Below are positions 1 to 64,000 of a DNA stretch of 64,000 nt, piece by piece. The position numbers and the translations under genes are program-made. The DNA lies in contig DNVR01000019.1 of NCBI GenBank assembly GCA_003507445.1, positions 76,395 to 140,394 of the forward strand, written 5' to 3'. Each line of letters starts with the position of its first letter. Position 1 is the first letter of the stretch. The stretch is from Candidatus Moraniibacteriota bacterium. GTDB lineage: Bacteria > Patescibacteriota > Minisyncoccia > Moranbacterales > GWC2-37-73. The notes under the pieces were generated by a model, which was given only the letters and a program-made list of their open reading frames with translations, ran no database searches and had not been told where the DNA came from.

Positions 1-2
1 AA

Positions 3-179
3 CGCAGACTTCGCATTGGATATTCCAGAGCAGCTCGACTCATTGATATTTTAGAGGAACGTGGTATTGTCGGCGAAGCAGATGGTGCAAAGCCCAGAGA
101 AATACTTGTCGCTGCTGGTCAGCCAGAATATGAAGACGCAATGACGGATCAAGTAGTAAGAGATAAATGGCAAATGTAG
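3..179 (+). CDS. ftsK: DNA translocase FtsK, C-terminal gamma (winged-helix) domain; 5' end lies outside the window
   Basis: Frame-3 translation reads ...[39 protein letters not shown]..., ending at TAG 177-179. It matches the FtsK gamma-domain motif (IGYxRAARLID.LE..GIVG). Confidence 0.6.
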
Positions 180-185
180 CACGCA

Positions 186-318
186 AAGCGTGAAAGTTAA
201 AAGTCTAAGGTCTAAGTACTGAATCAAATCTAAAGTTTAAAATATAAAGTTGGCGGATACTTTTTACTTTGTAATTTAGAATTGAATTAGTCTTTAAAAT
301 TTAGTCTTTAGAATTTCA
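186..318. repeat. ~120-bp intergenic MITE-like element (copy A; a second copy lies at 5141-5258)
   Basis: Shares a core with 5141-5258 (aaatcaaatctaaa...tttaaa...tactttttt-actttagaattg), roughly 75% identity by eye. The termini are ctaaggtctaag-type inverted repeats. It fills the ftsK-rodZ spacer. Confidence 0.5.
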
Positions 319-324
319 GAAAGT

Positions 325-1329
325 ATGGTTCGATTTACTACCAAAAAAATAGATTCTTTGACGCTTGGTGAGCGAATGAAGAAGCTTAGGGATGAGCGCA
401 GATTGAGCTTAAGCGAAATATCCAAAAGCACCAAGATCCAAACGAAATATTTGGAATATCTTGAAGATGGTGTGTATATGAAACTTCCTGCTGATGTGTA
501 TGTCAAAGGTTTCCTCAGAAGCTATGCTATTTTTATGGGTCTTAATGAATTGGCGTTGATTAAGCAATTTGAAAGAGAAAAAGGAATTCATAAAAACATT
601 AAAAAAGTTGTTGAAAATGACGGGACATCACTACCTTTGGGTTTTTCAAGTCTTGTGATCACACCAAAAATGATAATTGTCAGTGCGATTTTGCTAGTTG
701 TTGTTTCAAGTTTTATTTATCTGTATATGGAGGTAAATAATTTTGTTTCAAAGCCGCGTCTGAATGTCATTAAGCCCGCTGATGGCTCCACAGTAATTGG
801 AAGTTCAACACATGTGACAGGTGTGGCTGAAAAGGGAGCTTTGATTTTTATCAATGAACAACCTGTCTTGGTTAATGAAAAAGGAGAATTTAGCGAGGAC
901 GTGGGCTTGAAACCAGGTTTAAATGTGATCAATGTTAAGGCTAGGAGCAAATTTAACAAAGAAGATGTTAAATCTGTTTCAGTAAATGCTGATTTCCAAA
1001 GTGTCGTTAATGAACAAGTAAATTCTGAAGATGTGAATCAAGTTGATCAAGCAGCACCTATTAATCCAATTGCATTGGAAATATATGTAAGTCCAAATCC
1101 AACTTGGATGTCAATTGAGGCTGATGGTAATTTGGTTTATAGTGGGGTTTTGCTTCCAGAGTCGGTGCAAACTTTCAACGCTAATGAAAAAATCAGTGTA
1201 ACCTCTGGAAAAGGCAATGAGACTTTTGTAAAAATAAATGGAAAAGACCTTGGAATATTGAGCAGTGATAATGGTGTCGTCAGAGACATTGTGTATGATG
1301 CAAATGGAAAAATTGAGGATAAAAAATAA
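325..1329 (+). CDS. rodZ: RodZ-like cytoskeleton protein (N-terminal XRE-type HTH, one TM helix, C-terminal beta domain)
   Basis: ORF track 334 aa. HTH motif [22 protein letters not shown], followed by a TM segment ([18 protein letters not shown]) and a C-terminal DUF4115-like region. Confidence 0.55.
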
Positions 1330-1335
1330 AATTAA

Positions 1336-1415
1336 ATAACAAACAACTTACAACTTACAACTCGCAACTCACAACTCATCGTTTGTTATTAGTTGATTGT
1401 TGTCAGTTGTTAGTT
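1336..1415. repeat. Hairpin-forming simple-repeat module (ACAACTY units followed by inverted AGTTGT units) in the recA leader
   Basis: aataacaaac at 1336-1345 is inverted to gtttgttatt at 1381-1390. These flank ACAACTTACAACTTACAACTCGCAACTCACAACTC, and agttgattgttgtcagttgttagtt is its imperfect inverse. Confidence 0.55.
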
Positions 1416-1424
1416 AAAAATTAT

Positions 1425-2468
1425 ATGGCGTACGCTGCAAAAGAAAAAAAACCAGCCAAGGAGGCGGTTGAAGAAATAAAAAATGCAGGAAAAAAAGAGA
1501 TTGATAAATTGGTGGATGATATGCAGGAAAAGTTTGGAGAGGGGATGCTGATGAAATTGGGAGATGTGAAAAGGGTTGATATCGAAGCTATTCCTACAGG
1601 TTCAATATCTCTGGATATTGCAACTGGAATTGGTGGAATGCCACGAGGAAGAATTGTGGAAATCTATGGGCCAGAATCTTCCGGAAAAACCACTCTGACA
1701 TTGCACGTTGTGGCTAATGCTCAAAAACAAGGTGGAACAGCTGCTTTTGTGGATGCGGAACACGCTCTTGATCCAGAATATGCCAAGAAGATTGGAGTGG
1801 ATATTAAGAACTTGTTGGTTTCGCAGCCAGACAATGGAGAACAAGCCTTAGACATAGTTGAATCTTTGGTGCGCTCAGGCGTGGTGGATGTTGTGGTTGT
1901 TGATTCAGTGGCTGCACTTGTACCAAAAGCTGAAATTGAAGGAGAGATGGGCGACCAGCACGTGGGAAGACAAGCACGTTTGATGTCTCAAGCTCTTAGA
2001 AAATTGACTGCAATTATTGCACGCTCAAACACAACCGTAATCTTCATCAATCAGATTCGTATGAAAATTGGTGTGATGTTTGGCAACCCAGAAACAACAA
2101 CTGGTGGACAAGCACTTAAATTTTATTCTTCAGTGCGCGTGGAAGTTCGTCGTGCTGCTCAGATTAAAAAAGGCGAGGACGTTGTTGGAAATCGCGTGAA
2201 GGTTAAAATTGTAAAAAATAAAGTTGCTCCACCATTCAAGACTGCAGAATTTGATATTATGTATAACGAAGGAATTTCAATGGCGGGAGATTTGCTTGAT
2301 GCTGGTGTGAAATTTGAGGTAGTTAAAAAATCTGGCAACTCACTTTCTTATGGCGACATTAAGCTTGGCGCAGGTCGCGAAAGTGCCAAGGCATTCTTGC
2401 GAGAAGACAAAAAGACTGCTGACAAAATCTTCAAGGAAATCGCTGAGAAAGCTAAAATAGCTGCTTAG
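1425..2468 (+). CDS. recA: Recombinase RecA
   Basis: Contains the [37 protein letters not shown] Walker A/RecA core and ...[21 protein letters not shown]. Start moved to the ATG at 1425 (MAYAAKEKK) because the first 14 codons of the ORF run through the upstream repeat. Confidence 0.93.
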
Positions 2469-2529
2469 GCTTTAGCTTGGGGAATCCCGTTTTCCCTAAA
2501 AAGTTAATGCCTGAGAAGCTGCTTGCTTG

Positions 2530-2558
2530 TTGACAAAAGTCCATTTTGGGTGTATAAT
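2530..2558 (+). promoter_or_regulatory. Consensus sigma70-type promoter (TTGACA-N17-TATAAT)
   Basis: TTGACA at 2530-2535, a 17-nt spacer, then TATAAT at 2553-2558. Lies directly downstream of the recA stop and upstream of the small ORF at 2646. Confidence 0.5.
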
Positions 2559-2566
2559 GGACATAT

Positions 2567-2600
2567 AAGGATAAAAAACGGGTGTCAAAGCCCGTTTTTT
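2567..2600 (+). terminator. Rho-independent terminator after recA
   Basis: aaaaacgggtgtcaaagcccgtttttt: a GC stem (acggg/cccgt) followed by a T-run. Confidence 0.6.
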
Positions 2601-2645
2601 CTTTAATTTAATTAAATTTTGCTCGGGGGAGCAACAAAAACAAAA

Positions 2646-2786
2646 ATGGAAAAAACCCACAAATGCGTACATTGCGCAAAAAGACACAAAGAAGAGTCGC
2701 AAAATGAGGAATTTAACTTCGCAGTGCTAATCGCACTAGTTCCACTTATGGTCTTTACCCTATTTGGACAAATCGGACTTATCTAA
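2646..2786 (+). CDS. Small 46-aa tail-anchored membrane protein (not in the ORF track because it is under 60 aa)
   Basis: ATG 2646 to TAA 2784-2786. Translation MEKTHKCVHCAKRHKEESQNEEFNFAVLIALVPLMVFTLFGQIGLI. GGGGGAG lies 14 nt upstream. Has a C-terminal hydrophobic helix and a CxxC motif, and is bracketed by the consensus promoter at 2530 and the terminator at 2806. Confidence 0.4.
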   Translation: MEKTHKCVHCAKRHKEESQNEEFNFAVLIALVPLMVFTLFGQIGLI

Positions 2787-2805
2787 AAATTGAATAAAAA
2801 TATAT

Positions 2806-2838
2806 ATAAAAAACCATCCTCTCGGATGGTTTTTTATT
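2806..2838 (+). terminator. Rho-independent terminator
   Basis: aaaaaccatcctctcggatggttttttatttttt: stem ccatcc/ggatgg followed by a T-run. Confidence 0.6.
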
Positions 2839-2842
2839 TTTT

Positions 2843-2962
2843 GTCATTCCTGCGGAGGCAGGAATCCAGGATCTTGCAAATCGATAGTAATAATAAAAAT
2901 AAAAGTTATTATTTTGCGAATCGTGTGCTAAATCCTGGATTCCGGACTAAATCCGGAATGAC
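2843..2962. mobile_element. GTCAT...ATGAC palindromic MITE-like element (P1 family), intergenic copy 1
   Basis: Left arm gtcattcctgcggaggcaggaatccaggat, right arm atcctggattccggactaaatccggaatgac. Each arm is itself a hairpin, with an AT-rich core between them. Near-identical arms occur at 15062-15176 and 26871-26985. Confidence 0.6.
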
Positions 2963-2971
2963 ACGGTGTGT

Positions 2972-3529
2972 TTAGGCTCTGGAAACATAGGCTCCTTTTT
3001 CTGTATTGACGATGATTTTGTCTCCTTCGTTAACGAAAAGGGGAGTTGTAACTTTGAGTCCTGTTTCGAGGGTTACAACTTTGTCTCCGCCTGAAGATGT
3101 GTCGCCCTTGGTTCCGGGTGGAGCTTCAGTGACAACGAGAGTAACCTTAATTGGTAGTTCGATGTTCACTGGAATTTCATTGAAGTTAAGCACGCTTACC
3201 TCAGTTCCTTCAAGCAAATATAAATATGCATCGCCAATAACATCTTTGGCCAACGAAAATTGGTCATAGGTATTCATATCCATAAAAACATAGCCATCTT
3301 GCTCAGCGTAAAGATATTGAGCTTTGGATTTTGACATATCAGCTTCGTCAGCTTTGTCTGATCCATTGAAGGTTTTTTCAAGCACGCTTCCATTAAGAAG
3401 GTTTTTCAACTTTGTTCGAAGCACTGCTCCTGCGCGTCCCGTCTTGGAATGCTCGGCAGACAGTACAACATATGGAGAACCTTCCCAGAGAATATTTTTT
3501 CCTGCTTTGATATCACTTATTCCTAACAT
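2972..3529 (-). CDS. efp: Elongation factor P
   Basis: MLGISDIKAGKNILWEGSPYVVLSAEHSKTGRAGAVLRTKLKNLLNGSVLEKTF... matches the EF-P KOW/OB fold. Start moved to the ATG at 3529; the longer ORF N-terminus (MQCSFCMLHVTCYMLHES) reads through the heptamer repeat. Confidence 0.9.
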   Translation of the reverse strand: MLGISDIKAGKNILWEGSPYVVLSAEHSKTGRAGAVLRTKLKNLLNGSVLEKTFNGSDKADEADMSKSKAQYLYAEQDGYVFMDMNTYDQFSLAKDVIGDAYLYLLEGTEVSVLNFNEIPVNIELPIKVTLVVTEAPPGTKGDTSSGGDKVVTLETGLKVTTPLFVNEGDKIIVNTEKGAYVSRA

Positions 3530-3622
3530 GGATTCATGTAGCATGTAGCATGTAACATGTAGCATGCAAAAACTGCATTGCATTTTTGTTATATGTTATA
3601 TGTTTTATGTTATATGATTTGT
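3527..3622. repeat. Composite heptamer-repeat cassette E1: (CATGTAGC)n - spacer - (TATGTTA)n, abutting the efp start
   Basis: catgtagcatgtagcatgtaacatgtagcatgc ... tttgttatatgttatatgttttatgttatatga. Near-identical to 4437-4542 and related to 57332-57406, 58868-58958 and 62256-62356. Confidence 0.7.
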
Positions 3623-3829
3623 TTATTTTACTACGAAAGGTGCTAATGCCATCACGCGAGCGCGCTTAATTGCTTGAGCAAGTGTTCGCTGATGTTTTGT
3701 GCAAATCCCGTGTCTTTTTGGTGGGTAAATTTTTCCTTGTGAGTTCATAAATCTGCGAATTAGATAAGCATCTTTGTAGTCGATCTTATCCATTTTTTCA
3801 TCGCAGAAATAACATTGTTTTCTTTCCAT
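3623..3829 (-). CDS. rpsR: 30S ribosomal protein S18
   Basis: MERKQCYFCDEKMDKIDYKDAYLIRRFMNSQGKIYPPKRHGICTKHQRTLAQAIKRARVMALAPF is a typical S18. Start taken at the internal Met, since the upstream ORF extension is low-complexity. Confidence 0.85.
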   Translation of the reverse strand: MERKQCYFCDEKMDKIDYKDAYLIRRFMNSQGKIYPPKRHGICTKHQRTLAQAIKRARVMALAPFVVK

Positions 3830-3956
3830 ATTGGGAACACGAATATTCACAGATAATAAACTAATTTTCACGAATAACAAATTTTAATTTTAAAAATTCG
3901 TGTTGATTAGTGATTAGTGTGAATTCGTTTTAAATTAGTGCAAATTAGTTGATTTA

Positions 3957-4451
3957 TTAAAATGGCACGTCTTCAAGTCTTACTTCGTCCTGTTCTTCAT
4001 CAAGGTTGATGGTTGGAATTTCTTCAGCCATAGGTGTTTGTTGTTGAGCGGTTGGACGAGGTGTTGCAGCTGCTGCTCCCATTGCCATTGGCGCTGGTCT
4101 TGGTCCTGATGAACCTTGTGCGCGTTGTCCCATTTGCATATTTTCAGCCACGATGTCAGTTGTTTTTCTTTCAACTCCGTCTTTGCCAGTGTAAGAACGT
4201 GTTTCTAATCTTCCCTCAAAATATACTTCTTGCCCTTTGGTTAGATATTGTCCAGCGATTTCAGCTAGACGCCCCCAAATTACAATGTTGTGAAATTCTG
4301 ATTTCTCTTGTTTTTGTCCAGCTTTGTCATTCCAAGTTCGGTTGGTAGCGATACCAACTGTGGTCACGGTTTGACCAGAAGGAGTGGTGCGCAATTCTGG
4401 GTCTCTAGTTAAGCGTCCGATGAGTTGAACTTTGTTAAGATTCATGTTCAT
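3957..4451 (-). CDS. ssb: Single-stranded DNA-binding protein
   Basis: MNMNLNKVQLIGRLTRDPELRTTPSGQTVTTVGIATNRTW...: an OB-fold SSB with a Gly/Pro/Ala-rich linker and an acidic tail ending ...EDVPF. Confidence 0.88.
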   Translation of the reverse strand: MNMNLNKVQLIGRLTRDPELRTTPSGQTVTTVGIATNRTWNDKAGQKQEKSEFHNIVIWGRLAEIAGQYLTKGQEVYFEGRLETRSYTGKDGVERKTTDIVAENMQMGQRAQGSSGPRPAPMAMGAAAATPRPTAQQQTPMAEEIPTINLDEEQDEVRLEDVPF

Positions 4452-4542
4452 GTAGCATGTAGCATGTATCATGTAGCATCAGAAGAAAAAATCTATCTTT
4501 TGCATTTTTGTTACACGTTATATGTTTTATGTTATATGATTT
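4437..4542. repeat. Composite heptamer-repeat cassette E2 (copy of E1), between rpsF and ssb
   Basis: catgtagcatgtagcatgtatcatgtagcatc ... tttgttacacgttatatgttttatgttatatga. The ssb start codon lies inside the CATG-repeat part. Confidence 0.7.
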
Positions 4543-5103
4543 TTAAATGTTTAGCAGTTCATCAAGTTGCTTGTCGATATTTTTTGATTCTTCTTTGGCA
4601 GTTTCAACTTTTTTAACAGGAGCTGCTGGAGCTGGTGTTGTTGGTCGTTGAGTTGGTCGCTGCATTGTTGGACGTTGATTGTTGCCAGGTCTTTCAGTTC
4701 GTTGTTGTGGTCGTTGCGCAGGGCGTCCAGCATTGTTTGCAGCTTCTTTTGCTTTTCTTCGGTCTTTTGCTCCAAGTTCTGGAAGATCCTCGGTTTTTAC
4801 AATCAAGAAACGAAGAACATCATTGTTCAAATTCAATTTGTTAGTGATGGCTTGGATTCCAAATTCTTTTTCTGCGTTTGCTTCATCTGCCCAAAAATCA
4901 ATCTCGGGAAGTTCGAAGCGGCGAGTGATGTAGGTTCCTTTGTTCTGGTGTTTGATTTCATAAGCGAGTTTTCTTTTTTCGCTTAATTCTTCTCCAACCA
5001 TTGTTGCTTGCTCAAGAGCTAGAATTGCATTAACTCCTTCTTTGATCGCAGGCAGGTTTGCTTCTTGTCGTTCACCAACAAGGTAAAACAGTTCGTATTG
5101 CAT
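4543..5103 (-). CDS. rpsF: 30S ribosomal protein S6 with a basic/proline-rich C-terminal extension
   Basis: MQYELFYLVGERQEANLPAIKEGVNAILALEQ...LAYEIKHQNKGTYITRRFELP is an S6 fold. Forms the conserved rpsF-ssb-rpsR order. Confidence 0.85.
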   Translation of the reverse strand: MQYELFYLVGERQEANLPAIKEGVNAILALEQATMVGEELSEKRKLAYEIKHQNKGTYITRRFELPEIDFWADEANAEKEFGIQAITNKLNLNNDVLRFLIVKTEDLPELGAKDRRKAKEAANNAGRPAQRPQQRTERPGNNQRPTMQRPTQRPTTPAPAAPVKKVETAKEESKNIDKQLDELLNI

Positions 5104-5140
5104 ACGCGTTTTTTAAATTAGTTATTAAATGTTAATTAGC

Positions 5141-5258
5141 TTAATAATTCTAAAAGGCTAAGTATTAAAGTTTAAATCAAATCTAAATTTTAAAGTATAA
5201 ACTTTGTACTTTTTTACTTTAGAATTGTTTTAGTATTTAGACCTTAGATTTTAACCTT
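5141..5258. repeat. ~120-bp intergenic MITE-like element (copy B of the element at 186-318)
   Basis: ctaagtattaaagtttaaatcaaatctaaattttaaagtataaactttgtacttttttactttagaattgttttagtatttagaccttag. The terminal ctaaggtctaa-type inverted repeats match copy A. Confidence 0.5.
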
Positions 5259-5260
5259 AT

Positions 5261-5361
5261 AAAAAAAGCCACCAAACAAGAAAATCCTTGCTTTTAGTGG
5301 AGCATTCCAGCCTATCCACTTTTGGCTTAGTGGCGGGCTAGATTCGGACTTTCTTAGTTGT
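5261..5361 (-). ncRNA. Candidate ~100-nt small RNA (unclassified) with a consensus promoter and intrinsic terminator
   Basis: On the minus strand, TTGACC (plus 5391-5396), a 17-nt spacer, then TATAAT (plus 5368-5373). The transcript would end in a hairpin plus UUUUUUU (plus 5261-5300). No ORF is present. Confidence 0.35.
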
Positions 5362-5367
5362 AGATTG

Positions 5368-5396
5368 ATTATAGCAAGGTTTTTGGAATTGGTCAA
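5368..5396 (-). promoter_or_regulatory. Consensus sigma70-type promoter (TTGACC-N17-TATAAT) on the minus strand
   Basis: Plus-strand attata at 5368-5373 and ggtcaa at 5391-5396, with exactly 17 nt between them. Confidence 0.45.
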
Positions 5397-5480
5397 TGGC
5401 AGTGCAAGAACCTGTAGAGATGAGGCATTGCCTCGTCTCTACAAATTTAAATATATAAAAACAAAATATTATCATCCTCA

Positions 5481-5509
5481 TTGACATATGTCACCGCTTC
5501 CGCCATAAT
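5481..5509 (+). promoter_or_regulatory. Sigma70-type promoter (TTGACA-N17-CATAAT) for the M23 peptidase gene, with a 12-bp perfect palindrome TGACATATGTCA (5482-5493) over the -35 box
   Basis: TTGACA at 5481-5486 and CATAAT at 5504-5509. The palindrome tgacatatgtca overlaps the -35 box. Confidence 0.45.
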
Positions 5510-5628
5510 AAAATCCAGGTCTTTGACAAATTGAAAATGAAAGCGAGGTGAAAAAGGGAAATTGTTTTGGCAAGTGGGGAGATGTTTTCTGTTATTTTTG
5601 AAATCCAACAAGGAAAAAGGAACTAGGA

Positions 5629-6834
5629 ATGAGAAAGCTTATTCTGACAATCATGTTTTTGAATTTGTTCAGTTTTGTTTCAAATGTCTTTGCAGATGAA
5701 GATACTATTCCGCCATTTTCGGAAATTAATTGTTCAATTGGCGCATCAATGGTGCAACCGCCAGCAACACACACAGACAACGATACGCAACGGACCTTTA
5801 ATGATCTTGTTGTATGGATTAACACATACAACAATCAAAATGTTCTGAATTTTGCCTATTTCAATGATTCATATTTAACTGACTGGGTCTGTTCTGGTGA
5901 CTGCACCGGAACAGATGAGTATGCAATTATTTACACCAACTCCTGGGCTTTTGCTTATTGTGATACTGAAGGACAAAATTGTTATGGTGGGTACATGGAT
6001 CCATATATACGTGGTTTAATGGTTCGTGAAATTTTGTACTCAACTGCTCCTATACGGACTTTAAGCGGTGCAATTTATCGTCCTTCAGATTTACCTCAAC
6101 TCACTGTTGCACTAAACCCTCAAGCAGGCGGGACGGTAGCGAGTTCGCCGACATCTAACTTCTCTTGTGCAGACGGAACGTGCACGGGAAATTTCTCGGG
6201 GAATGTAACGTTGACTGCGAGTGTAAACAGTGGATATCAGCTCATTAATTGGTATGAAAATGGTACGATTATCACTAACAATTGCCCCACGACCATTTTA
6301 GACTTGACTGTGAATTGCACAAGATCAATATCGGCAGAATTCATACCAGTACTTAAATGGCCATTAACTGGAACAAAAAGTAGTAGGAGTGAGTCTTGGA
6401 ATTTTGGAAGCACATGGACTTATGGCGAATGCCCTACTGGTACATACAAAAAACATTCGGGAATCGATGTGAACGCAACCGCTGAAGAAGCTGTTTATGC
6501 AGCACATGATGGTGTGGTCAAAAAGATATTTACTGGTCAGCATTCCCAATGGGCTGACGCAATTGTTATCGAAAGCACGGATGGTCGATTTACAACAGTA
6601 TATTGGCACGTTATAAAATACGGGAGTCTATCGGAAAATGACACTGTAACAAAAGGTCAGCAGATAGCCACTATTGCAAACTTGGAAAGCAATACGCATT
6701 TTCATTTTGGTGTTCGCTTTTCATTATATAGCGATCCGGAATCATATGCTGGTGCATTGCCAGTCGCTGGTTGTGGTGGATACCTAGCGTACCCAGAAAA
6801 ATTCATTGATCCTGACGTGTTAACATACGAATAA
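5629..6834 (+). CDS. Secreted M23-family metallopeptidase with a Cys-rich N-terminal domain of unknown function
   Basis: Signal peptide MRKLILTIMFLNLFSFVSNVFA. C-terminal HSGIDVNA...AAHDGVV...HFHFGV matches the LytM/M23 motifs HxxxD and HxH. Visibly higher GC than the flanking genes, and preceded by an SD (aaggaaaaagg). Confidence 0.7.
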   Translation: MRKLILTIMFLNLFSFVSNVFADEDTIPPFSEINCSIGASMVQPPATHTDNDTQRTFNDLVVWINTYNNQNVLNFAYFNDSYLTDWVCSGDCTGTDEYAIIYTNSWAFAYCDTEGQNCYGGYMDPYIRGLMVREILYSTAPIRTLSGAIYRPSDLPQLTVALNPQAGGTVASSPTSNFSCADGTCTGNFSGNVTLTASVNSGYQLINWYENGTIITNNCPTTILDLTVNCTRSISAEFIPVLKWPLTGTKSSRSESWNFGSTWTYGECPTGTYKKHSGIDVNATAEEAVYAAHDGVVKKIFTGQHSQWADAIVIESTDGRFTTVYWHVIKYGSLSENDTVTKGQQIATIANLESNTHFHFGVRFSLYSDPESYAGALPVAGCGGYLAYPEKFIDPDVLTYE

Positions 6835-6902
6835 TCAGGTGTATTAAAAAATGGGAGTTCCTCAAAAGAGGACTCCCATTTTTTTCTTACTCGGTAATAT
6901 AG

Positions 6903-7949
6903 CTATTTTAATTTTCCTACAAATGTTGGTTCACCATCAAATCCACCAAGAATAAAAATATTGTTTGTTTTTAGATCAATTTTAAATTGTAATAAAATAT
7001 TTAAAAAATAAACACTATCCTTATAATCTGCATCCGTTGGATTTTGTTTATAAAATTTTACAGGAAGATTTTCTCCTGTTGAATTGGTATTAGTAATTAT
7101 GTTTTCACAAATTCTAAACTTATTATTTTGCGATAAAGCTGCTATTTTTTTAATAACATCTACATCGCTTAAAATAATTCTTTCTGTTTTATAAGTCTTT
7201 CCGCAAAAATTAACATCCTCCATTTTATTCGTAAATTTAAATGATTCTCCAATTTTGTTTAATTGTTCCCTATATTTTAATTGAAATTCTGAACGTAGCT
7301 TTTTCTCAATGGCAGATTGCTGCCCTCCCAAAAGATTTGTTTCATTCGACAAAAATAAGCCATTATAAGAAAGCTTATAAATAAATTTATCTTTAATAAA
7401 AACAATAAGATAGTCCGTATAGGGCATATTATATACAACTATTTTTTTTGCCTCAACACCATCAATATTTGTTTTTTCTTTTGATAAAATGGTTGGGGTA
7501 TTTATTTCAACACCTTCATAGGAATTTATTTGCTTTAGTTTATTTTGATAATCATTAAGCCATTCATCCACATTTTTAAATTTCGATTTTTCAACATAAA
7601 CAGAAAAGAATTCTGTTCCATCTTGTTTCAGTCTAATTCTTATCAATGAATCTTCATCTTCTTTTGGTCCTGCTGTTTTAAAATCAAAATCTGCTGGTAT
7701 ATATATACTATATCCATAGCTGGTATTTTCATAAGAGCTAGAACTCTCGATTGTTTCTTCTGTTTTGTTCTCACCCTGTATCTGTTGCTCCTGACTTTTC
7801 TCAACCAGCTTCGGTTGAACTGCAACACTCTGCGGCCCTTCCGCCACCTCCCGATTTTTAATAACCATCCACGCAAACGCTCCAACTGTGATTGCAATAA
7901 TCACAAGTACGATTGTCCCCAAGCTCGTGCCAACTTTTTGATTTTTCAT
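6903..7949 (-). CDS. Membrane-anchored hypothetical protein (N-terminal TM, large extracytoplasmic domain)
   Basis: ORF track 362 aa. Probable start MKNQKVGTSLGTIVLVIIAITVGAFAWMVI (TM helix). Very AT-rich, with no recognisable domain. Confidence 0.45.
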   Translation of the reverse strand: MKNQKVGTSLGTIVLVIIAITVGAFAWMVIKNREVAEGPQSVAVQPKLVEKSQEQQIQGENKTEETIESSSSYENTSYGYSIYIPADFDFKTAGPKEDEDSLIRIRLKQDGTEFFSVYVEKSKFKNVDEWLNDYQNKLKQINSYEGVEINTPTILSKEKTNIDGVEAKKIVVYNMPYTDYLIVFIKDKFIYKLSYNGLFLSNETNLLGGQQSAIEKKLRSEFQLKYREQLNKIGESFKFTNKMEDVNFCGKTYKTERIILSDVDVIKKIAALSQNNKFRICENIITNTNSTGENLPVKFYKQNPTDADYKDSVYFLNILLQFKIDLKTNNIFILGGFDGEPTFVGKLK

Positions 7950-8170
7950 TATTTTTTTTATTCTAATTTTTAGATGTCTAAATTGTACCATAGGAATTGA
8001 TATTTGGGAAAATTTTTGCGGTGGACATTTTTAGTTTTCAGTTGTAGTATTAATTATTATGAAATTTGAAATAAATTCAAAATGTAAACCAGCTGGTGAC
8101 CCCAGTAGCAGATCCGTCTGCTGACGGCTCGCTACGGGGCAAGCCAACCTCAATTTTATAAAATATTATT

Positions 8171-10129
8171 ATGAAATTTGTAATCGATAGTAAATTTAAG
8201 CCAAGTGGAGATCAACCAAGTGCAATTGAGGCTCTTATATATGGCTTGGAACATCGGGAGAAATTTCAGACGTTGTTGGGTGTGACGGGATCTGGGAAAA
8301 CATTCACGATGGCGAATGTGATTGAGCACGTGCAAAAACCGACTTTAGTGATTGCGCCGAACAAAACTTTGGCGGCACAGTTGGTGCAAGAGTTTCGAAC
8401 TTTTTTTCCAAAAAATGCAGTGGAATATTTTGTGTCGTATTATGATTATTATCAACCGGAAGCGTATATTTCTTCATCGGATACTTATATAGAAAAGGAA
8501 GTGCAGATAAACGAGGAAATTGATCGTTTGCGTCACGCTGCAACCAGTGGTCTTTTGTCGAGGAGAGATGTGATCATTGTGGCATCGGTTTCTTGTATCT
8601 ATGGTTTGGGCAGTCCGGATTATTATCGCGAAGGAACGGCTGAGGTTATTGTGGGCGAAAAGAAAAATCGTGAGGAATTGATGAAGGGAATGATCGATAT
8701 GCAATATCATCGAACGGATGTGTTGGCACGCGGAAAGTTTCGAGTAACAGGCGACACGATTGAGGTGATGACGCCGAGTCGAGAAATTGTGACTCGCATT
8801 GAATTGAAAAATGGCAAGGTTGCTCGCATTTACGAATATGATTTCTTGACCGGAGAAAAATTGGGCGAGCTTGAAAAAACTCTGATATATCCAGCCAAAC
8901 ATTTTGTGGTGCCGGAACCAGTGATGAAAGAGGCATTGGGCGAAATCGAAAAGGAAGCAAAAGAGCGCGTGAAATATTTCAGAGATAATAATAAATTATT
9001 GGAGGCTGAAAGAATTGAGAGGCGAACCAAACAGGATTTGGAAATGATGCGCGAAGTTGGATATTGTAATGGAATTGAAAATTATTCTCGCTATTTGACT
9101 GAGAGGGAAGCTGGCGAGCCGCCGTATACTTTGGTGGATTATTTCCCAAAAGATTTTTTGATGATTATTGATGAATCACACGTAACGATTCCGCAATTAA
9201 ATGCAATGTATGCTGGCGATCGTTCTCGAAAAAACGCACTTATTGAGAATGGTTTTCGTTTGCCAAGTGCATATGACAATAGACCGCTTAAGTTTGATGA
9301 ATTTGAAGAGCGCATCAATCAACTTATTTTTACCACAGCTACACCAGCTGCTTATGAAAAAGAGCATTCCAGTTCAACAGCGCAGCAGATAATCAGACCA
9401 ACTGGACTCCTTGATCCGGAAATTATTATTAAATCTGCCAAGGGACAAGTGAAAGATGTGCTGGCTGAAATTGAAAAAGTTGTTGCAAAAAAAGAAAGAG
9501 TCTTAATTACCGCACTTACAAAAAAGATGGCAGAAGATCTTTCAGAATTTTTGAAAGAAAATGGAGTGCGCTGCGAATATTTGCATTCGGATGTGGACAC
9601 GCTGGATCGCGTGCTTATTTTGCAGGGACTTCGCAAGGGAGATTTTGATGTTTTGGTTGGCGTTAATCTTTTGCGCGAAGGCTTGGATCTTCCTGAAGTT
9701 TCTTTGGTAGCAATTTTGGATGCTGACAAAGAGGGCTTTTTGCGCAGTGAAACATCGCTTATTCAAACAATCGGACGAGCTGCCAGAAATATTAATGGCC
9801 GCGTTATTTTGTATGCTGACAATATCACTGGCTCAATGAAGCGCGCTATTGATGAGACAAATCGTAGACGCACTTTGCAGACAGCATACAATAAAAAACA
9901 TCATATTACTCCAAAAACTATCGAAAAAAATATTAAATCAATTGTGGATCATGAAATTAATCCTGAAGTACCACTTGATTTTTCTAAGCTGGAATCACTC
10001 GAAGACATTGCAGGTTATATCAAGCAAAAAGAAAAAGAAATGAAAAACGCTGCTCGCTCAATGGAATTTGAAAAAGCCGCCCTTATCCGCGATGAGATTT
10101 CCACCCTGCGAAAACTGCAGTTGAAATAG
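8171..10129 (+). CDS. uvrB: Excinuclease ABC subunit B
   Basis: GVTGSGKTF Walker A, helicase motifs, and a C-terminal UVR domain (MEFEKAALIRDEISTLRKLQ). 652 aa. Confidence 0.95.
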   Translation: MKFVIDSKFKPSGDQPSAIEALIYGLEHREKFQTLLGVTGSGKTFTMANVIEHVQKPTLVIAPNKTLAAQLVQEFRTFFPKNAVEYFVSYYDYYQPEAYISSSDTYIEKEVQINEEIDRLRHAATSGLLSRRDVIIVASVSCIYGLGSPDYYREGTAEVIVGEKKNREELMKGMIDMQYHRTDVLARGKFRVTGDTIEVMTPSREIVTRIELKNGKVARIYEYDFLTGEKLGELEKTLIYPAKHFVVPEPVMKEALGEIEKEAKERVKYFRDNNKLLEAERIERRTKQDLEMMREVGYCNGIENYSRYLTEREAGEPPYTLVDYFPKDFLMIIDESHVTIPQLNAMYAGDRSRKNALIENGFRLPSAYDNRPLKFDEFEERINQLIFTTATPAAYEKEHSSSTAQQIIRPTGLLDPEIIIKSAKGQVKDVLAEIEKVVAKKERVLITALTKKMAEDLSEFLKENGVRCEYLHSDVDTLDRVLILQGLRKGDFDVLVGVNLLREGLDLPEVSLVAILDADKEGFLRSETSLIQTIGRAARNINGRVILYADNITGSMKRAIDETNRRRTLQTAYNKKHHITPKTIEKNIKSIVDHEINPEVPLDFSKLESLEDIAGYIKQKEKEMKNAARSMEFEKAALIRDEISTLRKLQLK

Positions 10130-10157
10130 TTTCAATTTTACATCTTTGACAAATGGT

Positions 10158-10177
10158 CTGTAATTGATATATTACAG
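10158..10177 (+). promoter_or_regulatory. Inverted repeat CTGTAAT-N6-ATTACAG inside a TTGACA-N17 promoter upstream of the orphan gene at 10252
   Basis: ctgtaattgatatattacag, with TTGACA at 10146-10151. A candidate operator site. Confidence 0.35.
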
Positions 10178-10251
10178 TTGTTATGGTTATTTTAAAAAGC
10201 AGCTTCATATGAACGTGCGAATAGGGAGTATCTAACCGAGAGGAGGAGGAC

Positions 10252-10686
10252 ATGACTGAGAATAAGAATGCGATAAATTGTGCTGGTGTTCCGCTTGTTC
10301 CTGGAGGTATGACGCTTAAAGAGCATGTTGAAGGTGGTATTTTGGTTTGGAATCCAGCCATAATAAAGCCATTTCTTTTCGAGGAACAAAAAAGGCCTGG
10401 AGGAATTCTTGGCAGAAACTTGCTTGAATTGCATCCACTGTACTCAATCCCAGTTGCCTATGGCAACATTCTCGATTTTCTACTGGAAAACCCCGCACAT
10501 ATTCGCGTGGAATGGGATGGATTGGTTTTTTTAGATCCCGTTTTTAAAGCATATGACAAGAGTCTTCATGTGCGGCAGTTAATTCGGGAGATAAATGGAC
10601 AATATCATGCCAGCTCGCTATGGTTGGATGTTAGTATGTGCGAGATTCATCCAATAGCACTTTTGAATGGGAATGTTCCAATGTAG
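10252..10686 (+). CDS. Hypothetical protein (orphan, GC-richer)
   Basis: 144-aa ORF with a strong SD (gagaggaggaggac ATG), its own promoter-like region and a strong downstream terminator. No recognisable motif. Confidence 0.45.
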   Translation: MTENKNAINCAGVPLVPGGMTLKEHVEGGILVWNPAIIKPFLFEEQKRPGGILGRNLLELHPLYSIPVAYGNILDFLLENPAHIRVEWDGLVFLDPVFKAYDKSLHVRQLIREINGQYHASSLWLDVSMCEIHPIALLNGNVPM

Positions 10687-10692
10687 AGGCCT

Positions 10693-10761
10693 GTTGAACC
10701 ACCTTCAGCGTTCAACAAAAAGCGACCCTGAGCTATAGAAATAGTAAGGGGTCTTTTTTTT
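10693..10761 (+). terminator. Tandem hairpins ending in T8 (rho-independent terminator)
   Basis: gttgaaccaccttcagcgttcaac and gaccctgagctatagaaatagtaaggggtc, followed by tttttttt. Confidence 0.6.
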
Positions 10762-10854
10762 GTTGTCTTGTGTTATTTTGAATAGCCTTGTAAAATGGAT
10801 TAAGTGTAAAAATGTATTGTTTTTAATAAAAATTAAGTATTAATATAAATATCT

Positions 10855-11961
10855 ATGGAGGGAGAAAACAAAGTAGAAGACAAAATATTGGAAGCGTCAG
10901 AAACAAAAGTTGATTCATCTGTCGGGGAGGCAGGAAAAAAGGTTTCTTTTGTTGAAAAAATGAAAAAGGTGTGTTGTAATGATGGATCTTGCAAAATTAA
11001 TTGCAAAAACAAAGGCCTTATAGTTGCTGCTGTTATTTTGTTGCTGTTGGTTGCGGGTAGTTATGGATATAAACAATATCGACAGAAGATAGATCTTGGT
11101 TCAGATGCTGTGAAAACTAAGGTAGAGAAATTCTTGAGTGAAAATGTTCCAGCAACAGCAAAGACTGGAATTAAAGATATAACCAAGGATGGAGATTTGT
11201 ATAAAATTACAGTTACTGTTGATAAGCAAGAAATTCCAATATTTGTGACTCGTGATGGGAAAAAGCTTATCCAAGCACAAGGTGTTATCGATTTGGACCA
11301 AAAACCAGCCGATCCAAATGCTCAAGCGCAAGCTCCTGAAAAAACAGAAGCTGAAAACAAAACCGATGTGCCAGTTGTTGATTTGTTTGTGATGAGTTAC
11401 TGCCCATATGGACTTCAAATGGAAAGAGGTGTTTTGCCAGCAGTTGAAGCGCTTGGAGCAAAAATAAAATTCAATGTAAAATTTGTTGATTATACTTTGC
11501 ACGGACAAAAAGAAGTTACTGAAAATGTTAATCAATATTGCATTGGAAAAACACAGCCAACTAAGTTGAATAATTATCTAAAATGTTTTTGGAAAGACAG
11601 CAAAGGTACAGCGGCTGCTTGTATGAAAACTGCAGGGGTTAATGCTGCTAGTGTCGCAACTTGTGTTGCTGATACCAACAAGGAATTTAATCCAACAGAA
11701 AAAGCGATGGGATTGAACAAGGAAGAAACTGTGAAATTTGGAGTGCAAGGATCTCCAACACTTGTGATTAATGGAACAACTGTTTCATCTAGCCGCGATA
11801 GCGCAAGTGTTTTGAAAGCTATTTGCTCAGGATTCACAACTCAGCCTAAGGAATGTGAGGCGAAATTGTCTACCACAGCTCCTGCAGCTGGATTTGATGA
11901 TGAAGCTGCTGCAGCAGGAGGAGCAGCATCTGCTGCATCTTGCGCAACACCAACAAACTAA
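10855..11961 (+). CDS. Membrane-anchored thioredoxin-fold thiol:disulfide oxidoreductase (DsbA-like)
   Basis: N-terminal TM (LIVAAVILLLLVAGSYGY), a CxxC active site (SYCPYG), and an Ala-rich C-terminal tail. Confidence 0.6.
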   Translation: MEGENKVEDKILEASETKVDSSVGEAGKKVSFVEKMKKVCCNDGSCKINCKNKGLIVAAVILLLLVAGSYGYKQYRQKIDLGSDAVKTKVEKFLSENVPATAKTGIKDITKDGDLYKITVTVDKQEIPIFVTRDGKKLIQAQGVIDLDQKPADPNAQAQAPEKTEAENKTDVPVVDLFVMSYCPYGLQMERGVLPAVEALGAKIKFNVKFVDYTLHGQKEVTENVNQYCIGKTQPTKLNNYLKCFWKDSKGTAAACMKTAGVNAASVATCVADTNKEFNPTEKAMGLNKEETVKFGVQGSPTLVINGTTVSSSRDSASVLKAICSGFTTQPKECEAKLSTTAPAAGFDDEAAAAGGAASAASCATPTN

Positions 11962-12041
11962 TAACATCCTACAAAATTGATTTCTTCTTAAAAGCGTAGT
12001 ACTATGTATTACGCTTTTAAATTTATGATTTAATTTTAAAT

Positions 12042-14936
12042 ATGCAGGAAGACAAGATAATTATAAAGGGTGCGCGCGAGCACAATTTAAAAAATATTGA
12101 TCTGGAATTGCCTCGGAACAAGTTCATTGTTTTTACGGGTCTTTCGGGCAGTGGAAAATCAACTTTGGCATTTGATACTATTTTTGCTGAAGGGCAAAGA
12201 CGATATCTGGAAAGTTTGTCGAGTTATGCGCGTCAATTTTTGGGACAGATGGATAAGCCAGATGTTGATTATATCCAAGGTCTTTCGCCTGCAATTTCTA
12301 TTGATCAAAAATCAACCTCACACAATCCTCGTTCAACAGTGGGAACGGTAACTGAAATCAATGATTACCTGAGGCTTCTTTTTGCTAAAATTGGCGTTCC
12401 TCATTGCAGTGTTTGTGGGCGTGAAATTTCAAAACTTTCCACCGATGAAATTGTGGATAGAATTTTGGATATGGGCGGAAAAAAGAAATCACAAACAATT
12501 GAAATTTCTTCGCCAATTGTGCGCGAGCGAAAAGGCGAATATTTGGCAATGTTGGATGATATGTGGAAGCGTGGTTATTCAGAGGCGATTGTGGATGGAA
12601 AACTGGAAAGATTGGAAAATTTTAAAGATATAAAATTAGGAAGATATAACAAGCATAGTATCGATATTATTGTTGATACGGTTGTTATTAATGAAGAAAA
12701 TCTTAGTAGGATTTTTGAAGGAGTTGAAAAAGCGCTCAGGCTTTCGCACGGAATTGTAAAAGTGAAATGCGTAAAAGAGTTGAAAGTTGAAAGTAGCAAG
12801 TCGAAAGAAATTGGATGTGTTGAACAGATTTTTAATCAGAATTTGTCTTGTCCGATTCACGATATTGAATTTCCAGAAATGGAGCCGCGCCTTTTTTCTT
12901 TTAATTCTCCTTATGGTGCCTGCGAGGGTTGCGAAGGTCTGGGTATGAAAAAAGAAATTGATCCTGCGCGAGTGATGCCAGATATGAATAAAACTATTGG
13001 CGAAGGAGGGATTATGCCTTGGAGTTTTAAACCTAATAATTATCAAGGAACGGTGCTAAAAGCAGTAGCTCAATATTATAGTATTCCTGACAATAAACGC
13101 TTGCGGGATTTGCCAAAAGATAAGATTGATATTTTGATGTATGGAACTGAGGACGAAGATTTGATAAAAGTTAAATATCATTTTAAAAGTGGCAGCGGTC
13201 ATTATAATGTGCGTTGGAAAGGTGTGGTGGCGTGGCTGCAGGAAAGATATCGCACGACAACCTCAGATGCAGTGCGCACAGACATTGAAAAATATATGTC
13301 GCAAAAACCTTGTTCGACTTGCGGAGGAAGCAGATATAAAAGTGACGTGCTTCTCGTTAGTGTTGGGGGTAAAAATATTTATGAAATTTCGGCGCTTAGT
13401 ATTTGGCAGTGTATCGAATTTTTTAAAAATTTAAAATTAACTGCCCGAGAGGAATTGATTGCTGGCAGAATTTTAAAAGAAATTGTTGCGCGCTTGGTTT
13501 TTCTTAATAACGTTGGTCTGGATTATTTGACTCTTGGGCGAGCAGCGTATTCTCTTTCTGGTGGAGAATCACAGCGCATACGTTTGGCTTCTCAGATTGG
13601 TTCACAACTGGTTGGAGTTTTGTATATTTTAGATGAGCCATCTATTGGTCTTCATGCTCGCGATAATGCAAAACTCATTGAAACATTAAGGCAGTTGCAA
13701 CAAATCGGCAACACATTAATTGTGATTGAACACGATGAAGAAATGATGCGCTCTGCTGACTGGCTGGTTGATATTGGTCCGGGAGCAGGAAAGCACGGCG
13801 GCGAAATTGTGGCGCAAGGATTGCCCGAAGATGTTATTAATAATCCAAAGTCACTTACTGGAAAATACCTTCGAAATGAGCTTGAAATTGAAATTCCAAA
13901 ATTCAGAAGACAAATGAAAAGAAAGAAGAGTATCACAGTGCGAGGAGCTTCTGAGCATAATTTGAAAAATGTGACAGTGGAATTTCCACTTAAAGTTTTC
14001 ACTTGCGTGACTGGAGTTTCTGGATCTGGAAAATCAACATTGGTAGAAGAAACTTTATACAAGGCGTTGGCTAATAAATTGCATCGCGCGCTTGATGTGC
14101 CTGCAAAGCATAATGAAATTATTGGCATTGAAAATATCAACAAGGTTATTATGATTGATCAATCTCCAATTGGGAGAACGCCGCGCTCAAACCCTGCCAC
14201 TTATACTGGTCTTTTTACGCATATTCGCGAGCTGTTTGCGCAAACAAAAGACGCCAAGCTTAGGGGATATGGTCCTGGCAGATTCTCATTTAACGTGGCT
14301 GGCGGGCGCTGCGACAATTGCTCTGGCGAGGGATATCTTAAAATCGAAATGCAGTTTATGCCCGATGTGTATTTGCCGTGCGATGTTTGTAATAGTAAAA
14401 GATATAACAGTGAAACTTTGCAAGTTAAATATAAGGGTAAAAATATTTCAGAGGTGCTGGCGATGACAGTTTCTGAAGGCGTTGAATTTTTTGGCGCACT
14501 TTCAAAAATATACGAACCACTTAAAGTTTTGGAGGAAGTTGGTTTGGGGTATATTGAACTTGGTCAAAGCGCCACCACACTTTCTGGTGGAGAAGCGCAG
14601 CGTATAAAACTTGCCAGCGAACTTTCGCGTCGCGCGACTGGAAATACTTTATATATTTTGGATGAGCCAACCACAGGTCTTCATTTTGATGACATCAAAA
14701 AACTTTTAACAGTGCTCAATCGTCTTGTGGATGCGGGAAACACCGTTGTTGTTATTGAACACAATATGGACGTGATTAAAACTGCAGATTGGATCATCGA
14801 TATGGGACCGGAGGGTGGCGACGGCGGCGGAAAAGTTGTTGTCACTGGTCCACCAGAAGAAGTTATCAAATATCACAAAGAAAGTTATACCGCTAAATAT
14901 TTGCGACAAGTCCTGAAGCCGAAAAGCATACAATAA
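12042..14936 (+). CDS. uvrA: Excinuclease ABC subunit A (copy 1)
   Basis: Two ABC ATPase modules ([10 protein letters not shown] and [10 protein letters not shown]), Zn-finger Cys pairs, LSGGE signatures. 964 aa. Confidence 0.95.
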   Translation: MQEDKIIIKGAREHNLKNIDLELPRNKFIVFTGLSGSGKSTLAFDTIFAEGQRRYLESLSSYARQFLGQMDKPDVDYIQGLSPAISIDQKSTSHNPRSTVGTVTEINDYLRLLFAKIGVPHCSVCGREISKLSTDEIVDRILDMGGKKKSQTIEISSPIVRERKGEYLAMLDDMWKRGYSEAIVDGKLERLENFKDIKLGRYNKHSIDIIVDTVVINEENLSRIFEGVEKALRLSHGIVKVKCVKELKVESSKSKEIGCVEQIFNQNLSCPIHDIEFPEMEPRLFSFNSPYGACEGCEGLGMKKEIDPARVMPDMNKTIGEGGIMPWSFKPNNYQGTVLKAVAQYYSIPDNKRLRDLPKDKIDILMYGTEDEDLIKVKYHFKSGSGHYNVRWKGVVAWLQERYRTTTSDAVRTDIEKYMSQKPCSTCGGSRYKSDVLLVSVGGKNIYEISALSIWQCIEFFKNLKLTAREELIAGRILKEIVARLVFLNNVGLDYLTLGRAAYSLSGGESQRIRLASQIGSQLVGVLYILDEPSIGLHARDNAKLIETLRQLQQIGNTLIVIEHDEEMMRSADWLVDIGPGAGKHGGEIVAQGLPEDVINNPKSLTGKYLRNELEIEIPKFRRQMKRKKSITVRGASEHNLKNVTVEFPLKVFTCVTGVSGSGKSTLVEETLYKALANKLHRALDVPAKHNEIIGIENINKVIMIDQSPIGRTPRSNPATYTGLFTHIRELFAQTKDAKLRGYGPGRFSFNVAGGRCDNCSGEGYLKIEMQFMPDVYLPCDVCNSKRYNSETLQVKYKGKNISEVLAMTVSEGVEFFGALSKIYEPLKVLEEVGLGYIELGQSATTLSGGEAQRIKLASELSRRATGNTLYILDEPTTGLHFDDIKKLLTVLNRLVDAGNTVVVIEHNMDVIKTADWIIDMGPEGGDGGGKVVVTGPPEEVIKYHKESYTAKYLRQVLKPKSIQ

Positions 14937-15061
14937 CTTTCTTCCTTATCTTTCTCTCCTCAGATGAGGAGAGATGTCATGTACTCGTGACAGAGAGGTT
15001 TGAGCATTGCATGACCCACAAATCTACAAATCTGCTACGAATCTACAAATACATCAATCTT

Positions 15062-15176
15062 GTTATTCCGGGCTTGACCCGGAATCTAGGTTTAGCACAT
15101 CATGCTCTATGTTGTAGTTGATTATAATTGGCTAATTAAGTGCTAGATCCTAGATTCCCACCTACGCGGGAATGAC
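15062..15176. mobile_element. GTCAT...ATGAC palindromic MITE-like element (P1 family), intergenic copy 2
   Basis: gttattccgggcttgacccggaatctaggtttagcac ... gtgctagatcctagattcccacctacgcgggaatgac. Upstream is an (ATCTACAA)3 repeat at 15010-15050. Confidence 0.55.
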
Positions 15177-15217
15177 ATAATAAAAAATATAGTTTTTTGG
15201 TGTTGATATTTTGAGAT

Positions 15218-15267
15218 AAAAAAAGAGGACGGAAGTTTTTCTAGCGATGCTAGTAAACTTCCGTCCT
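15218..15267 (-). terminator. Rho-independent terminator for the minus-strand gene 15287-15616
   Basis: 12-bp stem aggacggaagttt...aaacttccgtcct, with a U-run on the minus strand (plus-strand aaaaaaa at 15218-15224). Confidence 0.65.
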
Positions 15268-15286
15268 TGGTACAGTCTGGCAGTGG

Positions 15287-15616
15287 TTATTTTTTTCTGG
15301 GTTCGTGATCAATCCAGAGAAACATGAAACTGCCACGATCGTATGTTTCATGCCATCCAGTTATTTTTAATTCCGGATGTTTTTCCATGAAGGCATTTTT
15401 TATTTCCAGAATTGTTTTTGCAATTTTGAGGTCATCTTGATTGGATAATCCAACTCTTACGCTGTGATCATTATAAAGTGGAATGCTCGTTGTGTTTCCA
15501 ACTGTTATGGCATTCGCCAAGTTTCTTGTTACTGTTGTCCCATACCTTTCAGCGCGGACATCTAATGAAGCAAAAAATATGCTTGCCATTATCAATGTCA
15601 CCAATATTTTTTTCAT
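15287..15616 (-). CDS. Small secreted hypothetical protein
   Basis: 109 aa with signal peptide MKKILVTLIMASIFFASLDVRA. No known domain. Confidence 0.45.
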   Translation of the reverse strand: MKKILVTLIMASIFFASLDVRAERYGTTVTRNLANAITVGNTTSIPLYNDHSVRVGLSNQDDLKIAKTILEIKNAFMEKHPELKITGWHETYDRGSFMFLWIDHEPRKK

Positions 15617-15724
15617 TGTTGTCTCCCAGCCTCTTTTTTGAGGTCTTTGTTTTATTGCCTAAAATAGGCGTTTGATTGTAATATATAATTGTTCAGGTAC
15701 AATAGTATATTATATTCCTAAATT

Positions 15725-17212
15725 ATGAAAAAGTCAAGATTACAGCGGAAAGTAGCTGAGCTGCCTCAAAATCCGGGGGTGTATTTTTTTCGTGATCAAG
15801 AGGGTAAGATTTTATATATTGGCAAGGCGACAAACCTTCGTTCCAGAGTTCAGTCGTATTTTCGCAATGTCATCCCGAACTCGTTTCAGGATCTAGATGA
15901 GCCTAGCGAGATGCTGAAACAAGTTCAGCATGACACAAAGGGATTCTTGAGCGTTCCTGGGCGGAGTGAATGGATTGGGTTGATGGTGGCTCAAGTTGTG
16001 GATATTGATTTTGAGCAGACGGATTCAGTTTTGGAAGCGCTGATTTTGGAAAGCAATTTAATTAAAAAATATCAGCCAAAATATAATACTCTGGAGAAAG
16101 ATGATAAATCATTTTCGTATTTTGTTGTCACTAAAGAAGAATTTCCAAAAGTTTTGATTGTGAGAAAAACAGATTTAGTTTGTCATCCCGCACTTGATGC
16201 GGGTTCCAGTCACACGCACAAATCTGGCTCAGCTCTGGATTCCCGCCTACGCGGGAATGACAAGGCCTCAAAGCCTTGTAAAAAAATACAAAATACCAAA
16301 TACCAGATACCATATACCAAGACCTTCGGTCCTTATACGAGCAAGCAACAAATGCAGACCGCGCTGAAAATTATCCGTCGCATTTTCCCGTTTCATGCTG
16401 GGAAACAAAAAACTGAAAAAGGCTGTTTGGATTTTCAAATCGGTCTTTGTCCTGGGCCGTACGCTGATGCAATTTCAAAAACTGATTATAAAAAAAATAT
16501 TCGAGGGATTGAAATGATTTTGCAGGGGAAGAAAAAAAGCTTGATTTCAAAAATGGAAAAAGAAATGCAAGTTTTTTCCAAAAAAAATGAATTTGAAAAA
16601 GCGGCAGTTCTCCGAAATAAAATTTTTGCATTGCAGCACATTCGCGATGTGGCACTGATGACAAGGGAGATGGAACATGGAGCATGGAACATGGAGCATG
16701 AAATACAAGATACAAAATACCAAATACCAAATACCAGAATCGAGGCTTATGATATCTCCAACATCTCTGGACAATATGCTGTTGGTTCAATGGTGGTTTT
16801 TGAAAATGGTATGCCGAATAAATCGCAGTATCGCAAGTTTAAAATAAAAACTGTTGATGGCAGTAATGATGTGGCGATGATGAAAGAAGTTTTGTCGCGA
16901 AGATTTAATAATGATTGGTCAATGCCAGATTTGATTTTGCTGGATGGCGGACAGGGACACGTTAATATGGCAGGGGATTTGGTGCGCGAATTAGGACTAG
17001 ATTTGTTGATTGTCGGTGTGGCTAAAGGTAAGACGCGTAAAAATCTCAATTTCCAATTTCCAATTTCCAATAAAATCCCAATGTCTCAATTTCCAAAAGA
17101 AATGCAAGAGTTTTTAAATGATAAGAATCTGGTTAAATCTATTATGGATGAGGCTCACCGCTTTGCAATTGCTTATCATCGAAAATTACGCAGTAAAAAC
17201 GCCTTAAAATAA
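15725..17212 (+). CDS. uvrC: Excinuclease ABC subunit C (GIY-YIG, UVR and RNase H-like endonuclease domains, no C-terminal HhH), carrying several in-frame repeat/MITE insertions
   Basis: GVYFFRDQEGKILYIGKATNLRSRVQSYFR (GIY-YIG), EFEKAAVLRNKIFALQ (UVR), and a DISNISGQ...LLDGGQGH endonuclease core. Inserted peptides: SFQDLDEPSEMLKQVQHD, CHPALDAGSS...DSRLRGNDK, NTKYQIPYTK, MEHGAWNMEHEIQDTKYQIPNT and NFQFPISN. Confidence 0.85.
   Translation: MKKSRLQRKVAELPQNPGVYFFRDQEGKILYIGKATNLRSRVQSYFRNVIPNSFQDLDEPSEMLKQVQHDTKGFLSVPGRSEWIGLMVAQVVDIDFEQTDSVLEALILESNLIKKYQPKYNTLEKDDKSFSYFVVTKEEFPKVLIVRKTDLVCHPALDAGSSHTHKSGSALDSRLRGNDKASKPCKKIQNTKYQIPYTKTFGPYTSKQQMQTALKIIRRIFPFHAGKQKTEKGCLDFQIGLCPGPYADAISKTDYKKNIRGIEMILQGKKKSLISKMEKEMQVFSKKNEFEKAAVLRNKIFALQHIRDVALMTREMEHGAWNMEHEIQDTKYQIPNTRIEAYDISNISGQYAVGSMVVFENGMPNKSQYRKFKIKTVDGSNDVAMMKEVLSRRFNNDWSMPDLILLDGGQGHVNMAGDLVRELGLDLLIVGVAKGKTRKNLNFQFPISNKIPMSQFPKEMQEFLNDKNLVKSIMDEAHRFAIAYHRKLRSKNALK
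15869..15934. mobile_element. P2-family palindromic MITE inserted in-frame in uvrC (66 bp)
   Basis: gtcatcccgaactcgtttcaggatctag atgagc ctagcgagatgctgaaacaagttcagcatgac. The same GCTGAAAC/GTTCAGC arms occur twice in the elp3-like gene. Confidence 0.6.
16182..16262. mobile_element. P1-family palindromic MITE inserted in-frame in uvrC (~81 bp)
   Basis: gtcatcccgcacttgatgcgggttccag ... ctggattcccgcctacgcgggaatgaca. Same termini and arms as the intergenic P1 copies. Confidence 0.6.
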
Positions 17213-17311
17213 TTGAAAGACAGTTTGAGTTGTTGCGTATGAATATATACAAATCAAGACTGAGTTTCGAAATGATAGGCGAACTCAGTTTTGTGCAATG
17301 GGAATGGAAAT

Positions 17312-17683
17312 ATGATGAAAAAAATAACACGAAAAACTTTATCAAGCTTTCTTTTGATAGTTGCAATTCTTTTGATTGCAGGTGGTTTTTCTGATGGTAT
17401 GATTGCTTCAGCTGATATGAATTCAATGGAGGATTCATCAATAGTTTTACACCAGAGTGTGCCAGTCAATGATAATGCATTAAAGCCTTGCTGTGAGGAT
17501 AAACAAGGTGGTGCGTCGGCAATTCAGTTTTCAGTTTTTACTCAAAACATAAAATTTTTACCACTTGGCTTTGCTGAAAATATTTCTGGCAGCAATTCAA
17601 TTTTTGAACATAAAATTATAGAATTATCTTCTGCTTCGCCACCGAAGCCGGATATCATTTCTTCCGTTTTCCTGAAGGAATAA
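17312..17683 (+). CDS. Small secreted/membrane hypothetical protein upstream of the copper genes
   Basis: MMKKITRKTLSSFLLIVAILLIAGG signal/TM region. Contains a CC pair and Met-rich stretches. Followed by the hairpin ccctttttaaataaggg with a T-run at 17701-17727. Confidence 0.4.
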   Translation: MMKKITRKTLSSFLLIVAILLIAGGFSDGMIASADMNSMEDSSIVLHQSVPVNDNALKPCCEDKQGGASAIQFSVFTQNIKFLPLGFAENISGSNSIFEHKIIELSSASPPKPDIISSVFLKE

Positions 17684-17746
17684 ATCTTTTCTCTTGTTTG
17701 CCCTTTTTAAATAAGGGTGGTTTTTGGTATACTTAAAAAATAAAAA

Positions 17747-17880
17747 TTAGGACTTACGCATTTTCTCAACTATTTCTTATTTGGCACGCTTTTGGATGAA
17801 TACTCAATATCCAAAAGCTCAAAGAGTTGCTGTCGCCAACTATTGGCCAAAAAAGAAATGTTTCGAAATGTGTAACTTCT
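17747..17880 (+). promoter_or_regulatory. ~135-bp leader/operator region, copy 1 (upstream of the HMA-domain permease), containing an 11-bp perfect inverted repeat GCTTTTGGATA/TATCCAAAAGC
   Basis: About 93% identical by eye to 19428-19555. Also contains the GTTTCGAAAC and TTGGCCAA palindromes. Confidence 0.55.
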
Positions 17881-17892
17881 TACTTATATAAT

Positions 17893-19413
17893 ATGCAAAA
17901 AATAACAGTTCCAATCATTGGAATGCATTGCAAATCTTGTGAAATTCTTGTTGAAAATAAGCTTTCTGAAATCAGCAAGATCAAAAAAATAGACGTCAAT
18001 TGTAAGAAAGGAACAGCTGATATTTATTACGAATCTCAAAAACCCAATATGGTGGAAATAGAAAAAGCCATCAGGGAAGCGGGTTATGCGGTTGGAGTGG
18101 CAGAAAAAAAACCGTTGTTCAGTCGGAATATAAATGAATATAAAGATTTGGGGATCGCCTTTTTGTTTCTGTTTGGTATTTATTTGATTGCAAAAAATTT
18201 AGGGCTAGCTGACATTGGAGTAAGTTCCGCATCAAATCCATCGAGCTTGGGCGTGGTTTTCTTGGTGGGGATTACGGCTGGGATTTCAACTTGTATGGCG
18301 TTGGTGGGAGGTTTAATTTTGGGAATTTCTGCTCGTCATTCTGAGAAACATCCTGAGGCTACTGCCGCGCAAAAGTTTCGTCCGCATTTATTTTTCAATG
18401 CCGGCAGGATTGTGATTTACGCCTTGTTGGGTGGACTGCTTGGTTTGATCGGTTCTTCATTTCAATTGTCGGGAGTGACTTTGGGAATTCTGACAATTGC
18501 AGTAGGAGTTGTGATGTTGTCACTTGGACTAAAATTGATTGGAATTTTTCCTCGTTTGGAAAATGGTGGAATAGCTTTGCCGAAAAGCATCAGCAGTGCG
18601 TTGGGCATTCACCCTGTTAAATCCTGCGAAGCAGGTGCTCGCAGTAGCGAGCAATTTAACAGGGTAAAAAATAATACCAAAGAATATAGTCATAAAAATT
18701 CATTCGTTATGGGTGGACTGACATTTTTCTTGCCCTGTGGCTTCACGCAAGCGATGCAACTTTATGCTGTGAGCAGTGGAAGTTTCACTCAGGGTGCAAT
18801 GATTATGGGTATTTTTGCACTTGGAACAGCTCCTGGACTCTTGGGTATTGGCGGTCTGGCTAGTGTGGTGCGCGGAATTTTTGCTCAAAGATTTTTTAAG
18901 TTCGCTGGAATCCTCGTGATATTTTTGGCGATGTTTAATATTGCCAATGGATATAATCTGACTGGCTGGCAAGTGTCGAAAGTTGAAAGTCGAAAGTTGA
19001 AAGTTGAAAGTGTGATTGATCCTAATGTGACAATGGAAAACGGCGTGCAGGTTGTTAGAATGAAGGAAATTGCCAGTGGATATTCTCCGAACAAATTCAC
19101 AATCAAAAAAGACGTGCCAGTGAAATGGATTATTGATGCTCAGGCTCCGTATTCTTGTGCCAGCAGTCTTGTGGTTTCAAGTTTGAAAATTCAAAAAACT
19201 TTAAAGGCAGGCGAAAACATTATTGAATTTACACCAACAAAAACAGGTAAAATCCCATTTTCTTGTTCTATGGGTATGTATACTGGCGCATTCACAGTTA
19301 TTGATGAAAATAGTGATGAGGTGGTGGTTGAAGACGACCTGGTTGAAAAGCAGGCTTCTGGTGGAATATGCAATAAGCAAGGATGTAATATAAATAAAGA
19401 TCGAATTAAATAA
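17893..19413 (+). CDS. HMA-domain membrane protein (N-terminal MxCxxC metal-binding domain, multi-TM permease-like domain with conserved Cys, C-terminal cupredoxin-like domain)
   Basis: GMHCKSCE heavy-metal-associated motif, several TM helices (FLVGITAGISTCMALVGG and FFLPCGFTQAM), and a C-terminal beta domain with conserved Cys. An in-frame (GAAAGTT)n repeat lies at 18975-19012. Confidence 0.6.
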   Translation: MQKITVPIIGMHCKSCEILVENKLSEISKIKKIDVNCKKGTADIYYESQKPNMVEIEKAIREAGYAVGVAEKKPLFSRNINEYKDLGIAFLFLFGIYLIAKNLGLADIGVSSASNPSSLGVVFLVGITAGISTCMALVGGLILGISARHSEKHPEATAAQKFRPHLFFNAGRIVIYALLGGLLGLIGSSFQLSGVTLGILTIAVGVVMLSLGLKLIGIFPRLENGGIALPKSISSALGIHPVKSCEAGARSSEQFNRVKNNTKEYSHKNSFVMGGLTFFLPCGFTQAMQLYAVSSGSFTQGAMIMGIFALGTAPGLLGIGGLASVVRGIFAQRFFKFAGILVIFLAMFNIANGYNLTGWQVSKVESRKLKVESVIDPNVTMENGVQVVRMKEIASGYSPNKFTIKKDVPVKWIIDAQAPYSCASSLVVSSLKIQKTLKAGENIIEFTPTKTGKIPFSCSMGMYTGAFTVIDENSDEVVVEDDLVEKQASGGICNKQGCNINKDRIK

Positions 19414-19427
19414 TTTATAGGACTTAC

Positions 19428-19555
19428 GCATTTTCTCAACAATTTCTTATTTGGCACGCTTTTGGATAAATATTCAATATCCAAAAGCTCAAAGAGTCGC
19501 TGTCGCCGACTATTGGCCAAAAAAGAAATGTTTCGAAACGCGTAATTTGTGAATT
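19428..19555 (+). promoter_or_regulatory. ~130-bp leader/operator region, copy 2 (upstream of copA)
   Basis: A direct repeat of 17747-17880 that includes the same GCTTTTGGATA-N9-TATCCAAAAGC palindrome. Confidence 0.55.
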
Positions 19556-19564
19556 AAAAAATAT

Positions 19565-22351
19565 ATGAAAAGAATAAACCTGTCTCTTTCTGGAATGCAC
19601 TGTGCTTCCTGTGCAATGTTGATTGAAAAAGTGCTTGCAAAAACTCCTGGTGTACAAAAAGCCAGTGTGAATTTTTCTGCAGAAAAAGTTTTGATTGATT
19701 TTGATGAAAATATAACCGATCCGCAAAAACTTATTGCTGCAATAGTTAAAGGTGGATATGGTGCTGAAGAAATTGATGCTAAAGATAGTGAATTTGAAAA
19801 GAAAAAAAGGGATCATGAGATCTCAGAATATTTTTCAAAATTTATGTTTAGCGCTTTGCTTAGTGTGCCGATGTTGTATTTTATGCTTTTGGATTTTTTT
19901 AAATGGCTTCCAGGGGAAAAAACTTTTGCGCCATACATTGGTGTGTTTTCATTGCTTTTGACAATTCCTGTGCAGTTTGTGATTGGTTCAGGCTTTTACA
20001 AGGGAATGTGGTCATCGCTAAGGATGAAGACGTTTAATATGGACAGCTTGATTGCAATTGGAACTTCGACTGCTTTTTTCTTCAGTTTGTATAACTATGT
20101 GACATATGTCATTGCTAATAATTCCTTGATCGGAGTTGGTGGTATGAAAATTCCTGATCTGTATTTTGAAACAGCAGCTTATTTGATCACATTTGTGATT
20201 CTTGGAAAATGGTTGGAAATTAGAACAAAGGGAAAGACATCTGATGCGATCAAAAAATTGATGGGGCTGCAAGCGAAAACAGCCCGCGTGATTCGTGGTG
20301 GCGAGACGCTTGATATTGCAATTGATGACGTGATTCATGGTGATATCATTATTGTTCGCCCTGGAGAAAAAGTTCCTGTTGATGGAAAAATTACCAAGGG
20401 AACATCTGCCGTGGATGAATCTATGATTACAGGAGAAAGCTTGCCAGTAGAAAAAAATATCGGAAGTATGGTTGTTGGTGGAACTATTAATAAGACAGGA
20501 AGCTTTGAGTTTGAAGCTACAAAAATTGGTTCAGAAACAACATTAGCTCAAATCATTCGCTTGATTGAAGAAGCGCAAGGATCAAAAGCACCGATTCAAA
20601 ATTTTGCCGACAGTATTTCTGCTTGGTTTGTTCCAGCTGTGATTGGAGTTGCAATTTTGACTTTCATTGTCTGGTATTTTTTCTTGGGAGCAACTTTAGC
20701 TTTTGCTTTGTTGGCATTTACTTCGGTAATTGTGATTGCATGCCCATGTGCACTTGGTTTGGCAACCCCGACATCATTAATGGTTGGAACAGGTAAGGGC
20801 GCTGAATATGGCGTGCTTGTAAAAGGTGGAGAAGCGCTTGAAGCTGCAAGCAATATTTCAGCTGTAGTCTTTGACAAGACTGGAACGCTTACCAAAGGAA
20901 AGCCTGAGGTGGTAAAAATAATTTCAAATCCTGCTTTTGATTTTGATGAGGATAAGATTTTAAAAATATCATCAAGCATTGCAAAACATTCCAATCATCC
21001 CTTGTCTCAAGCTGTTGTAAGATATGGCGAAAAACAAAATATTCAACTAGCTGATTTTGGAGATTTTCAAGAAGTCCCTGGAAAAGGAATAATTGCAAAA
21101 TGCTTAACACATAATAAGGAAATAGTTTTGGGTAATATTAGAATTCTAGAGCAAGTAGGAGTCCAAACTTCTTGGGCAAAAAATCTTCTGGAAAATGAAT
21201 CTGTAAGCGCTGGGACATTACTTTTTGTGGTGCATAATGGCGATGTTGTGGGGGCAATTTCAATTGCTGATGAAGTAAAAGAAGAATCAAAAAAAGTGGT
21301 GGCAAAACTTCAAAAAATGGGTATTGAGGTTTGGATGATTACTGGAGACAATGCGCGCACAGCAAAAGCTATTGGCTTGCAGGTTGGAATCACAAATATT
21401 TTGGCAGAAGTTTTACCAGAAGATAAAGCTAACGAAGTTAAGAAACTTCAAGCTCAAAAAATAAAAAAACATTTCCATTTGTTTGGAAATTGGAAATTAG
21501 AAATTGGAAATTCCACCCGCAGGGTGGCTATGGTTGGAGATGGAATTAATGACGCTCCTGCACTAGCTCAAGCTAATGTAGGAATCGCAATGGGATCAGG
21601 AACTGATGTGGCAATGGAGGCAGGCGACATTGTTATAATGAAAAGTGATCTGAATGATGTGGTAACTTCATTTGAACTTTCAAAAGAAACGATGGGTAAA
21701 ATAAGACAAAATATGTTTTTTGCTTTATTTTACAATGTGATTGGAATTCCAATTGCTGCTCGTGTTTTCTTTGGAATCGGCTTGGTGTTAAAACCAGAAC
21801 TAGCAGGACTTGCTATGGCGATGAGTTCTATTTCAGTAGTTGGAAATTCATTGCTTCTTAAATTATTCAAGCCTGGCAAGAGAAACTATATTTCTTTGGT
21901 TGCGCCAATTATTATGATGGTAGTTTTCACGTTCGGATTTTATGAATTTGCAAAATTCAGCAGTGGAATGGAGAATACAGTTATTAATGAGGAGCAAATA
22001 AGGGTTGAATTTAATAAATTGAATTTGAATGCCCAAATAGAAATCATAAGTGAAGAGGCTGGAGTAAAGGCATTTTATTTTACTGATGAAAATAATGTTC
22101 CAAAAGAATTGCGGGAAGAAATAAACAGCAAAAGTTTCACGCCTGAAATAATCAATGGAAAAAAATATCAGAAAGTTTATATTGGTTGGGTAGAGGCGCA
22201 GATGATGATTGAAAAAGAACTTATCCAAAAATCAGGGGACAGAGCGGATGATTTTTTTGGAAACAGTGTCATCATTGAAATCTTGCCCAAAACCAAAACC
22301 ATTCTCGACAATTTCCATTTTGTCGGAGCTGATTTTCAGATCAAGAAATAG
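19565..22351 (+). CDS. copA: Copper-translocating P-type ATPase (CopA-like) with an N-terminal HMA domain, a ~170-aa C-terminal extension, and an in-frame heptamer-repeat insertion
   Basis: [11 protein letters not shown] ([12 protein letters not shown]), DKTGTLT, and [17 protein letters not shown]. The insertion [18 protein letters not shown] (21470-21514) falls just before the GDGINDAP hinge. Confidence 0.88.
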
Positions 22352-22536
22352 TTTTAAAAAATACACTAAGGCGGGTTCATATTTGATGGGTCTGCTTTTT
22401 TGTATCTGTTAATATTGAGTGACGATCAGAAGGGTTTTGACAATTATCCTGTTTGTGATAATGTGTAATATCCAATAAATTATTTTTTTGGAGCAGTTAT
22501 TTGTCAATAAAATCAACGAACAAAAGGAGAGATACA

Positions 22537-23829
22537 ATGAAAAAGGCGAATGTGAAGTTAGATGCTATCGAAGGTCATATTGGTGATCAGCTTGAAATTG
22601 AAGAATTACTCAGTAAGGGTGGAACAATCTATGAACATATGCTGGAAGCTTTGCCTGATTGTCCGCAAAGAGTCCAATATGCCCGTCTTTCTTATGAGAA
22701 TGCTATGAAATCAGGCATGTATTTTACTGGTGTTTATACGGTAAAATTTTTGCCAGAGGATGAGATGATTGCATGTCTCGAGGAAGTTATCCAGAAAAGT
22801 ATAAAAGCTGGTCGTGAAAACTGGGCAGATAATGCTATTAAAGCTTTTCCTCGAACAGGAAAATGGAATAACAGAAGGATTGAGTTACTGGAAGCGGTTA
22901 TAAAAAGGCACCTTGATGAAGGAATTGCAAATTGGGCAAAAGATGCCGCAATGGAAATTCCGAGAGATCTTACTTCGGCCGAGTTGGAAAGAATAATTTC
23001 TCAGCAACTGGAAAATGATTTTCCTCGAGCAGAAACGGCGGCTGGTATTCTGCGTAGATCGTTTACACTTGATGAGCTTAGAATTGCCGCCAACGGTGCA
23101 AAGAAGAAACAGTGGTGGGAATTGCTCATCAAAATCGCGCAGATGTTTCCAAAAGAAAATCAGAAAGAATGCGAATTGCTCATCAGTGAGGCGCATAAGG
23201 CTGTTGTCAAAAAAGGTGATGCAAGCGGCATAGATAAAATTTGCAAAGCTCAAGGGAATCGGAAAAAAACAACTGATGAGCTGAAAATTGTTTTTGAAAA
23301 GGCGTGCAAAGATTCAGGCGTGTTTCATAATAATGTTTCGTATTATGCTGAGGAGCTTGCAAAAGATCCTGCAAACATCGCTTATCTTGAAGATAAAGCA
23401 AAAATGCTTGTGGATGAATTTGCAGAAAATGCGCTTGATATTGCTCTGAAATTGCCAGGTACAAGTGTTGAAAGATGCAACATTATCGAAGTCATTGCCC
23501 TTAAAGCTCTTAAGCAAAAGCGGCAGAATCTTATCAAAAAATGCGCGCCTGCTTTGCCTGAAGGAAATGAGGCGCGTACAAAGTTGGCACAATATCTCGT
23601 AACTGAAGTGCGAAAAAAAGTGGGAAAATTCGATTCCATTAAAAGAGGAGAGGATGTTGAATTTGCAGTTGAGGCGGTAAAGCTTCTTCCTAAAGTTGCC
23701 GAGAAAACAAATCACTTATTGGATCTTTACAAATCTGCAAAGAGGATAGAGGATAGTCTCGATCGTCGAGATGATCGGAGCCCATCAGGATTTTACGAGG
23801 TCAAGATGGAGCTTAATCGCTGCGGGTAA
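22537..23829 (+). CDS. Hypothetical alpha-helical protein with internal ~30-aa repeats (orphan, GC-richer)
   Basis: Strong SD (aaaaggagag). Repeated motifs: NWADNAIKAFPRTGKW, ANWAKDAAMEIPRDL and DFPRAETAAGILRRS. Has its own terminator. Confidence 0.45.
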   Translation: MKKANVKLDAIEGHIGDQLEIEELLSKGGTIYEHMLEALPDCPQRVQYARLSYENAMKSGMYFTGVYTVKFLPEDEMIACLEEVIQKSIKAGRENWADNAIKAFPRTGKWNNRRIELLEAVIKRHLDEGIANWAKDAAMEIPRDLTSAELERIISQQLENDFPRAETAAGILRRSFTLDELRIAANGAKKKQWWELLIKIAQMFPKENQKECELLISEAHKAVVKKGDASGIDKICKAQGNRKKTTDELKIVFEKACKDSGVFHNNVSYYAEELAKDPANIAYLEDKAKMLVDEFAENALDIALKLPGTSVERCNIIEVIALKALKQKRQNLIKKCAPALPEGNEARTKLAQYLVTEVRKKVGKFDSIKRGEDVEFAVEAVKLLPKVAEKTNHLLDLYKSAKRIEDSLDRRDDRSPSGFYEVKMELNRCG

Positions 23830-23853
23830 ACTATGGAAAAATATTAAATAATA

Positions 23854-23884
23854 GGGCGACACTGAAACAGTGTCGCCCTTTTTT
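23854..23884 (+). terminator. Rho-independent terminator
   Basis: gggcgacactgaaacagtgtcgccc followed by tttttt. Confidence 0.7.
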
Positions 23885-23906
23885 GTTACGTAACAGGTTA
23901 CGTAAC
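23885..23906 (+). promoter_or_regulatory. Two tandem perfect 10-bp palindromes GTTACGTAAC (candidate operator upstream of uvrA2)
   Basis: gttacgtaac at 23885-23894 and again at 23897-23906. Confidence 0.35.
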
Positions 23907-24067
23907 ACTCAAATATTGATAGGCTTTACATTTCGGGTTTTTGCTGATACAATTATCTCCAGTATAAATTTGAAATCTGGACTTGAAACAAAGAAAAATA
24001 TGATTTAGAGAAAGACCTGTTTTAATGCCTAAAACCTAATACCTAATACCTAATATCTTCTTAAACT

Positions 24068-26860
24068 ATGGCTTCCAAAAAAGAAACTTCGAAACAAACA
24101 AATGAGATTGTAATCAAGGGTGCGCGAGTTAATAATCTCAAAAACATCGACGTTAACATCCCGAGGGATAAGTTCGTGGTGATTACGGGACTTTCTGGCT
24201 CGGGTAAATCATCGCTGGCTTTTGACACGATTTATGCCGAAGGTAATCGTCGATATATGGAAGGCCTTTCTTCGTATGCGCGAAATTTTTTGGATCCATC
24301 AGATAAGCCTGACGTGGATAAAATTGAAAATCTTTCCCCTCCAATTTCTATTGATCAAAAAAGCATTTCTCGTTCTCCGCGATCAACTGTTGGAACACTG
24401 ACTGAGGTTTATGATTATTTGCGTATTATGTATGCAAAAATCGGAGTGCTGCATTGCCCGGAGTGTGGGACATCAATGCAAAAAAGAAGCAATCAGGAAA
24501 TTTTGGATGAAATTTTAACATTTTCTCATCACACTCAGATTGCTATTTTGGCAAAGCCGAAGGATATTGCTGTTGGAAAAGAATTATTAAAACACATTGC
24601 GCAAATGGGCTATGCTCGTGTGCGTTTTAATGGAAAAATGTTTACGGTAGCGGAAGCTATGATGCTCAGCGAAAGTGAAATTGAAACTGATATTGAAATG
24701 GTTATTGATAGAATTGTGCTCGACAAGAAAAAACCTGATGTGGAAAGAATGTTAGACTCTATTGAAACAGCGATGAAAAACGGTGGCAATTCAATGAAGA
24801 TCTTGTTTGATAATGTTGAAGAACGTAATTATAACCAAGATTTCTTTTGCAGCGAATGCGGTGTGAAAATCAAAGAAGTGACGCCGCGTCATTTTTCTTT
24901 TAATAGTCCAGAGGGTGCTTGCGACCTGTGCTCCGGTTTAGGTTACACCTTAAAAGTAAATGAAGAACTTATTATTCCCAATAAAAATCTTTCTTTAATG
25001 GAAGGTGCAATTCAGCCCTGGAGCAAATCTGGTGGAAAAATAAGTGGACAGAGTGTGCAACTTTTGACGCTTAAAGATGTTGCAAAAAAATATAAGTTTT
25101 CAATGAACGTTCCGGTTAAAAAATTAACAGCTGATCAACTCAAAATTGTTTTACATGGTAATGATGGATTTGAAGGTGTAATTCCGGCATTAGAAAAAAA
25201 ATATCAAGAAACAAAATCTGATTATGTGCGCAGTGAAATTGAAAAATATATGACCGCACACACTTGTCCATCTTGCGATGGCAAGCGTCTTAAAAAAGAA
25301 TTTTTGGCGGTGGAAGTTCAAGGAAAAACAATAGATGTGATGGTCTCAATGAGTATAACTCATCTGAGAGAATTTTTTGAGAATGTTGAAAATTGGACAC
25401 AAACAACACAAGAGAAAAGCATAGGCAAACCTATTGTGCGAGAAATTTTGCAGCGTCTTAGTGCACTTGAAAACGTGGGATTGGAATATTTAAATTTGGG
25501 ACGATCAGCTCAAACAATTTCTGGTGGGGAAGCTCAACGTATCAGACTGGCTGCGCAACTCAATTCTCAATTGATGGGAATTGTATATGTTTTGGATGAA
25601 CCTTCCATCGGACTTCATTCTCGCGACACAGAAAAACTTATTAATACTATTAAAGCCTTGCAAAACGTTGGAAATTCATTGATTGTGGTTGAACACGATG
25701 AAAGCATCATTAAAGCTGCTGACTGGATTGTTGATATGGGTCCAGGGGCAGGAGAAGAAGGCGGAATCGTCGTTTTTGAAGGTGATTATAATCAACTTAT
25801 TAAATCTAAAAATCTTACTGCACAATATATATCTAAAAAGAAAAAGGTTTCAGAAAAGAAAAAAAATAGAGCTGGAAACGGTAAATTTATTGAAATTATC
25901 GGAGCTGAAGAAAATAATTTAAAAAATGTTGATATAAAAATACCATTGGAAAAATTTGTGGTTATTTGTGGAGTTTCAGGCAGTGGAAAATCAACTTTGG
26001 TAAAAAATATTTTAGCCAAAGCATTGTCGCGACATTTTTATAACACACGAGATCTTCCTGGTAAACACAAAAAAATCAAAGGATTTGAGCATATTAAAAA
26101 GGTTATTAGTATAAATCAAAATCCAATCGGACGCACTCCACGCTCAAATGCAGCAACGTATACTGGAGTGTTCTCACACATTCGCGACCTGTTTGCTGGA
26201 GTGGAGGAAGCAAAGAACAGAAATTATACTGCTAGTCGCTTTAGTTTTAATATGAAAGGTGGGCGCTGTGAAGTGTGCCAAGGGGAAGGCTCAAAGAAAA
26301 TAGAAATGCATCTGCTTCCTGATATGTATGTGAAATGCGAAGCTTGCGGAGGAACGAGGTTTAGCAAAAAAACCTTAGAGATTGAATATAAAGGCTTTAA
26401 TGTTGCACAGATTTTGGATATGGATGTGCGCTTGGCTCTGCGTTTTTTTGCAAGGCATCCGCTTATTGCTGAAAAACTTAAAACCATGGAAGATGTTGGT
26501 CTTGGATATTTGAAGCTCGGACAAAGTGCAACAAATCTTTCTGGTGGAGAAGCTCAGCGTATTAAACTTGCCACGGAGCTTGCACGAAAATCAACAGGCA
26601 GCACTTTGTATATTTTGGATGAGCCAACTGCAGGACTTCATTTTGATGATATCAGAAAATTGTTAAGCGTTCTTAATGCCTTGGTTGATAAAGGTAATAC
26701 AGTGATTGTGGTTGAACATAATCTTGATGTTGTTCGTGATGCTGATTGGGTGATTGAACTTGGACCGGATGGTGGCGACCTTGGTGGTTATCTCACTTTT
26801 GCTGGCACACCAGATCAACTTAAAAAAGACAAGAAAAGTTGGACCGCGAAATATTTGTAG
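24068..26860 (+). CDS. uvrA: Excinuclease ABC subunit A paralog (copy 2, full length)
   Basis: [34 protein letters not shown]... Has two ABC modules and Zn-finger Cys pairs. 930 aa; the domain order matches copy 1. Confidence 0.9.
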
Positions 26861-26870
26861 AGATGTCTGT

Positions 26871-26985
26871 GTCATTCCGGACTTGATCCGGAATCCAGGA
26901 TTTAACGCACTATTTTTTCTATTATAATATTCGTAATTTAATACTTGAGATATTAATCCTGGATTCCTGCCTACGCAGGAATGAC
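26871..26985. mobile_element. GTCAT...ATGAC palindromic MITE-like element (P1 family), intergenic copy 3
   Basis: gtcattccggacttgatccggaatccaggatttaacgcac ... atcctggattcctgcctacgcaggaatgac. Confidence 0.6.
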
Positions 26986-27001
26986 AAAGAAAAAAGTAAA
27001 G

Positions 27002-27460
27002 TTATAATGATAGCAAAATAATTGCTATCACTGAAAAAATAATATCGTTCGCTGCATTTCGGAGTGTCCAGAGTCTTTCTTTTGAGTCATCTGGAAATTT
27101 GTGAACTCGTTGGTGGAATTTATATATTTTTTCTAAAAATTTGAAATTAAGTTTCCAATAGAGTACTGTTAACAAATCAGGAAACATTGAGATGAGCGCA
27201 CCTGTTATTATTGAGATGGAAATTACTGACGGTATGTTTTTGGCATAAATTGCAAAAAGAATAATCACACCGCCGACAAGAAGATCAAGAATCACTTTCC
27301 AAGTTGTATTTTTGAAAGTTGATTTTTTTCCTAAATATTCTCCGTGGCGAAAAGTATCTAAAATGTAATGAAGGGGGATCAGGACTGCTGTTAATGCTAT
27401 TGGATTGTGAATGTACTTTCCAATGGCAGCGCCGACAAGGGCGTGAGTGGTAAGGATCAT
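27002..27460 (-). CDS. Small polytopic membrane protein, possibly of the DUF457 (YdjM-like membrane-bound metal-dependent hydrolase) family
   Basis: MILTTHALVGAAIGKYIH start, three to four TM helices. Weak family assignment. Confidence 0.35.
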   Translation of the reverse strand: MILTTHALVGAAIGKYIHNPIALTAVLIPLHYILDTFRHGEYLGKKSTFKNTTWKVILDLLVGGVIILFAIYAKNIPSVISISIITGALISMFPDLLTVLYWKLNFKFLEKIYKFHQRVHKFPDDSKERLWTLRNAANDIIFSVIAIILLSL

Positions 27461-27464
27461 AGGG

Positions 27465-27600
27465 GTAAGAATTTCTAATGTCTAATTTCTAATATCTAAT
27501 AAAAAATTTAATGACAAAATGTCCAAAAGTTTCGTGCATTAGGAATTGGAAATTGATTAGAAATTGGTAATTAGGAATTAGAAATTAAAGATAAATTTAG
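27465..27600. repeat. Hairpin-forming (TTAGAAAT / AATTTCC)n repeat module in the divergent promoter region
   Basis: aatttctaatgtctaatttctaatatctaat ... attaggaattggaaattgattagaaattggtaattaggaattagaaatt (inverted halves). Confidence 0.55.
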
Positions 27601-27637
27601 ATTCAAAAATTTTTATATTAAAAACAGGTTTAACTTT

Positions 27638-28342
27638 ATGGAGAAAATCGGAAAATTATATATCGTTGCTACCCCAATTGGTAATCTCGAGGACATTACT
27701 CTTCGCGCACTGCGTGTTTTGAAAGAGGTTGATATGGTGGCGTGCGAAGACACTAGGGTTACTCGAAAACTTCTAAATCATTATAACATAGAGACACAAG
27801 CAATTGTGTATCATCAACATACAAAAGACGATAAAATTAAGAAAATTATTGATGAAATTTTGGTTGGCAAAAATGTCGCTGTGGTAACTGATGCTGGCAC
27901 CCCAGGAGTTTCTGATCCTGGAAATATCTTGGTAGCTGAAGCTATTGCTAACAATATTGTTGTCTTGCCAATTCCAGGGGCTTCAGCTTTGGCTTCAATT
28001 ATCAGTGTGGCTGGGATTGATATGCAGCAATTTACATTTTTGGGTTTTCCTCCGCACAAGAAAGGACGGGAGACATATTTTAAAAAAGTATCAGTTAGTG
28101 AGATTCCTTTTATTTACTATGAATCACCACATCGCGTGATCAAAAATCTGGAATTATTGAAAACAATCGTAGAGACGCAAAATTTTGCGTCTCTACCGCA
28201 AGGGGAGAAAAAAATCATTCTCGGTCGCGAACTGACCAAAATGTTTGAAGAAGTGGTGCGCGGCAATATTAATGAGGTCTTGGAATATTTTGCAGAAAAT
28301 CCTTCAAAAATAAAAGGAGAATTTGTGATTGTTGTGTATTGA
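27638..28342 (+). CDS. rsmI: 16S rRNA 2'-O-methyltransferase RsmI
   Basis: LYIVATPIGNLEDITLRALRVLKEVDMVACEDTRVTRKLL is the tetrapyrrole-methylase-like RsmI signature. Confidence 0.85.
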   Translation: MEKIGKLYIVATPIGNLEDITLRALRVLKEVDMVACEDTRVTRKLLNHYNIETQAIVYHQHTKDDKIKKIIDEILVGKNVAVVTDAGTPGVSDPGNILVAEAIANNIVVLPIPGASALASIISVAGIDMQQFTFLGFPPHKKGRETYFKKVSVSEIPFIYYESPHRVIKNLELLKTIVETQNFASLPQGEKKIILGRELTKMFEEVVRGNINEVLEYFAENPSKIKGEFVIVVY

Positions 28343-28429
28343 TAAATAGATTGTCATAATATTTGAAAAATCCCGCAAAAGCGGGTTTTTCTATTGCTCA
28401 AATCTATTTTATGGGGGTATAATAAAGGT

Positions 28430-30154
28430 ATGAAAAATGAAATTCAAAAATTAATAGAAAGTGCCTTAAATGAGGCAAAAAGGGCTAATGATTGGGTTGA
28501 TTTTGAGATGCCTGAAATTCTCGTTGAATATCCAAAAAGTGAACAATTTGGGGATTATACAACAAATGTTGCTATGATTTTAGCAAAAAAAGTTGGGAAA
28601 AATCCGATGGAAATAGCTGAGATTATTAACTTACAACTTACAACTTACAACTTACAACAATTTGAAAAAATAGAGGTGGCTCAGCCGGGATATATTAACT
28701 TTTATCTTTCCAAAAAGTATTTGCAAGAAATCGTTGAAAAAATAAATACTGAAAAAGAAAAATTTGGAAATTCTGATAAAAAAAATGAGAAAGTATTGGT
28801 AGAATTTTCACAACCAAATACTCATAAAGAATTTCATATCGGCCATTTAAGGAATGTGTTTATTGGAGATGCGCTTGTTAAAACGATAAAGAAATCCGGC
28901 AGCGAGGTAGTTGCTGCAAATTATATCGGGGACACCGGGACACATATTGCAAAGTGTTTATGGGGAATTGTTAAATTTCATAATGGGGAAGATTTGGATA
29001 AGATATCAAACAAGGCTGAATTTCTAGGAAAGGTTTACAGTGAAGCTGCACAGGCTATTGAGAATAATCCTGAATTCGAAGAAGAATTTAAAAATGTCCA
29101 AAAAGAATTTGAAAATGGTGATCAGGAATTGGTTCAATTGTGGAGCAAGACAAAAAAATGGTCGTTGGATGAATTTCAAAAGATTTATGAAAAACTCGGA
29201 GTATCTTTTGACGTTTACTTTTGGGAAAGCGAGGAAGAACTGAAAGGCAAGGAAATGCTAAAAGAATTGATGGGGGTATCCTGTATTAAGGAAAGTCAGG
29301 GAGCTATCGTGGCAGATCTTGAAAAATATGACTTAGGAGTTCTAGTGCTGGTCAGAAAGGACGGTAGCGCCTTGTATGGATTGAAAGATATACCTCTGGC
29401 TGTGAAAAAATTCAAAGAATTTTCCATAGATCGTAGCATAGTGGTTGTTGATTTGCGTCAGAGTCTATATTTCAAACAGATATTCAAAATTCTTGAATGC
29501 ATGGGATTTCACAAAGATATGAAACACGTGGGCTACGAGTTTGTATCCCTGAAGGGAAGTGAGACGATGTCGTCCAGGAAAGGAAACATCATACCAGCAA
29601 CATATTTGATTGATGAAACCGTAAAGCGTGTAAAGGAAAAATTTCCCAATACCGATGTTGCTGAAGAAATTGGCATAGGTGCGTTGAAATTTTATATGCT
29701 GAAATATTCCTCACAGTCAAAAATAGAATACGATATTGAAGAGTCTGTAAGATTAGATGGCGCAACCGGACCGTATGTACAATATGCGCATGCGCGTATT
29801 TGCAATATCTTGGAAAAGGCAAAGGGAATAAAAGGATTAATGGGAGAAAAGGGAAAAATGGGCAATGTGGATTTGCAATTATTAATCCATGAGAAGGAAG
29901 TAAGTTTGATAAAAGAGCTTAATAAATTTCCGGAATTGGTTGCTGTGGTTGCTGAGGATTATGAAGTTCACAAGTTTGCCCATTATGCCATCAAATTGGC
30001 TGACAAATTTCACAGTTTTTATGATGCTTGTAAGGTGATTGATGAGGGCAATGAAGAACTGACAATCGCTAGACTTTCTCTGATAAATGCTGTTAGAATA
30101 GTATTAGCAGAAACCCTGGATTTGATAGGGGTGGATGCACCTGAAAAAATGTAG
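28430..30154 (+). CDS. argS: Arginine--tRNA ligase with an in-frame (ACAACTT)n insertion
   Basis: HIGH-like region (FSQPNTHKEFHIGHLRNVFIGD), with KMSSRKG in the KMSKS position. The insertion NLQLTTYNLQQ is encoded by aacttacaacttacaacttacaacttacaa at 28626-28660. Start uncertain (28394 or 28430). Confidence 0.88.
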   Translation: MKNEIQKLIESALNEAKRANDWVDFEMPEILVEYPKSEQFGDYTTNVAMILAKKVGKNPMEIAEIINLQLTTYNLQQFEKIEVAQPGYINFYLSKKYLQEIVEKINTEKEKFGNSDKKNEKVLVEFSQPNTHKEFHIGHLRNVFIGDALVKTIKKSGSEVVAANYIGDTGTHIAKCLWGIVKFHNGEDLDKISNKAEFLGKVYSEAAQAIENNPEFEEEFKNVQKEFENGDQELVQLWSKTKKWSLDEFQKIYEKLGVSFDVYFWESEEELKGKEMLKELMGVSCIKESQGAIVADLEKYDLGVLVLVRKDGSALYGLKDIPLAVKKFKEFSIDRSIVVVDLRQSLYFKQIFKILECMGFHKDMKHVGYEFVSLKGSETMSSRKGNIIPATYLIDETVKRVKEKFPNTDVAEEIGIGALKFYMLKYSSQSKIEYDIEESVRLDGATGPYVQYAHARICNILEKAKGIKGLMGEKGKMGNVDLQLLIHEKEVSLIKELNKFPELVAVVAEDYEVHKFAHYAIKLADKFHSFYDACKVIDEGNEELTIARLSLINAVRIVLAETLDLIGVDAPEKM

Positions 30155-30156
30155 AA

Positions 30157-30245
30157 ATAACTAATAACAAACAACTAACTACTAACAACAAGGGCTTAAC
30201 AAAGCATTTCTGTTATAAGTTGTAAGTAGTAAGTTGTCAGTTAAT
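30157..30245. repeat. Long imperfect hairpin built from ACAACTA / TAGTTGT repeat units (argS-glycosyltransferase spacer)
   Basis: caactaactactaacaac at 30167-30184 is inverted as gttgtaagtagtaagttg at 30225-30242. Confidence 0.55.
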
Positions 30246-30248
30246 TAT

Positions 30249-31412
30249 ATGAAAATTGGAATTGACGCTCGCTCGATTTTGAACCCCGAAAAAGGAGATG
30301 CAATTGGTGTTGGTCATTATACTTATCAATTGATTCGTCATCTGCTTAAAATAGACAAAGAAAATGAGTATGTTATTTTCTTTGATTTTCGTGTGCGCGA
30401 AAAAGATGTCAAAAAATTTGCTGGGCCGAATGTGAAAATAAAATTTTATCCCTATTCTGATTATAAAAAATATCTTCCGGGGGCTTATAGTGAAATTTTA
30501 GGAACAGCAACACTGCAAAAAGAAAAACTTGATGTGCTTCATTCCACTTCCGCTCTTAATCGTATTCCTATGGGATATAATGGAAAGACAGTGGTAACTT
30601 TTCATGATATGTCGATGTATAGTATTCCTCAATATTTGTCAGCTGTTAAAAGAACTCGCAACAAAACCATAGCTCGTTTGATGGGTCGCAAAGTAGACAA
30701 GATAATAGCTGTTTCATCTTCAATAAAAAATGATGTTGAAAAATTCATTGGTGTGCCAACAGAAAAAACACAGGTTGTTTATAGCGGTTTGGATCAACGT
30801 TTTTTTGAAGAATCAGAAATATCAGTAGCAAAAGTTTTGGGCAAATATGATATTACAAAAAAATACATTTTATTTTTGGGAACACTTGAACCATCCAAGA
30901 ATATAACACGCTTGCTGGAAGCTTTTGCAAAATTTAAAACACAGCAGAAACAGAAAAATTCTGGCAAGTTTGAATATCAATTAGTGCTAGCTGGAAAACG
31001 TGGTTGGCTTTCTCAAGAATATTTGCAAATCATTAAAGATTTAAGTTTAACAAAAGACGTTGTTTTCACTGGATATGTAATTGGGGATGAATTGGTACCA
31101 CTTTTTCGCAGTGCAGAATTCTTTGTGATGCCGTCATTGTATGAAGGATTTGGAATGACGGTGCTTGAGGCGTTTGCAACCAAAACACCTGCGATTTTGG
31201 CTAATGTTTCTTCTCTTCCTGAAATTGCCGGCGAAGCTGCATATTTTATAAATCCTCTTGATACTGCTGAGTTAGCTGAGGCTATTGGAAAATTTGCAAC
31301 AGATGAAAATTTGCGAGCAAGCTATATTGCAAAAGGACTGGAACAGGCCAAGAAATTTGATTGGGACAAAACTGCTCGCGAAACATTGGAGATTTACAAA
31401 AGTTTAAAATAG
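30249..31412 (+). CDS. Glycosyltransferase family 1 (GT4-like)
   Basis: MKIGIDARSI... and a C-terminal EGFGMTVLEAFA motif (E-x7-E region). Confidence 0.75.
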   Translation: MKIGIDARSILNPEKGDAIGVGHYTYQLIRHLLKIDKENEYVIFFDFRVREKDVKKFAGPNVKIKFYPYSDYKKYLPGAYSEILGTATLQKEKLDVLHSTSALNRIPMGYNGKTVVTFHDMSMYSIPQYLSAVKRTRNKTIARLMGRKVDKIIAVSSSIKNDVEKFIGVPTEKTQVVYSGLDQRFFEESEISVAKVLGKYDITKKYILFLGTLEPSKNITRLLEAFAKFKTQQKQKNSGKFEYQLVLAGKRGWLSQEYLQIIKDLSLTKDVVFTGYVIGDELVPLFRSAEFFVMPSLYEGFGMTVLEAFATKTPAILANVSSLPEIAGEAAYFINPLDTAELAEAIGKFATDENLRASYIAKGLEQAKKFDWDKTARETLEIYKSLK

Positions 31413-31439
31413 GCATATCATAGAAATATAAAAGCAATG

Positions 31440-31690
31440 GGGAGGTTATCACCTCGTCGCCCTGGTGAAATATTTACTTTGTAAATTTCACAGGGCAAGC
31501 TGCGAAAAGAAATCCTTTGGGAAAGTAGAATTCGTCGGGTAAGCCCGTTATAGCTGTAAAGAGAGCTTATTAGGCAGTAGCTTCTTAGCTTTTTAGGAAA
31601 TGCATTTTTCTAAGAAGCTAAGAAGCTAAAAAGCTAAGAAGCTAAATTAAGGTGGTACCACGTTGGAAGACGTCCTTATGCATTTATTTG
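31440..31690 (+). promoter_or_regulatory. T-box riboswitch leader (probably Ile-specific) upstream of ileS
   Basis: T-box sequence aaattaaGGTGGTACCACGttgg, a terminator-like hairpin plus U-run directly before ileS, and an AUC in the gaggttATCacctc hairpin. Contains an (AAGCTAAG)4 tandem/inverted repeat. Confidence 0.6.
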
Positions 31691-31724
31691 CATGGGGATT
31701 TTTATTATTTATTTTAAAAAATAT

Positions 31725-34676
31725 ATGGCATTCAAAAAAGTTGATCCGAAACAATCATTTCCAGAGATGGAAAAAGAAATTTTGAAATTTTGGGCTCAGG
31801 AGAAAATATTTGAAAAATCTTTGGAAATCCGAAAAGATTCACAGGAATATACTTTTTATGATGGGCCGCCTTTTGCAACAGGCACGCCACACTATGGTCA
31901 TTTGGTTGGATCCACAATGAAAGATGTGGTGCCGCGTTATTGGACGATGCGTGGATTTCACGTGGAAAGAAAATGGGGATGGGATTGTCATGGGCTGCCG
32001 ATTGAAAATATCGTGGAAAAAGAATTAGGTTCAAAAGCTAAAAGTGAAATTGAAAAATTGGGCGTGGAAAAATTTAACGAACTTTGTCGTAGTAAAGTTC
32101 TGGAATATGTTGACGTCTGGAAAGTTGTCATCAATCGTTTGGGACGCTGGGCTGATATGGAAAATGCTTACAAGACGATGGATTTGCCGTATATGGAATC
32201 TGTCTGGTGGGTCTTTAAGGAGCTTTGGAATAAGGGTCTTATTTATGAAGGTTATCGTTCGATGCACGTTTGTCCTCGCTGCGAGACTACACTTTCTCAG
32301 CAAGAGGTTAGTGAAGGATATATTGATGTGAAAGATTTATCAGTTATTGCGAAATTCGAACTTATTGACCCCGTAAAATCCTCGCAAGACTCGGATCACG
32401 GGGCAGGTGAACCGAAGACTTTCATTTTGGCCTGGACAACAACTCCTTGGACTTTGATTGGTAATGTGGCGCTAGCTGTTAATCCAGAAATGGAATATGT
32501 CTATGTGGAAACAATAAACTCGGAAAAAGATGGAACATTTTCGGAAGAAGTTTTTATTGTGGCTAAAGATAGAGTGGGTGATTTATTTAAAGATAAAAAA
32601 ATTGAAATCGTGCGTGAAGTTTTAGGTTCACAATTGGTTGGCAAAAAATATAAACCAGTTTTTGATTATTACGCTACGTTTGATATTGAAAATTTTGAGA
32701 ATGGTTGGAAAGTTGTGGGCGCAGATTTTGTGGGAGCTGAAGACGGAACAGGCGTTGTGCATATTGCTCCGGCCTTCGGAGAGGACGATTTAAATTTGGG
32801 CAAAGAAAAGAATTTGCCGTTTGTGCAGCACGTTGGAATGGATGGAATCATAAAAAGCCAAGCTGGCGAATTTGCTGGACTGCATATAAAACCAACTGAT
32901 GATCGCACTGCAACTGACGTGGAAATTATAAAATATCTGGCTAAAAGCGGAACTCTTTTTGCCAAAGAAAAATATGAGCATAGTTATCCTCATTGTTGGA
33001 GATGTGACACTCCACTAATGAATTATGCAACCAGCTCTTGGTTTGTGAAAGTTGCTGATATAAAATCAGATGCAATTGATTTGGCCAAAGAAATTCGTTG
33101 GTCTCCTGAACATATTAAGGAGGGACGTTTTGGAAAGTGGCTGGAAGGTGCACGCGATTGGTCAATTTCACGTCAGCGTTTTTGGGCTTCTGTTATACCA
33201 ATTTGGAAATGTGAGTGCGGAGAAATGAAGGTGTTTGGATCCGTGATGGAGCTCGAGGCTGCTAGTGGAGAAAAAATAACAGACCTGCATAAACACATTG
33301 TCGATAAAATTGTGCTTAAATGTGATTCTTGCGGCAAGGATATGCATCGAGTGCCAGATGTCTTGGACACTTGGTTCGATTCTGGTTCAATGCCATATGC
33401 GCAACAACATTATCCTTTTGAAAATGCTGAGCAATTTGAAAAGAATTTTCCAGCTGAATTCATTGCGGAAGGTGTGGATCAAACACGCGCTTGGTTTTAT
33501 TATTTGCATATTATTGCAAGTGCAATTAAAAAAGCTCCTGCTTATAAAAATGTAATTGTGAACGGAACAGTTTTGGCAGAGGATGGAAAGAAAATGAGTA
33601 AGCGTCTTTCGAATTATCCTGATCCAATGGAAATGTTTGAAAAATATGGTGCAGATTCAGTTAGATTTTATTTGATGAGCTCACCAGTGGTGGCTGCACA
33701 AAATTTGAATTTTTCAGAAAAAGATGTGGCAGAAATTGTGCGTGGAATGATGCGAATGTTTTGGAATTCGTATTCCTTTTTTGTGCTGTATGCAAATATT
33801 GATAAATGGGAACATAAAGACCAATTCACACATTCAACTGCAACGAATTTATTGGATCGTTGGATTCTTTCTGAGCTTAACACTTTGGTAATTTCAGTGC
33901 ATAGCGGAATGGAAAACTATGAATTGCATCGAGCTGCTCGAGCATTTCCAAAATTTATTGATGATATGTCCAACTGGTATGTTCGAAGATCGCGCAAGCG
34001 TTTTTGGAAAAGTGAAAATGATGGCGACAAAAGCCAGGCATATGCAACACTTCATCACGTGCTTGTGACACTGACTAAAATGATGGCACCGTTTTCACCT
34101 TTTATCGCTGAAGAAATTTATAAAAATCTTACTGGCAAGGAGTCTGTGCATTTGGCTGATTTGCCGACAGGGGATTATCATCACGTCGATGAGCTTTTGA
34201 ATGATCAAATGCACAAAGTTCGTGAGATTGTGACTCAAGGTTTGCAACTTCGCTCTCAAGCTAAAATCAAAGTTCGTCAACCGCTGGCTAAATTTTCAAT
34301 TTTCGATTTTCAATTTCCGAATGAATTGGTTGAGATAATCAAGGATGAATTGAATGTGAGAGAAATTATTATGGATCGGGAAGATAAAAATGAAATGATT
34401 TTGGATACAGAAATCACAGAAGATCTTGCGCAAGAAGGTGTGGCACGTGAGATTGTGCGGCACATTCAAGAGATGCGTAAAGAAGCAGGCTATGATGTTG
34501 ACAATCGCATTAAAGTGTGCTATAATGGAAAATCAGAGGAATTTGAGAAGTTTAATGCTCTGATTGCCAAAGAAACCCTTGCTGACGCCATTACTGAAGG
34601 TGTTTGCCAAGACGCTGATTTGACCAAGGAACTTAAATTAGACGAAAAAGTGCTAGTAATTTCTATTAAAAGATGA
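31725..34676 (+). CDS. ileS: Isoleucine--tRNA ligase
   Basis: PPFATGTPHYGHL (HIGH), KMSKRL (KMSKS), and a CP1 editing domain. A possible in-frame repeat-derived segment KFSIFDFQFPNE lies at 34290-34319. Confidence 0.93.
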   Translation: MAFKKVDPKQSFPEMEKEILKFWAQEKIFEKSLEIRKDSQEYTFYDGPPFATGTPHYGHLVGSTMKDVVPRYWTMRGFHVERKWGWDCHGLPIENIVEKELGSKAKSEIEKLGVEKFNELCRSKVLEYVDVWKVVINRLGRWADMENAYKTMDLPYMESVWWVFKELWNKGLIYEGYRSMHVCPRCETTLSQQEVSEGYIDVKDLSVIAKFELIDPVKSSQDSDHGAGEPKTFILAWTTTPWTLIGNVALAVNPEMEYVYVETINSEKDGTFSEEVFIVAKDRVGDLFKDKKIEIVREVLGSQLVGKKYKPVFDYYATFDIENFENGWKVVGADFVGAEDGTGVVHIAPAFGEDDLNLGKEKNLPFVQHVGMDGIIKSQAGEFAGLHIKPTDDRTATDVEIIKYLAKSGTLFAKEKYEHSYPHCWRCDTPLMNYATSSWFVKVADIKSDAIDLAKEIRWSPEHIKEGRFGKWLEGARDWSISRQRFWASVIPIWKCECGEMKVFGSVMELEAASGEKITDLHKHIVDKIVLKCDSCGKDMHRVPDVLDTWFDSGSMPYAQQHYPFENAEQFEKNFPAEFIAEGVDQTRAWFYYLHIIASAIKKAPAYKNVIVNGTVLAEDGKKMSKRLSNYPDPMEMFEKYGADSVRFYLMSSPVVAAQNLNFSEKDVAEIVRGMMRMFWNSYSFFVLYANIDKWEHKDQFTHSTATNLLDRWILSELNTLVISVHSGMENYELHRAARAFPKFIDDMSNWYVRRSRKRFWKSENDGDKSQAYATLHHVLVTLTKMMAPFSPFIAEEIYKNLTGKESVHLADLPTGDYHHVDELLNDQMHKVREIVTQGLQLRSQAKIKVRQPLAKFSIFDFQFPNELVEIIKDELNVREIIMDREDKNEMILDTEITEDLAQEGVAREIVRHIQEMRKEAGYDVDNRIKVCYNGKSEEFEKFNALIAKETLADAITEGVCQDADLTKELKLDEKVLVISIKR

Positions 34677-34709
34677 TATAATTTTTCTATAGAGTTAGTT
34701 CTTTTTATA

Positions 34710-35015
34710 GTGGTTTTGTTAATGGTGACTGTTTTTTTTCAAACCAATCCTGAGGAAATCAGGAGAAAGGAGATTGTCGTGGAGAGCGCACCGTACACAC
34801 CATATTATGATGCAGGGGATGAGCCGATAAATATTTTCCTCAACGCTGAGGGTAAAGAAGAAATTCAGCCCGAAAACGTTGAGAGATCATATGCTCTAAG
34901 TCAAGAATTCGAAAATCCAACCCCTTGGTTTGAAGGAAAAGAAAGACGAGGTATAGCTATTGTGCTTTTTTTAGTAGTTGTATTTTTAATTGTCTTTTTT
35001 TCTTTTCGAGTTTAA
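34710..35015 (+). CDS. Small hypothetical protein with a C-terminal TM anchor
   Basis: 101 aa ending in the hydrophobic stretch IAIVLFLVVVFLIVFFSF. Confidence 0.4.
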   Translation: MVLLMVTVFFQTNPEEIRRKEIVVESAPYTPYYDAGDEPINIFLNAEGKEEIQPENVERSYALSQEFENPTPWFEGKERRGIAIVLFLVVVFLIVFFSFRV

Positions 35016-35020
35016 ATTTA

Positions 35021-35058
35021 GGTCACACAGGCAATTGCTTGTGTGACCTTTTATTTTC
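35021..35058 (+). terminator. Rho-independent terminator
   Basis: ggtcacacaggcaattgcttgtgtgacc followed by ttttatttt. Confidence 0.7.
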
Positions 35059-35082
35059 TTTAAAACTCCGTATAATTCATAT

Positions 35083-35802
35083 ATGGAATACAAATATACC
35101 GGGATTATCTTGAATAAGAGGAATGTGGGAGAAACGGATAGGATTTATACAATCTATACTCTTGAAGGTGGAAAAGTTCGTTCGCTTGCCAAGGGTGTGC
35201 GCAAATCGCATGCTAAATTGGCGGCTTCACTTGAAAACATTACTTTGGCTGACATTACGATTGTTAGAACTCGTGGACTTGGAAAAATTACCGGTTCGAT
35301 TGTTGAAAATAATTTCAGTTCACTTAAGCGAGATTGCGATGCACTTTTGGAAACTTTTGCCGGACTGAGTATTTTTGAGAAGCTGGTTGATTTTGAAAGT
35401 CCTGACAAAAAAGTTTTCTTATTGCTTAAGGAATATTTGGAAGCAGTTAATGAATGTTCATTAAATGAAAACATAGAAAAACATATCATAATAAGATTGG
35501 GGTTTATTGTAAAACTTTTGGATGCGCTGGGGTATACTATTGAAGTGGACAACTGTGTTTCTTGCGGAAAAAAATTAGCGCAAGATTTTCTTTGTTTCAG
35601 TTCTCAGCAAGGTGGCGCAATATGTCAGCATTGCGCCAGTGGCAATGACAGTTGTGTTTTGTCTGTGCGTACAAACACCATAAAAATGCTCAGATTATTT
35701 TTGAAAAACAAAATTCAATCTTTAACCAAAATTAAAGCTACGCAAGATGATTGTGACGGTGTGCGTTTGGTTGTCGATGATTTTTTAAGATGGACACTTT
35801 AG
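35083..35802 (+). CDS. recO: DNA repair protein RecO
   Basis: N-terminal OB fold (TGIILNKRNVGETDRIYTIYTLEGGKVRSLAKGVRK) and a C-terminal Zn finger (CVSCGKK...CQHC). Confidence 0.8.
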   Translation: MEYKYTGIILNKRNVGETDRIYTIYTLEGGKVRSLAKGVRKSHAKLAASLENITLADITIVRTRGLGKITGSIVENNFSSLKRDCDALLETFAGLSIFEKLVDFESPDKKVFLLLKEYLEAVNECSLNENIEKHIIIRLGFIVKLLDALGYTIEVDNCVSCGKKLAQDFLCFSSQQGGAICQHCASGNDSCVLSVRTNTIKMLRLFLKNKIQSLTKIKATQDDCDGVRLVVDDFLRWTL

Positions 35803-35874
35803 GATTGCAAAGTATTTTTTTGAATAAATAATAGCTATATGTAAATATTGAATTTTGTAATGTTTATTAAGTTA

Positions 35875-36000
35875 TCAAATTTCCAATTTCAAATTTCCAA
35901 TTTCCAATAAAATCATAATGACTAAATTTTAAATGACCAAACTTGAGTTCATAATTGAAAATTTAATGAGAATTGAGAACTGAAAATTGAAAATTATGGA
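35875..36000. repeat. Hairpin-forming (AATTTCC)n / (GAAAATT)n repeat module
   Basis: aaatttccaatttcaaatttccaatttccaat ... ttgaaaatttaatgagaattgagaactgaaaattgaaaatt. Confidence 0.55.
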
Positions 36001-36073
36001 CACTATCATTTCAGCAATGTTCCATTTTGTGGTACAATAGTATTAAATATAAAACTAATATAGAAACAAAAGT

Positions 36074-37984
36074 ATGCCGCTTAATGATCTTAATAGGGAG
36101 TTGTATAATCCAAATTCCGAGGATTTGGTTAATAGAAATCATGAACAAAGTGGTTATGACCCAAGTGCGAGCGTTGGTCAGCGCTTGAGTCCTTTTGAGC
36201 AGGAGCAGCAATGGAGCCAGCCGCAAAAGGGTCTTTCTCCTTCGCAAAAAAAGAAACTCTGGATAGGGGCGTCTATTTTTGCATTGATTTTACTTATAAT
36301 CGGAGGCATCTTTTTTTATCGATGGTGGACCAAAAATGCTTTTCATCAAGATCGCGTGAGTATTTCTTTTGAAGGTCCGACGGAAACTGACAGCACTCAA
36401 ATAACAAAATATATCATTCACTACACCAACAATAATCGCGCTACACTTAAGAACGCTGAAATTCAGCTTAGTTATCCTGAAAATTTTCAACCCACTGATA
36501 ATCTCAATTTGAAATATGTGAGTCCTTCTGCTAGCAAGATATTTATTGGCGACATCAAACCAAATGTTAGTGGGCAAGTTGAATTGAAGGGAATTTTTTA
36601 TGCACCCAAGGATTTTCCGGTGTATTTGCGCGGCGAGATTCATTTTGTTCCTTCAAATGGAACTGCTGAACTTTCAATGAGCAATCAAATAGGTGTGAAT
36701 ATTACTGCGGCACCAGTGTTTCTGGGTGTTGCTGCACCTCAGCAGGCAGTCGATGGAGATGGTTTGGAATATGTTATCGATTATAAAAATCTTGATGTTA
36801 GAAGAATCGGCGATGTGCAAATTCGTGTTACATTCCCACAAGGTTTTGAAATGGGCAGTTCTCAGCCAGCATCATCTGAAAAAAATTCTTATTGGTATAT
36901 TGGAAATTTGGAACCAAATCAAGGAGGAAAGATAACTATTCAAGGAAAAATCAAAGGAAACACCAACGAGGCAAAAGGTATCATTGTTTCACTTGGGCAT
37001 ATGGGTAATGAGAATGAGTTCATTGTTTATAATAAACAGGAATTAACAACTCGTATTGTTTCCCCGGTTTTGTCTTTGGTGCAAACATTGGATGGAAAAA
37101 GTGGCAATGTTGTTGTGGCAGGGGAACTTCTTAAATATGTAGTAACATATCAAAACACTGGCGACATTGGCTTGAGAGATGCAATTGTGACTGCAGAAAT
37201 AAAGGGAAGTGCGCTGGATTTTTCCAAAATAAATATAGAGAAAGGATCGTATGATAGTGCAAAAAATCTTATAATCTGGAAAGCTTCGGACGTGCCTGAA
37301 TTGGCAAACATTAATCCAAAAGCCAAGGGATCTGTGTATTTCACAATACCAGTAAAAGCGGTTATCCCAGTTGAAAATAAATTGGATAAAAACTTTGTCA
37401 TTTCTTCGCTTGCGAAAATTGATAGTCCTGACATTCCAACACCTATAGACTCAAATAAAATCATCGGAAGCAATAAGCTTGAATTGAAAGTTGCTTCAAA
37501 AGTAATTTTTGAAACTAATGGCTATTATTCTGATGCTAAAATAAAAAACTCCGGACCAATTCCGCTTGAAACCGGAAAAGAAACAACTTTCACAATTCAT
37601 TGGCAAATCATCAATGTTTCTAATGATATTTCTGATGCTAAAGTTGTTTCTGCTTTGCCATCTGGTGTGCGCTGGGTGGAGCAAGTTTTTCCTCCGAATG
37701 AAAAAATTTCGTATAATGCTAGAACCAATCAGCTTGTTTGGGAGGCTGGAAAAATCTTGGCAGGAACTGGAGTTCTTGGTTTGCCGCGAGAAGTTGCATT
37801 TCAGGTTGGCGTGACACCTCAGACCAGTCAAATTGGCAATGCGCTAGACTTGCTTAAGGAATCTGTTTTCACTGCGAAAGATGACTTTGTCGAACAGGAA
37901 GTAACACTTAAAGGCAATATGAAAAATACAATATTGCCAGAAGACAAAACTGTAGGTTTTATGAATGGGAAAGTGATTAAGTAA
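36074..37984 (+). CDS. Membrane-anchored surface protein with repeated DUF11/CARDB-like beta domains
   Basis: N-terminal cytoplasmic region, TM helix (IGASIFALILLIIGGIFFY), then ~550 aa of repetitive beta-rich sequence. Confidence 0.5.
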   Translation: MPLNDLNRELYNPNSEDLVNRNHEQSGYDPSASVGQRLSPFEQEQQWSQPQKGLSPSQKKKLWIGASIFALILLIIGGIFFYRWWTKNAFHQDRVSISFEGPTETDSTQITKYIIHYTNNNRATLKNAEIQLSYPENFQPTDNLNLKYVSPSASKIFIGDIKPNVSGQVELKGIFYAPKDFPVYLRGEIHFVPSNGTAELSMSNQIGVNITAAPVFLGVAAPQQAVDGDGLEYVIDYKNLDVRRIGDVQIRVTFPQGFEMGSSQPASSEKNSYWYIGNLEPNQGGKITIQGKIKGNTNEAKGIIVSLGHMGNENEFIVYNKQELTTRIVSPVLSLVQTLDGKSGNVVVAGELLKYVVTYQNTGDIGLRDAIVTAEIKGSALDFSKINIEKGSYDSAKNLIIWKASDVPELANINPKAKGSVYFTIPVKAVIPVENKLDKNFVISSLAKIDSPDIPTPIDSNKIIGSNKLELKVASKVIFETNGYYSDAKIKNSGPIPLETGKETTFTIHWQIINVSNDISDAKVVSALPSGVRWVEQVFPPNEKISYNARTNQLVWEAGKILAGTGVLGLPREVAFQVGVTPQTSQIGNALDLLKESVFTAKDDFVEQEVTLKGNMKNTILPEDKTVGFMNGKVIK

Positions 37985-38064
37985 TATACAACATATAAAA
38001 TACAAAATGCAACAAAAAAGAGAAGGTATGTCTTTACATTACTTCTCTTTTTTGATAGAGTGAT

Positions 38065-39261
38065 GTGATGTTTGAATTATTATCACAAAAAAATAATAGA
38101 CGTATTGGAAAACTGCACACTAAAAGCGGAGTTATTGAAACACCGTTTTTTATGCCGATTGCAACCAAAGGTGCAGTAAAAAATGTTTCGCCCGAGGATT
38201 TGATTGCTATTGGGGCGCAGATTGTGCTTGGAAACACTTATCATCTTTGGCTTAGGCCGGGAGATGAGCTTATTGCTAAGGCTGGTGGACTTCATAGATT
38301 TATGAATTGGGATGGCCCTATTTTGACAGACTCGGGAGGATATCAAGTTTTTTCTTTGGGTGCGCGCGCCAAGGAAAAATATGGATCAAGTGGAGTTTCA
38401 CTTGATGAAAAAGGCGTTAGTTTTGTTGATCCAACCAATGGTAGTAAACACTTTATGTCGCCAGAAAAATCCATTGATATTCAACTTAATCTTGGTAGTG
38501 ATATTGTTATGGTGCTGGATGAATGCCCACCCTTTCCTTGTTCTCACGAGGATGCAAAAAAATCTTTGGAGCTTACAACAAGGTGGGCAGCTCGTTGTTT
38601 CAAGCATTTTCATAAAAAGGTCGCTGAAAATTCGGAAAAATATGCAAAGGGCAGACCGCTTTTGTTCTGTATAGTGCAGGGAAGTATATATGAAGACTTG
38701 AGGAAAGAGAGCGTGCATCAATTGATGAATATTGAATTTTCCGCTTTGGGCGGACCAGTCTCAGGTTGGGATGGATATGCCATCGGGGGTGTGGCAGTAG
38801 GAGAGCCTAGAAAACATCTTTATGATATTTTGCAGTGGGTGGTTCCATTTTTGCCAACTGACAAACCTCGCTATTTGATGGGCCTGGGTAAACCAGAAGA
38901 ATTGGTGGCTGCAGTAGAAGCGGGAATGGATATGTTTGATTGCGTTATTCCTACACGCGAAGGAAGACATGGGCGCCTCTTCCAGTGGAAGAGAATTTCC
39001 AATTTCCAATTTCCAATTTCCAATGACAAGGAATGCGTTGATTTGCAAGGTGATTTTTATGAAACTATAAACATCAATAATGAACAATTCAAGGAAGATT
39101 TTACCCCTATAGATTCGCAGTGTGATTGTTATGCTTGTAAAAACTTCACTAAGGCTTATCTTAATCACTTGCTTAGGACTGATGAGCCATTCTTTTTGAA
39201 ACTTGCTTCGGTGCATAACCTGAGATTTTATCATAGACTAATGGAACTTCTTCGTAAATAA
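38065..39261 (+). CDS. tgt: Queuine tRNA-ribosyltransferase with an in-frame (AATTTCC)4 insertion
   Basis: TPFFMPIATKGAV, LGNTYHLWLRPG, DSGGYQVFSLG, and a C-terminal Zn site (CDCYACKNF). The inserted peptide NFQFPISN is encoded at 38994-39023. Confidence 0.9.
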   Translation: MMFELLSQKNNRRIGKLHTKSGVIETPFFMPIATKGAVKNVSPEDLIAIGAQIVLGNTYHLWLRPGDELIAKAGGLHRFMNWDGPILTDSGGYQVFSLGARAKEKYGSSGVSLDEKGVSFVDPTNGSKHFMSPEKSIDIQLNLGSDIVMVLDECPPFPCSHEDAKKSLELTTRWAARCFKHFHKKVAENSEKYAKGRPLLFCIVQGSIYEDLRKESVHQLMNIEFSALGGPVSGWDGYAIGGVAVGEPRKHLYDILQWVVPFLPTDKPRYLMGLGKPEELVAAVEAGMDMFDCVIPTREGRHGRLFQWKRISNFQFPISNDKECVDLQGDFYETININNEQFKEDFTPIDSQCDCYACKNFTKAYLNHLLRTDEPFFLKLASVHNLRFYHRLMELLRK

Positions 39262-39376
39262 TAACAATGAGTATTGTATATGTTAAATTGTGAAATATTT
39301 TCAATTGATGTTGCGTATAAGTGATAGAAGTGCCTCTAATTAACAAAAATAACAAAAAATAATTATTAAAAGCAGG

Positions 39377-39474
39377 CATTTTAACAATTTTACTACCTTT
39401 TAATTGGTAGGAGCGAATTAATTTAAAAAGCCATTTTGGCAATTTTACTACCTTTTAATTGGTAGGAGCGAATT
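39377..39474 (+). promoter_or_regulatory. Two tandem ~44-bp direct repeats, each with a TACC-N8-GGTA hairpin (candidate ArsR-family operators)
   Basis: cattttaacaattttactaccttttaattggtaggagcgaatt and ccattttggcaattttactaccttttaattggtaggagcgaatt, immediately upstream of the ArsR-family gene. Confidence 0.5.
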
Positions 39475-39498
39475 GACAGGGTCGGTTAATAAAAAAGT

Positions 39499-39810
39499 AT
39501 GAAAAAAGCAGTTAAAAAAAATGGTAAGCAGCCAGACAAGCAGTTTTTGGAGGTTAACAAATTTTTAAAAATAGTTTCTGATGAAAATAGGTTGAGAATT
39601 TTGGTGTTACTTGAAAAAGGTTCTTTGAATGTAACTGATATTCATAGTAAATTAAAACTTCCTCAGAATTTAACATCTCATCATATTTCTAAGTTGAAAA
39701 GTGTTGATCTTTTGGTGGAAAAAAGAGAGGGAACATTCAGACACTATAGCGTTAATGCAAAGAAAATCAAGGAATACAATCAAATGTTTTTGAAACTTAT
39801 GAATGTGTAA
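39499..39810 (+). CDS. ArsR/SmtB-family transcriptional regulator
   Basis: LKIVSDENRLRILVLLEKGSLNVTDIHSKLKLPQNLTSHHISKLKSVDLL is a winged HTH of the ArsR family. Confidence 0.8.
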   Translation: MKKAVKKNGKQPDKQFLEVNKFLKIVSDENRLRILVLLEKGSLNVTDIHSKLKLPQNLTSHHISKLKSVDLLVEKREGTFRHYSVNAKKIKEYNQMFLKLMNV

Positions 39811-40034
39811 TATTTGATTCTTTCGCATTTCAAATTAAACGAACTACTTATCCACAGTAGTTCGTTTTTTTGTGAATAATTTGTGTACTGTTTTGGTTTT
39901 TTATGTTAATATTATATTAATTAAATGCGCTGAAATTGTGCAAGCTGTTTTGTGGATTTAAAAGAAACATAAAAATAAAATAACCCCAGTGAAATAGTAT
40001 TTTGAGTACAAAATAATTTCACGGGGCAAGAAAA

Positions 40035-41345
40035 ATGATCGAGCCATGCATAAAGGTTGACCAGCTCAGGGTTATATACAACAAAGGAAAGTCTAATGAA
40101 GTTCGTTCATTGGATGGTGTTAGCGTTGAAATTTATCCCGAAGAATATATTATCATTTATGGACCTTCCGGTTGTGGGAAGTCGACTTTGCTGTATGGGA
40201 TTTCGGGACTTCAAGCTCCGACATATGGCGATGTGATTGTGCAGGGAAAAAATCTTGCACAAATGACAAAACGTGAAACAGTGGAGTTTCATCAAACGCA
40301 AGTAGGAATGGTTTTTCAAGCCTTTTATCTTATTGAAACGCTGACTGTTTTGGACAACGTTTGTTTGCCTAAGGTTTTTCGTGGTGAAGGTTTGAAAGAA
40401 AGGCGTGAAAAAGCAATGGAGCTTTTGAGACGTTTTAGTATTTCTGAGCAGGCTGACAAATTTCCAGCGCAACTTTCCGGTGGTCAAAAACAACGCGTTT
40501 CTATTGCTCGAGCCCTGGTAAACAATCCAGAGATCATTTTGGCTGATGAGCCGGTGGGAAATTTGGACTCTGAATCTGCGCAAAATGTGTTGGATATTTT
40601 CAAAGAAATCAATGAAATTGACAAGAAAACTTTGATTATGGTTACTCATAATCCAGAGCACCTTATTTATGCCGATCGCATCATTCATATGAAGGACGGA
40701 AAGAAAGTTAGTGAGGAAGTGAATCACGACAAGCGTCCTAAGGAAGCATTGATCAAGGATGTGGCTGCGACGCCAGATGAAATTTCTAGTGAGCTTAAGC
40801 TTTTGATGCGCACATTTAAAAATTTGTCATTACAACAAGTTGGAGTTTTGCTTATTCCTTTTAAGGCAAAGCAATTGCTTACTCATATTATTTCGGAACT
40901 TAATGAGGAACAGGTTGGTGCTGCTGAAAATTTGTTGAAAGAATTTTTGTTTAAAAATATCGATAGCACGGGACTTTCAGAAAAATTGGATTTGGATTTT
41001 GACAAAGGTGGCGCTGGCTGGAACAAAATAAGGGCAATGTCATTTACTGATCGCACGAAAAAAATCTTGTCGCAAGCCGAAATTTTAAACAGCGATCAAG
41101 AAACAAACATCGTTACATTTTCAGATTATTTGGCAGACTTGTATCATTTGAAACTTGATGATGAGATAATGCTTCGATTCAGGTCATTTATAAAATTGCG
41201 AGTGGAAAACAGGATTGATCGATTTGGACTTCAGCAACGACTTGATACATCAAAGAAACTGGGTGGTGCAGGATTATACAAGGGCAGTGCTGAAAAAGTT
41301 GTTCGCGAGGTTGAGCTTATAATGCTTTTGAAATATTCAGCGTAA
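40035..41345 (+). CDS. ABC transporter ATP-binding protein (MacB/FtsE-like) with a ~200-aa C-terminal extension of unknown function
   Basis: GPSGCGKSTL Walker A, LSGGQKQRVSIARAL signature, and ILADEP Walker B. Residues ~230-436 have no recognisable domain. Confidence 0.85.
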   Translation: MIEPCIKVDQLRVIYNKGKSNEVRSLDGVSVEIYPEEYIIIYGPSGCGKSTLLYGISGLQAPTYGDVIVQGKNLAQMTKRETVEFHQTQVGMVFQAFYLIETLTVLDNVCLPKVFRGEGLKERREKAMELLRRFSISEQADKFPAQLSGGQKQRVSIARALVNNPEIILADEPVGNLDSESAQNVLDIFKEINEIDKKTLIMVTHNPEHLIYADRIIHMKDGKKVSEEVNHDKRPKEALIKDVAATPDEISSELKLLMRTFKNLSLQQVGVLLIPFKAKQLLTHIISELNEEQVGAAENLLKEFLFKNIDSTGLSEKLDLDFDKGGAGWNKIRAMSFTDRTKKILSQAEILNSDQETNIVTFSDYLADLYHLKLDDEIMLRFRSFIKLRVENRIDRFGLQQRLDTSKKLGGAGLYKGSAEKVVREVELIMLLKYSA

Positions 41346-41397
41346 GTCTGCAAATATAAAAAATTTACAAAAGTACGAAATTACAAAAAAATAAAAT

Positions 41398-42627
41398 ATG
41401 AGATTTATAGATTTGTTCAAATTATCAACCAGAATGTTTAAAGCGAGAACCTCTCGAACGCTTTTGACTGTTTTGGGTATGAGTATTGGTATCGGTGCTA
41501 TTTTGTTTTTGGTTTCATTGGGTTATGGACTTCAAAAAACTTTGTTGGAAAGAATCACAACATCAGACTCTCTTTTGACTCTGGATATTTCTGAAGCAAA
41601 ATCAGGAATCGTTTCTTTGGATAATGAGATGATCAAAAAAATTGAAGCTATGCCAGGAGTTGAAGATGTAAGTCCTGCCTTTCAAATTACTACACAAGGA
41701 CATTTGGATGATCTTTCTGCTGATTTGGTTACTATTGGTTCCAAACCTTCATTTTTGAAATTAGGCGGATACAAGCCAAGCAAGGGAGTGCTGCTTAGCG
41801 ACGATAATCAAAACGGAATTGTTATAAGCAGCGCAGTAGGACAAGTTTTTGGTAAAACCGTTGATGAAATGCTTGGAAAGGATATGACATTTTCGTTTTT
41901 TGTGCCAAGAGCTGCTGCTACTGTTGATGACGCGGGCAACACTTCTGATGCTCAATCGCAAAGTGATTTTGAAAAGGTTGACAGTGAAATACGATACAAA
42001 ATTATTGGAGTTATTGAGGGCGAGGACAATGTTGTATACGTCAATAAAGCATCTCTTAATGATTTGAAAATTGATAAATATGGACAAGTTAAGGTTAAGA
42101 CAAAATCAAACGGGGAAATGGGTATTATCCGAGATGCAATTTTGGAATATGGTCTATTGGTTTCATCTCTTTCTGATACTGTTGATCAAGCAAATCAAAT
42201 TTTCAAAGTTGTGCAGATAATCTTGATGCTTTTTGGAATCATTGCTTTGGTTGTTTCCGCTATTGGTATGTTTAACACAATGACAATAACATTGCTTGAA
42301 AGAACGGAAGAAATTGGGATTATGAAGTCAATCGGAGCTTCTGATATGGGTATCTCCGTTATGTTTTTTATGGAATCTGCAATTATGGGATTCTTGGGTG
42401 GTTGCGCCGGAGTTGCGATTGGTTGGCTTGGAGGACAAGGATTCAACATTATTATCAATATGGTTGCTGTCAGGTTTGGTGGACAATCAGTAAGTCTTTT
42501 TTATAGTCCTACTTGGTTTATTCTTGCAATCCTAGCCTTTTCTGGAATTGTCGGATTCTTCACTGGGCTTGTCCCAGCGCGTCGTGCCAGCAAAATCGAT
42601 CCACTGGACGCACTTCGTTATAAATAA
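41398..42627 (+). CDS. ABC transporter permease, FtsX/MacB-type, with a large extracytoplasmic domain
   Basis: TM1 (LLTVLGMSIGIGAILFLVSLGYGL), a ~230-aa extracytoplasmic domain, then three C-terminal TM helices of the FtsX fold. Confidence 0.8.
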   Translation: MRFIDLFKLSTRMFKARTSRTLLTVLGMSIGIGAILFLVSLGYGLQKTLLERITTSDSLLTLDISEAKSGIVSLDNEMIKKIEAMPGVEDVSPAFQITTQGHLDDLSADLVTIGSKPSFLKLGGYKPSKGVLLSDDNQNGIVISSAVGQVFGKTVDEMLGKDMTFSFFVPRAAATVDDAGNTSDAQSQSDFEKVDSEIRYKIIGVIEGEDNVVYVNKASLNDLKIDKYGQVKVKTKSNGEMGIIRDAILEYGLLVSSLSDTVDQANQIFKVVQIILMLFGIIALVVSAIGMFNTMTITLLERTEEIGIMKSIGASDMGISVMFFMESAIMGFLGGCAGVAIGWLGGQGFNIIINMVAVRFGGQSVSLFYSPTWFILAILAFSGIVGFFTGLVPARRASKIDPLDALRYK

Positions 42628-42769
42628 GTATCCATTTTTGCAGTTTGTTTTTTTTGAGATGACTCTTGAATATGACAACGTTTGATTGTGTGGTACAATG
42701 AATATATTAATCTGTACTAATTTATAGTTTCAGATTGATTAAATATTTTCGCATAACTTTCCTGCTAAT

Positions 42770-45700
42770 ATGAAAAAATATATAATACTTTTTTCTCTCA
42801 ATAAATCTTTTAAATTTAAAAATAATTTAAATTCATTAACATTTGTTTTTCTTTTTGCAATTCTGTCTGCAGAATTGTTTTTTGGTTTTAGTGATAATGC
42901 TCGCGCTGCAACAATAACAACAGCACAAACAGGTGACTATTCGGCAACTTCAACATGGGTTGGTGGCGTTTTGCCAGATCCAGCTTTAGACACAGTGGTT
43001 GTTGCTGTTGGGCACACACTTACACTTGATGACACTCGTTCTATTCCGGCGACCACCATTGAAGGATCATTAACTCAGGGGACCGGTGTAGTAACAACAC
43101 TTGCTGGTGTGCTTACTATTGGTAACGGCACAGGTAAAAATGGTACGTTTACCTTCGGTGCTGGCTCCACATTAGCGATGGAAACATTTAATGTGGCATT
43201 AAATAATTGTAATTTACGATCAAATTCTGTTAGCGACAATTGGGCAGTTGTTACAGGGACTGGAGCATGGCTGACGGGTGCAATTACTGGGCCAACCCAA
43301 GATGTTCAATTATCTTACGTGTCATTTCAACATACTGGAGTATTCACGTTATCATTACGTACAACAACTGGATCACTGACAAATCTAGTAGATTTGTCTC
43401 ACGCTGCATTTATTGGCACTGGGGCTATAACAATAGGCACGGCAGGGTGGACATCACCGACTGTGCCTGTAACTATTGAATACTCAGATTTTCGCAACAC
43501 CAGTACGATCATTTTTTATAATACAAGTACTGATCCAGTTACATCCAGAGTTTCGATAGAATATAACACGTTCTCTGTAACATCTAGCATAGCATTTCCA
43601 CGAAAAGCCACTGTTCAATATAATGTATTTGATCAGTCTGCTGTTATTAATGCAAATGCTGGTATTAATATGTTAGTACGAGATAATCTTTTTATTCAGA
43701 GAAATGTAGCATCTGGGTCTTCTGCTTATACAATAACATCAACGACTCTTGCGAGTGATAATTATTTTTATAGTCCATCATCCCAATTGAATTCACATGC
43801 AATTCAAACATCTACTGGTACAGCTACAGCATCCAATAACATTTTTGAATTTTGGGGCACAGAACCTAATATAATAAATTATCAACCTAATTCTAATTTG
43901 ACAGTGAATAACAATATTGCATTTGGTGCTGGTAACATTTCCCTTGTAACTGTTGGCAGTAATAGCACGAGCGGGTTTTTGACGATAACTAATAATACTC
44001 AAAAATGCAATAATGCTGCTGCGTCTGGTTTGTTATTGGTTGAAAACACGAGCCATACTGGAAGTATCACAACTGTAAAAAATAATTTAGTCATTCCTGT
44101 CACTTCTAATCCTTATCTGATAGTCGCAAATGTTCCTACAAATACTATTAATATTGCATCTAGTGATTATAATGCAATGCCAGGAACACAATTAAGCTCG
44201 TATAAAGAAATTGATAGTGTGGGCGACAGAACTCATGAAATTTATGATTTTATTCCAACATTGTTAGATTCAACTAGATCTTTTGCTACTTGGGGTTCTG
44301 CGATTGCAGGTACTGATGGCACAGATATTGCTTTGATTGATAAATTTCTCGCCATTAATGGTTATAATTCCACAACAAAAATCCAAAGCAATCAGCCCTC
44401 TGGCCTAAGCATTATTGGCACACCAACATCACTGATTGATTGGGTGCGTTATGGATTTACCCCTACTAGCACAGAACTCAAAGCCGCAGGTGAGGGTGGT
44501 GTTGATATCGGTGCAGTCTCAGTAGCTGACACTGCTGCGCCAACTGACACGACAATCTCAATTAATTCAAACGCAACTGCAACCAATTCTGCAACAGTAA
44601 CACTTACTCTTTCAGCAACAGACTCTTTCGGTGTTACTCAAATGAAATTTAGCAACGATAATATTACATATGCTGATCCAGTTGCATATGCAACCGAAGC
44701 AAGTCACACTTTATCAGCAGGAAATGGAACAAAAACTGTATACGTGAAATATGGCGATGCAGCAAACAATTGGTCAAACGCAGTTTCTGATGAAATAATA
44801 TTAGACACAATTTCCCCAACCACATCTGCCAATATTTCAACTGGAACATTTAACGTAGCTCAAGATGTCACACTGACTTGCGATGATGGCACTGGCAGCG
44901 GTTGCGACAAAATATATTATACAACTGACAATTCTGACCCAACCACATCCTCAACTCAATATACAGCCCCAATTAATATTCCAACTACCACCACTTTAAA
45001 ATATTTTTCGCAAGATTTGGCAACAAATTCGGAAACAATTAATTCTCAAACATATACCATTGATACTGCAGCTCCAAACACAACAATAACCGACGGTCCT
45101 GAAGCATTAACAAATGCTGTGGCCGCAACATTTCAATTTGATGCAACTGAAACCGCTACTTTCCAATGTAAAATAGATGGCGAGACTTTTGCCTCTTGCG
45201 AAAGTCCCAAAGAATACACAAGTCTTGCTGAGGGAGAACACACCTTTTATGTCAAAGCAATTGACAGTGCAACTAACGAAGATCTGACCCCTGCTAGTTT
45301 TACTTGGAATATTGATATTACAGCTCCAACAACCACTCCAAGTATAGAAGGTGGTACATTTGATTTGGCTCAAAGTCTGACACTTTCTTGCGCTGACAAT
45401 TTAGCAGATTGCGACAAAATATATTATACAACTGATGGCTCGATCCCAACTACCAGCTCGCAAGTTTTTTCTGGCACACTTGTCATAAATGCAACCACCA
45501 CACTTAAATTTTTCTCGCAGGATCTTTTGGGAAATTCTGAGACTCCAAAAACGCAGATATATACCATAAACACCCAGCAAACAGATGATAATCAAACAAT
45601 TTTAATTCCAACTCCCAAGCTTTTCAGTAATGATAATAGAAAATCTTTTTCTACCATACTTAAATCAAACAAGGTAAAACTTTCCAGCACAATTGTTGAT

Positions 45701-46132
45701 TTGAGAGGAGGAAACATCAAAATTACTAACGGTTCAAAAACAATAAAAGAAGTTTCCATCGATGAATTTGGCAAATGGAATGCTAATTTTAAGGCTAAGA
45801 AATTTAGAATTCATTATCTAAACGCCAGTGGAGAGGAAGTTTCAATTTCAAAACAATACAAACTTAAGATAGATGATGAAAAACCAGAAATTAAACCATT
45901 AGCTCCTCTTTACATTAAACATCGAGGCTCAATCATTTCTTGGCAAGCTTCTGATAACAGAGGAGTTCATCATTTCAGCATTGCTTTTGGTAATAAGAAA
46001 ATCAAAACCAAAAAATCTCAAGTTACCGTGCCTTCTTCTGTCAAAAAAGGACTTCAAACTTTTACCATCACAGCCTATGACAAAGCAGGGAACAAGACCA
46101 GTCAGAAAGGAAATTTGGTTGTGACTTGGTAG
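42770..46132 (+). CDS. Large secreted surface protein: right-handed beta-helix region plus repeated chitobiase/hexosaminidase-C-like (CHB_HEX_C) domains
   Basis: 1120 aa with an N-terminal signal/anchor. Long T/S/N-rich beta-helix-like region, then repeats such as CDKIYYTTDNSDPTTSSTQYTAPINIPTTTTLKYFSQDLATNSE. Confidence 0.6.
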   Translation: MKKYIILFSLNKSFKFKNNLNSLTFVFLFAILSAELFFGFSDNARAATITTAQTGDYSATSTWVGGVLPDPALDTVVVAVGHTLTLDDTRSIPATTIEGSLTQGTGVVTTLAGVLTIGNGTGKNGTFTFGAGSTLAMETFNVALNNCNLRSNSVSDNWAVVTGTGAWLTGAITGPTQDVQLSYVSFQHTGVFTLSLRTTTGSLTNLVDLSHAAFIGTGAITIGTAGWTSPTVPVTIEYSDFRNTSTIIFYNTSTDPVTSRVSIEYNTFSVTSSIAFPRKATVQYNVFDQSAVINANAGINMLVRDNLFIQRNVASGSSAYTITSTTLASDNYFYSPSSQLNSHAIQTSTGTATASNNIFEFWGTEPNIINYQPNSNLTVNNNIAFGAGNISLVTVGSNSTSGFLTITNNTQKCNNAAASGLLLVENTSHTGSITTVKNNLVIPVTSNPYLIVANVPTNTINIASSDYNAMPGTQLSSYKEIDSVGDRTHEIYDFIPTLLDSTRSFATWGSAIAGTDGTDIALIDKFLAINGYNSTTKIQSNQPSGLSIIGTPTSLIDWVRYGFTPTSTELKAAGEGGVDIGAVSVADTAAPTDTTISINSNATATNSATVTLTLSATDSFGVTQMKFSNDNITYADPVAYATEASHTLSAGNGTKTVYVKYGDAANNWSNAVSDEIILDTISPTTSANISTGTFNVAQDVTLTCDDGTGSGCDKIYYTTDNSDPTTSSTQYTAPINIPTTTTLKYFSQDLATNSETINSQTYTIDTAAPNTTITDGPEALTNAVAATFQFDATETATFQCKIDGETFASCESPKEYTSLAEGEHTFYVKAIDSATNEDLTPASFTWNIDITAPTTTPSIEGGTFDLAQSLTLSCADNLADCDKIYYTTDGSIPTTSSQVFSGTLVINATTTLKFFSQDLLGNSETPKTQIYTINTQQTDDNQTILIPTPKLFSNDNRKSFSTILKSNKVKLSSTIVDLRGGNIKITNGSKTIKEVSIDEFGKWNANFKAKKFRIHYLNASGEEVSISKQYKLKIDDEKPEIKPLAPLYIKHRGSIISWQASDNRGVHHFSIAFGNKKIKTKKSQVTVPSSVKKGLQTFTITAYDKAGNKTSQKGNLVVTW

Positions 46133-46187
46133 GAAAAAATAATATATACGCTTGCGAATAGCCCAAAATTGGGCTATTGTTATATTT

Positions 46188-47030
46188 ATGAAACTTTTAT
46201 ATGGAAAACTGGTGGCGCAAATATTATTAAGTCGTTTGAAAAACGATATTTTAATGCTGGATAAAAAACCAGGGTTGGCAGTTGTCTTGGTGGGAAATGA
46301 CTCCGCATCGAAGTTGTATGTTGATCTTAAAGAAAAAAAAGCTGAGGAAATTGGAATAAATTTTTCCCGCTATGATTTTCCTGAAAATGTTTCCCAAGAT
46401 GAAATTTTATCTCAAATTGAAAAACTTAATGCTGATGAAAAAATCAATGGGATTATTGTGCAACTTCCTTTGCCGAAAAATTTTGATACGCAAAAAATCA
46501 TATCAAGTATTGATCCAAAAAAAGATGTTGATGGATTTCATCCTGAAAATACCCAGCTTTTTTTAAAAGGAGAAGCTGGAATGTCTCCAGTTTTTCCGCG
46601 TGCTATTGCGCAGTTGATCAAAAGTGTTGGAGAAAATTTGAATGGCAAAACTGGCATTGTGATTGCAAATTCAGACGAATTTGGGCAAATAATGAGCACA
46701 ATGCTGTCGCGTGAAAACGTGATCGCACAATATGTTTTGACTGAGAACATACCCTCGAAACTCGGGGAAATTAAGGTCTCAGACATCGTGGTAAGCGCTG
46801 TGGGCTCGCCAGGGCTTCTTGGGGGTCAAATGTTTAAAGATGGCTCTATTATTATTGATGGTGGTATTGAAAAAGTGGGCGACAGTGTTCTGGGAGATGT
46901 TGATTTTGCCTCAACAGAGGCTCTTTCTGGCTGGATCACGCCTGTTCCGGGTGGAGTTGGACCACTCACAATCGCTTGTCTCTTGGAAAACACATTTTTG
47001 GCCTTTGAGGCTCAACAAAAGGAAAAATAG
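46188..47030 (+). CDS. folD: Bifunctional methylenetetrahydrofolate dehydrogenase/cyclohydrolase
   Basis: PGLAVVLVGNDSASKLYV, GIIVQLPLP, DVDGFHPEN, and TPVPGGVGPLTIA motifs. Confidence 0.88.
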   Translation: MKLLYGKLVAQILLSRLKNDILMLDKKPGLAVVLVGNDSASKLYVDLKEKKAEEIGINFSRYDFPENVSQDEILSQIEKLNADEKINGIIVQLPLPKNFDTQKIISSIDPKKDVDGFHPENTQLFLKGEAGMSPVFPRAIAQLIKSVGENLNGKTGIVIANSDEFGQIMSTMLSRENVIAQYVLTENIPSKLGEIKVSDIVVSAVGSPGLLGGQMFKDGSIIIDGGIEKVGDSVLGDVDFASTEALSGWITPVPGGVGPLTIACLLENTFLAFEAQQKEK

Positions 47031-47062
47031 TATTGATCTTGCATATATTGTGTGATATTATA

Positions 47063-47095
47063 AAAACAACTTAAGAAGGGTTGTTTTTATTTTTG
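47063..47095 (+). terminator. Rho-independent terminator after folD
   Basis: aaaaacaacttaagaagggttgttttt followed by atttttg. Confidence 0.6.
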
Positions 47096-47119
47096 TATAA
47101 ATTTGTAACTTTTAGATAT

Positions 47120-49615
47120 ATGAAATACGAACCAAAAGAAATTGAACCAAAATGGCAAAATAGATGGGAAAAATCTGGTTCTTTCAAGATTGACAAGGAT
47201 GATGAGTCTAAAGAAAAATTTTATATTCTTGATATGTTTCCATATCCCTCTGGAACAGGACTTCATATGGGGCATACGGAAAGCTATACTGCTAGCGATG
47301 TTTTTTATCGTTTCAAAAAAATCCAAGGTTACAATGTTTTGCATCCACAAGGCTTTGATTCATTTGGTCTTCCAGCAGAAAATTATGCCATTAAAACAGG
47401 GGTAAAGCCAGCTGAAACAACTCAAAAAAATATTGCTACCTATATTGAACAAATGAAGTCTTTGGGTTTTGATTATGATTTTAATGAAAAGGTAATAACT
47501 TCTGATCCTTCGTATTATAAATGGACACAATGGATCTTTGGAAAATTTTTTGAAAATGGTTTGGTTTATAAAAAAACACAAAAAACCAATTGGTGCTCAT
47601 CTTGTCAAACTGTTATTGCTAATGAACAAGTGGTGGATGGTAAGTGTGAGAGATGTGGAACTGAAATAATACAAAAAGAGGTTCCAGGATGGTTTTTCAA
47701 AATCACGGATTTTTCCGACGAGCTGATTGCTGGGTTGGGAAAAGTTGATTGGCCAGAATATACCAAAAAAAATCAAATAAATTGGATTGGAAAATCGCAG
47801 GGTGCTCTTTTGAAATTTGAAATTAAAAATTCGGAAAAATATATTGAAGTGTTCACAACGCGACCCGACACTTTGTTTGGAGCGACTTATATGGTGTTGG
47901 CGCCTGAACATAAATTAGTAAATGAATTGAAAGATGAAATTTCTAACTGGAATGATGTTGAAAAATATATAATTCAAACTCAAAATAAAACAGAGTTGGA
48001 CAGAATGGAAGCCAAGGAAAAGACGGGGGAAAAATTGGAAGGTGTGATGGCTATAAATCCAGCAACAGGCGGTGAAATTCCAATTTTTATTGCTGATTAT
48101 GTTTTGGCTGGATATGGAACTGGAGCTATTATGGCAGTGCCGGCTCACGATGAGCGCGACTTTGAATTTGCAAAAAAATATAACATTCCAATTGTGGAAG
48201 TTATCTCTGGAGGGAATATTGAAGAAAAAGCTTACACTGAAAATGGGGAGCTGGTTAATTCTGGAAAATTTAATGGAATGTCAGTTGAGGATGCTAAAAG
48301 GGGAATCACTGAATTTGTTGGTGGAAAAATGACAGCAACATATCGTTTGCGTGACTGGTCTTTTTCTAGGCAGCGTTATTGGGGTTGTCCGATTCCGATT
48401 GTGTATTCTCCAGAAGGCGAAGCTAAAATGGTTCCCGAAAAATATTTGCCATGGAAACTTCCTGAAGATGTTGATTTTGTTCCAACCGGAGTGGCTCCAC
48501 TTTCCAAATCAGAAGAATTAAAAAAACGTGTTGAAGATATTTTTGGTCAGGGATGGACGGCTGAATATGACACAATGGACACATTCGTGGATTCTTCTTG
48601 GTATTTCTTGCGCTATCCTGATTCGCATAATGAAAAGGAATTTTGTTCAAAAGAAAGGCTTGCGAAATGGATGCCGGTAGATTTGTACATTGGAGGAGCA
48701 GAGCATACCTATATGCATCTTTTGTATGCCAGATTTTTTACAAAAGCGATGCATAAGATTGGTTTGATCAATTTTGATGAACCTTTTCTTAAGCTTCGCC
48801 ATCAAGGAATGGTGCTGGACAAGGAGGGTAAAAAAATGTCCAAGTCTAAAGGCAATGTTATTAATCCTGATAGTATGGTGGAAAAATTCGGCGCTGACAG
48901 CGTTCGAACATATATGCTTTTTGCAGCACCATTGGAAGATGAGGTGATGTGGAATGAAGACAATATTGTTGGTGTTCGAAGATTTTTGGACAGAATTTGG
49001 GAATTTATAGTTAAAGACAAGGAGCGAGATCCGGAATGGTTTAAGTTGTGGCTCAATATAGATGAATGGAACAAATCTAAAGGACCTACGCCCACTTCAT
49101 TAAAGATATTATTAAACAAAACAATAAAAAAAGTTACTGAGGATATGGAAAATTTTAGGTTTAATACTGCTATAAGTCAGTTAATGATTTTTAGAAATGC
49201 TTTTTATAAAATAGATCAGGGAGATGCTAATGATATTTATAAAACAGGCATGGAATCTAAATTATCAACATTGATAACGGTGGATGATTTTGAAAAATTT
49301 TTAATTTTGCTAGCTCCTTTTGCTCCACACATTGCTGAAGAGATCTGGCAGGAAATATTAGAACATAAAGAATCCATATTTTTACAAGATTGGCCAGAAG
49401 TTGATGAAAAATATTTGCAGGATGAAGAAGTTGAAATGGTGGTGCAGGTGAATGGAAAAGTTCGCGATCGTTTGATGGTGGCGCATGATGTCACTGAAGA
49501 CGAGGTAAAAGAAACAGTTCTTGAAAGTGGAAAAGTTAAGGTTTTTACTGATGGAAAAGAAATAAAGAAAATTATTTTTGTTCCAGGGAAACTTATTAAT
49601 ATCGTTGCTGTTTAA
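47120..49615 (+). CDS. leuS: Leucine--tRNA ligase
   Basis: FPYPSGTGLHMGH (HIGH), KMSKSKGN (KMSKS), and a CP1 editing domain. Confidence 0.93.
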   Translation: MKYEPKEIEPKWQNRWEKSGSFKIDKDDESKEKFYILDMFPYPSGTGLHMGHTESYTASDVFYRFKKIQGYNVLHPQGFDSFGLPAENYAIKTGVKPAETTQKNIATYIEQMKSLGFDYDFNEKVITSDPSYYKWTQWIFGKFFENGLVYKKTQKTNWCSSCQTVIANEQVVDGKCERCGTEIIQKEVPGWFFKITDFSDELIAGLGKVDWPEYTKKNQINWIGKSQGALLKFEIKNSEKYIEVFTTRPDTLFGATYMVLAPEHKLVNELKDEISNWNDVEKYIIQTQNKTELDRMEAKEKTGEKLEGVMAINPATGGEIPIFIADYVLAGYGTGAIMAVPAHDERDFEFAKKYNIPIVEVISGGNIEEKAYTENGELVNSGKFNGMSVEDAKRGITEFVGGKMTATYRLRDWSFSRQRYWGCPIPIVYSPEGEAKMVPEKYLPWKLPEDVDFVPTGVAPLSKSEELKKRVEDIFGQGWTAEYDTMDTFVDSSWYFLRYPDSHNEKEFCSKERLAKWMPVDLYIGGAEHTYMHLLYARFFTKAMHKIGLINFDEPFLKLRHQGMVLDKEGKKMSKSKGNVINPDSMVEKFGADSVRTYMLFAAPLEDEVMWNEDNIVGVRRFLDRIWEFIVKDKERDPEWFKLWLNIDEWNKSKGPTPTSLKILLNKTIKKVTEDMENFRFNTAISQLMIFRNAFYKIDQGDANDIYKTGMESKLSTLITVDDFEKFLILLAPFAPHIAEEIWQEILEHKESIFLQDWPEVDEKYLQDEEVEMVVQVNGKVRDRLMVAHDVTEDEVKETVLESGKVKVFTDGKEIKKIIFVPGKLINIVAV

Positions 49616-49623
49616 TAATCTTT

Positions 49624-50304
49624 ATGCAAATAGTAATTTTGGCTGCTGGTCGCGGAACAAGAATGAATGAACTTGCTGATGAAGTTCCTAAACCAATGTT
49701 GGAAATAAACGGTAAACCAATTCTGGCTTATAAACTTGAAGCGCTTCCTGCTGAAACTAAGGAGGTTATTTTTGTTATTGGATATCTGGGAAATCAAATC
49801 CAGCAATATTTTGGAGATTCGTATGCTGGTAAAAAAATTTCTTATGTCGTGCAAGAGCAACTGAATGGCACTGGTGGCGCGGTGCAACTTGTGAAAGATT
49901 TAATAGAGAATGATTTTTTGGTAATGATGGGCGATGATTTGTATGTGAAAGAGGACATTAAGAATTGTATAAAAAACGACTTAGCTGTTCTGGGGGTGGA
50001 GGTTGATAATCCAAACAAATTTGGAATTATAGTATCAGACGAAAATAAAAAACTTTTGGAAATAATAGAAAAACCTGAAATTGCGGGTCCAGCATTGGCC
50101 AATATCGGTCTTTATAAATTAAACAAAAAATTTTTTGATTACCCATTGGTTTTTATTGGAAATGGGGAGTATGGCTTGCCTCAAACATTAGCAATGATGG
50201 CAAAAGATTATCCTGTGAAAGTGATAAAAGCAACAGATTGGTTTCCGATCGGGAATCCTGACGACTTGGAAAAGGCACAAGAGGAGATTTATAAATTTAT
50301 TTAA
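49624..50304 (+). CDS. Sugar-phosphate nucleotidyltransferase
   Basis: MQIVILAAGRGTRMNELADEVPKPML is the G-x-G-T-R nucleotidyltransferase fold (GlmU/RmlA N-terminal-like). Confidence 0.75.
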   Translation: MQIVILAAGRGTRMNELADEVPKPMLEINGKPILAYKLEALPAETKEVIFVIGYLGNQIQQYFGDSYAGKKISYVVQEQLNGTGGAVQLVKDLIENDFLVMMGDDLYVKEDIKNCIKNDLAVLGVEVDNPNKFGIIVSDENKKLLEIIEKPEIAGPALANIGLYKLNKKFFDYPLVFIGNGEYGLPQTLAMMAKDYPVKVIKATDWFPIGNPDDLEKAQEEIYKFI

Positions 50305-50311
50305 TATCATA

Positions 50312-51346
50312 TTGTATATGCAAAGAAAAAAAGTTGTTACAATTGGTGGTGGAACTGGAAGTTTTATGCTTCTTAGTGGACTGAAAAAATATCCAGTGGA
50401 TATTTCAGCGATTGTTTCAATGGCAGACGACGGTGGTTCAACCGGAGTTTTGCGAGACGAGTTGGGAGTTCTTCCTCCAGGAGATGTGCGGCAATGCTTG
50501 GTAGCACTTAGTGATTCATCTGAGGCATTGCGGGAATTGATGAATTATCGTTTTGAAGAAGGTGGGCTCAAAGGTCATAGTTTTGGAAACCTATTTTTAT
50601 CTGCTTTGGAAAAAACAAGTGGAAATTTCAGTAAAGGAGTTGAAGAGGCTATAAAAATTTTAAACGTGAAGGGGCAAGTTATTCCTGTAACAAATCAAGA
50701 TACCAATTTATTTGTGGAGCTGAAAAATGGAGAACTGCTTAAGGGGGAAAATGAAATTAATCATAATCATAAAATTGAAACAATTGGTATTGAAAAAAAT
50801 TTTTTAATGCCAACGGCTCAGGCAAATAAAAAAGCAATTAAGAGTATCTTGGAAGCAGATTTAATCGTTATTGGTCCAGGGAATCATTATTGTAGTATCA
50901 TCCCTAATTTGTTGGTGAAAGGAATCTCTCAGGCAATTTGCAAATCAAAAGCAACTGTTGTATATAATTGCAACTTGGTTAATAAACATGGTCATACAGA
51001 GATGTTTTCTTTGGATGAATATGTTGATTCAATAAATCATTATTTAGGCAAAAAAAGAGTTGATTTTGTTACATATAATTCCAAAAAACCAAACGCTAAT
51101 TTGATTAAGCGATATGAGAACCAAAAAGAATTATTGATTCCATTTGATGTTAATTTGCGATCAAAAAGAGCATATCGTATTTTGCGTAGCGATATTTTAA
51201 ATAGCAAAAAAATCAGTTTCAGTCCTAGCGATATTTTAGCAAAACAGCGTGCCTTCATTCGTCATGATAGTGACAAGTTGGCTAAAGTGCTTATGATGAT
51301 TTTGGAGCTTGGAGAATATGAAAATATAATAAAAGAAATAATCTAG
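50312..51346 (+). CDS. yvcK: YvcK/CofD-family protein (gluconeogenesis factor, UPF0052)
   Basis: VVTIGGGTGSFMLLSGLKKYPVDISAIVSMADDGGSTGVLRDELGVLPPGDVRQCLVAL. Confidence 0.8.
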   Translation: MYMQRKKVVTIGGGTGSFMLLSGLKKYPVDISAIVSMADDGGSTGVLRDELGVLPPGDVRQCLVALSDSSEALRELMNYRFEEGGLKGHSFGNLFLSALEKTSGNFSKGVEEAIKILNVKGQVIPVTNQDTNLFVELKNGELLKGENEINHNHKIETIGIEKNFLMPTAQANKKAIKSILEADLIVIGPGNHYCSIIPNLLVKGISQAICKSKATVVYNCNLVNKHGHTEMFSLDEYVDSINHYLGKKRVDFVTYNSKKPNANLIKRYENQKELLIPFDVNLRSKRAYRILRSDILNSKKISFSPSDILAKQRAFIRHDSDKLAKVLMMILELGEYENIIKEII

Positions 51347-51370
51347 TTTTTAAAATATAAATTAAAAATT

Positions 51371-52837
51371 GTGGATGAGCTAAAGCAAGAAACAAAAATA
51401 ACTTCGCGGCAAAATTTGCCAGAAAAAATGTTGACTCTTTCTGAGTTTCGAAGAGAGCTTGGCATTCCTTTGGTTTTGGCGAAAAAATTGATTATCTGGG
51501 GCGAGATTGAGGCAGTGAAAGCAATTGATGGAACACTTCGCATTGCAGCTCCAGAAGTTGCGGTTGCGAAAATACTTATTGGAACGCCGATTAAAAAAGC
51601 GTATTTGTTTGTGAGGGCATTGGGTCCGGGATTGATTACGGGAGCATCCGATGATGATCCAGGTGGAATTGGAACGTATAGTGCAGTTGGTGCAAAATTT
51701 GGTCTGAGCATTTTGTGGATGGCTGCTTGGCTTTTGCCGATGATGTTGGCCATTCAAGAAACTTGTGCGCGAATTGGTATTGTTACAAACAAGGGTTTGG
51801 CTGCAGTGCTTAAAAAATATTTCAGAAGAAGAACAGTTATGTCTGCAGTTCTTCTTTTGATGATTGCAAATGTTGTGAACATTGGAGCTGATCTTGGTGC
51901 AATGGCAGCATCTCTTGAAATGGTAACGAATATCAATTATGCCGTTGGCGCAATATTTTTTGCTGCTGTGATAATATTGCTGGAAGTTTTTGTGAAATAT
52001 CACACCTATGTGAAAGTTTTGAAATGGCTGACACTTTCTGTTTTCGCATACATCGTTGCAGGTTTTATGACTCATCCGAATTGGTCTATTATTTTTAAAA
52101 ACTCTCTTATACCACAAATATCTTTTTCCAAAGAATATATTTTTGCTATGATTGCAGTTTTCGGAACCACTATTACCCCGTATCTTTTTTTCTGGCAAGC
52201 CTCAGAAGAAGTCGAAGATGGAAAAATGAATCATAATGGGTACAAGAAAAAATTTGTTCATTCAAGGGTTTCTAATATGCGCACCGATGTTAATGCTGGA
52301 ATGATTTTGGCTAATATTGTTTTTTTCTTTATTGTCCTTACAACGGCAAATGTTCTTTTTGCAAATGGCATAACCAATATTGATTCAGCGCAAGATGCAG
52401 CACTAGCACTTCGTCCATTGGCAGGGGATTGGGCGTTTTTGCTTTTTGCAATCGGCATTATTGGCACGGGATTGCTGGCAGTTCCAATTTTGGCAGGAAG
52501 TGGAGCATATGCTCTCAGTGAGCTTATGAGTTGGAATAGTGGTTTGGAAGAAAAATTTTCCAAGGCTAGAGGTTTTTATTTAGTTATTATTATTTCAATT
52601 TTTGTTGGTCTTGCAATGAATTTCTTGGGCATTAATCCTATTTCTGCCTTGTATTGGTCGGCATTTTTAAATGGGGTTATTGCGTTGCCACTTCTTGCAA
52701 TCATAATGAAAATAGGAGGCGACAAGAAAATAATGGGAAGTGAGACAAATCCATTTTGGGTAAAAATATTTGGATGGTTGGCGATAATAGCTATGGCTCT
52801 GGCTCTTGTCGGGATGATAATTGTAAATGTGATTTAA
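51371..52837 (+). CDS. NRAMP-family divalent metal cation transporter (MntH-like); start uncertain
   Basis: GPGLITGASDDDPGGIGTYSAVGAKFGLSILW is a DPGN-type NRAMP motif, with 10-11 predicted TM helices. Confidence 0.7.
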   Translation: MDELKQETKITSRQNLPEKMLTLSEFRRELGIPLVLAKKLIIWGEIEAVKAIDGTLRIAAPEVAVAKILIGTPIKKAYLFVRALGPGLITGASDDDPGGIGTYSAVGAKFGLSILWMAAWLLPMMLAIQETCARIGIVTNKGLAAVLKKYFRRRTVMSAVLLLMIANVVNIGADLGAMAASLEMVTNINYAVGAIFFAAVIILLEVFVKYHTYVKVLKWLTLSVFAYIVAGFMTHPNWSIIFKNSLIPQISFSKEYIFAMIAVFGTTITPYLFFWQASEEVEDGKMNHNGYKKKFVHSRVSNMRTDVNAGMILANIVFFFIVLTTANVLFANGITNIDSAQDAALALRPLAGDWAFLLFAIGIIGTGLLAVPILAGSGAYALSELMSWNSGLEEKFSKARGFYLVIIISIFVGLAMNFLGINPISALYWSAFLNGVIALPLLAIIMKIGGDKKIMGSETNPFWVKIFGWLAIIAMALALVGMIIVNVI

Positions 52838-52841
52838 AATT

Positions 52842-53372
52842 ATGTTTGAAATAAAAATCGTACAATATTTCAACAGGATTGGCTCAAGGAAGTTTGATAA
52901 TTTTTTGGCACTGATAAATTCCATAAGATTTCTTGCGATTTTTTGGGTCGCAATTATTATAATTGCGATAATTAAACATCCTGAAATAACAAATTCTTTT
53001 CTTGTAGCTGTTGGAATTGTTACAATTTTGCATTTTGGAATTACAGAGGGAATTATAAAGCACCTGCTTTTATATATTATTCCTAAGAGAAAGCGTCCGT
53101 ATGTTGCATATCCGGATTTGATAAAATCAATTGGAAAAAAATTTAGCGACTCTTCATTTCCATCAAGCCATATGGCAAGCACCGTGGCGATGCTTTTTGT
53201 TGTCATTGCTTTTTATCCATCCTTGCTTTTGTTGTCTGTTATCTTTGTTTTGATTATGGCATTTTCGCGCTTGCACAGTGGAATGCATTATCCAACTGAT
53301 ATCATTGCAGGAATTTTATTGGGGCTAGTATATGGCCGGACAGCATTATATGCGCTGAGATTTTTATTTTAA
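52842..53372 (+). CDS. PAP2-family phosphatase (BcrC/PgpB-like)
   Basis: KRKRPY, PSSH and SRLHSGMHYPTDI are PAP2 motifs C1-C3. Confidence 0.75.
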   Translation: MFEIKIVQYFNRIGSRKFDNFLALINSIRFLAIFWVAIIIIAIIKHPEITNSFLVAVGIVTILHFGITEGIIKHLLLYIIPKRKRPYVAYPDLIKSIGKKFSDSSFPSSHMASTVAMLFVVIAFYPSLLLLSVIFVLIMAFSRLHSGMHYPTDIIAGILLGLVYGRTALYALRFLF

Positions 53373-53378
53373 AATTAT

Positions 53379-54029
53379 ATGAAAGTATTTATTGATTTTG
53401 ATGATGTCATTTTTAATACAAAAAAATTCAGAGAAGATTTGGAGGCGCTTTTTGATTCAAATGGCGTATCGAAAGAAATTTTTCAAAAATATTACACTGA
53501 TCCGAAAGACCAGAGAGCTATTAAGACATTCAATCCATGGTTGCAGGCAGAGCGCATAAGCAGGGTTATGGATTTTGATGTAAATAAATTAACGGAGGCA
53601 ATTAATGAATTTATTTTTGATATTTCTAGATATGTGTTCGTGGATGTTTTAGATTTTGTAAATATGCTTGGATCCAAAAATATATACGTTGTTTCCTATG
53701 GAGATTTGGAATTTCAACATAAAAAAATTAATGGTTCTATGGTGGATAAATATTTGGATAATATTATTGTTACTGAAAATCTTAAATCTGAAATTATAAG
53801 CAAGATAATTGCAGAAGATGATATGGAAAAGAATGAAAAGATTTTTTTTCTGGATGATCGCATTGAGCAAATTCGGGATGTAAAAGAAAAATTTCCTAAT
53901 ATTGTCACTATCTTAGTAAAACGTCCGGAAGGTCGTTATCAGGAAATGCAGAAAGAAGATTGCTGTGATTATGAAGTGCATAATTTGAAAGAAGCTGAAA
54001 AGATAATTAAAAATATTGAGAAAAATTAA
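53379..54029 (+). CDS. HAD-superfamily hydrolase-like protein
   Basis: N-terminal FIDFDDVIF (DxD motif I). Confidence 0.45.
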   Translation: MKVFIDFDDVIFNTKKFREDLEALFDSNGVSKEIFQKYYTDPKDQRAIKTFNPWLQAERISRVMDFDVNKLTEAINEFIFDISRYVFVDVLDFVNMLGSKNIYVVSYGDLEFQHKKINGSMVDKYLDNIIVTENLKSEIISKIIAEDDMEKNEKIFFLDDRIEQIRDVKEKFPNIVTILVKRPEGRYQEMQKEDCCDYEVHNLKEAEKIIKNIEKN

Positions 54030-54035
54030 TTTTGT

Positions 54036-55094
54036 ATGGATATTAAGAAACTGCAGCAATTTTTGCAAGAAAATAATTTGCCTAAGTTTCGTTTGGGGCA
54101 AATTCAAAAAGCCATCTTTACTGATGGCGTTTCTTCGTTTGGGGAAATAACAACACTTTCCAAGGATTTGCGAGAAAAAATGGAAAAGGAAATGCGGTTG
54201 CTTTCTTTTGATGTTGAAAAAGTTTTAGTGGCTAAGGATGGACAATCAATAAAAGCTTTGTTAAAACTTTCTGATGGAGAGTTGATTGAAACTGTTTTGA
54301 TTTCGCCTAAGCCAGAAATTTGGTCAGCTTGCATTTCTTGCCAAGTCGGCTGTGCGATGGGTTGCAGGTTTTGCGCGACTGGCAAGATGGGGTTCAAGCG
54401 TGACCTTACCGCTGAAGAAATTACTGATCAAATTTTATTTTGGAAACAATATCTTAAAAAAAATTCTTCTGCTTTGTTTGGAAATTGGAAATTGGAAATT
54501 GGAAATTGCGATGTTGATAACATCGTCTATATGGGTATGGGAGAGCCATTTAATAATTGGAAAAATGTTGCTGAGAGTATAAAAGTTTTGACTGATGAAA
54601 AGTTATTTGGATTTGGCTCACGTTCTTTGTCTGTTTCCACTTCGGGCATCGCCGACGGCATTGAAAGAATGGCTAATGAATTTCCGCAAGTTAATTTGGC
54701 AATTTCCCTTCATTTTGCGAGCGACGAAAAACGCGACCGATTTATGCCAGTCAATAAAAAAGATAATCTGGAAAATTTGCGACAAGCGCTGAAAAAATAT
54801 TTTCAAATTACAACGCGTAAAGTTTTTTTGGAGTATATTATGTTGGATGGAATAAACGACACTGCCCTTGATGCAAAGTTGCTGGCTGATTTTATATATT
54901 CAATTGGTAACACCCATCTTCTTCATATGAATCTCATTCGATACAATATGACAAGCGAGGACCTAAAGCCATCTTCAAAAACTCGCACGCAACTTTTCAA
55001 ACAAGAACTTGAAAAACACAACATTAACGCTACCATAAGAAAAAGTCTCGGCGAAGAAATCGAAGCCGCCTGCGGACAACTTGCTGGTAAGTAG
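54036..55094 (+). CDS. rlmN: 23S rRNA (adenine2503-C2)-methyltransferase RlmN (radical SAM) with an in-frame (GGAAATT)3 insertion
   Basis: CISCQVGCAMGCRFCATG (CxxxCxxC), MGMGEP, and a conserved C-terminal Cys. The inserted peptide GNWKLEIGN is encoded at 54477-54502. Confidence 0.9.
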   Translation: MDIKKLQQFLQENNLPKFRLGQIQKAIFTDGVSSFGEITTLSKDLREKMEKEMRLLSFDVEKVLVAKDGQSIKALLKLSDGELIETVLISPKPEIWSACISCQVGCAMGCRFCATGKMGFKRDLTAEEITDQILFWKQYLKKNSSALFGNWKLEIGNCDVDNIVYMGMGEPFNNWKNVAESIKVLTDEKLFGFGSRSLSVSTSGIADGIERMANEFPQVNLAISLHFASDEKRDRFMPVNKKDNLENLRQALKKYFQITTRKVFLEYIMLDGINDTALDAKLLADFIYSIGNTHLLHMNLIRYNMTSEDLKPSSKTRTQLFKQELEKHNINATIRKSLGEEIEAACGQLAGK

Positions 55095-55235
55095 TAGAAA
55101 GTATTTTGTAAAACGTATAATGTATAAAAATAAAAAAGCCTTCTTGTGAAGGCTTTTCATGATTATACCAAAACAATGCGGTCGTCTAGTTTTGGTATAA
55201 TTGGTTTGTTGTGGTTGCTGTTTGTAAGATAATCT

Positions 55236-55625
55236 TTAGATAACCTTAAAGTGTTTTAGGGTTGGGATGATGTTGGGTGCAAGATTTTCTGGAAGGTTAT
55301 TGAGATCTAGCCATGCGTATTCATGGACTTGTTCGTGTGGAATTATTTTTCCTGTAAAGTTAGCAAGGAAATGCACAAGGACGACATCGAAAATTTCGCC
55401 ATCCTTTTCTTTTGTTGTGTGAAACAAAAAAGGTTCAGTATTTGTGATTTTTATATTAATTCCCATTTCTTCATATGCTTCTCGAGTCGCAGTTTCAATA
55501 AGATTTTCATTTTCTTCAACTATGCCGCCACAGAATTTCCAAAAGGTATCTTTACCTGAAATGTTTAGAAGTACTTTATTATTTTCGACAATAACTGGTC
55601 CTGATGCGATAATTATTTTGTTCAT
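55236..55625 (-). CDS. NUDIX hydrolase
   Basis: GGIVEENENLIETATREAYEEMGI is a Nudix box. Confidence 0.8.
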   Translation of the reverse strand: MNKIIIASGPVIVENNKVLLNISGKDTFWKFCGGIVEENENLIETATREAYEEMGINIKITNTEPFLFHTTKEKDGEIFDVVLVHFLANFTGKIIPHEQVHEYAWLDLNNLPENLAPNIIPTLKHFKVI

Positions 55626-57331
55626 ATTTTTTTAACTAAATAAGTTTGACTTAGTTTGTATCCTTGTTTTCTGTAGTATCCTCTCACTCCCACTCCTGAA
55701 ATTACTACAATTTTTTTGAGGTCGTATTCTTCTTTGGCAATTCTTTCAGCTTCTAATAATAATTTTTTGCCAAGGCCGATGTGTTGTGGGGAAGTTGAAT
55801 CTAGCGTGTCTATTTTTGTTAGTTTTCCGTAAGTGTGAACTTCTCTAATGATGGCTGCATTTTTTAGAACTGGAAGCATATCATGAAGTTTGTCATGCTG
55901 AACTTGTTTCAGCATCTCGTTTGGCATATTGACTTTGCTGGATCCTGAAACAAGTTCAGCATGACACGTTGAACTTGGGATGCGTAGACGCAATAATGCA
56001 AACAATTTTTTCTTGTCCGGTGAAACATATTGCAGAAATATTTCCTTGCCGTCTGAGGCAGCATAATCAATGCGATCTAAAACAATTTTTTCTTTTACAA
56101 TATATCCTGCACCAACTTCACGACAACGAATGCAAGGACAATTGGACTTAGGAATAATAATTTGTCTAAGATTGGAAACTGTCGGACCGGCCACAATGGA
56201 TGGAGTAGGAACATCGCGAATAAGGCGAGCAATGCGCACATATGGCGTGATTGCTTCGTTTTTTATCTTCACTACAAGCCTCTCAAACGCTTGATTTGTC
56301 AGTGGGACATACTTTTTCTTCTTCCAGATGTCATACAGCTCACTGTTTTTTAAAACGACTGTAGGGTATATCTTGAGCATATCAGGTTGAAATCTGGGAC
56401 CTTCAAAAAGGGCCTTAAACATCTCAAAATCGCGTTTTGGGGTGCTTCCCGGAAGTCCCGGCATCATATGATAGTTTATCTTAAAACCACTATCCTTGAG
56501 CATTTTGGTAGCATCTATGGTGCTTTGGATGAGGTGTCCACGCTTGTTTAATTCGAGTACATCATCATAAAGACTTTGCACACCAAGTTCAACTCTCGTG
56601 CAACCAAGTTGACGAAAGTTCAAAATTTCTTTTTCATCAATATAATCCGGCCGCGTCTCCAAAGTGAGCCCAATAATTCTATGTTTCGCTTTTTCGTTTC
56701 TCTTTTGCTCGCGCAGTAGTTTGTCATGCTGAACTTGTTTCAGCATCTCGCCAAGCTGTTTGGCACTTCTGGATCCTGAAATGAATTCAGGATGACAACG
56801 CGGATAATCGTTGGCAGCCTTAAAGCACCCGTAAATAAATTTTTTCTGATACGCCTTTGGCAGAAAAGAAAATGTTCCACCCATCACAATTAATTCAATT
56901 TTATCTGTGCGATGACCGTTGAGCTCCAATGAGCGCAAGCGGTTTTGAACTTGTCTATATGGATCAAACTGAGAATCAATTGCGCGCATCACAGCTGGTT
57001 CATTGGAGAGATAACTCTTAGGCATATCTTTCTCACTAGGACAATAAATGCATTTACCGGGGCAGGGATATGACTTGGTAAGCACTGCCACCACAGCCAC
57101 ACCGGATTGGGTGCGAATCAAGCGACTCATCAAGGCTTCTTCAAATTTTTCACTGCGTTTGATTTTCTTTTGCTCAACTAATTTATTATATCTATCTCGC
57201 AAATCAGCATTGGTAGGCATTGCAACTCCGAATTTTTTACAAAGACTTTTTTTGAGTTTGCCAAAATCTCCCTGATTTTCAGAAAGTTCGTTTATTGCGG
57301 AGATTATATAATTGTCGTAAGATTGGCTCAT
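55622..57331 (-). CDS. Elp3-like radical SAM/GNAT protein (tRNA wobble-uridine modification family) carrying two in-frame P2-MITE insertions
   Basis: CPGKCIYCP radical-SAM cluster and C-terminal GNAT motifs (HIGLGKKLLLEAERIA). Insertion peptides ...EMLKQVQHDKLL... and ...TCHAELVSGSS...EMLKQVQHDKLHDM... Start moved to 57331 out of the repeat. Confidence 0.75.
   Translation of the reverse strand: MSQSYDNYIISAINELSENQGDFGKLKKSLCKKFGVAMPTNADLRDRYNKLVEQKKIKRSEKFEEALMSRLIRTQSGVAVVAVLTKSYPCPGKCIYCPSEKDMPKSYLSNEPAVMRAIDSQFDPYRQVQNRLRSLELNGHRTDKIELIVMGGTFSFLPKAYQKKFIYGCFKAANDYPRCHPEFISGSRSAKQLGEMLKQVQHDKLLREQKRNEKAKHRIIGLTLETRPDYIDEKEILNFRQLGCTRVELGVQSLYDDVLELNKRGHLIQSTIDATKMLKDSGFKINYHMMPGLPGSTPKRDFEMFKALFEGPRFQPDMLKIYPTVVLKNSELYDIWKKKKYVPLTNQAFERLVVKIKNEAITPYVRIARLIRDVPTPSIVAGPTVSNLRQIIIPKSNCPCIRCREVGAGYIVKEKIVLDRIDYAASDGKEIFLQYVSPDKKKLFALLRLRIPSSTCHAELVSGSSKVNMPNEMLKQVQHDKLHDMLPVLKNAAIIREVHTYGKLTKIDTLDSTSPQHIGLGKKLLLEAERIAKEEYDLKKIVVISGVGVRGYYRKQGYKLSQTYLVKKI
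55892..55966. mobile_element. P2-family palindromic MITE inserted in-frame in the elp3-like gene (copy 1)
   Basis: gtcatgctgaacttgtttcagcatctcg ... gatcctgaaacaagttcagcatgac. Confidence 0.6.
56723..56797. mobile_element. P2-family palindromic MITE inserted in-frame in the elp3-like gene (copy 2)
   Basis: gtcatgctgaacttgtttcagcatctcg ... gatcctgaaatgaattcaggatgac. Confidence 0.6.
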
Positions 57332-57406
57332 GAAACATGAAACATGTAGCATGTAACAAAAAAGCTTTTTAATTCAGATTTGTTATATGTTGTATGTTAT
57401 ATGATA
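57332..57406. repeat. Composite heptamer-repeat cassette E3 in the divergent elp3/methyltransferase promoter region
   Basis: catgaaacatgaaacatgtagcatgtaac ... tttgttatatgttgtatgttatatgatatatg. Confidence 0.65.
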
Positions 57407-57407
57407 T

Positions 57408-58106
57408 ATGAAAATTGAAACTGCTAATAAAATTTTACAGGAGACTGAGCTGGGTTACGATCTGATTTCTAAGAAATTTTCCGAGACCCGGAAGCATTTT
57501 TGGCGTGGGCTGGAGTTCATAAAGGATTATACGCACAGCGGCGATAATGTTTTGGATTATGGCTGTGGCAATGGCCGCCTTTTGGAATTGTTGGCTGATA
57601 AAAATATAAATTATCAGGGAGTTGATGTTTCCCAGAAGCTCGTTGACCTTGCCAAAAGCAAATATACTGGAGAAAATATTGAGTTTTCCAAAATAAGCTC
57701 CAGTCAAATTAGCTTAGCATTTGAGACGGGATTTTTCAATACCGTTTATAGCATTGCGGTTTTTCATCATTTTCCTTCAAAAAAATATCGCGAGGATGTG
57801 GCAAGAGAACTTTATGAAAAAACAAAAGACGGTGGGTATATTGTGGTAACGGTTTGGTTTCTTTGGCAAAAAAAATATTTGAAAAATATTTTACAAAATT
57901 GGATTAATAAAATAAAAGGGAATAGCGCATTGGATTGGAATGATTGTTCAATTTCTTTTACGGATAACTCTGGAGCGCGGGTTGAAAGATTTCACCATGC
58001 CTTCACAAAGAGAGAACTGAAAAAACTTTTTGAACTAGTGGGGTTTAAAACAGAAAAATGTGAAGTTGTTGATGGAAGAAATATTTTGTACATAGGAAAA
58101 AAATAG
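57408..58106 (+). CDS. Class I SAM-dependent methyltransferase
   Basis: VLDYGCGNGRL is methyltransferase motif I. Confidence 0.75.
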   Translation: MKIETANKILQETELGYDLISKKFSETRKHFWRGLEFIKDYTHSGDNVLDYGCGNGRLLELLADKNINYQGVDVSQKLVDLAKSKYTGENIEFSKISSSQISLAFETGFFNTVYSIAVFHHFPSKKYREDVARELYEKTKDGGYIVVTVWFLWQKKYLKNILQNWINKIKGNSALDWNDCSISFTDNSGARVERFHHAFTKRELKKLFELVGFKTEKCEVVDGRNILYIGKK

Positions 58107-58211
58107 CCTAAAAATTTTGGTCTTGACGAGTTTTTTATTCTAGTGTAATATACCCCTAGAGGGTATTTACCATATAAGGTAGAATTTTTAATTTTTAATT
58201 CTTAATTTTCA

Positions 58212-58490
58212 ATGAAAAAAGAAGAAAAAGTTGCATCCGAAAAAGATGCGGCTGAAAAAATTGTGAATCGTATTTCTCGCATCGAAGGGCAACTTAGAGG
58301 TGTGCGAAAAATGGTTGAGGACAAAAAGCAATGCTTGGATGTGATCACTCAAATCACTGCCATTCGTGAGGCGGTTTCGATGTTGGGAATAGAACTTCTT
58401 AAAAACGATTTTGTTTGCAAATTTGATGGAAAGAAAAAAATAGATGAGAAATATCTTAAATCATTGTTTAAGATGTCAGCCAAAGGCTGA
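58212..58490 (+). CDS. CsoR/RcnR/FrmR-family metal-sensing transcriptional repressor
   Basis: 92 aa. RIEGQLRGVRKMVEDKKQCLDVITQITAIREAV is a DUF156 fold with Cys/His ligand positions. Confidence 0.7.
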   Translation: MKKEEKVASEKDAAEKIVNRISRIEGQLRGVRKMVEDKKQCLDVITQITAIREAVSMLGIELLKNDFVCKFDGKKKIDEKYLKSLFKMSAKG

Positions 58491-58537
58491 TCAGCCTTTG
58501 GCTGAAAATAATAATTAATAAATAATATTAAAAATTT

Positions 58538-58867
58538 ATGTCAAAAGTAATAGAACTTACAGACAAAACATTCAAAGAGGAAGTGCTTGAATCAAAAGAA
58601 ATTGTGTTGGTTGATTTTTGGGCACCTTGGTGTGGACCGTGTCGTATGATGGCTCCAATTTTGGATGAACTCGCAGTTGAGCTTGATGGAAAAGTAAAAA
58701 TTACAAAGCTTGATGTTGAGAATCCTGCTCATCAAGCATTGGCAATGGAATTTCAAATTCAAAGCATTCCTAATATGAAAGTTTTTAAGGATGGAAAAGT
58801 TATCAGGGAAATAATTGGTTTTAACGCCAAGGAAAAATTGAGAGAAGAAATAGAAATACTACTTTAA
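58538..58867 (+). CDS. trxA: Thioredoxin
   Basis: WAPWCGPC active site, 109 aa. Confidence 0.92.
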   Translation: MSKVIELTDKTFKEEVLESKEIVLVDFWAPWCGPCRMMAPILDELAVELDGKVKITKLDVENPAHQALAMEFQIQSIPNMKVFKDGKVIREIIGFNAKEKLREEIEILL

Positions 58868-58958
58868 CAGACGTATAACATAAAATATAAAACATGGAGC
58901 ATGGAACATGGAGCAAGAATTTTTGATCCAATGATCTATGCTGTATGATCCATGATTC
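58868..58958. repeat. Composite heptamer-repeat cassette E4 upstream of trxB
   Basis: gtataacataaaatataaaacatggagcatggaacatggagc ... atgatctatgctgtatgatccatgattcatg, abutting the trxB ATG. Confidence 0.65.
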
Positions 58959-59876
58959 ATGATTTACGATTTAGCGATAATTGGCAGTGGACCTGCGGGG
59001 CTTTCGGCTTCGGTGTATGCTTCACGTTATGGAATTTCCAATGTGGTGATTGGTGGAATTTCAGGGGGGCTCACAACGCAAACTCATGAGATTGGAAACT
59101 GGCTTGGAACTGAAAAGATTAGTGGTTTTGATTTTGCACAAAAAGCTGAAGCGCATTGCAAAAGTTATGACAAAGCCGAAGTCGTTAATACTTTGGTTGA
59201 TGAAATTACTGAAAATGAAAACGGATACATTTTGTTTTTGAGTAATGGAAGTAAAGTTGAAGCAAAAACAATTTTGTTAGCGATGGGAACCAAGCATCGA
59301 CACTTGGGCGTGCCTGGGGAAAAAGAATTTGCTGGCAAAGGTGTTTCATATTGCGCAACTTGTGATGGATTTTTTTATCGCGGAAAAACCGTGGCAGTGG
59401 TTGGCGGAAATGATAGTGCTGCAGGCGCCGCTGTGTATTTGGGAGATATTGCTGAAAAAGTTTATTTGATTTATCGCGGGGAAAAACTTAGATGCGAAAC
59501 TTTTTGGGGAGAGTCAATCGGGAAAAATCCAAAAATAGAAAGTATTTTTATGACAAACATCAAAGAAATTAAGGGCGAGCAGAAAGTGGAAGAATTAATT
59601 TTGGACAGTCCATATAAAAATAGTGAAACATTGAAAGTTGATGGTGTATTTGCTGAAATTGGTAGTGATCCAAATACTGAATTGATAAAAAATTTGGAAG
59701 TCGAGTTGGATGAGCAAGGTTATGTGAAGATAGATACTTCTGGTAGAACCAGTAAGAAAGGTGTTTGGGCAGCAGGGGACATCACAACTGGCTCCGATAA
59801 GTTTAAACAAATTATTACTGCCGCCGCCGAAGGCGCAGTCGCTGCACATAGTATTCAAGAATTTTTGAAAAAATAA
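58959..59876 (+). CDS. trxB: Thioredoxin-disulfide reductase
   Basis: DLAIIGSGPAG (FAD-binding), CATCDG redox-active disulfide, and GGGNSA (NADPH-binding). Confidence 0.92.
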   Translation: MIYDLAIIGSGPAGLSASVYASRYGISNVVIGGISGGLTTQTHEIGNWLGTEKISGFDFAQKAEAHCKSYDKAEVVNTLVDEITENENGYILFLSNGSKVEAKTILLAMGTKHRHLGVPGEKEFAGKGVSYCATCDGFFYRGKTVAVVGGNDSAAGAAVYLGDIAEKVYLIYRGEKLRCETFWGESIGKNPKIESIFMTNIKEIKGEQKVEELILDSPYKNSETLKVDGVFAEIGSDPNTELIKNLEVELDEQGYVKIDTSGRTSKKGVWAAGDITTGSDKFKQIITAAAEGAVAAHSIQEFLKK

Positions 59877-59897
59877 AAAACAAAAAAATATATTATC

Positions 59898-59927
59898 AGA
59901 GCCCGACGAATGTTTCCGTCGGGCTCT
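59898..59927. terminator. Bidirectional rho-independent terminator between trxB and the minus-strand gene
   Basis: agagcccgacgaatgtttccgtcgggctct, an 11-bp stem flanked by an A-run and a T-run. Confidence 0.65.
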
Positions 59928-59931
59928 AGTT

Positions 59932-60256
59932 TTACGTTTCCACTATACCGGGATAGGCAAATTCTGGATGTGGCGTTGCCCTGTGTCCGTTGTGTATCCA
60001 ACTTCGCACCTCTTCCTGACTAAGAGTCTTTTCTCCGTGCTTCTTCCTTATGAGATCGCTGAGTCCAGGTGTGGGACTCATATTACTTTCATCTTCCCTA
60101 AGGATGATTTTTGATCCTATGGCTGCAGGTTTTGCGCGAGCTTTTCTGGTTTCATCCGAGATGTTGTTTTTTAGGTCGCCTTCCTTGTCGTTATCTCTTT
60201 GAAGCGCCCTTTTTGCTCCGCGTAAAGCTTTTAGTCGTTTTCCATTTCTGCTCATG
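59932..60256 (-). CDS. Small basic hypothetical protein (GC-richer)
   Basis: MSRNGKRLKALRGAKRALQRDNDKEGDLKNNISDETRKARAKPAAIG... No known domain. Confidence 0.4.
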
Positions 60257-60467
60257 TTTCCTCCTGGTTTTGGAAAGAGTATTAGCACTAGAACGAGGAT
60301 TTTTTGATTTCACCTCCTTTATTTTTGGTTCTAGCGCATCAATTTGTAAGCTACTTCTAGCTTAATACTTTAACAATTAATGTCAAATGCAGTATATTTA
60401 ATGTTTGGATTCTCAGCTATGGACAAATATTTTCTTTTTGGTATAATTGTTTTTGTAGCTCAAATAT

Positions 60468-60543
60468 GGGCCGGTAGCTCACCTGGTAGAGCGCCTCACT
60501 TGCACTGAGGAGGTAGCGGGTTCAAGTCCTGTCCGGTCCACCA
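60468..60543 (+). tRNA. tRNA-Ala (anticodon TGC), CCA encoded
   Basis: GGGCCGGTAGCTCACCTGGTAGAGCGCCTCACTTGCACTGAGGAGGTAGCGGGTTCAAGTCCTGTCCGGTCCACCA. Cloverleaf folds with the G3:U70 alanine identity pair. Confidence 0.9.
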
Positions 60544-60620
60544 AACTAACTAACAACTCACAACTAGCAACTAACAACGTTCATTTGTTGATAGTTGTAT
60601 GTTATCAGTTATAAGTTATT
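60544..60620. repeat. Hairpin-forming ACAACT / AGTTGT repeat module between the two tRNAs
   Basis: caactcacaactagcaactaacaacg ... gttgatagttgtatgttatcagttataagtt (inverted halves). Confidence 0.5.
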
Positions 60621-60622
60621 TT

Positions 60623-60696
60623 GGGCTTATAGCTCAGCTGGTTAGAGCGCGTCACTGATAATGACGAGGTCTCAAGTTCGAATCTTGATAAGCCCA
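60623..60696 (+). tRNA. tRNA-Ile (anticodon GAT)
   Basis: GGGCTTATAGCTCAGCTGGTTAGAGCGCGTCACTGATAATGACGAGGTCTCAAGTTCGAATCTTGATAAGCCCA. Good cloverleaf; no encoded CCA. Confidence 0.9.
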
Positions 60697-60738
60697 CAGT
60701 TTTTTTATAAAATATTTTGCAGTAAAAAGGAGGCAGAA

Positions 60739-61143
60739 ATGATTTTCTTGGGCGTAGGAAGAGAATTATTGGAAGAGATAGGTATTGATGATAACTTCAG
60801 CTTGTTATTTTTAAAGGCCGGCATTGAGCTTGATTATTTCAGACTTAAAAAAAGTACTGACTTTCAAAATCGTGATAAGGTCTTGAGATTTATCTCTGCT
60901 GTTGTTCATAAAGATGCTCCCGAACTCGTAGATCCTTTCGTGGTTGTTTTCTTCAAGAAATCTTTACAGGTAGCCGGATATCTATCGAAGAGGGCTAGAT
61001 ACGTCATTGATTTATGTAATGATGTTGATGTTGTAAAAAAACAACTGGAAAAAATTGGCGAGTTGGATGATGAAAGCCTGAGAAAATTGATCAGGCTCAT
61101 GGCTATATTTTCAATGAATGCTGCAAATATTGAAAGAGGATAA
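60739..61143 (+). CDS. Hypothetical protein
   Basis: Perfect SD (aaaaggaggcagaa ATG). 135 aa: MIFLGVGRELLEEIGIDDNFSLLFLKAG... The ORF-track start at 60661 would overlap tRNA-Ile, so the start was moved. Confidence 0.5.
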   Translation: MIFLGVGRELLEEIGIDDNFSLLFLKAGIELDYFRLKKSTDFQNRDKVLRFISAVVHKDAPELVDPFVVVFFKKSLQVAGYLSKRARYVIDLCNDVDVVKKQLEKIGELDDESLRKLIRLMAIFSMNAANIERG

Positions 61144-61357
61144 TCTTTGTTGTTTCAATGTATTTTGACCCGTCGATGGTGGCGGGTCTTTAATTTGACA
61201 AAAAACCGCAGATAATGTACACTTTAAATAAAGAAAGCCCCAGGGGCTTTTTAAAAAACCTTAAAATCATATAGCATATAGCATATAGCATATAGCAAAA
61301 ATACCAATAAAGTTGCTGTTTGCCTAAAATTGTTACATGTTACATGTTACATGTTAA

Positions 61358-61543
61358 ATGAATAGTATTATACAGTTTTTCCTTGAAGCTAAGGCAGAAA
61401 TGCTGAAAGTGAATTGGCCAACAAAGAAGCAAACAGTGAATTATACATTGCTTGTGGTCGCAGTTAGTTTGGTTGTTGCAGGATTTCTTGGAGGATTGGA
61501 CTGGATTTTTAGTTACATCTTGAAGACATTTATCATAAAGTAA
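61358..61543 (+). CDS. secE: Preprotein translocase subunit SecE
   Basis: 61 aa. KVNWPTKKQTVNYTLLVVAVSLVVAGFLGGLDWIF. Located upstream of nusG. Confidence 0.8.
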   Translation: MNSIIQFFLEAKAEMLKVNWPTKKQTVNYTLLVVAVSLVVAGFLGGLDWIFSYILKTFIIK

Positions 61544-61707
61544 AAATATTGAGTGGCATCCCAGTCACGATTCCAAAGATAGTTTTCTGAAATTTGTAGT
61601 TATGCTCACGGAATCGCCTATGGCTTTGTCACATGTAGTTTAAGGATTAATTAAAGAATCGAGACGGGACGCTCATTTTTGTAGCTGCTCGTACCTCGCA
61701 GACAAAA

Positions 61708-62253
61708 ATGGCGAAACAGACACAACATCATGGGCGAGCTTGGTATGTGATTCACACATACTCTGGCTATGAAGACAATGTTACTCGAAATTTGAAGCAG
61801 CGTATTGAATCAATGGATATGCAAGACTTGATCTTCGATGTAATGGTGCCAAAGGAAAACAAGATTAAAATTAAGAATGGAAAAAGAACTGTTATTGAAG
61901 AACGAATTTACCCAGGATACGTATTGGTAAATATGGTGGTGACTGATGCATCTTGGTATGTTGTTCGAAACACGCCGAACGTGACTGGATTTATTGGGCT
62001 TGGAACAACACCAACGCCAGTTGATCCAAAGGAAATAGAAATGCTTAAAAAGAGAATGGGTGTTTCTGAACCAAAATACAAGATTGATCTTAAAAATGGT
62101 GATGCAGTTAAAATCAACGAAGGACCATTTAAAGATTTTGATGGAAAGGTTCAAGAATTTGATGAAGAGAAAGGTAAAGTTAAAGTGTTGGTTACAATTT
62201 TCGGACGTGAAACACCAGTTGAATTGGATTTCTTGCAGATTACTAAAATATAA
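61708..62253 (+). CDS. nusG: Transcription termination/antitermination factor NusG
   Basis: WYVIHTYSGYEDNV (NGN domain) and a C-terminal KOW (GDAVKINEGPFKDFDGKVQEFD). Confidence 0.9.
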   Translation: MAKQTQHHGRAWYVIHTYSGYEDNVTRNLKQRIESMDMQDLIFDVMVPKENKIKIKNGKRTVIEERIYPGYVLVNMVVTDASWYVVRNTPNVTGFIGLGTTPTPVDPKEIEMLKKRMGVSEPKYKIDLKNGDAVKINEGPFKDFDGKVQEFDEEKGKVKVLVTIFGRETPVELDFLQITKI

Positions 62254-62255
62254 AT

Positions 62256-62356
62256 TCATATAACATACAACATAGAACATAGAACAAGGGAATTCAGTAC
62301 TGCACGCTTCTGGCATATCTGCTCCATGTTCCATGCTCCATGTTCCATGAAGCATT
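62256..62356. repeat. Composite heptamer-repeat cassette E5 upstream of rplK
   Basis: catataacatacaacatagaacatagaaca ... ctccatgttccatgctccatgttccatgaagcatt, directly before the rplK ATG. Confidence 0.65.
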
Positions 62357-62785
62357 ATGGCGAAGAAAATTAAAACAGTTATTAAATTGCAAATAGTTGG
62401 TGGAAAAGCAAATCCAGCTCCTCCAGTCGGTCCAGTTTTGGGTCAACACGGCGTTGCTATTCAAGAATTTTGCGTGCGTTTCAATGACGCAACTCGCGAC
62501 AAAATGGGAGAAGTTGTGCCAGTTGAAATTACAGTTTTTGAAGATAGAACTTTTGATTTTATTATGAAGACTGCTCCAGCAGCAGAACTTTTGAAGAAAG
62601 CTGCAGGTGCTGAAAAAGGTGCTGGAAATCCTTTGAAAGATAAAGTTGGAAAACCTGTTACCAAGGCTCAATTGGAAGAAATTGCAAAAACTAAAATGGT
62701 TGATCTTAATGCAAATGATGTTGAGGGTGCAATGAAAATTGTGGCAGGAACTGCAAGATCAATGGGAATAAAGATAGAAAACTAG
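62357..62785 (+). CDS. rplK: 50S ribosomal protein L11
   Basis: [34 protein letters not shown] is canonical L11. Confidence 0.93.
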
Positions 62786-62789
62786 AACC

Positions 62790-62895
62790 CACAAATATAC
62801 AAATAGGCTACAAATCTACAAATAAAATACAAAACAAAAAAAGAGTCCATTTGTAGATTTGTAAGAGATTTGTAGATTCGTGGGGTATAAATAAT
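62790..62895. repeat. Long hairpin built from (ACAAATCT) / (AGATTTGT) repeat units in the rplA leader
   Basis: cccacaaatatacaaataggctacaaatctacaaat ... atttgtagatttgtaagagatttgtagattcgtgggg. Confidence 0.55.
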
Positions 62896-62951
62896 AATAT
62901 GTGGGAGAAGTAGGCGGTTATCGCAAACTTTGTTTGTACCACAATAAAAAG

Positions 62952-63629
62952 ATGAAAAGAGGAAAAAAGTACAAGGCTGTTGCCGAGAAAGTAGAAAAAA
63001 ACAAACTTTACACTGCCGAGGAAGCTTTGGCTCTTGTGAGAGAAACAAAGACTGCAAAGTTTGATGAAGCTGTTGAGGTTCATATCAGATTGGCTGTTGA
63101 TCCAAAAAAAGGTGACCAGCAAGTTCGTGGAGCTGTTGTTCTTCCACACGGAATCGGCAAAGCTGCCAGAATTGCAGTAATCACTTCAACCAAAGCAACT
63201 GAGGCAAAAGAAGCTGGTGCTGATTTTGTTGGAGCTGAAGATTTGATTGAAAAAATCAAACTTGGAAAAATGGAAGAAGTTGATGTGATCGTTGCTTCTC
63301 CTGAAATGATGCCAAAACTTGCAGCAGTAGCTAAGATACTTGGACCCCGTGGGCTTATGCCATCACCTAAGACTGAAACAGTAACAGACAAAATCAAAGA
63401 AGCTGTTGAAATGCTTAAAAAAGGAAAATTGAGTTTCAAAAACGACAATACTGGAAATGTTCACCAAGTTATTGGAAAAGTTTCTTTTGATGCTAAAAAG
63501 TTGGAAGAAAATTATGCAATGTTTGTTGATGCAATCCAAAAGGCTCGTCCATCTGGAATCAAGGGAAAATATGTGATGACAATCTCCATTTGCTCAACCA
63601 TGGGACCGGGAATCAAAATAGCTTTATAG
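62952..63629 (+). CDS. rplA: 50S ribosomal protein L1
   Basis: MKRGKKYKAVAEKVEKNKLYTAEEALALVRETKTAKFDEAVEVHIRL is canonical L1. Confidence 0.9.
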   Translation: MKRGKKYKAVAEKVEKNKLYTAEEALALVRETKTAKFDEAVEVHIRLAVDPKKGDQQVRGAVVLPHGIGKAARIAVITSTKATEAKEAGADFVGAEDLIEKIKLGKMEEVDVIVASPEMMPKLAAVAKILGPRGLMPSPKTETVTDKIKEAVEMLKKGKLSFKNDNTGNVHQVIGKVSFDAKKLEENYAMFVDAIQKARPSGIKGKYVMTISICSTMGPGIKIAL

Positions 63630-63802
63630 GCTTTAGCTTCTTAGAAGATACACACAAAAAAGACATTCACAGGAATGTCTTTTTTGTGTTGTAATATTTA
63701 TCCTGTTAAATTGCTTTAGGCAGTATTTAACGGGGAGGTATTTACTGGATTTGATTAAGTGTATATAATGAAAGAACCTAAGTAATTCCTTCATATAAAT
63801 TT

Positions 63803-64000
63803 ATGTCCAAATTAATTCTGGGTATTGTTGGGGAAATGGGAAGTGGTAAGGGTTCTGTGGCAAAACATATTGAACAAAATTATAATGCCGGCACGCACAA
63901 GTTTTCACAGATACTTCGAGATATTTTGGATCGTATTTATATCGAACAAAGTAGGGAAAGTATCACAACGTTGTCTCTTATTTTGAGAAAAAATTTCGGC
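63803..64000 (+). CDS. P-loop NTPase/kinase-like protein; 3' end lies outside the window
   Basis: MSKLILGIVGEMGSGKGSVAKHIE... is Walker A-like. Truncated by the window edge. Confidence 0.4.
   Translation, partial: MSKLILGIVGEMGSGKGSVAKHIEQNYNAGTHKFSQILRDILDRIYIEQSRESITTLSLILRKNFG

Follow-up and report, generated by a model that had tools for sequence, protein, structure and literature searches.

The Elp3-like gene analyzed here raises the question of how a reading frame of a Candidatus Moranbacteria bacterium (CPR/Patescibacteria) can contain two palindromic DNA elements and nevertheless stay open. Genomes of the Candidate Phyla Radiation (CPR) are tiny and streamlined, and repeated DNA inside essential genes is unexpected there. 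The gene lies in a 64-kb stretch of DNA that was analyzed as a whole and is called the window in the following. An initial annotation, made from the letters and translated reading frames, had described an Elp3-like radical-SAM/GNAT gene with two in-frame MITE insertions, and both palindromic elements were indeed found in frame in this ORF at the positions given there. The coordinates of all features are listed in Table 1.

The ORF product matched the Pfam domains Radical_SAM (E = 1.7e-17) and Radical_SAM_C. A phmmer search against the PDB yielded Elp3 of M. infernus (6ia8, E = 4e-111) and of D. mccartyi (E = 6e-108), which show about 39% identity to the query, and a Foldseek comparison with Elp3 crystal structures resulted in E = 1e-42 and target-normalised TM scores of 0.87-0.89. 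The solved proteins (PDB 6IA8, 5L7J; Lin et al., 2019, PMC6367351) have in common with the query the two-domain organization of radical-SAM and KAT domain, the Fe-S motif, the Zn cysteine triad, which in bacterial and archaeal Elp3 is located in the central linker (PMC6367351), and the acetyl-CoA motif. The radical-SAM motif CxxxCxxC (C90-x3-C94-x2-C97) was invariant in 44 homologues, and the homologue alignment likewise showed invariant Zn-linker cysteines (C398, C400, C403) and an invariant QxxGxG motif (Q516-H-I-G519-L-G521). Residues 493-568 aligned to the KAT domain of M. infernus Elp3 (E = 5e-14); the Pfam family Acetyltransf gave no match at E <= 0.01 in the ORF and was also missing from the precomputed Pfam domains of the homologues. 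At NCBI, a protein identical to the ORF product (P0001) is named Elp3. Judged by its motifs, the ORF is a full-length Elp3 with Fe-S, Zn-linker, and acetyl-CoA motifs intact and is predicted to be a functional Elp3 gene, in agreement with the identity originally assigned. The accompanying statement that a bacterial Elp3 is uncommon did not hold for this lineage, as 7996 of 8000 scored candidate homologues had E values <= 1e-10 and Elp3 loci were retrieved from 80 genome assemblies. The top Elp3 matches with a source name were all proteins of Moranbacteria/Parcubacteria MAGs, and according to these matches Elp3 is common in the Moranbacteria lineage.

Table 1. Features of the window; repetitive elements are labelled with the class predicted from their architecture, and fold values refer to RNA.
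Feature	Coordinates	Strand	Description
Elp3 gene	55622..57331	minus	569 aa; ATG at 57331, stop codon inside span; predicted tRNA U34 cm5-modification radical-SAM/acetyltransferase
TGTC-tagged REP dimer no. 1 (site 1)	56722..56797	minus	Encodes C179-D203; radical-SAM-domain loop between helices 159-175 and 204-212; fold -30.7 kcal/mol, z = -4.95
TGTC-tagged REP dimer no. 2 (site 2)	55891..55966	minus	Encodes C456-D480; fold -40.6 kcal/mol, z = -10.3
REP unit	56722..56746		TGTC tag + hairpin ATGCTGAA-CTTGT-TTCAGCAT; arm is MLKQVQHD on gene strand
REP unit	56773..56797		Hairpin ATCCTGAA-ATGAA-TTCAGGAT + GACA tag; CCA tail after hairpin on gene strand
REP unit	55891..55915		TGTC + ATGCTGAA-CTTGT-TTCAGCAT
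REP unit	55942..55966		ATCCTGAA-ACAAG-TTCAGCAT + GACA; one stem mismatch
uvrC dimer, same REP family as Elp3 copies	15868..15935	plus	68 nt, in frame in uvrC (15725-17212); encodes VIPNSFQDLDEPSEMLKQVQHD
Second uvrC dimer, TGTC-tagged REP heterodimer	16181..16262	plus	Different stems; in frame; encodes CHPALDAGSSHTHKSGSALDSRLRGND
Intergenic TGTC-tagged REP heterodimer	2842..2963		About 10 nt 3' of efp stop (efp 2972-3583, minus)
Intergenic TGTC-tagged REP heterodimer	26870..26986		Between convergent ORFs; 10 nt past stop of 24068-26860 (plus), 16 nt past stop of 27002-27460 (minus)
Single TGTC-type REP unit	15154..15177	plus	ATTCCCAC-CTAC-GCGGGAAT + GACA; intergenic, upstream of uvrC

Each of the two Elp3 elements comprises 76 nt including a flanking T and A and adds exactly 25 codons. 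Aligned over 80 nt, the copies at 55887-55966 and 56718-56797 share 81% identity. The encoded peptides are CHPEFISGSRSAKQLGEMLKQVQHD at site 1 (residues 179-203) and CHAELVSGSSKVNMPNEMLKQVQHD at site 2 (residues 456-480), both followed by KL, which confirms the reported MLKQVQHDKL-containing peptides with MLKQVQHD as the arm-encoded part. Alignments to PDB entries were interrupted at residues 176-203 and 459-492, i.e., at both inserts, and the alignment to M. infernus Elp3 restarted about 4 residues on at site 1 and about 7 at site 2. Neither insert is present in the archaeal and Dehalococcoides Elp3 structures, which have a few residues at both sites compared to the 25-residue inserts of the query. 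In the AlphaFold2 model, pLDDT values were below 50 at residues 180-202 (site 1) and 458-479 (site 2). The inserts thus match two of the model's segments under this value, and they are flanked by confident secondary-structure elements; according to the model, they are probably disordered loop extensions. The inserts spare the Fe-S, SAM, Zn-linker, and acetyl-CoA motifs. A location of the second insert within the acetyl-CoA blocking loop was ruled out, as this loop corresponds to query residues ~499-519. The window has three coding copies of the CTGAA type; in all of them, five of the six frames contain stop codons, and the one left open is the frame of the host gene. The preference for the frame giving CH...HD ends is due to stop codons (TGA within CTGAA and ATGAC) which close the other frames, and a metal site formed by these ends, which had also been considered, is unnecessary as an explanation.

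The Elp3 elements are not alone in the window. The 27-nt arm occurred four times with <=3 mismatches, compared to no occurrence in 100 dinucleotide shuffles, and 13 termini of the type "hairpin+ATGAC" were present, compared to 0.68 in shuffles. The peptide of the uvrC copy at 15868-15935 includes the sequence EMLKQVQHD, as noted in the initial annotation, which had attributed it to an opposite orientation of the element as expected for a palindromic insert. The shared peptide was confirmed. The uvrC element is inverted on the genome, but uvrC is located on the opposite strand as well, so that with respect to the host gene its orientation equals that of the Elp3 copies. The peptide is shared because one arm is read in the same way in both genes, and not because of palindromy; the other arm encodes CHPEFISGS. 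All copies in Elp3 and uvrC keep the host reading frame. In both intergenic dimers of the window, the distance to stop codons is 10-17 nt, and 114 of 128 metagenomic copies (89%) were non-coding, outside of long ORFs. RNA folding of all elements gave z values between -4.8 and -10.3. An Rfam scan of the whole window yielded two tRNAs only and no match at the elements.

The class of the elements was deduced from their architecture. In 20 dimers from the window and related loci, the tag preceding the stem was TGTC in 19 cases and CGTC in one, and GACA followed the partner stem in all 20. The stems of all 13 window termini consist of 8 bp with at most one mismatch, and 12 of them are written AT......AT, the exception at 16182-16205 starting with AA. 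Loops have 4 nt (CTAC, CTCC) or 5 nt (ACAAG, TCAAG, CTAAA, ATGAA). A CCA tail follows one hairpin in each Elp3 copy (TTCAGGAT-CCA, the other Elp3 arm having CTC) and a single hairpin in the second uvrC copy; in the two intergenic dimers of the window, it is present after both hairpins (GGAAT-CCA). The dimers are inverted pairs with an overall length of 56-203 nt and spacers of at least 20 nt; heterodimers and chimeras of unrelated stems have the TGTC tag in common, and units are also found singly.

This architecture fits that of the CGTC-tagged REPs (CGTC-1 to CGTC-4), as outlined by Di Nocera et al. (2013, PMC3733652). In these repeats, one end of the hairpin bears a tag of four unpaired nucleotides, CGTC (or TGTC/CCTC), with CGTC "changed to TGTC" in many repeats. 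The stem comprises 8-9 bp and starts with complementary A-T residues at its first two positions, the loop has 4-5 nt with few sequence types, and the short unpaired tail is mostly CCA. They form mostly inverted homo- or heterodimers with spacers of 20-100 nt and are mainly extragenic, close to the 3' end of ORFs. Intragenic dimers encode 20-30 aa, some ORFs contain two of them, and notable hosts are uvrA/B/C, recBCD, and tRNA-modification genes. The Moranbacteria elements share with them the tag, the stem opened by A-T, the loop, the CCA tail, the inverted dimers with variable spacer, the bias for positions 3' of ORFs, and the in-frame copies in uvrC, but differ in that the tag is almost always TGTC instead of CGTC. 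By these architectural criteria, the elements, with the stem sequences TCCTGAA, TGCTGAA, TTCCGGA, and TTCCTGC, would belong to the CGTC/TGTC-tagged REP superfamily. The passages of this paper on distribution list five phyla, mostly Alphaproteobacteria, and name no CPR lineage. As a whole, the observations are best explained by the acquisition of two REP-class elements by the Moranbacteria Elp3 gene, in frame and in permissive loops, which we regard as very probable.

The MITE label would imply deletion derivatives of DDE-type insertion sequences that are mobilised via terminal inverted repeats and generate target-site duplications (TSDs). Such an origin would agree with the 96% complementarity of the two arms of the site-2 copy over 26 nt and with the shortness of the elements, which occur in multiple copies and encode nothing by themselves. 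However, the 5 nt bordering each of the 20 dimers showed no direct repeat; only a T...A was invariant, and the ends are self-folding tag-plus-hairpin modules which also occur singly, as heterodimers, and as chimeras with the same TGTC tag. Insertion boundaries and the lack of a TSD were read from the flanks, since a clean empty orthologous site was not found; the nearest insert-free allele (P0003/L201) has other site-2 flanks and a GTAG palindrome at site 1. Furthermore, no insertion sequence or transposase was detected in the window or between paired copies: 10 small ORFs of the window encode no transposase (Pfam: efp, ssb, rpsF, methylase, recO, PAP2, nusG, rplA), and in about 2 Mb of related DNA, the ORFs enclosed by inverted REP heads at distances of 0.4-2.2 kb are ordinary genes. 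Classical MITEs are therefore very unlikely, and the label was replaced by the CGTC/TGTC-tagged REP superfamily. It is still harder to believe that the inserts are removed before the mature protein is formed, as intron- or intein-like sequences or by translational bypass. The strong hairpins (z values down to -10.3) could in principle be processed by an RNase, but such a cut in the mRNA would destroy the message rather than splice it, an intein would need far more than 25 residues, and there was no Rfam match to an intron or ribozyme. Compatibility with the reading frame and the avoidance of stop codons would also be needless in this case, yet the frame is kept by all Elp3 and uvrC copies, by CTGAA-type copies that are open only in the host frame, and by dozens of homologues with other inserts at the same sites.

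The homologue alignment showed that the palindromic segments are not conserved Elp3 sequence but lineage-specific in-frame insertions, as the initial annotation had proposed. Both inserts are absent in the homologues P0002 and P0003, which share 83-84% identity with the query over the whole protein (P0003 95% over core columns), and both are kept in frame in L001, a locus from a different species with 83% nucleotide identity. In a comparison of the query with L001, identity amounted to 85-100% in the arms, 64% at third codon positions of the host gene, and 33% in the site-2 spacer, and the right stem of site 2 shows a compensatory change (ATGCTGAA/TTCAGCAT versus ATCCTGAA/TTCAGGAT). Conserved arms with compensatory stem changes next to a drifting spacer point to a constraint at the level of the hairpin or to arms that were homogenised or replaced by copies from elsewhere in the genome, not to selection of the peptide. 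Alternatively, the conservation of the arms could reflect recent independent insertion or gene conversion. Different REP types occupy the same two loops across lineages, with inserts at site 2 in 23 of 120 homologues and GTAG-type palindromes at the Elp3 loop sites in L201, L007, and L036. By alignment, both sites are loops that are hypervariable across the family and harbor different repeats in different lineages. REP-bearing alleles always have a KLY-x-LPVL flank, and identity dips locally around the sites. A parsimony analysis of site 2 gave 20 changes on the neighbor-joining tree versus 21.4 after random shuffling of the tips. As this tree cannot show many independent insertions, the corresponding strong claim was dropped. 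Inserts at site 2 were enriched among nearest neighbors (13 of 23 versus a background of 19%). This enrichment and the association with the flank suggest that inheritance, loss, and allele exchange have all played a part.

The recurrence at the same loops might also be a consequence of selection, if the hairpins within the gene had acquired a function (a pause of translation between folding units, stabilisation of the mRNA, or a hotspot of recombination or insertion) or if the CH...HD peptides themselves were functional. The conservation of the arms well above the synonymous rate including the compensatory stem change, the presence of different REP types at both loops in many lineages, and the retention of both inserts in L001 would be in line with such an exaptation. 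We nevertheless consider it very unlikely, because close relatives lack either insert, neither spacers nor peptides show conservation, disorder is predicted for the loops, and stop codons in the other frames account for the CH...HD frame. Loop permissiveness together with allele exchange, as indicated by the KLY-x-LPVL flank and the local identity dips, also explains the recurrence. Somewhat less remote, although still doubtful, is the idea that REP hairpins of the TGTC and GTAG types are more than tolerated in coding DNA of Moranbacteria. A small set of protein loops would be their recurrent target, or would exchange them, and their arms would be held at the nucleotide level by an mRNA or DNA function in essential genes, such as co-translational pausing between folding units, local mRNA stabilisation, or recombination hotspots by which lineages shuffle loop alleles. 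If true, REP hairpins would systematically create diversity of protein loops in ultra-small genomes.

For the preferred reading, an acquisition of REP-class elements, we propose the following mechanism. Each unit consists of a 4-nt TGTC tag, an 8-bp stem opening with A-T, and a 5-nt loop, and two inverted units flanking a 24-nt spacer form a REPIN-like dimer of 76 nt. Such elements reside mostly just 3' of genes, where, according to the literature, they would probably act as RNA or DNA hairpins. Copies in an essential gene would persist only if the frame is kept, no stop codon is introduced, and the site is a permissive surface loop, and both Elp3 copies combine these properties. Each Elp3 copy is presumably translated, giving a 25-residue CH...HD loop extension at a site that is hypervariable in the family. 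Length differences at particular loops of CPR proteins can stem from repeats and need not be functional. In annotation, alignments, and trees, the DNA signature TGTCAT...ATGACA is a useful flag, and so are the peptides CH...HD, LDPES..., and LKQVQHD. The two permissive loops of Elp3 are natural sites tolerating 25-residue insertions, which may aid protein engineering. Existing knowledge on Elp3 chemistry and on REP mobility is unchanged by the finding.

The in-frame insertion of REPs into genes has been reported before from Rickettsia and other bacteria, and the Elp3 case is a new example, which extends the in-frame "selfish hairpin" insertion known from Rickettsia palindromic elements (RPEs) and intragenic REPs to the CPR. 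A literature search on MITEs, REPs, RAYTs, or intragenic palindromic repeats in CPR/Patescibacteria retrieved no earlier description. RPEs (Ogata et al., 2000) are, in the accounts of PMC10969869 and PMC3733652, palindromic repeats that have entered unrelated housekeeping genes in frame and seem to be compatible with protein fold and function; RPE-4 and RPE-6 are counted there as CGTC-class REPs by Di Nocera et al. (PMC3733652). The Moranbacteria elements resemble the RPEs so described in being palindromic and in frame in housekeeping genes. RPE-1 is portrayed there with about 150 bp and a conserved peptide, whereas coding copies of the present elements span 56-82 bp and are conserved only in those ends of the peptide that the arms encode. 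The hosts differ as well, the RPE host of these accounts being an obligate intracellular alphaproteobacterium and the host of the present elements a CPR bacterium. Di Nocera et al. state that no dedicated transposase is known for CGTC REPs (PMC3733652). REPINs (Bertels and Rainey, 2011, PMC3116915) are, like the elements studied here, multi-copy, non-autonomous, and devoid of a TSD. They carry a GTAG tag and are associated with a single-copy RAYT gene, encoding a Y1 transposase, that is flanked by REPs. The elements of the window differ from them by the TGTC tag, and a shallow search of the 10 small window ORFs and of the ORFs bracketed by paired copies revealed no RAYT-like gene. Palindromes with a GTAG tag are present in related Moranbacteria Elp3 genes.

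A single minus-strand ORF (55622-57331) forms the Elp3 gene, and its product matches the Pfam families Radical_SAM and Radical_SAM_C. In a phmmer search against PDB sequences, the Elp3 proteins of M. infernus (E = 4e-111) and D. mccartyi (E = 6e-108) were retrieved, and an AlphaFold2 model of the protein with its inserts (mean pLDDT 77, pTM 0.78) agreed with Elp3 crystal structures (TM 0.87-0.89, target-normalised). The radical-SAM and acetyltransferase motifs expected by the initial annotation were both present: across 44 aligned sequences there was no variation in C90-x3-C94-x2-C97 (Fe-S motif), C398/C400/C403 (linker cysteines) or Q516-x-x-G519-x-G521 (acetyl-CoA motif), features described for Elp3 in PMC6367351. 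The host gene is established as a true Elp3 gene and probably encodes an active enzyme. An identical protein (P0001) was found in public MAGs, and close homologues are named Candidatus Moranbacteria or Parcubacteria Elp3. Elp3 has been described as rare among bacteria generally (PMC6367351), and the initial annotation had called it uncommon; for this lineage that view needs correcting, as 7996 of the 8000 homologue candidates scored reached E ≤ 1e-10 and Elp3 is therefore routine here. The gene order trxB-trx-csoR-like-methyltransferase-Elp3-NUDIX-rlmN was kept in one relative. P0001 is annotated from an ATG at 57352 (576 aa), whereas an alternative Met at 57331 would give 569 aa. Since all homologues align from this second Met (MNxxYDNYIISA...), 57331 is the likelier start, and the annotated P0001 is probably seven codons too long. 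The extra codons fall within the arm of a heptamer-repeat hairpin.

Both palindromic segments quoted in the initial annotation are present in the gene. The copies at 55887-55966 and 56718-56797 share 81% identity over 80 nt, the arms of the former are 96% complementary over 26 nt, and the window contains four occurrences of the 27-nt arm (≤3 mismatches) versus none in 100 shuffles. In gene coordinates the elements span nt 535-610 and nt 1366-1441. From TGT to GAC each comprises exactly 25 codons, namely C179-D203 (CHPEFISGSRSAKQLGEMLKQVQHD) for insert 1 and C456-D480 (CHAELVSGSSKVNMPNEMLKQVQHD) for insert 2. Alignments to solved Elp3 were interrupted at query residues 176-203 and 459-492, precisely at the inserts, so that the segments are not conserved Elp3 sequence. 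Neither insert occurs in the close homologues P0002 and P0003, which are 83-84% identical over the whole protein (P0003: 95% over core columns). Five segments of the model fell below pLDDT 50: the two inserts (180-202 and 458-479), the Fe-S loop (90-112), residues 503-518 corresponding to the acetyl-CoA blocking loop (MinElp3 466-486), and a short segment at 70-75. In the model, helices 159-175 and 204-212 flank insert 1 in the rSAM domain (site 1), and insert 2 separates KAT strands 443-451 and 492-500, preceding the blocking loop by one strand (site 2). The Elp3 segments are in-frame, loop-located, lineage-specific insertions, so the initial annotation was correct in reading the gene as an Elp3 with two in-frame palindromic inserts. 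The inserts are presumably translated, and the protein presumably tolerates them as disordered extensions of its loops.

A generic terminus scan (8-bp stem, 3-8-nt loop, stem ending in AT, then GAC) detected 13 termini in the window compared to 0.68 in shuffles, and these make up seven elements (see table). Each arm of the Elp3 elements is a hairpin, ATGCTGAA-N5-TTCAGCAT or ATCCTGAA-N5-TTCAGGAT, with TGTC/GACA on its outer side. Stems vary among units (TTCCTGC, TTCCGGA, TCCTGAA, TGCTGAA, TCCCGCA), all of them pair, the tag is constant, and heterodimers and chimeras are present; one chimera at the related locus L028 (10775-10831), with TCCGG-type and CTGAA-type hairpins, lies inside a 2934-nt ORF. 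Every element folded far better than shuffled controls (z = -4.8 to -10.3), and no Rfam family matched. For the uvrC copy, the argument from opposite orientation needs correcting. The uvrC gene (15725-17212) encodes 495 aa, which is short for a UvrC.

Coordinates of tagged elements, repeats and tRNA genes
Feature	Coordinates	Remark
Elp3 element, site 1	56722-56797	terminus scan
Elp3 element, site 2	55891-55966	terminus scan
uvrC element	15868-15935	terminus scan; full third copy of the palindromic segment found in Elp3
uvrC element	16181-16262	terminus scan
Intergenic dimer	2842-2963	terminus scan
Intergenic dimer	26870-26986	terminus scan
Intergenic single unit	15154-15177	terminus scan
GTAG palindrome	L201 2036-2063	Elp3 site 1, in frame
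GTAG palindrome	L007 10569-10596	Elp3 site 1, in frame
GTAG palindrome	L036 11330-11357	Elp3 site 2, in frame
GTAG palindrome	L035 18598-18625	
Heptamer-repeat hairpin	57322-57428	z plus -3.8, minus -0.56
Heptamer-repeat hairpin	3525-3635	z plus -6.5, minus -0.02
Heptamer-repeat hairpin	61258-61375	z plus -2.65, minus -0.09
Hairpin relative	4447-4551	
Hairpin relative	58884-58916	
Hairpin relative	62253-62355	
(AATTTCC)n / (GGAAATT)n	17040-17092	
(AATTTCC)n / (GGAAATT)n	21463-21512	
(AATTTCC)n / (GGAAATT)n	27537-27586	
(AATTTCC)n / (GGAAATT)n	35877-35929	
(AATTTCC)n / (GGAAATT)n	38993-39045	
(AATTTCC)n / (GGAAATT)n	54458-54507	
tRNA gene	60468-60540	
tRNA gene	60623-60696	

The initial annotation had classified the elements as MITEs. 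At 20 dimers from the window and 80 related genomes, T preceded GTCAT in 19 and A followed ATGAC in all 20, and no target-site duplication was visible; the architecture is instead that of tagged REPs. According to Di Nocera et al. (2013; PMC3733652), CGTC-tagged REPs, whose tag is altered to TGTC in many repeats and whose tails match the consensus CCA, occur mostly as homo- or heterodimers with spacers of 20-100 bp, have no dedicated transposase, and include Rickettsia RPE-4 and RPE-6. Intragenic dimers encode 20-30 amino acids, with two inserts in some ORFs, and are frequently hosted by DNA-repair genes (uvrA/B/C, recBCD) and tRNA-modification genes. The Moranbacteria elements likewise have CCA after TTCAGGAT and after GGAAT, and the window shows the same host pattern with two inserts each in Elp3 and uvrC. 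Its two intergenic dimers, one of which separates a convergent gene pair, lie 10-17 nt past stop codons, the typical REP position. By architecture the Elp3 elements belong to the tagged-REP class, matching the published description feature by feature, and represent a new lineage-level instance of intragenic CGTC/TGTC dimers akin to the Rickettsia RPEs. No report of in-frame REP inserts in CPR bacteria was found in the searchable literature. By analogy with RAYT/IS200-type systems, mobility might depend on an enzyme recognising hairpin and tag without target-site duplication; a search of a limited amount of DNA revealed none.

The exact 25-nt arm was present in at least 120 metagenome contigs, some of which may not derive from CPR bacteria. 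Among the metagenome matches listed, open frames of ≥ 450 nt contained 14 of 128 elements (11%); most members of the family are thus extragenic, and a minority lie inside genes. Dimers in coding sequence were short (56-82 nt in a first and 57-82 nt in a second census), whereas non-coding dimers had AT-rich centres with stop codons and reached ~200 nt. The three CTGAA-type coding copies of the window were each stop-free in only one of six frames, that of the host, indicating a survivorship filter and not an intrinsically codable element. In contig L168 (4361-4714) an ORF that resembles a DUF59/SUF-type Fe-S assembly protein starts with codons supplied by an arm (MLKQVQHDK...).

The same family occupies both Elp3 sites in a different species (L001, 83% nucleotide identity) and site 1 only, with a spacer 18 nt shorter, in L009 (72% amino-acid identity). 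Between query and L001 the arms were 85-100% identical compared to 64% for third codon positions of the host gene, 79% for the site-1 spacer and 33% for the site-2 spacer, and the right-hand stem of site 2 contained a compensatory pair (G...C versus C...G). The arms are conserved at the nucleotide level. Within the Elp3 family both sites are hypervariable: CH-headed inserts of several stem types occurred at site 2 in 23 of 120 homologues, with untagged hairpins in others, and insert-free alleles of site 1 consisted of short tandem repeats or GTAG-tagged palindromes. The latter, perfect 28-nt palindromes of related Moranbacteria (GTAGAGACGC-N8-GCGTCTCTAC), represent the other REP superfamily, and their in-frame presence at either site means that both superfamilies use the same Elp3 loops.

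On an NJ tree the site-2 inserts required 20 changes compared to 21.4 under shuffling, a distribution nearly as patchy as random, and carriers were enriched among nearest neighbours (13/23 versus a 19% background). REP-bearing site-2 alleles were always flanked by KL(Y/H)-x-LP(V/A)L, never by the alternative HF(I/L)xAL, and nucleotide identity to L201, the closest insert-free relative, dropped from ~0.9 along the gene to 0.5-0.8 within ~100 nt of the inserts (gene nt ~450-630 and ~1200-1450; window ~56700-56880 and ~55880-56130). At the sequence level, the flank association and these dips suggest that loop alleles were exchanged by recombination. At site 2 of L072 (11348-11371), TGT followed by GGGAATGACAAA is an apparent internal-deletion remnant and looks like an example of insert decay. 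We read the history of the sites as a mix of inheritance, decay and probably loop-allele exchange; the data would also fit repeated insertion.

Further intergenic hairpins have arms of different heptamer tandem repeats, e.g., (CATGTAG)n paired with (GTTATAT)n. Because the arms pair through G.U, only the plus-strand RNA folds well. The hairpin at 57322-57428 overlaps both the start codon of Elp3 and the beginning of a divergent methyltransferase gene at 57408, and that at 3525-3635 is antisense to both neighbour genes. In uvrC, heptamers encode the in-frame stretches MEHGAWNMEHE (16667-16699) and NLNFQFPISNKIPMSQF (17040-17092). (AATTTCC)n / (GGAAATT)n repeats recur in both orientations, and one of them, within an rlmN-like ORF (54036-55094), encodes GNWKLEIGN. 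The same heptamer repeat types occupy Elp3 site 1 in insert-free homologues, e.g., L005 and L072.

The paralogous large ORFs 12042-14936 and 24068-26860 (964 and 930 aa), which share ABC-ATPase-like repeated motifs and appear as 4-copy direct-repeat families, look like two uvrA-type genes; neither contains a tagged REP. The ORF 60661-61143 had no Pfam match, and its 5' part is probably spurious, as it overlaps the second tRNA gene.
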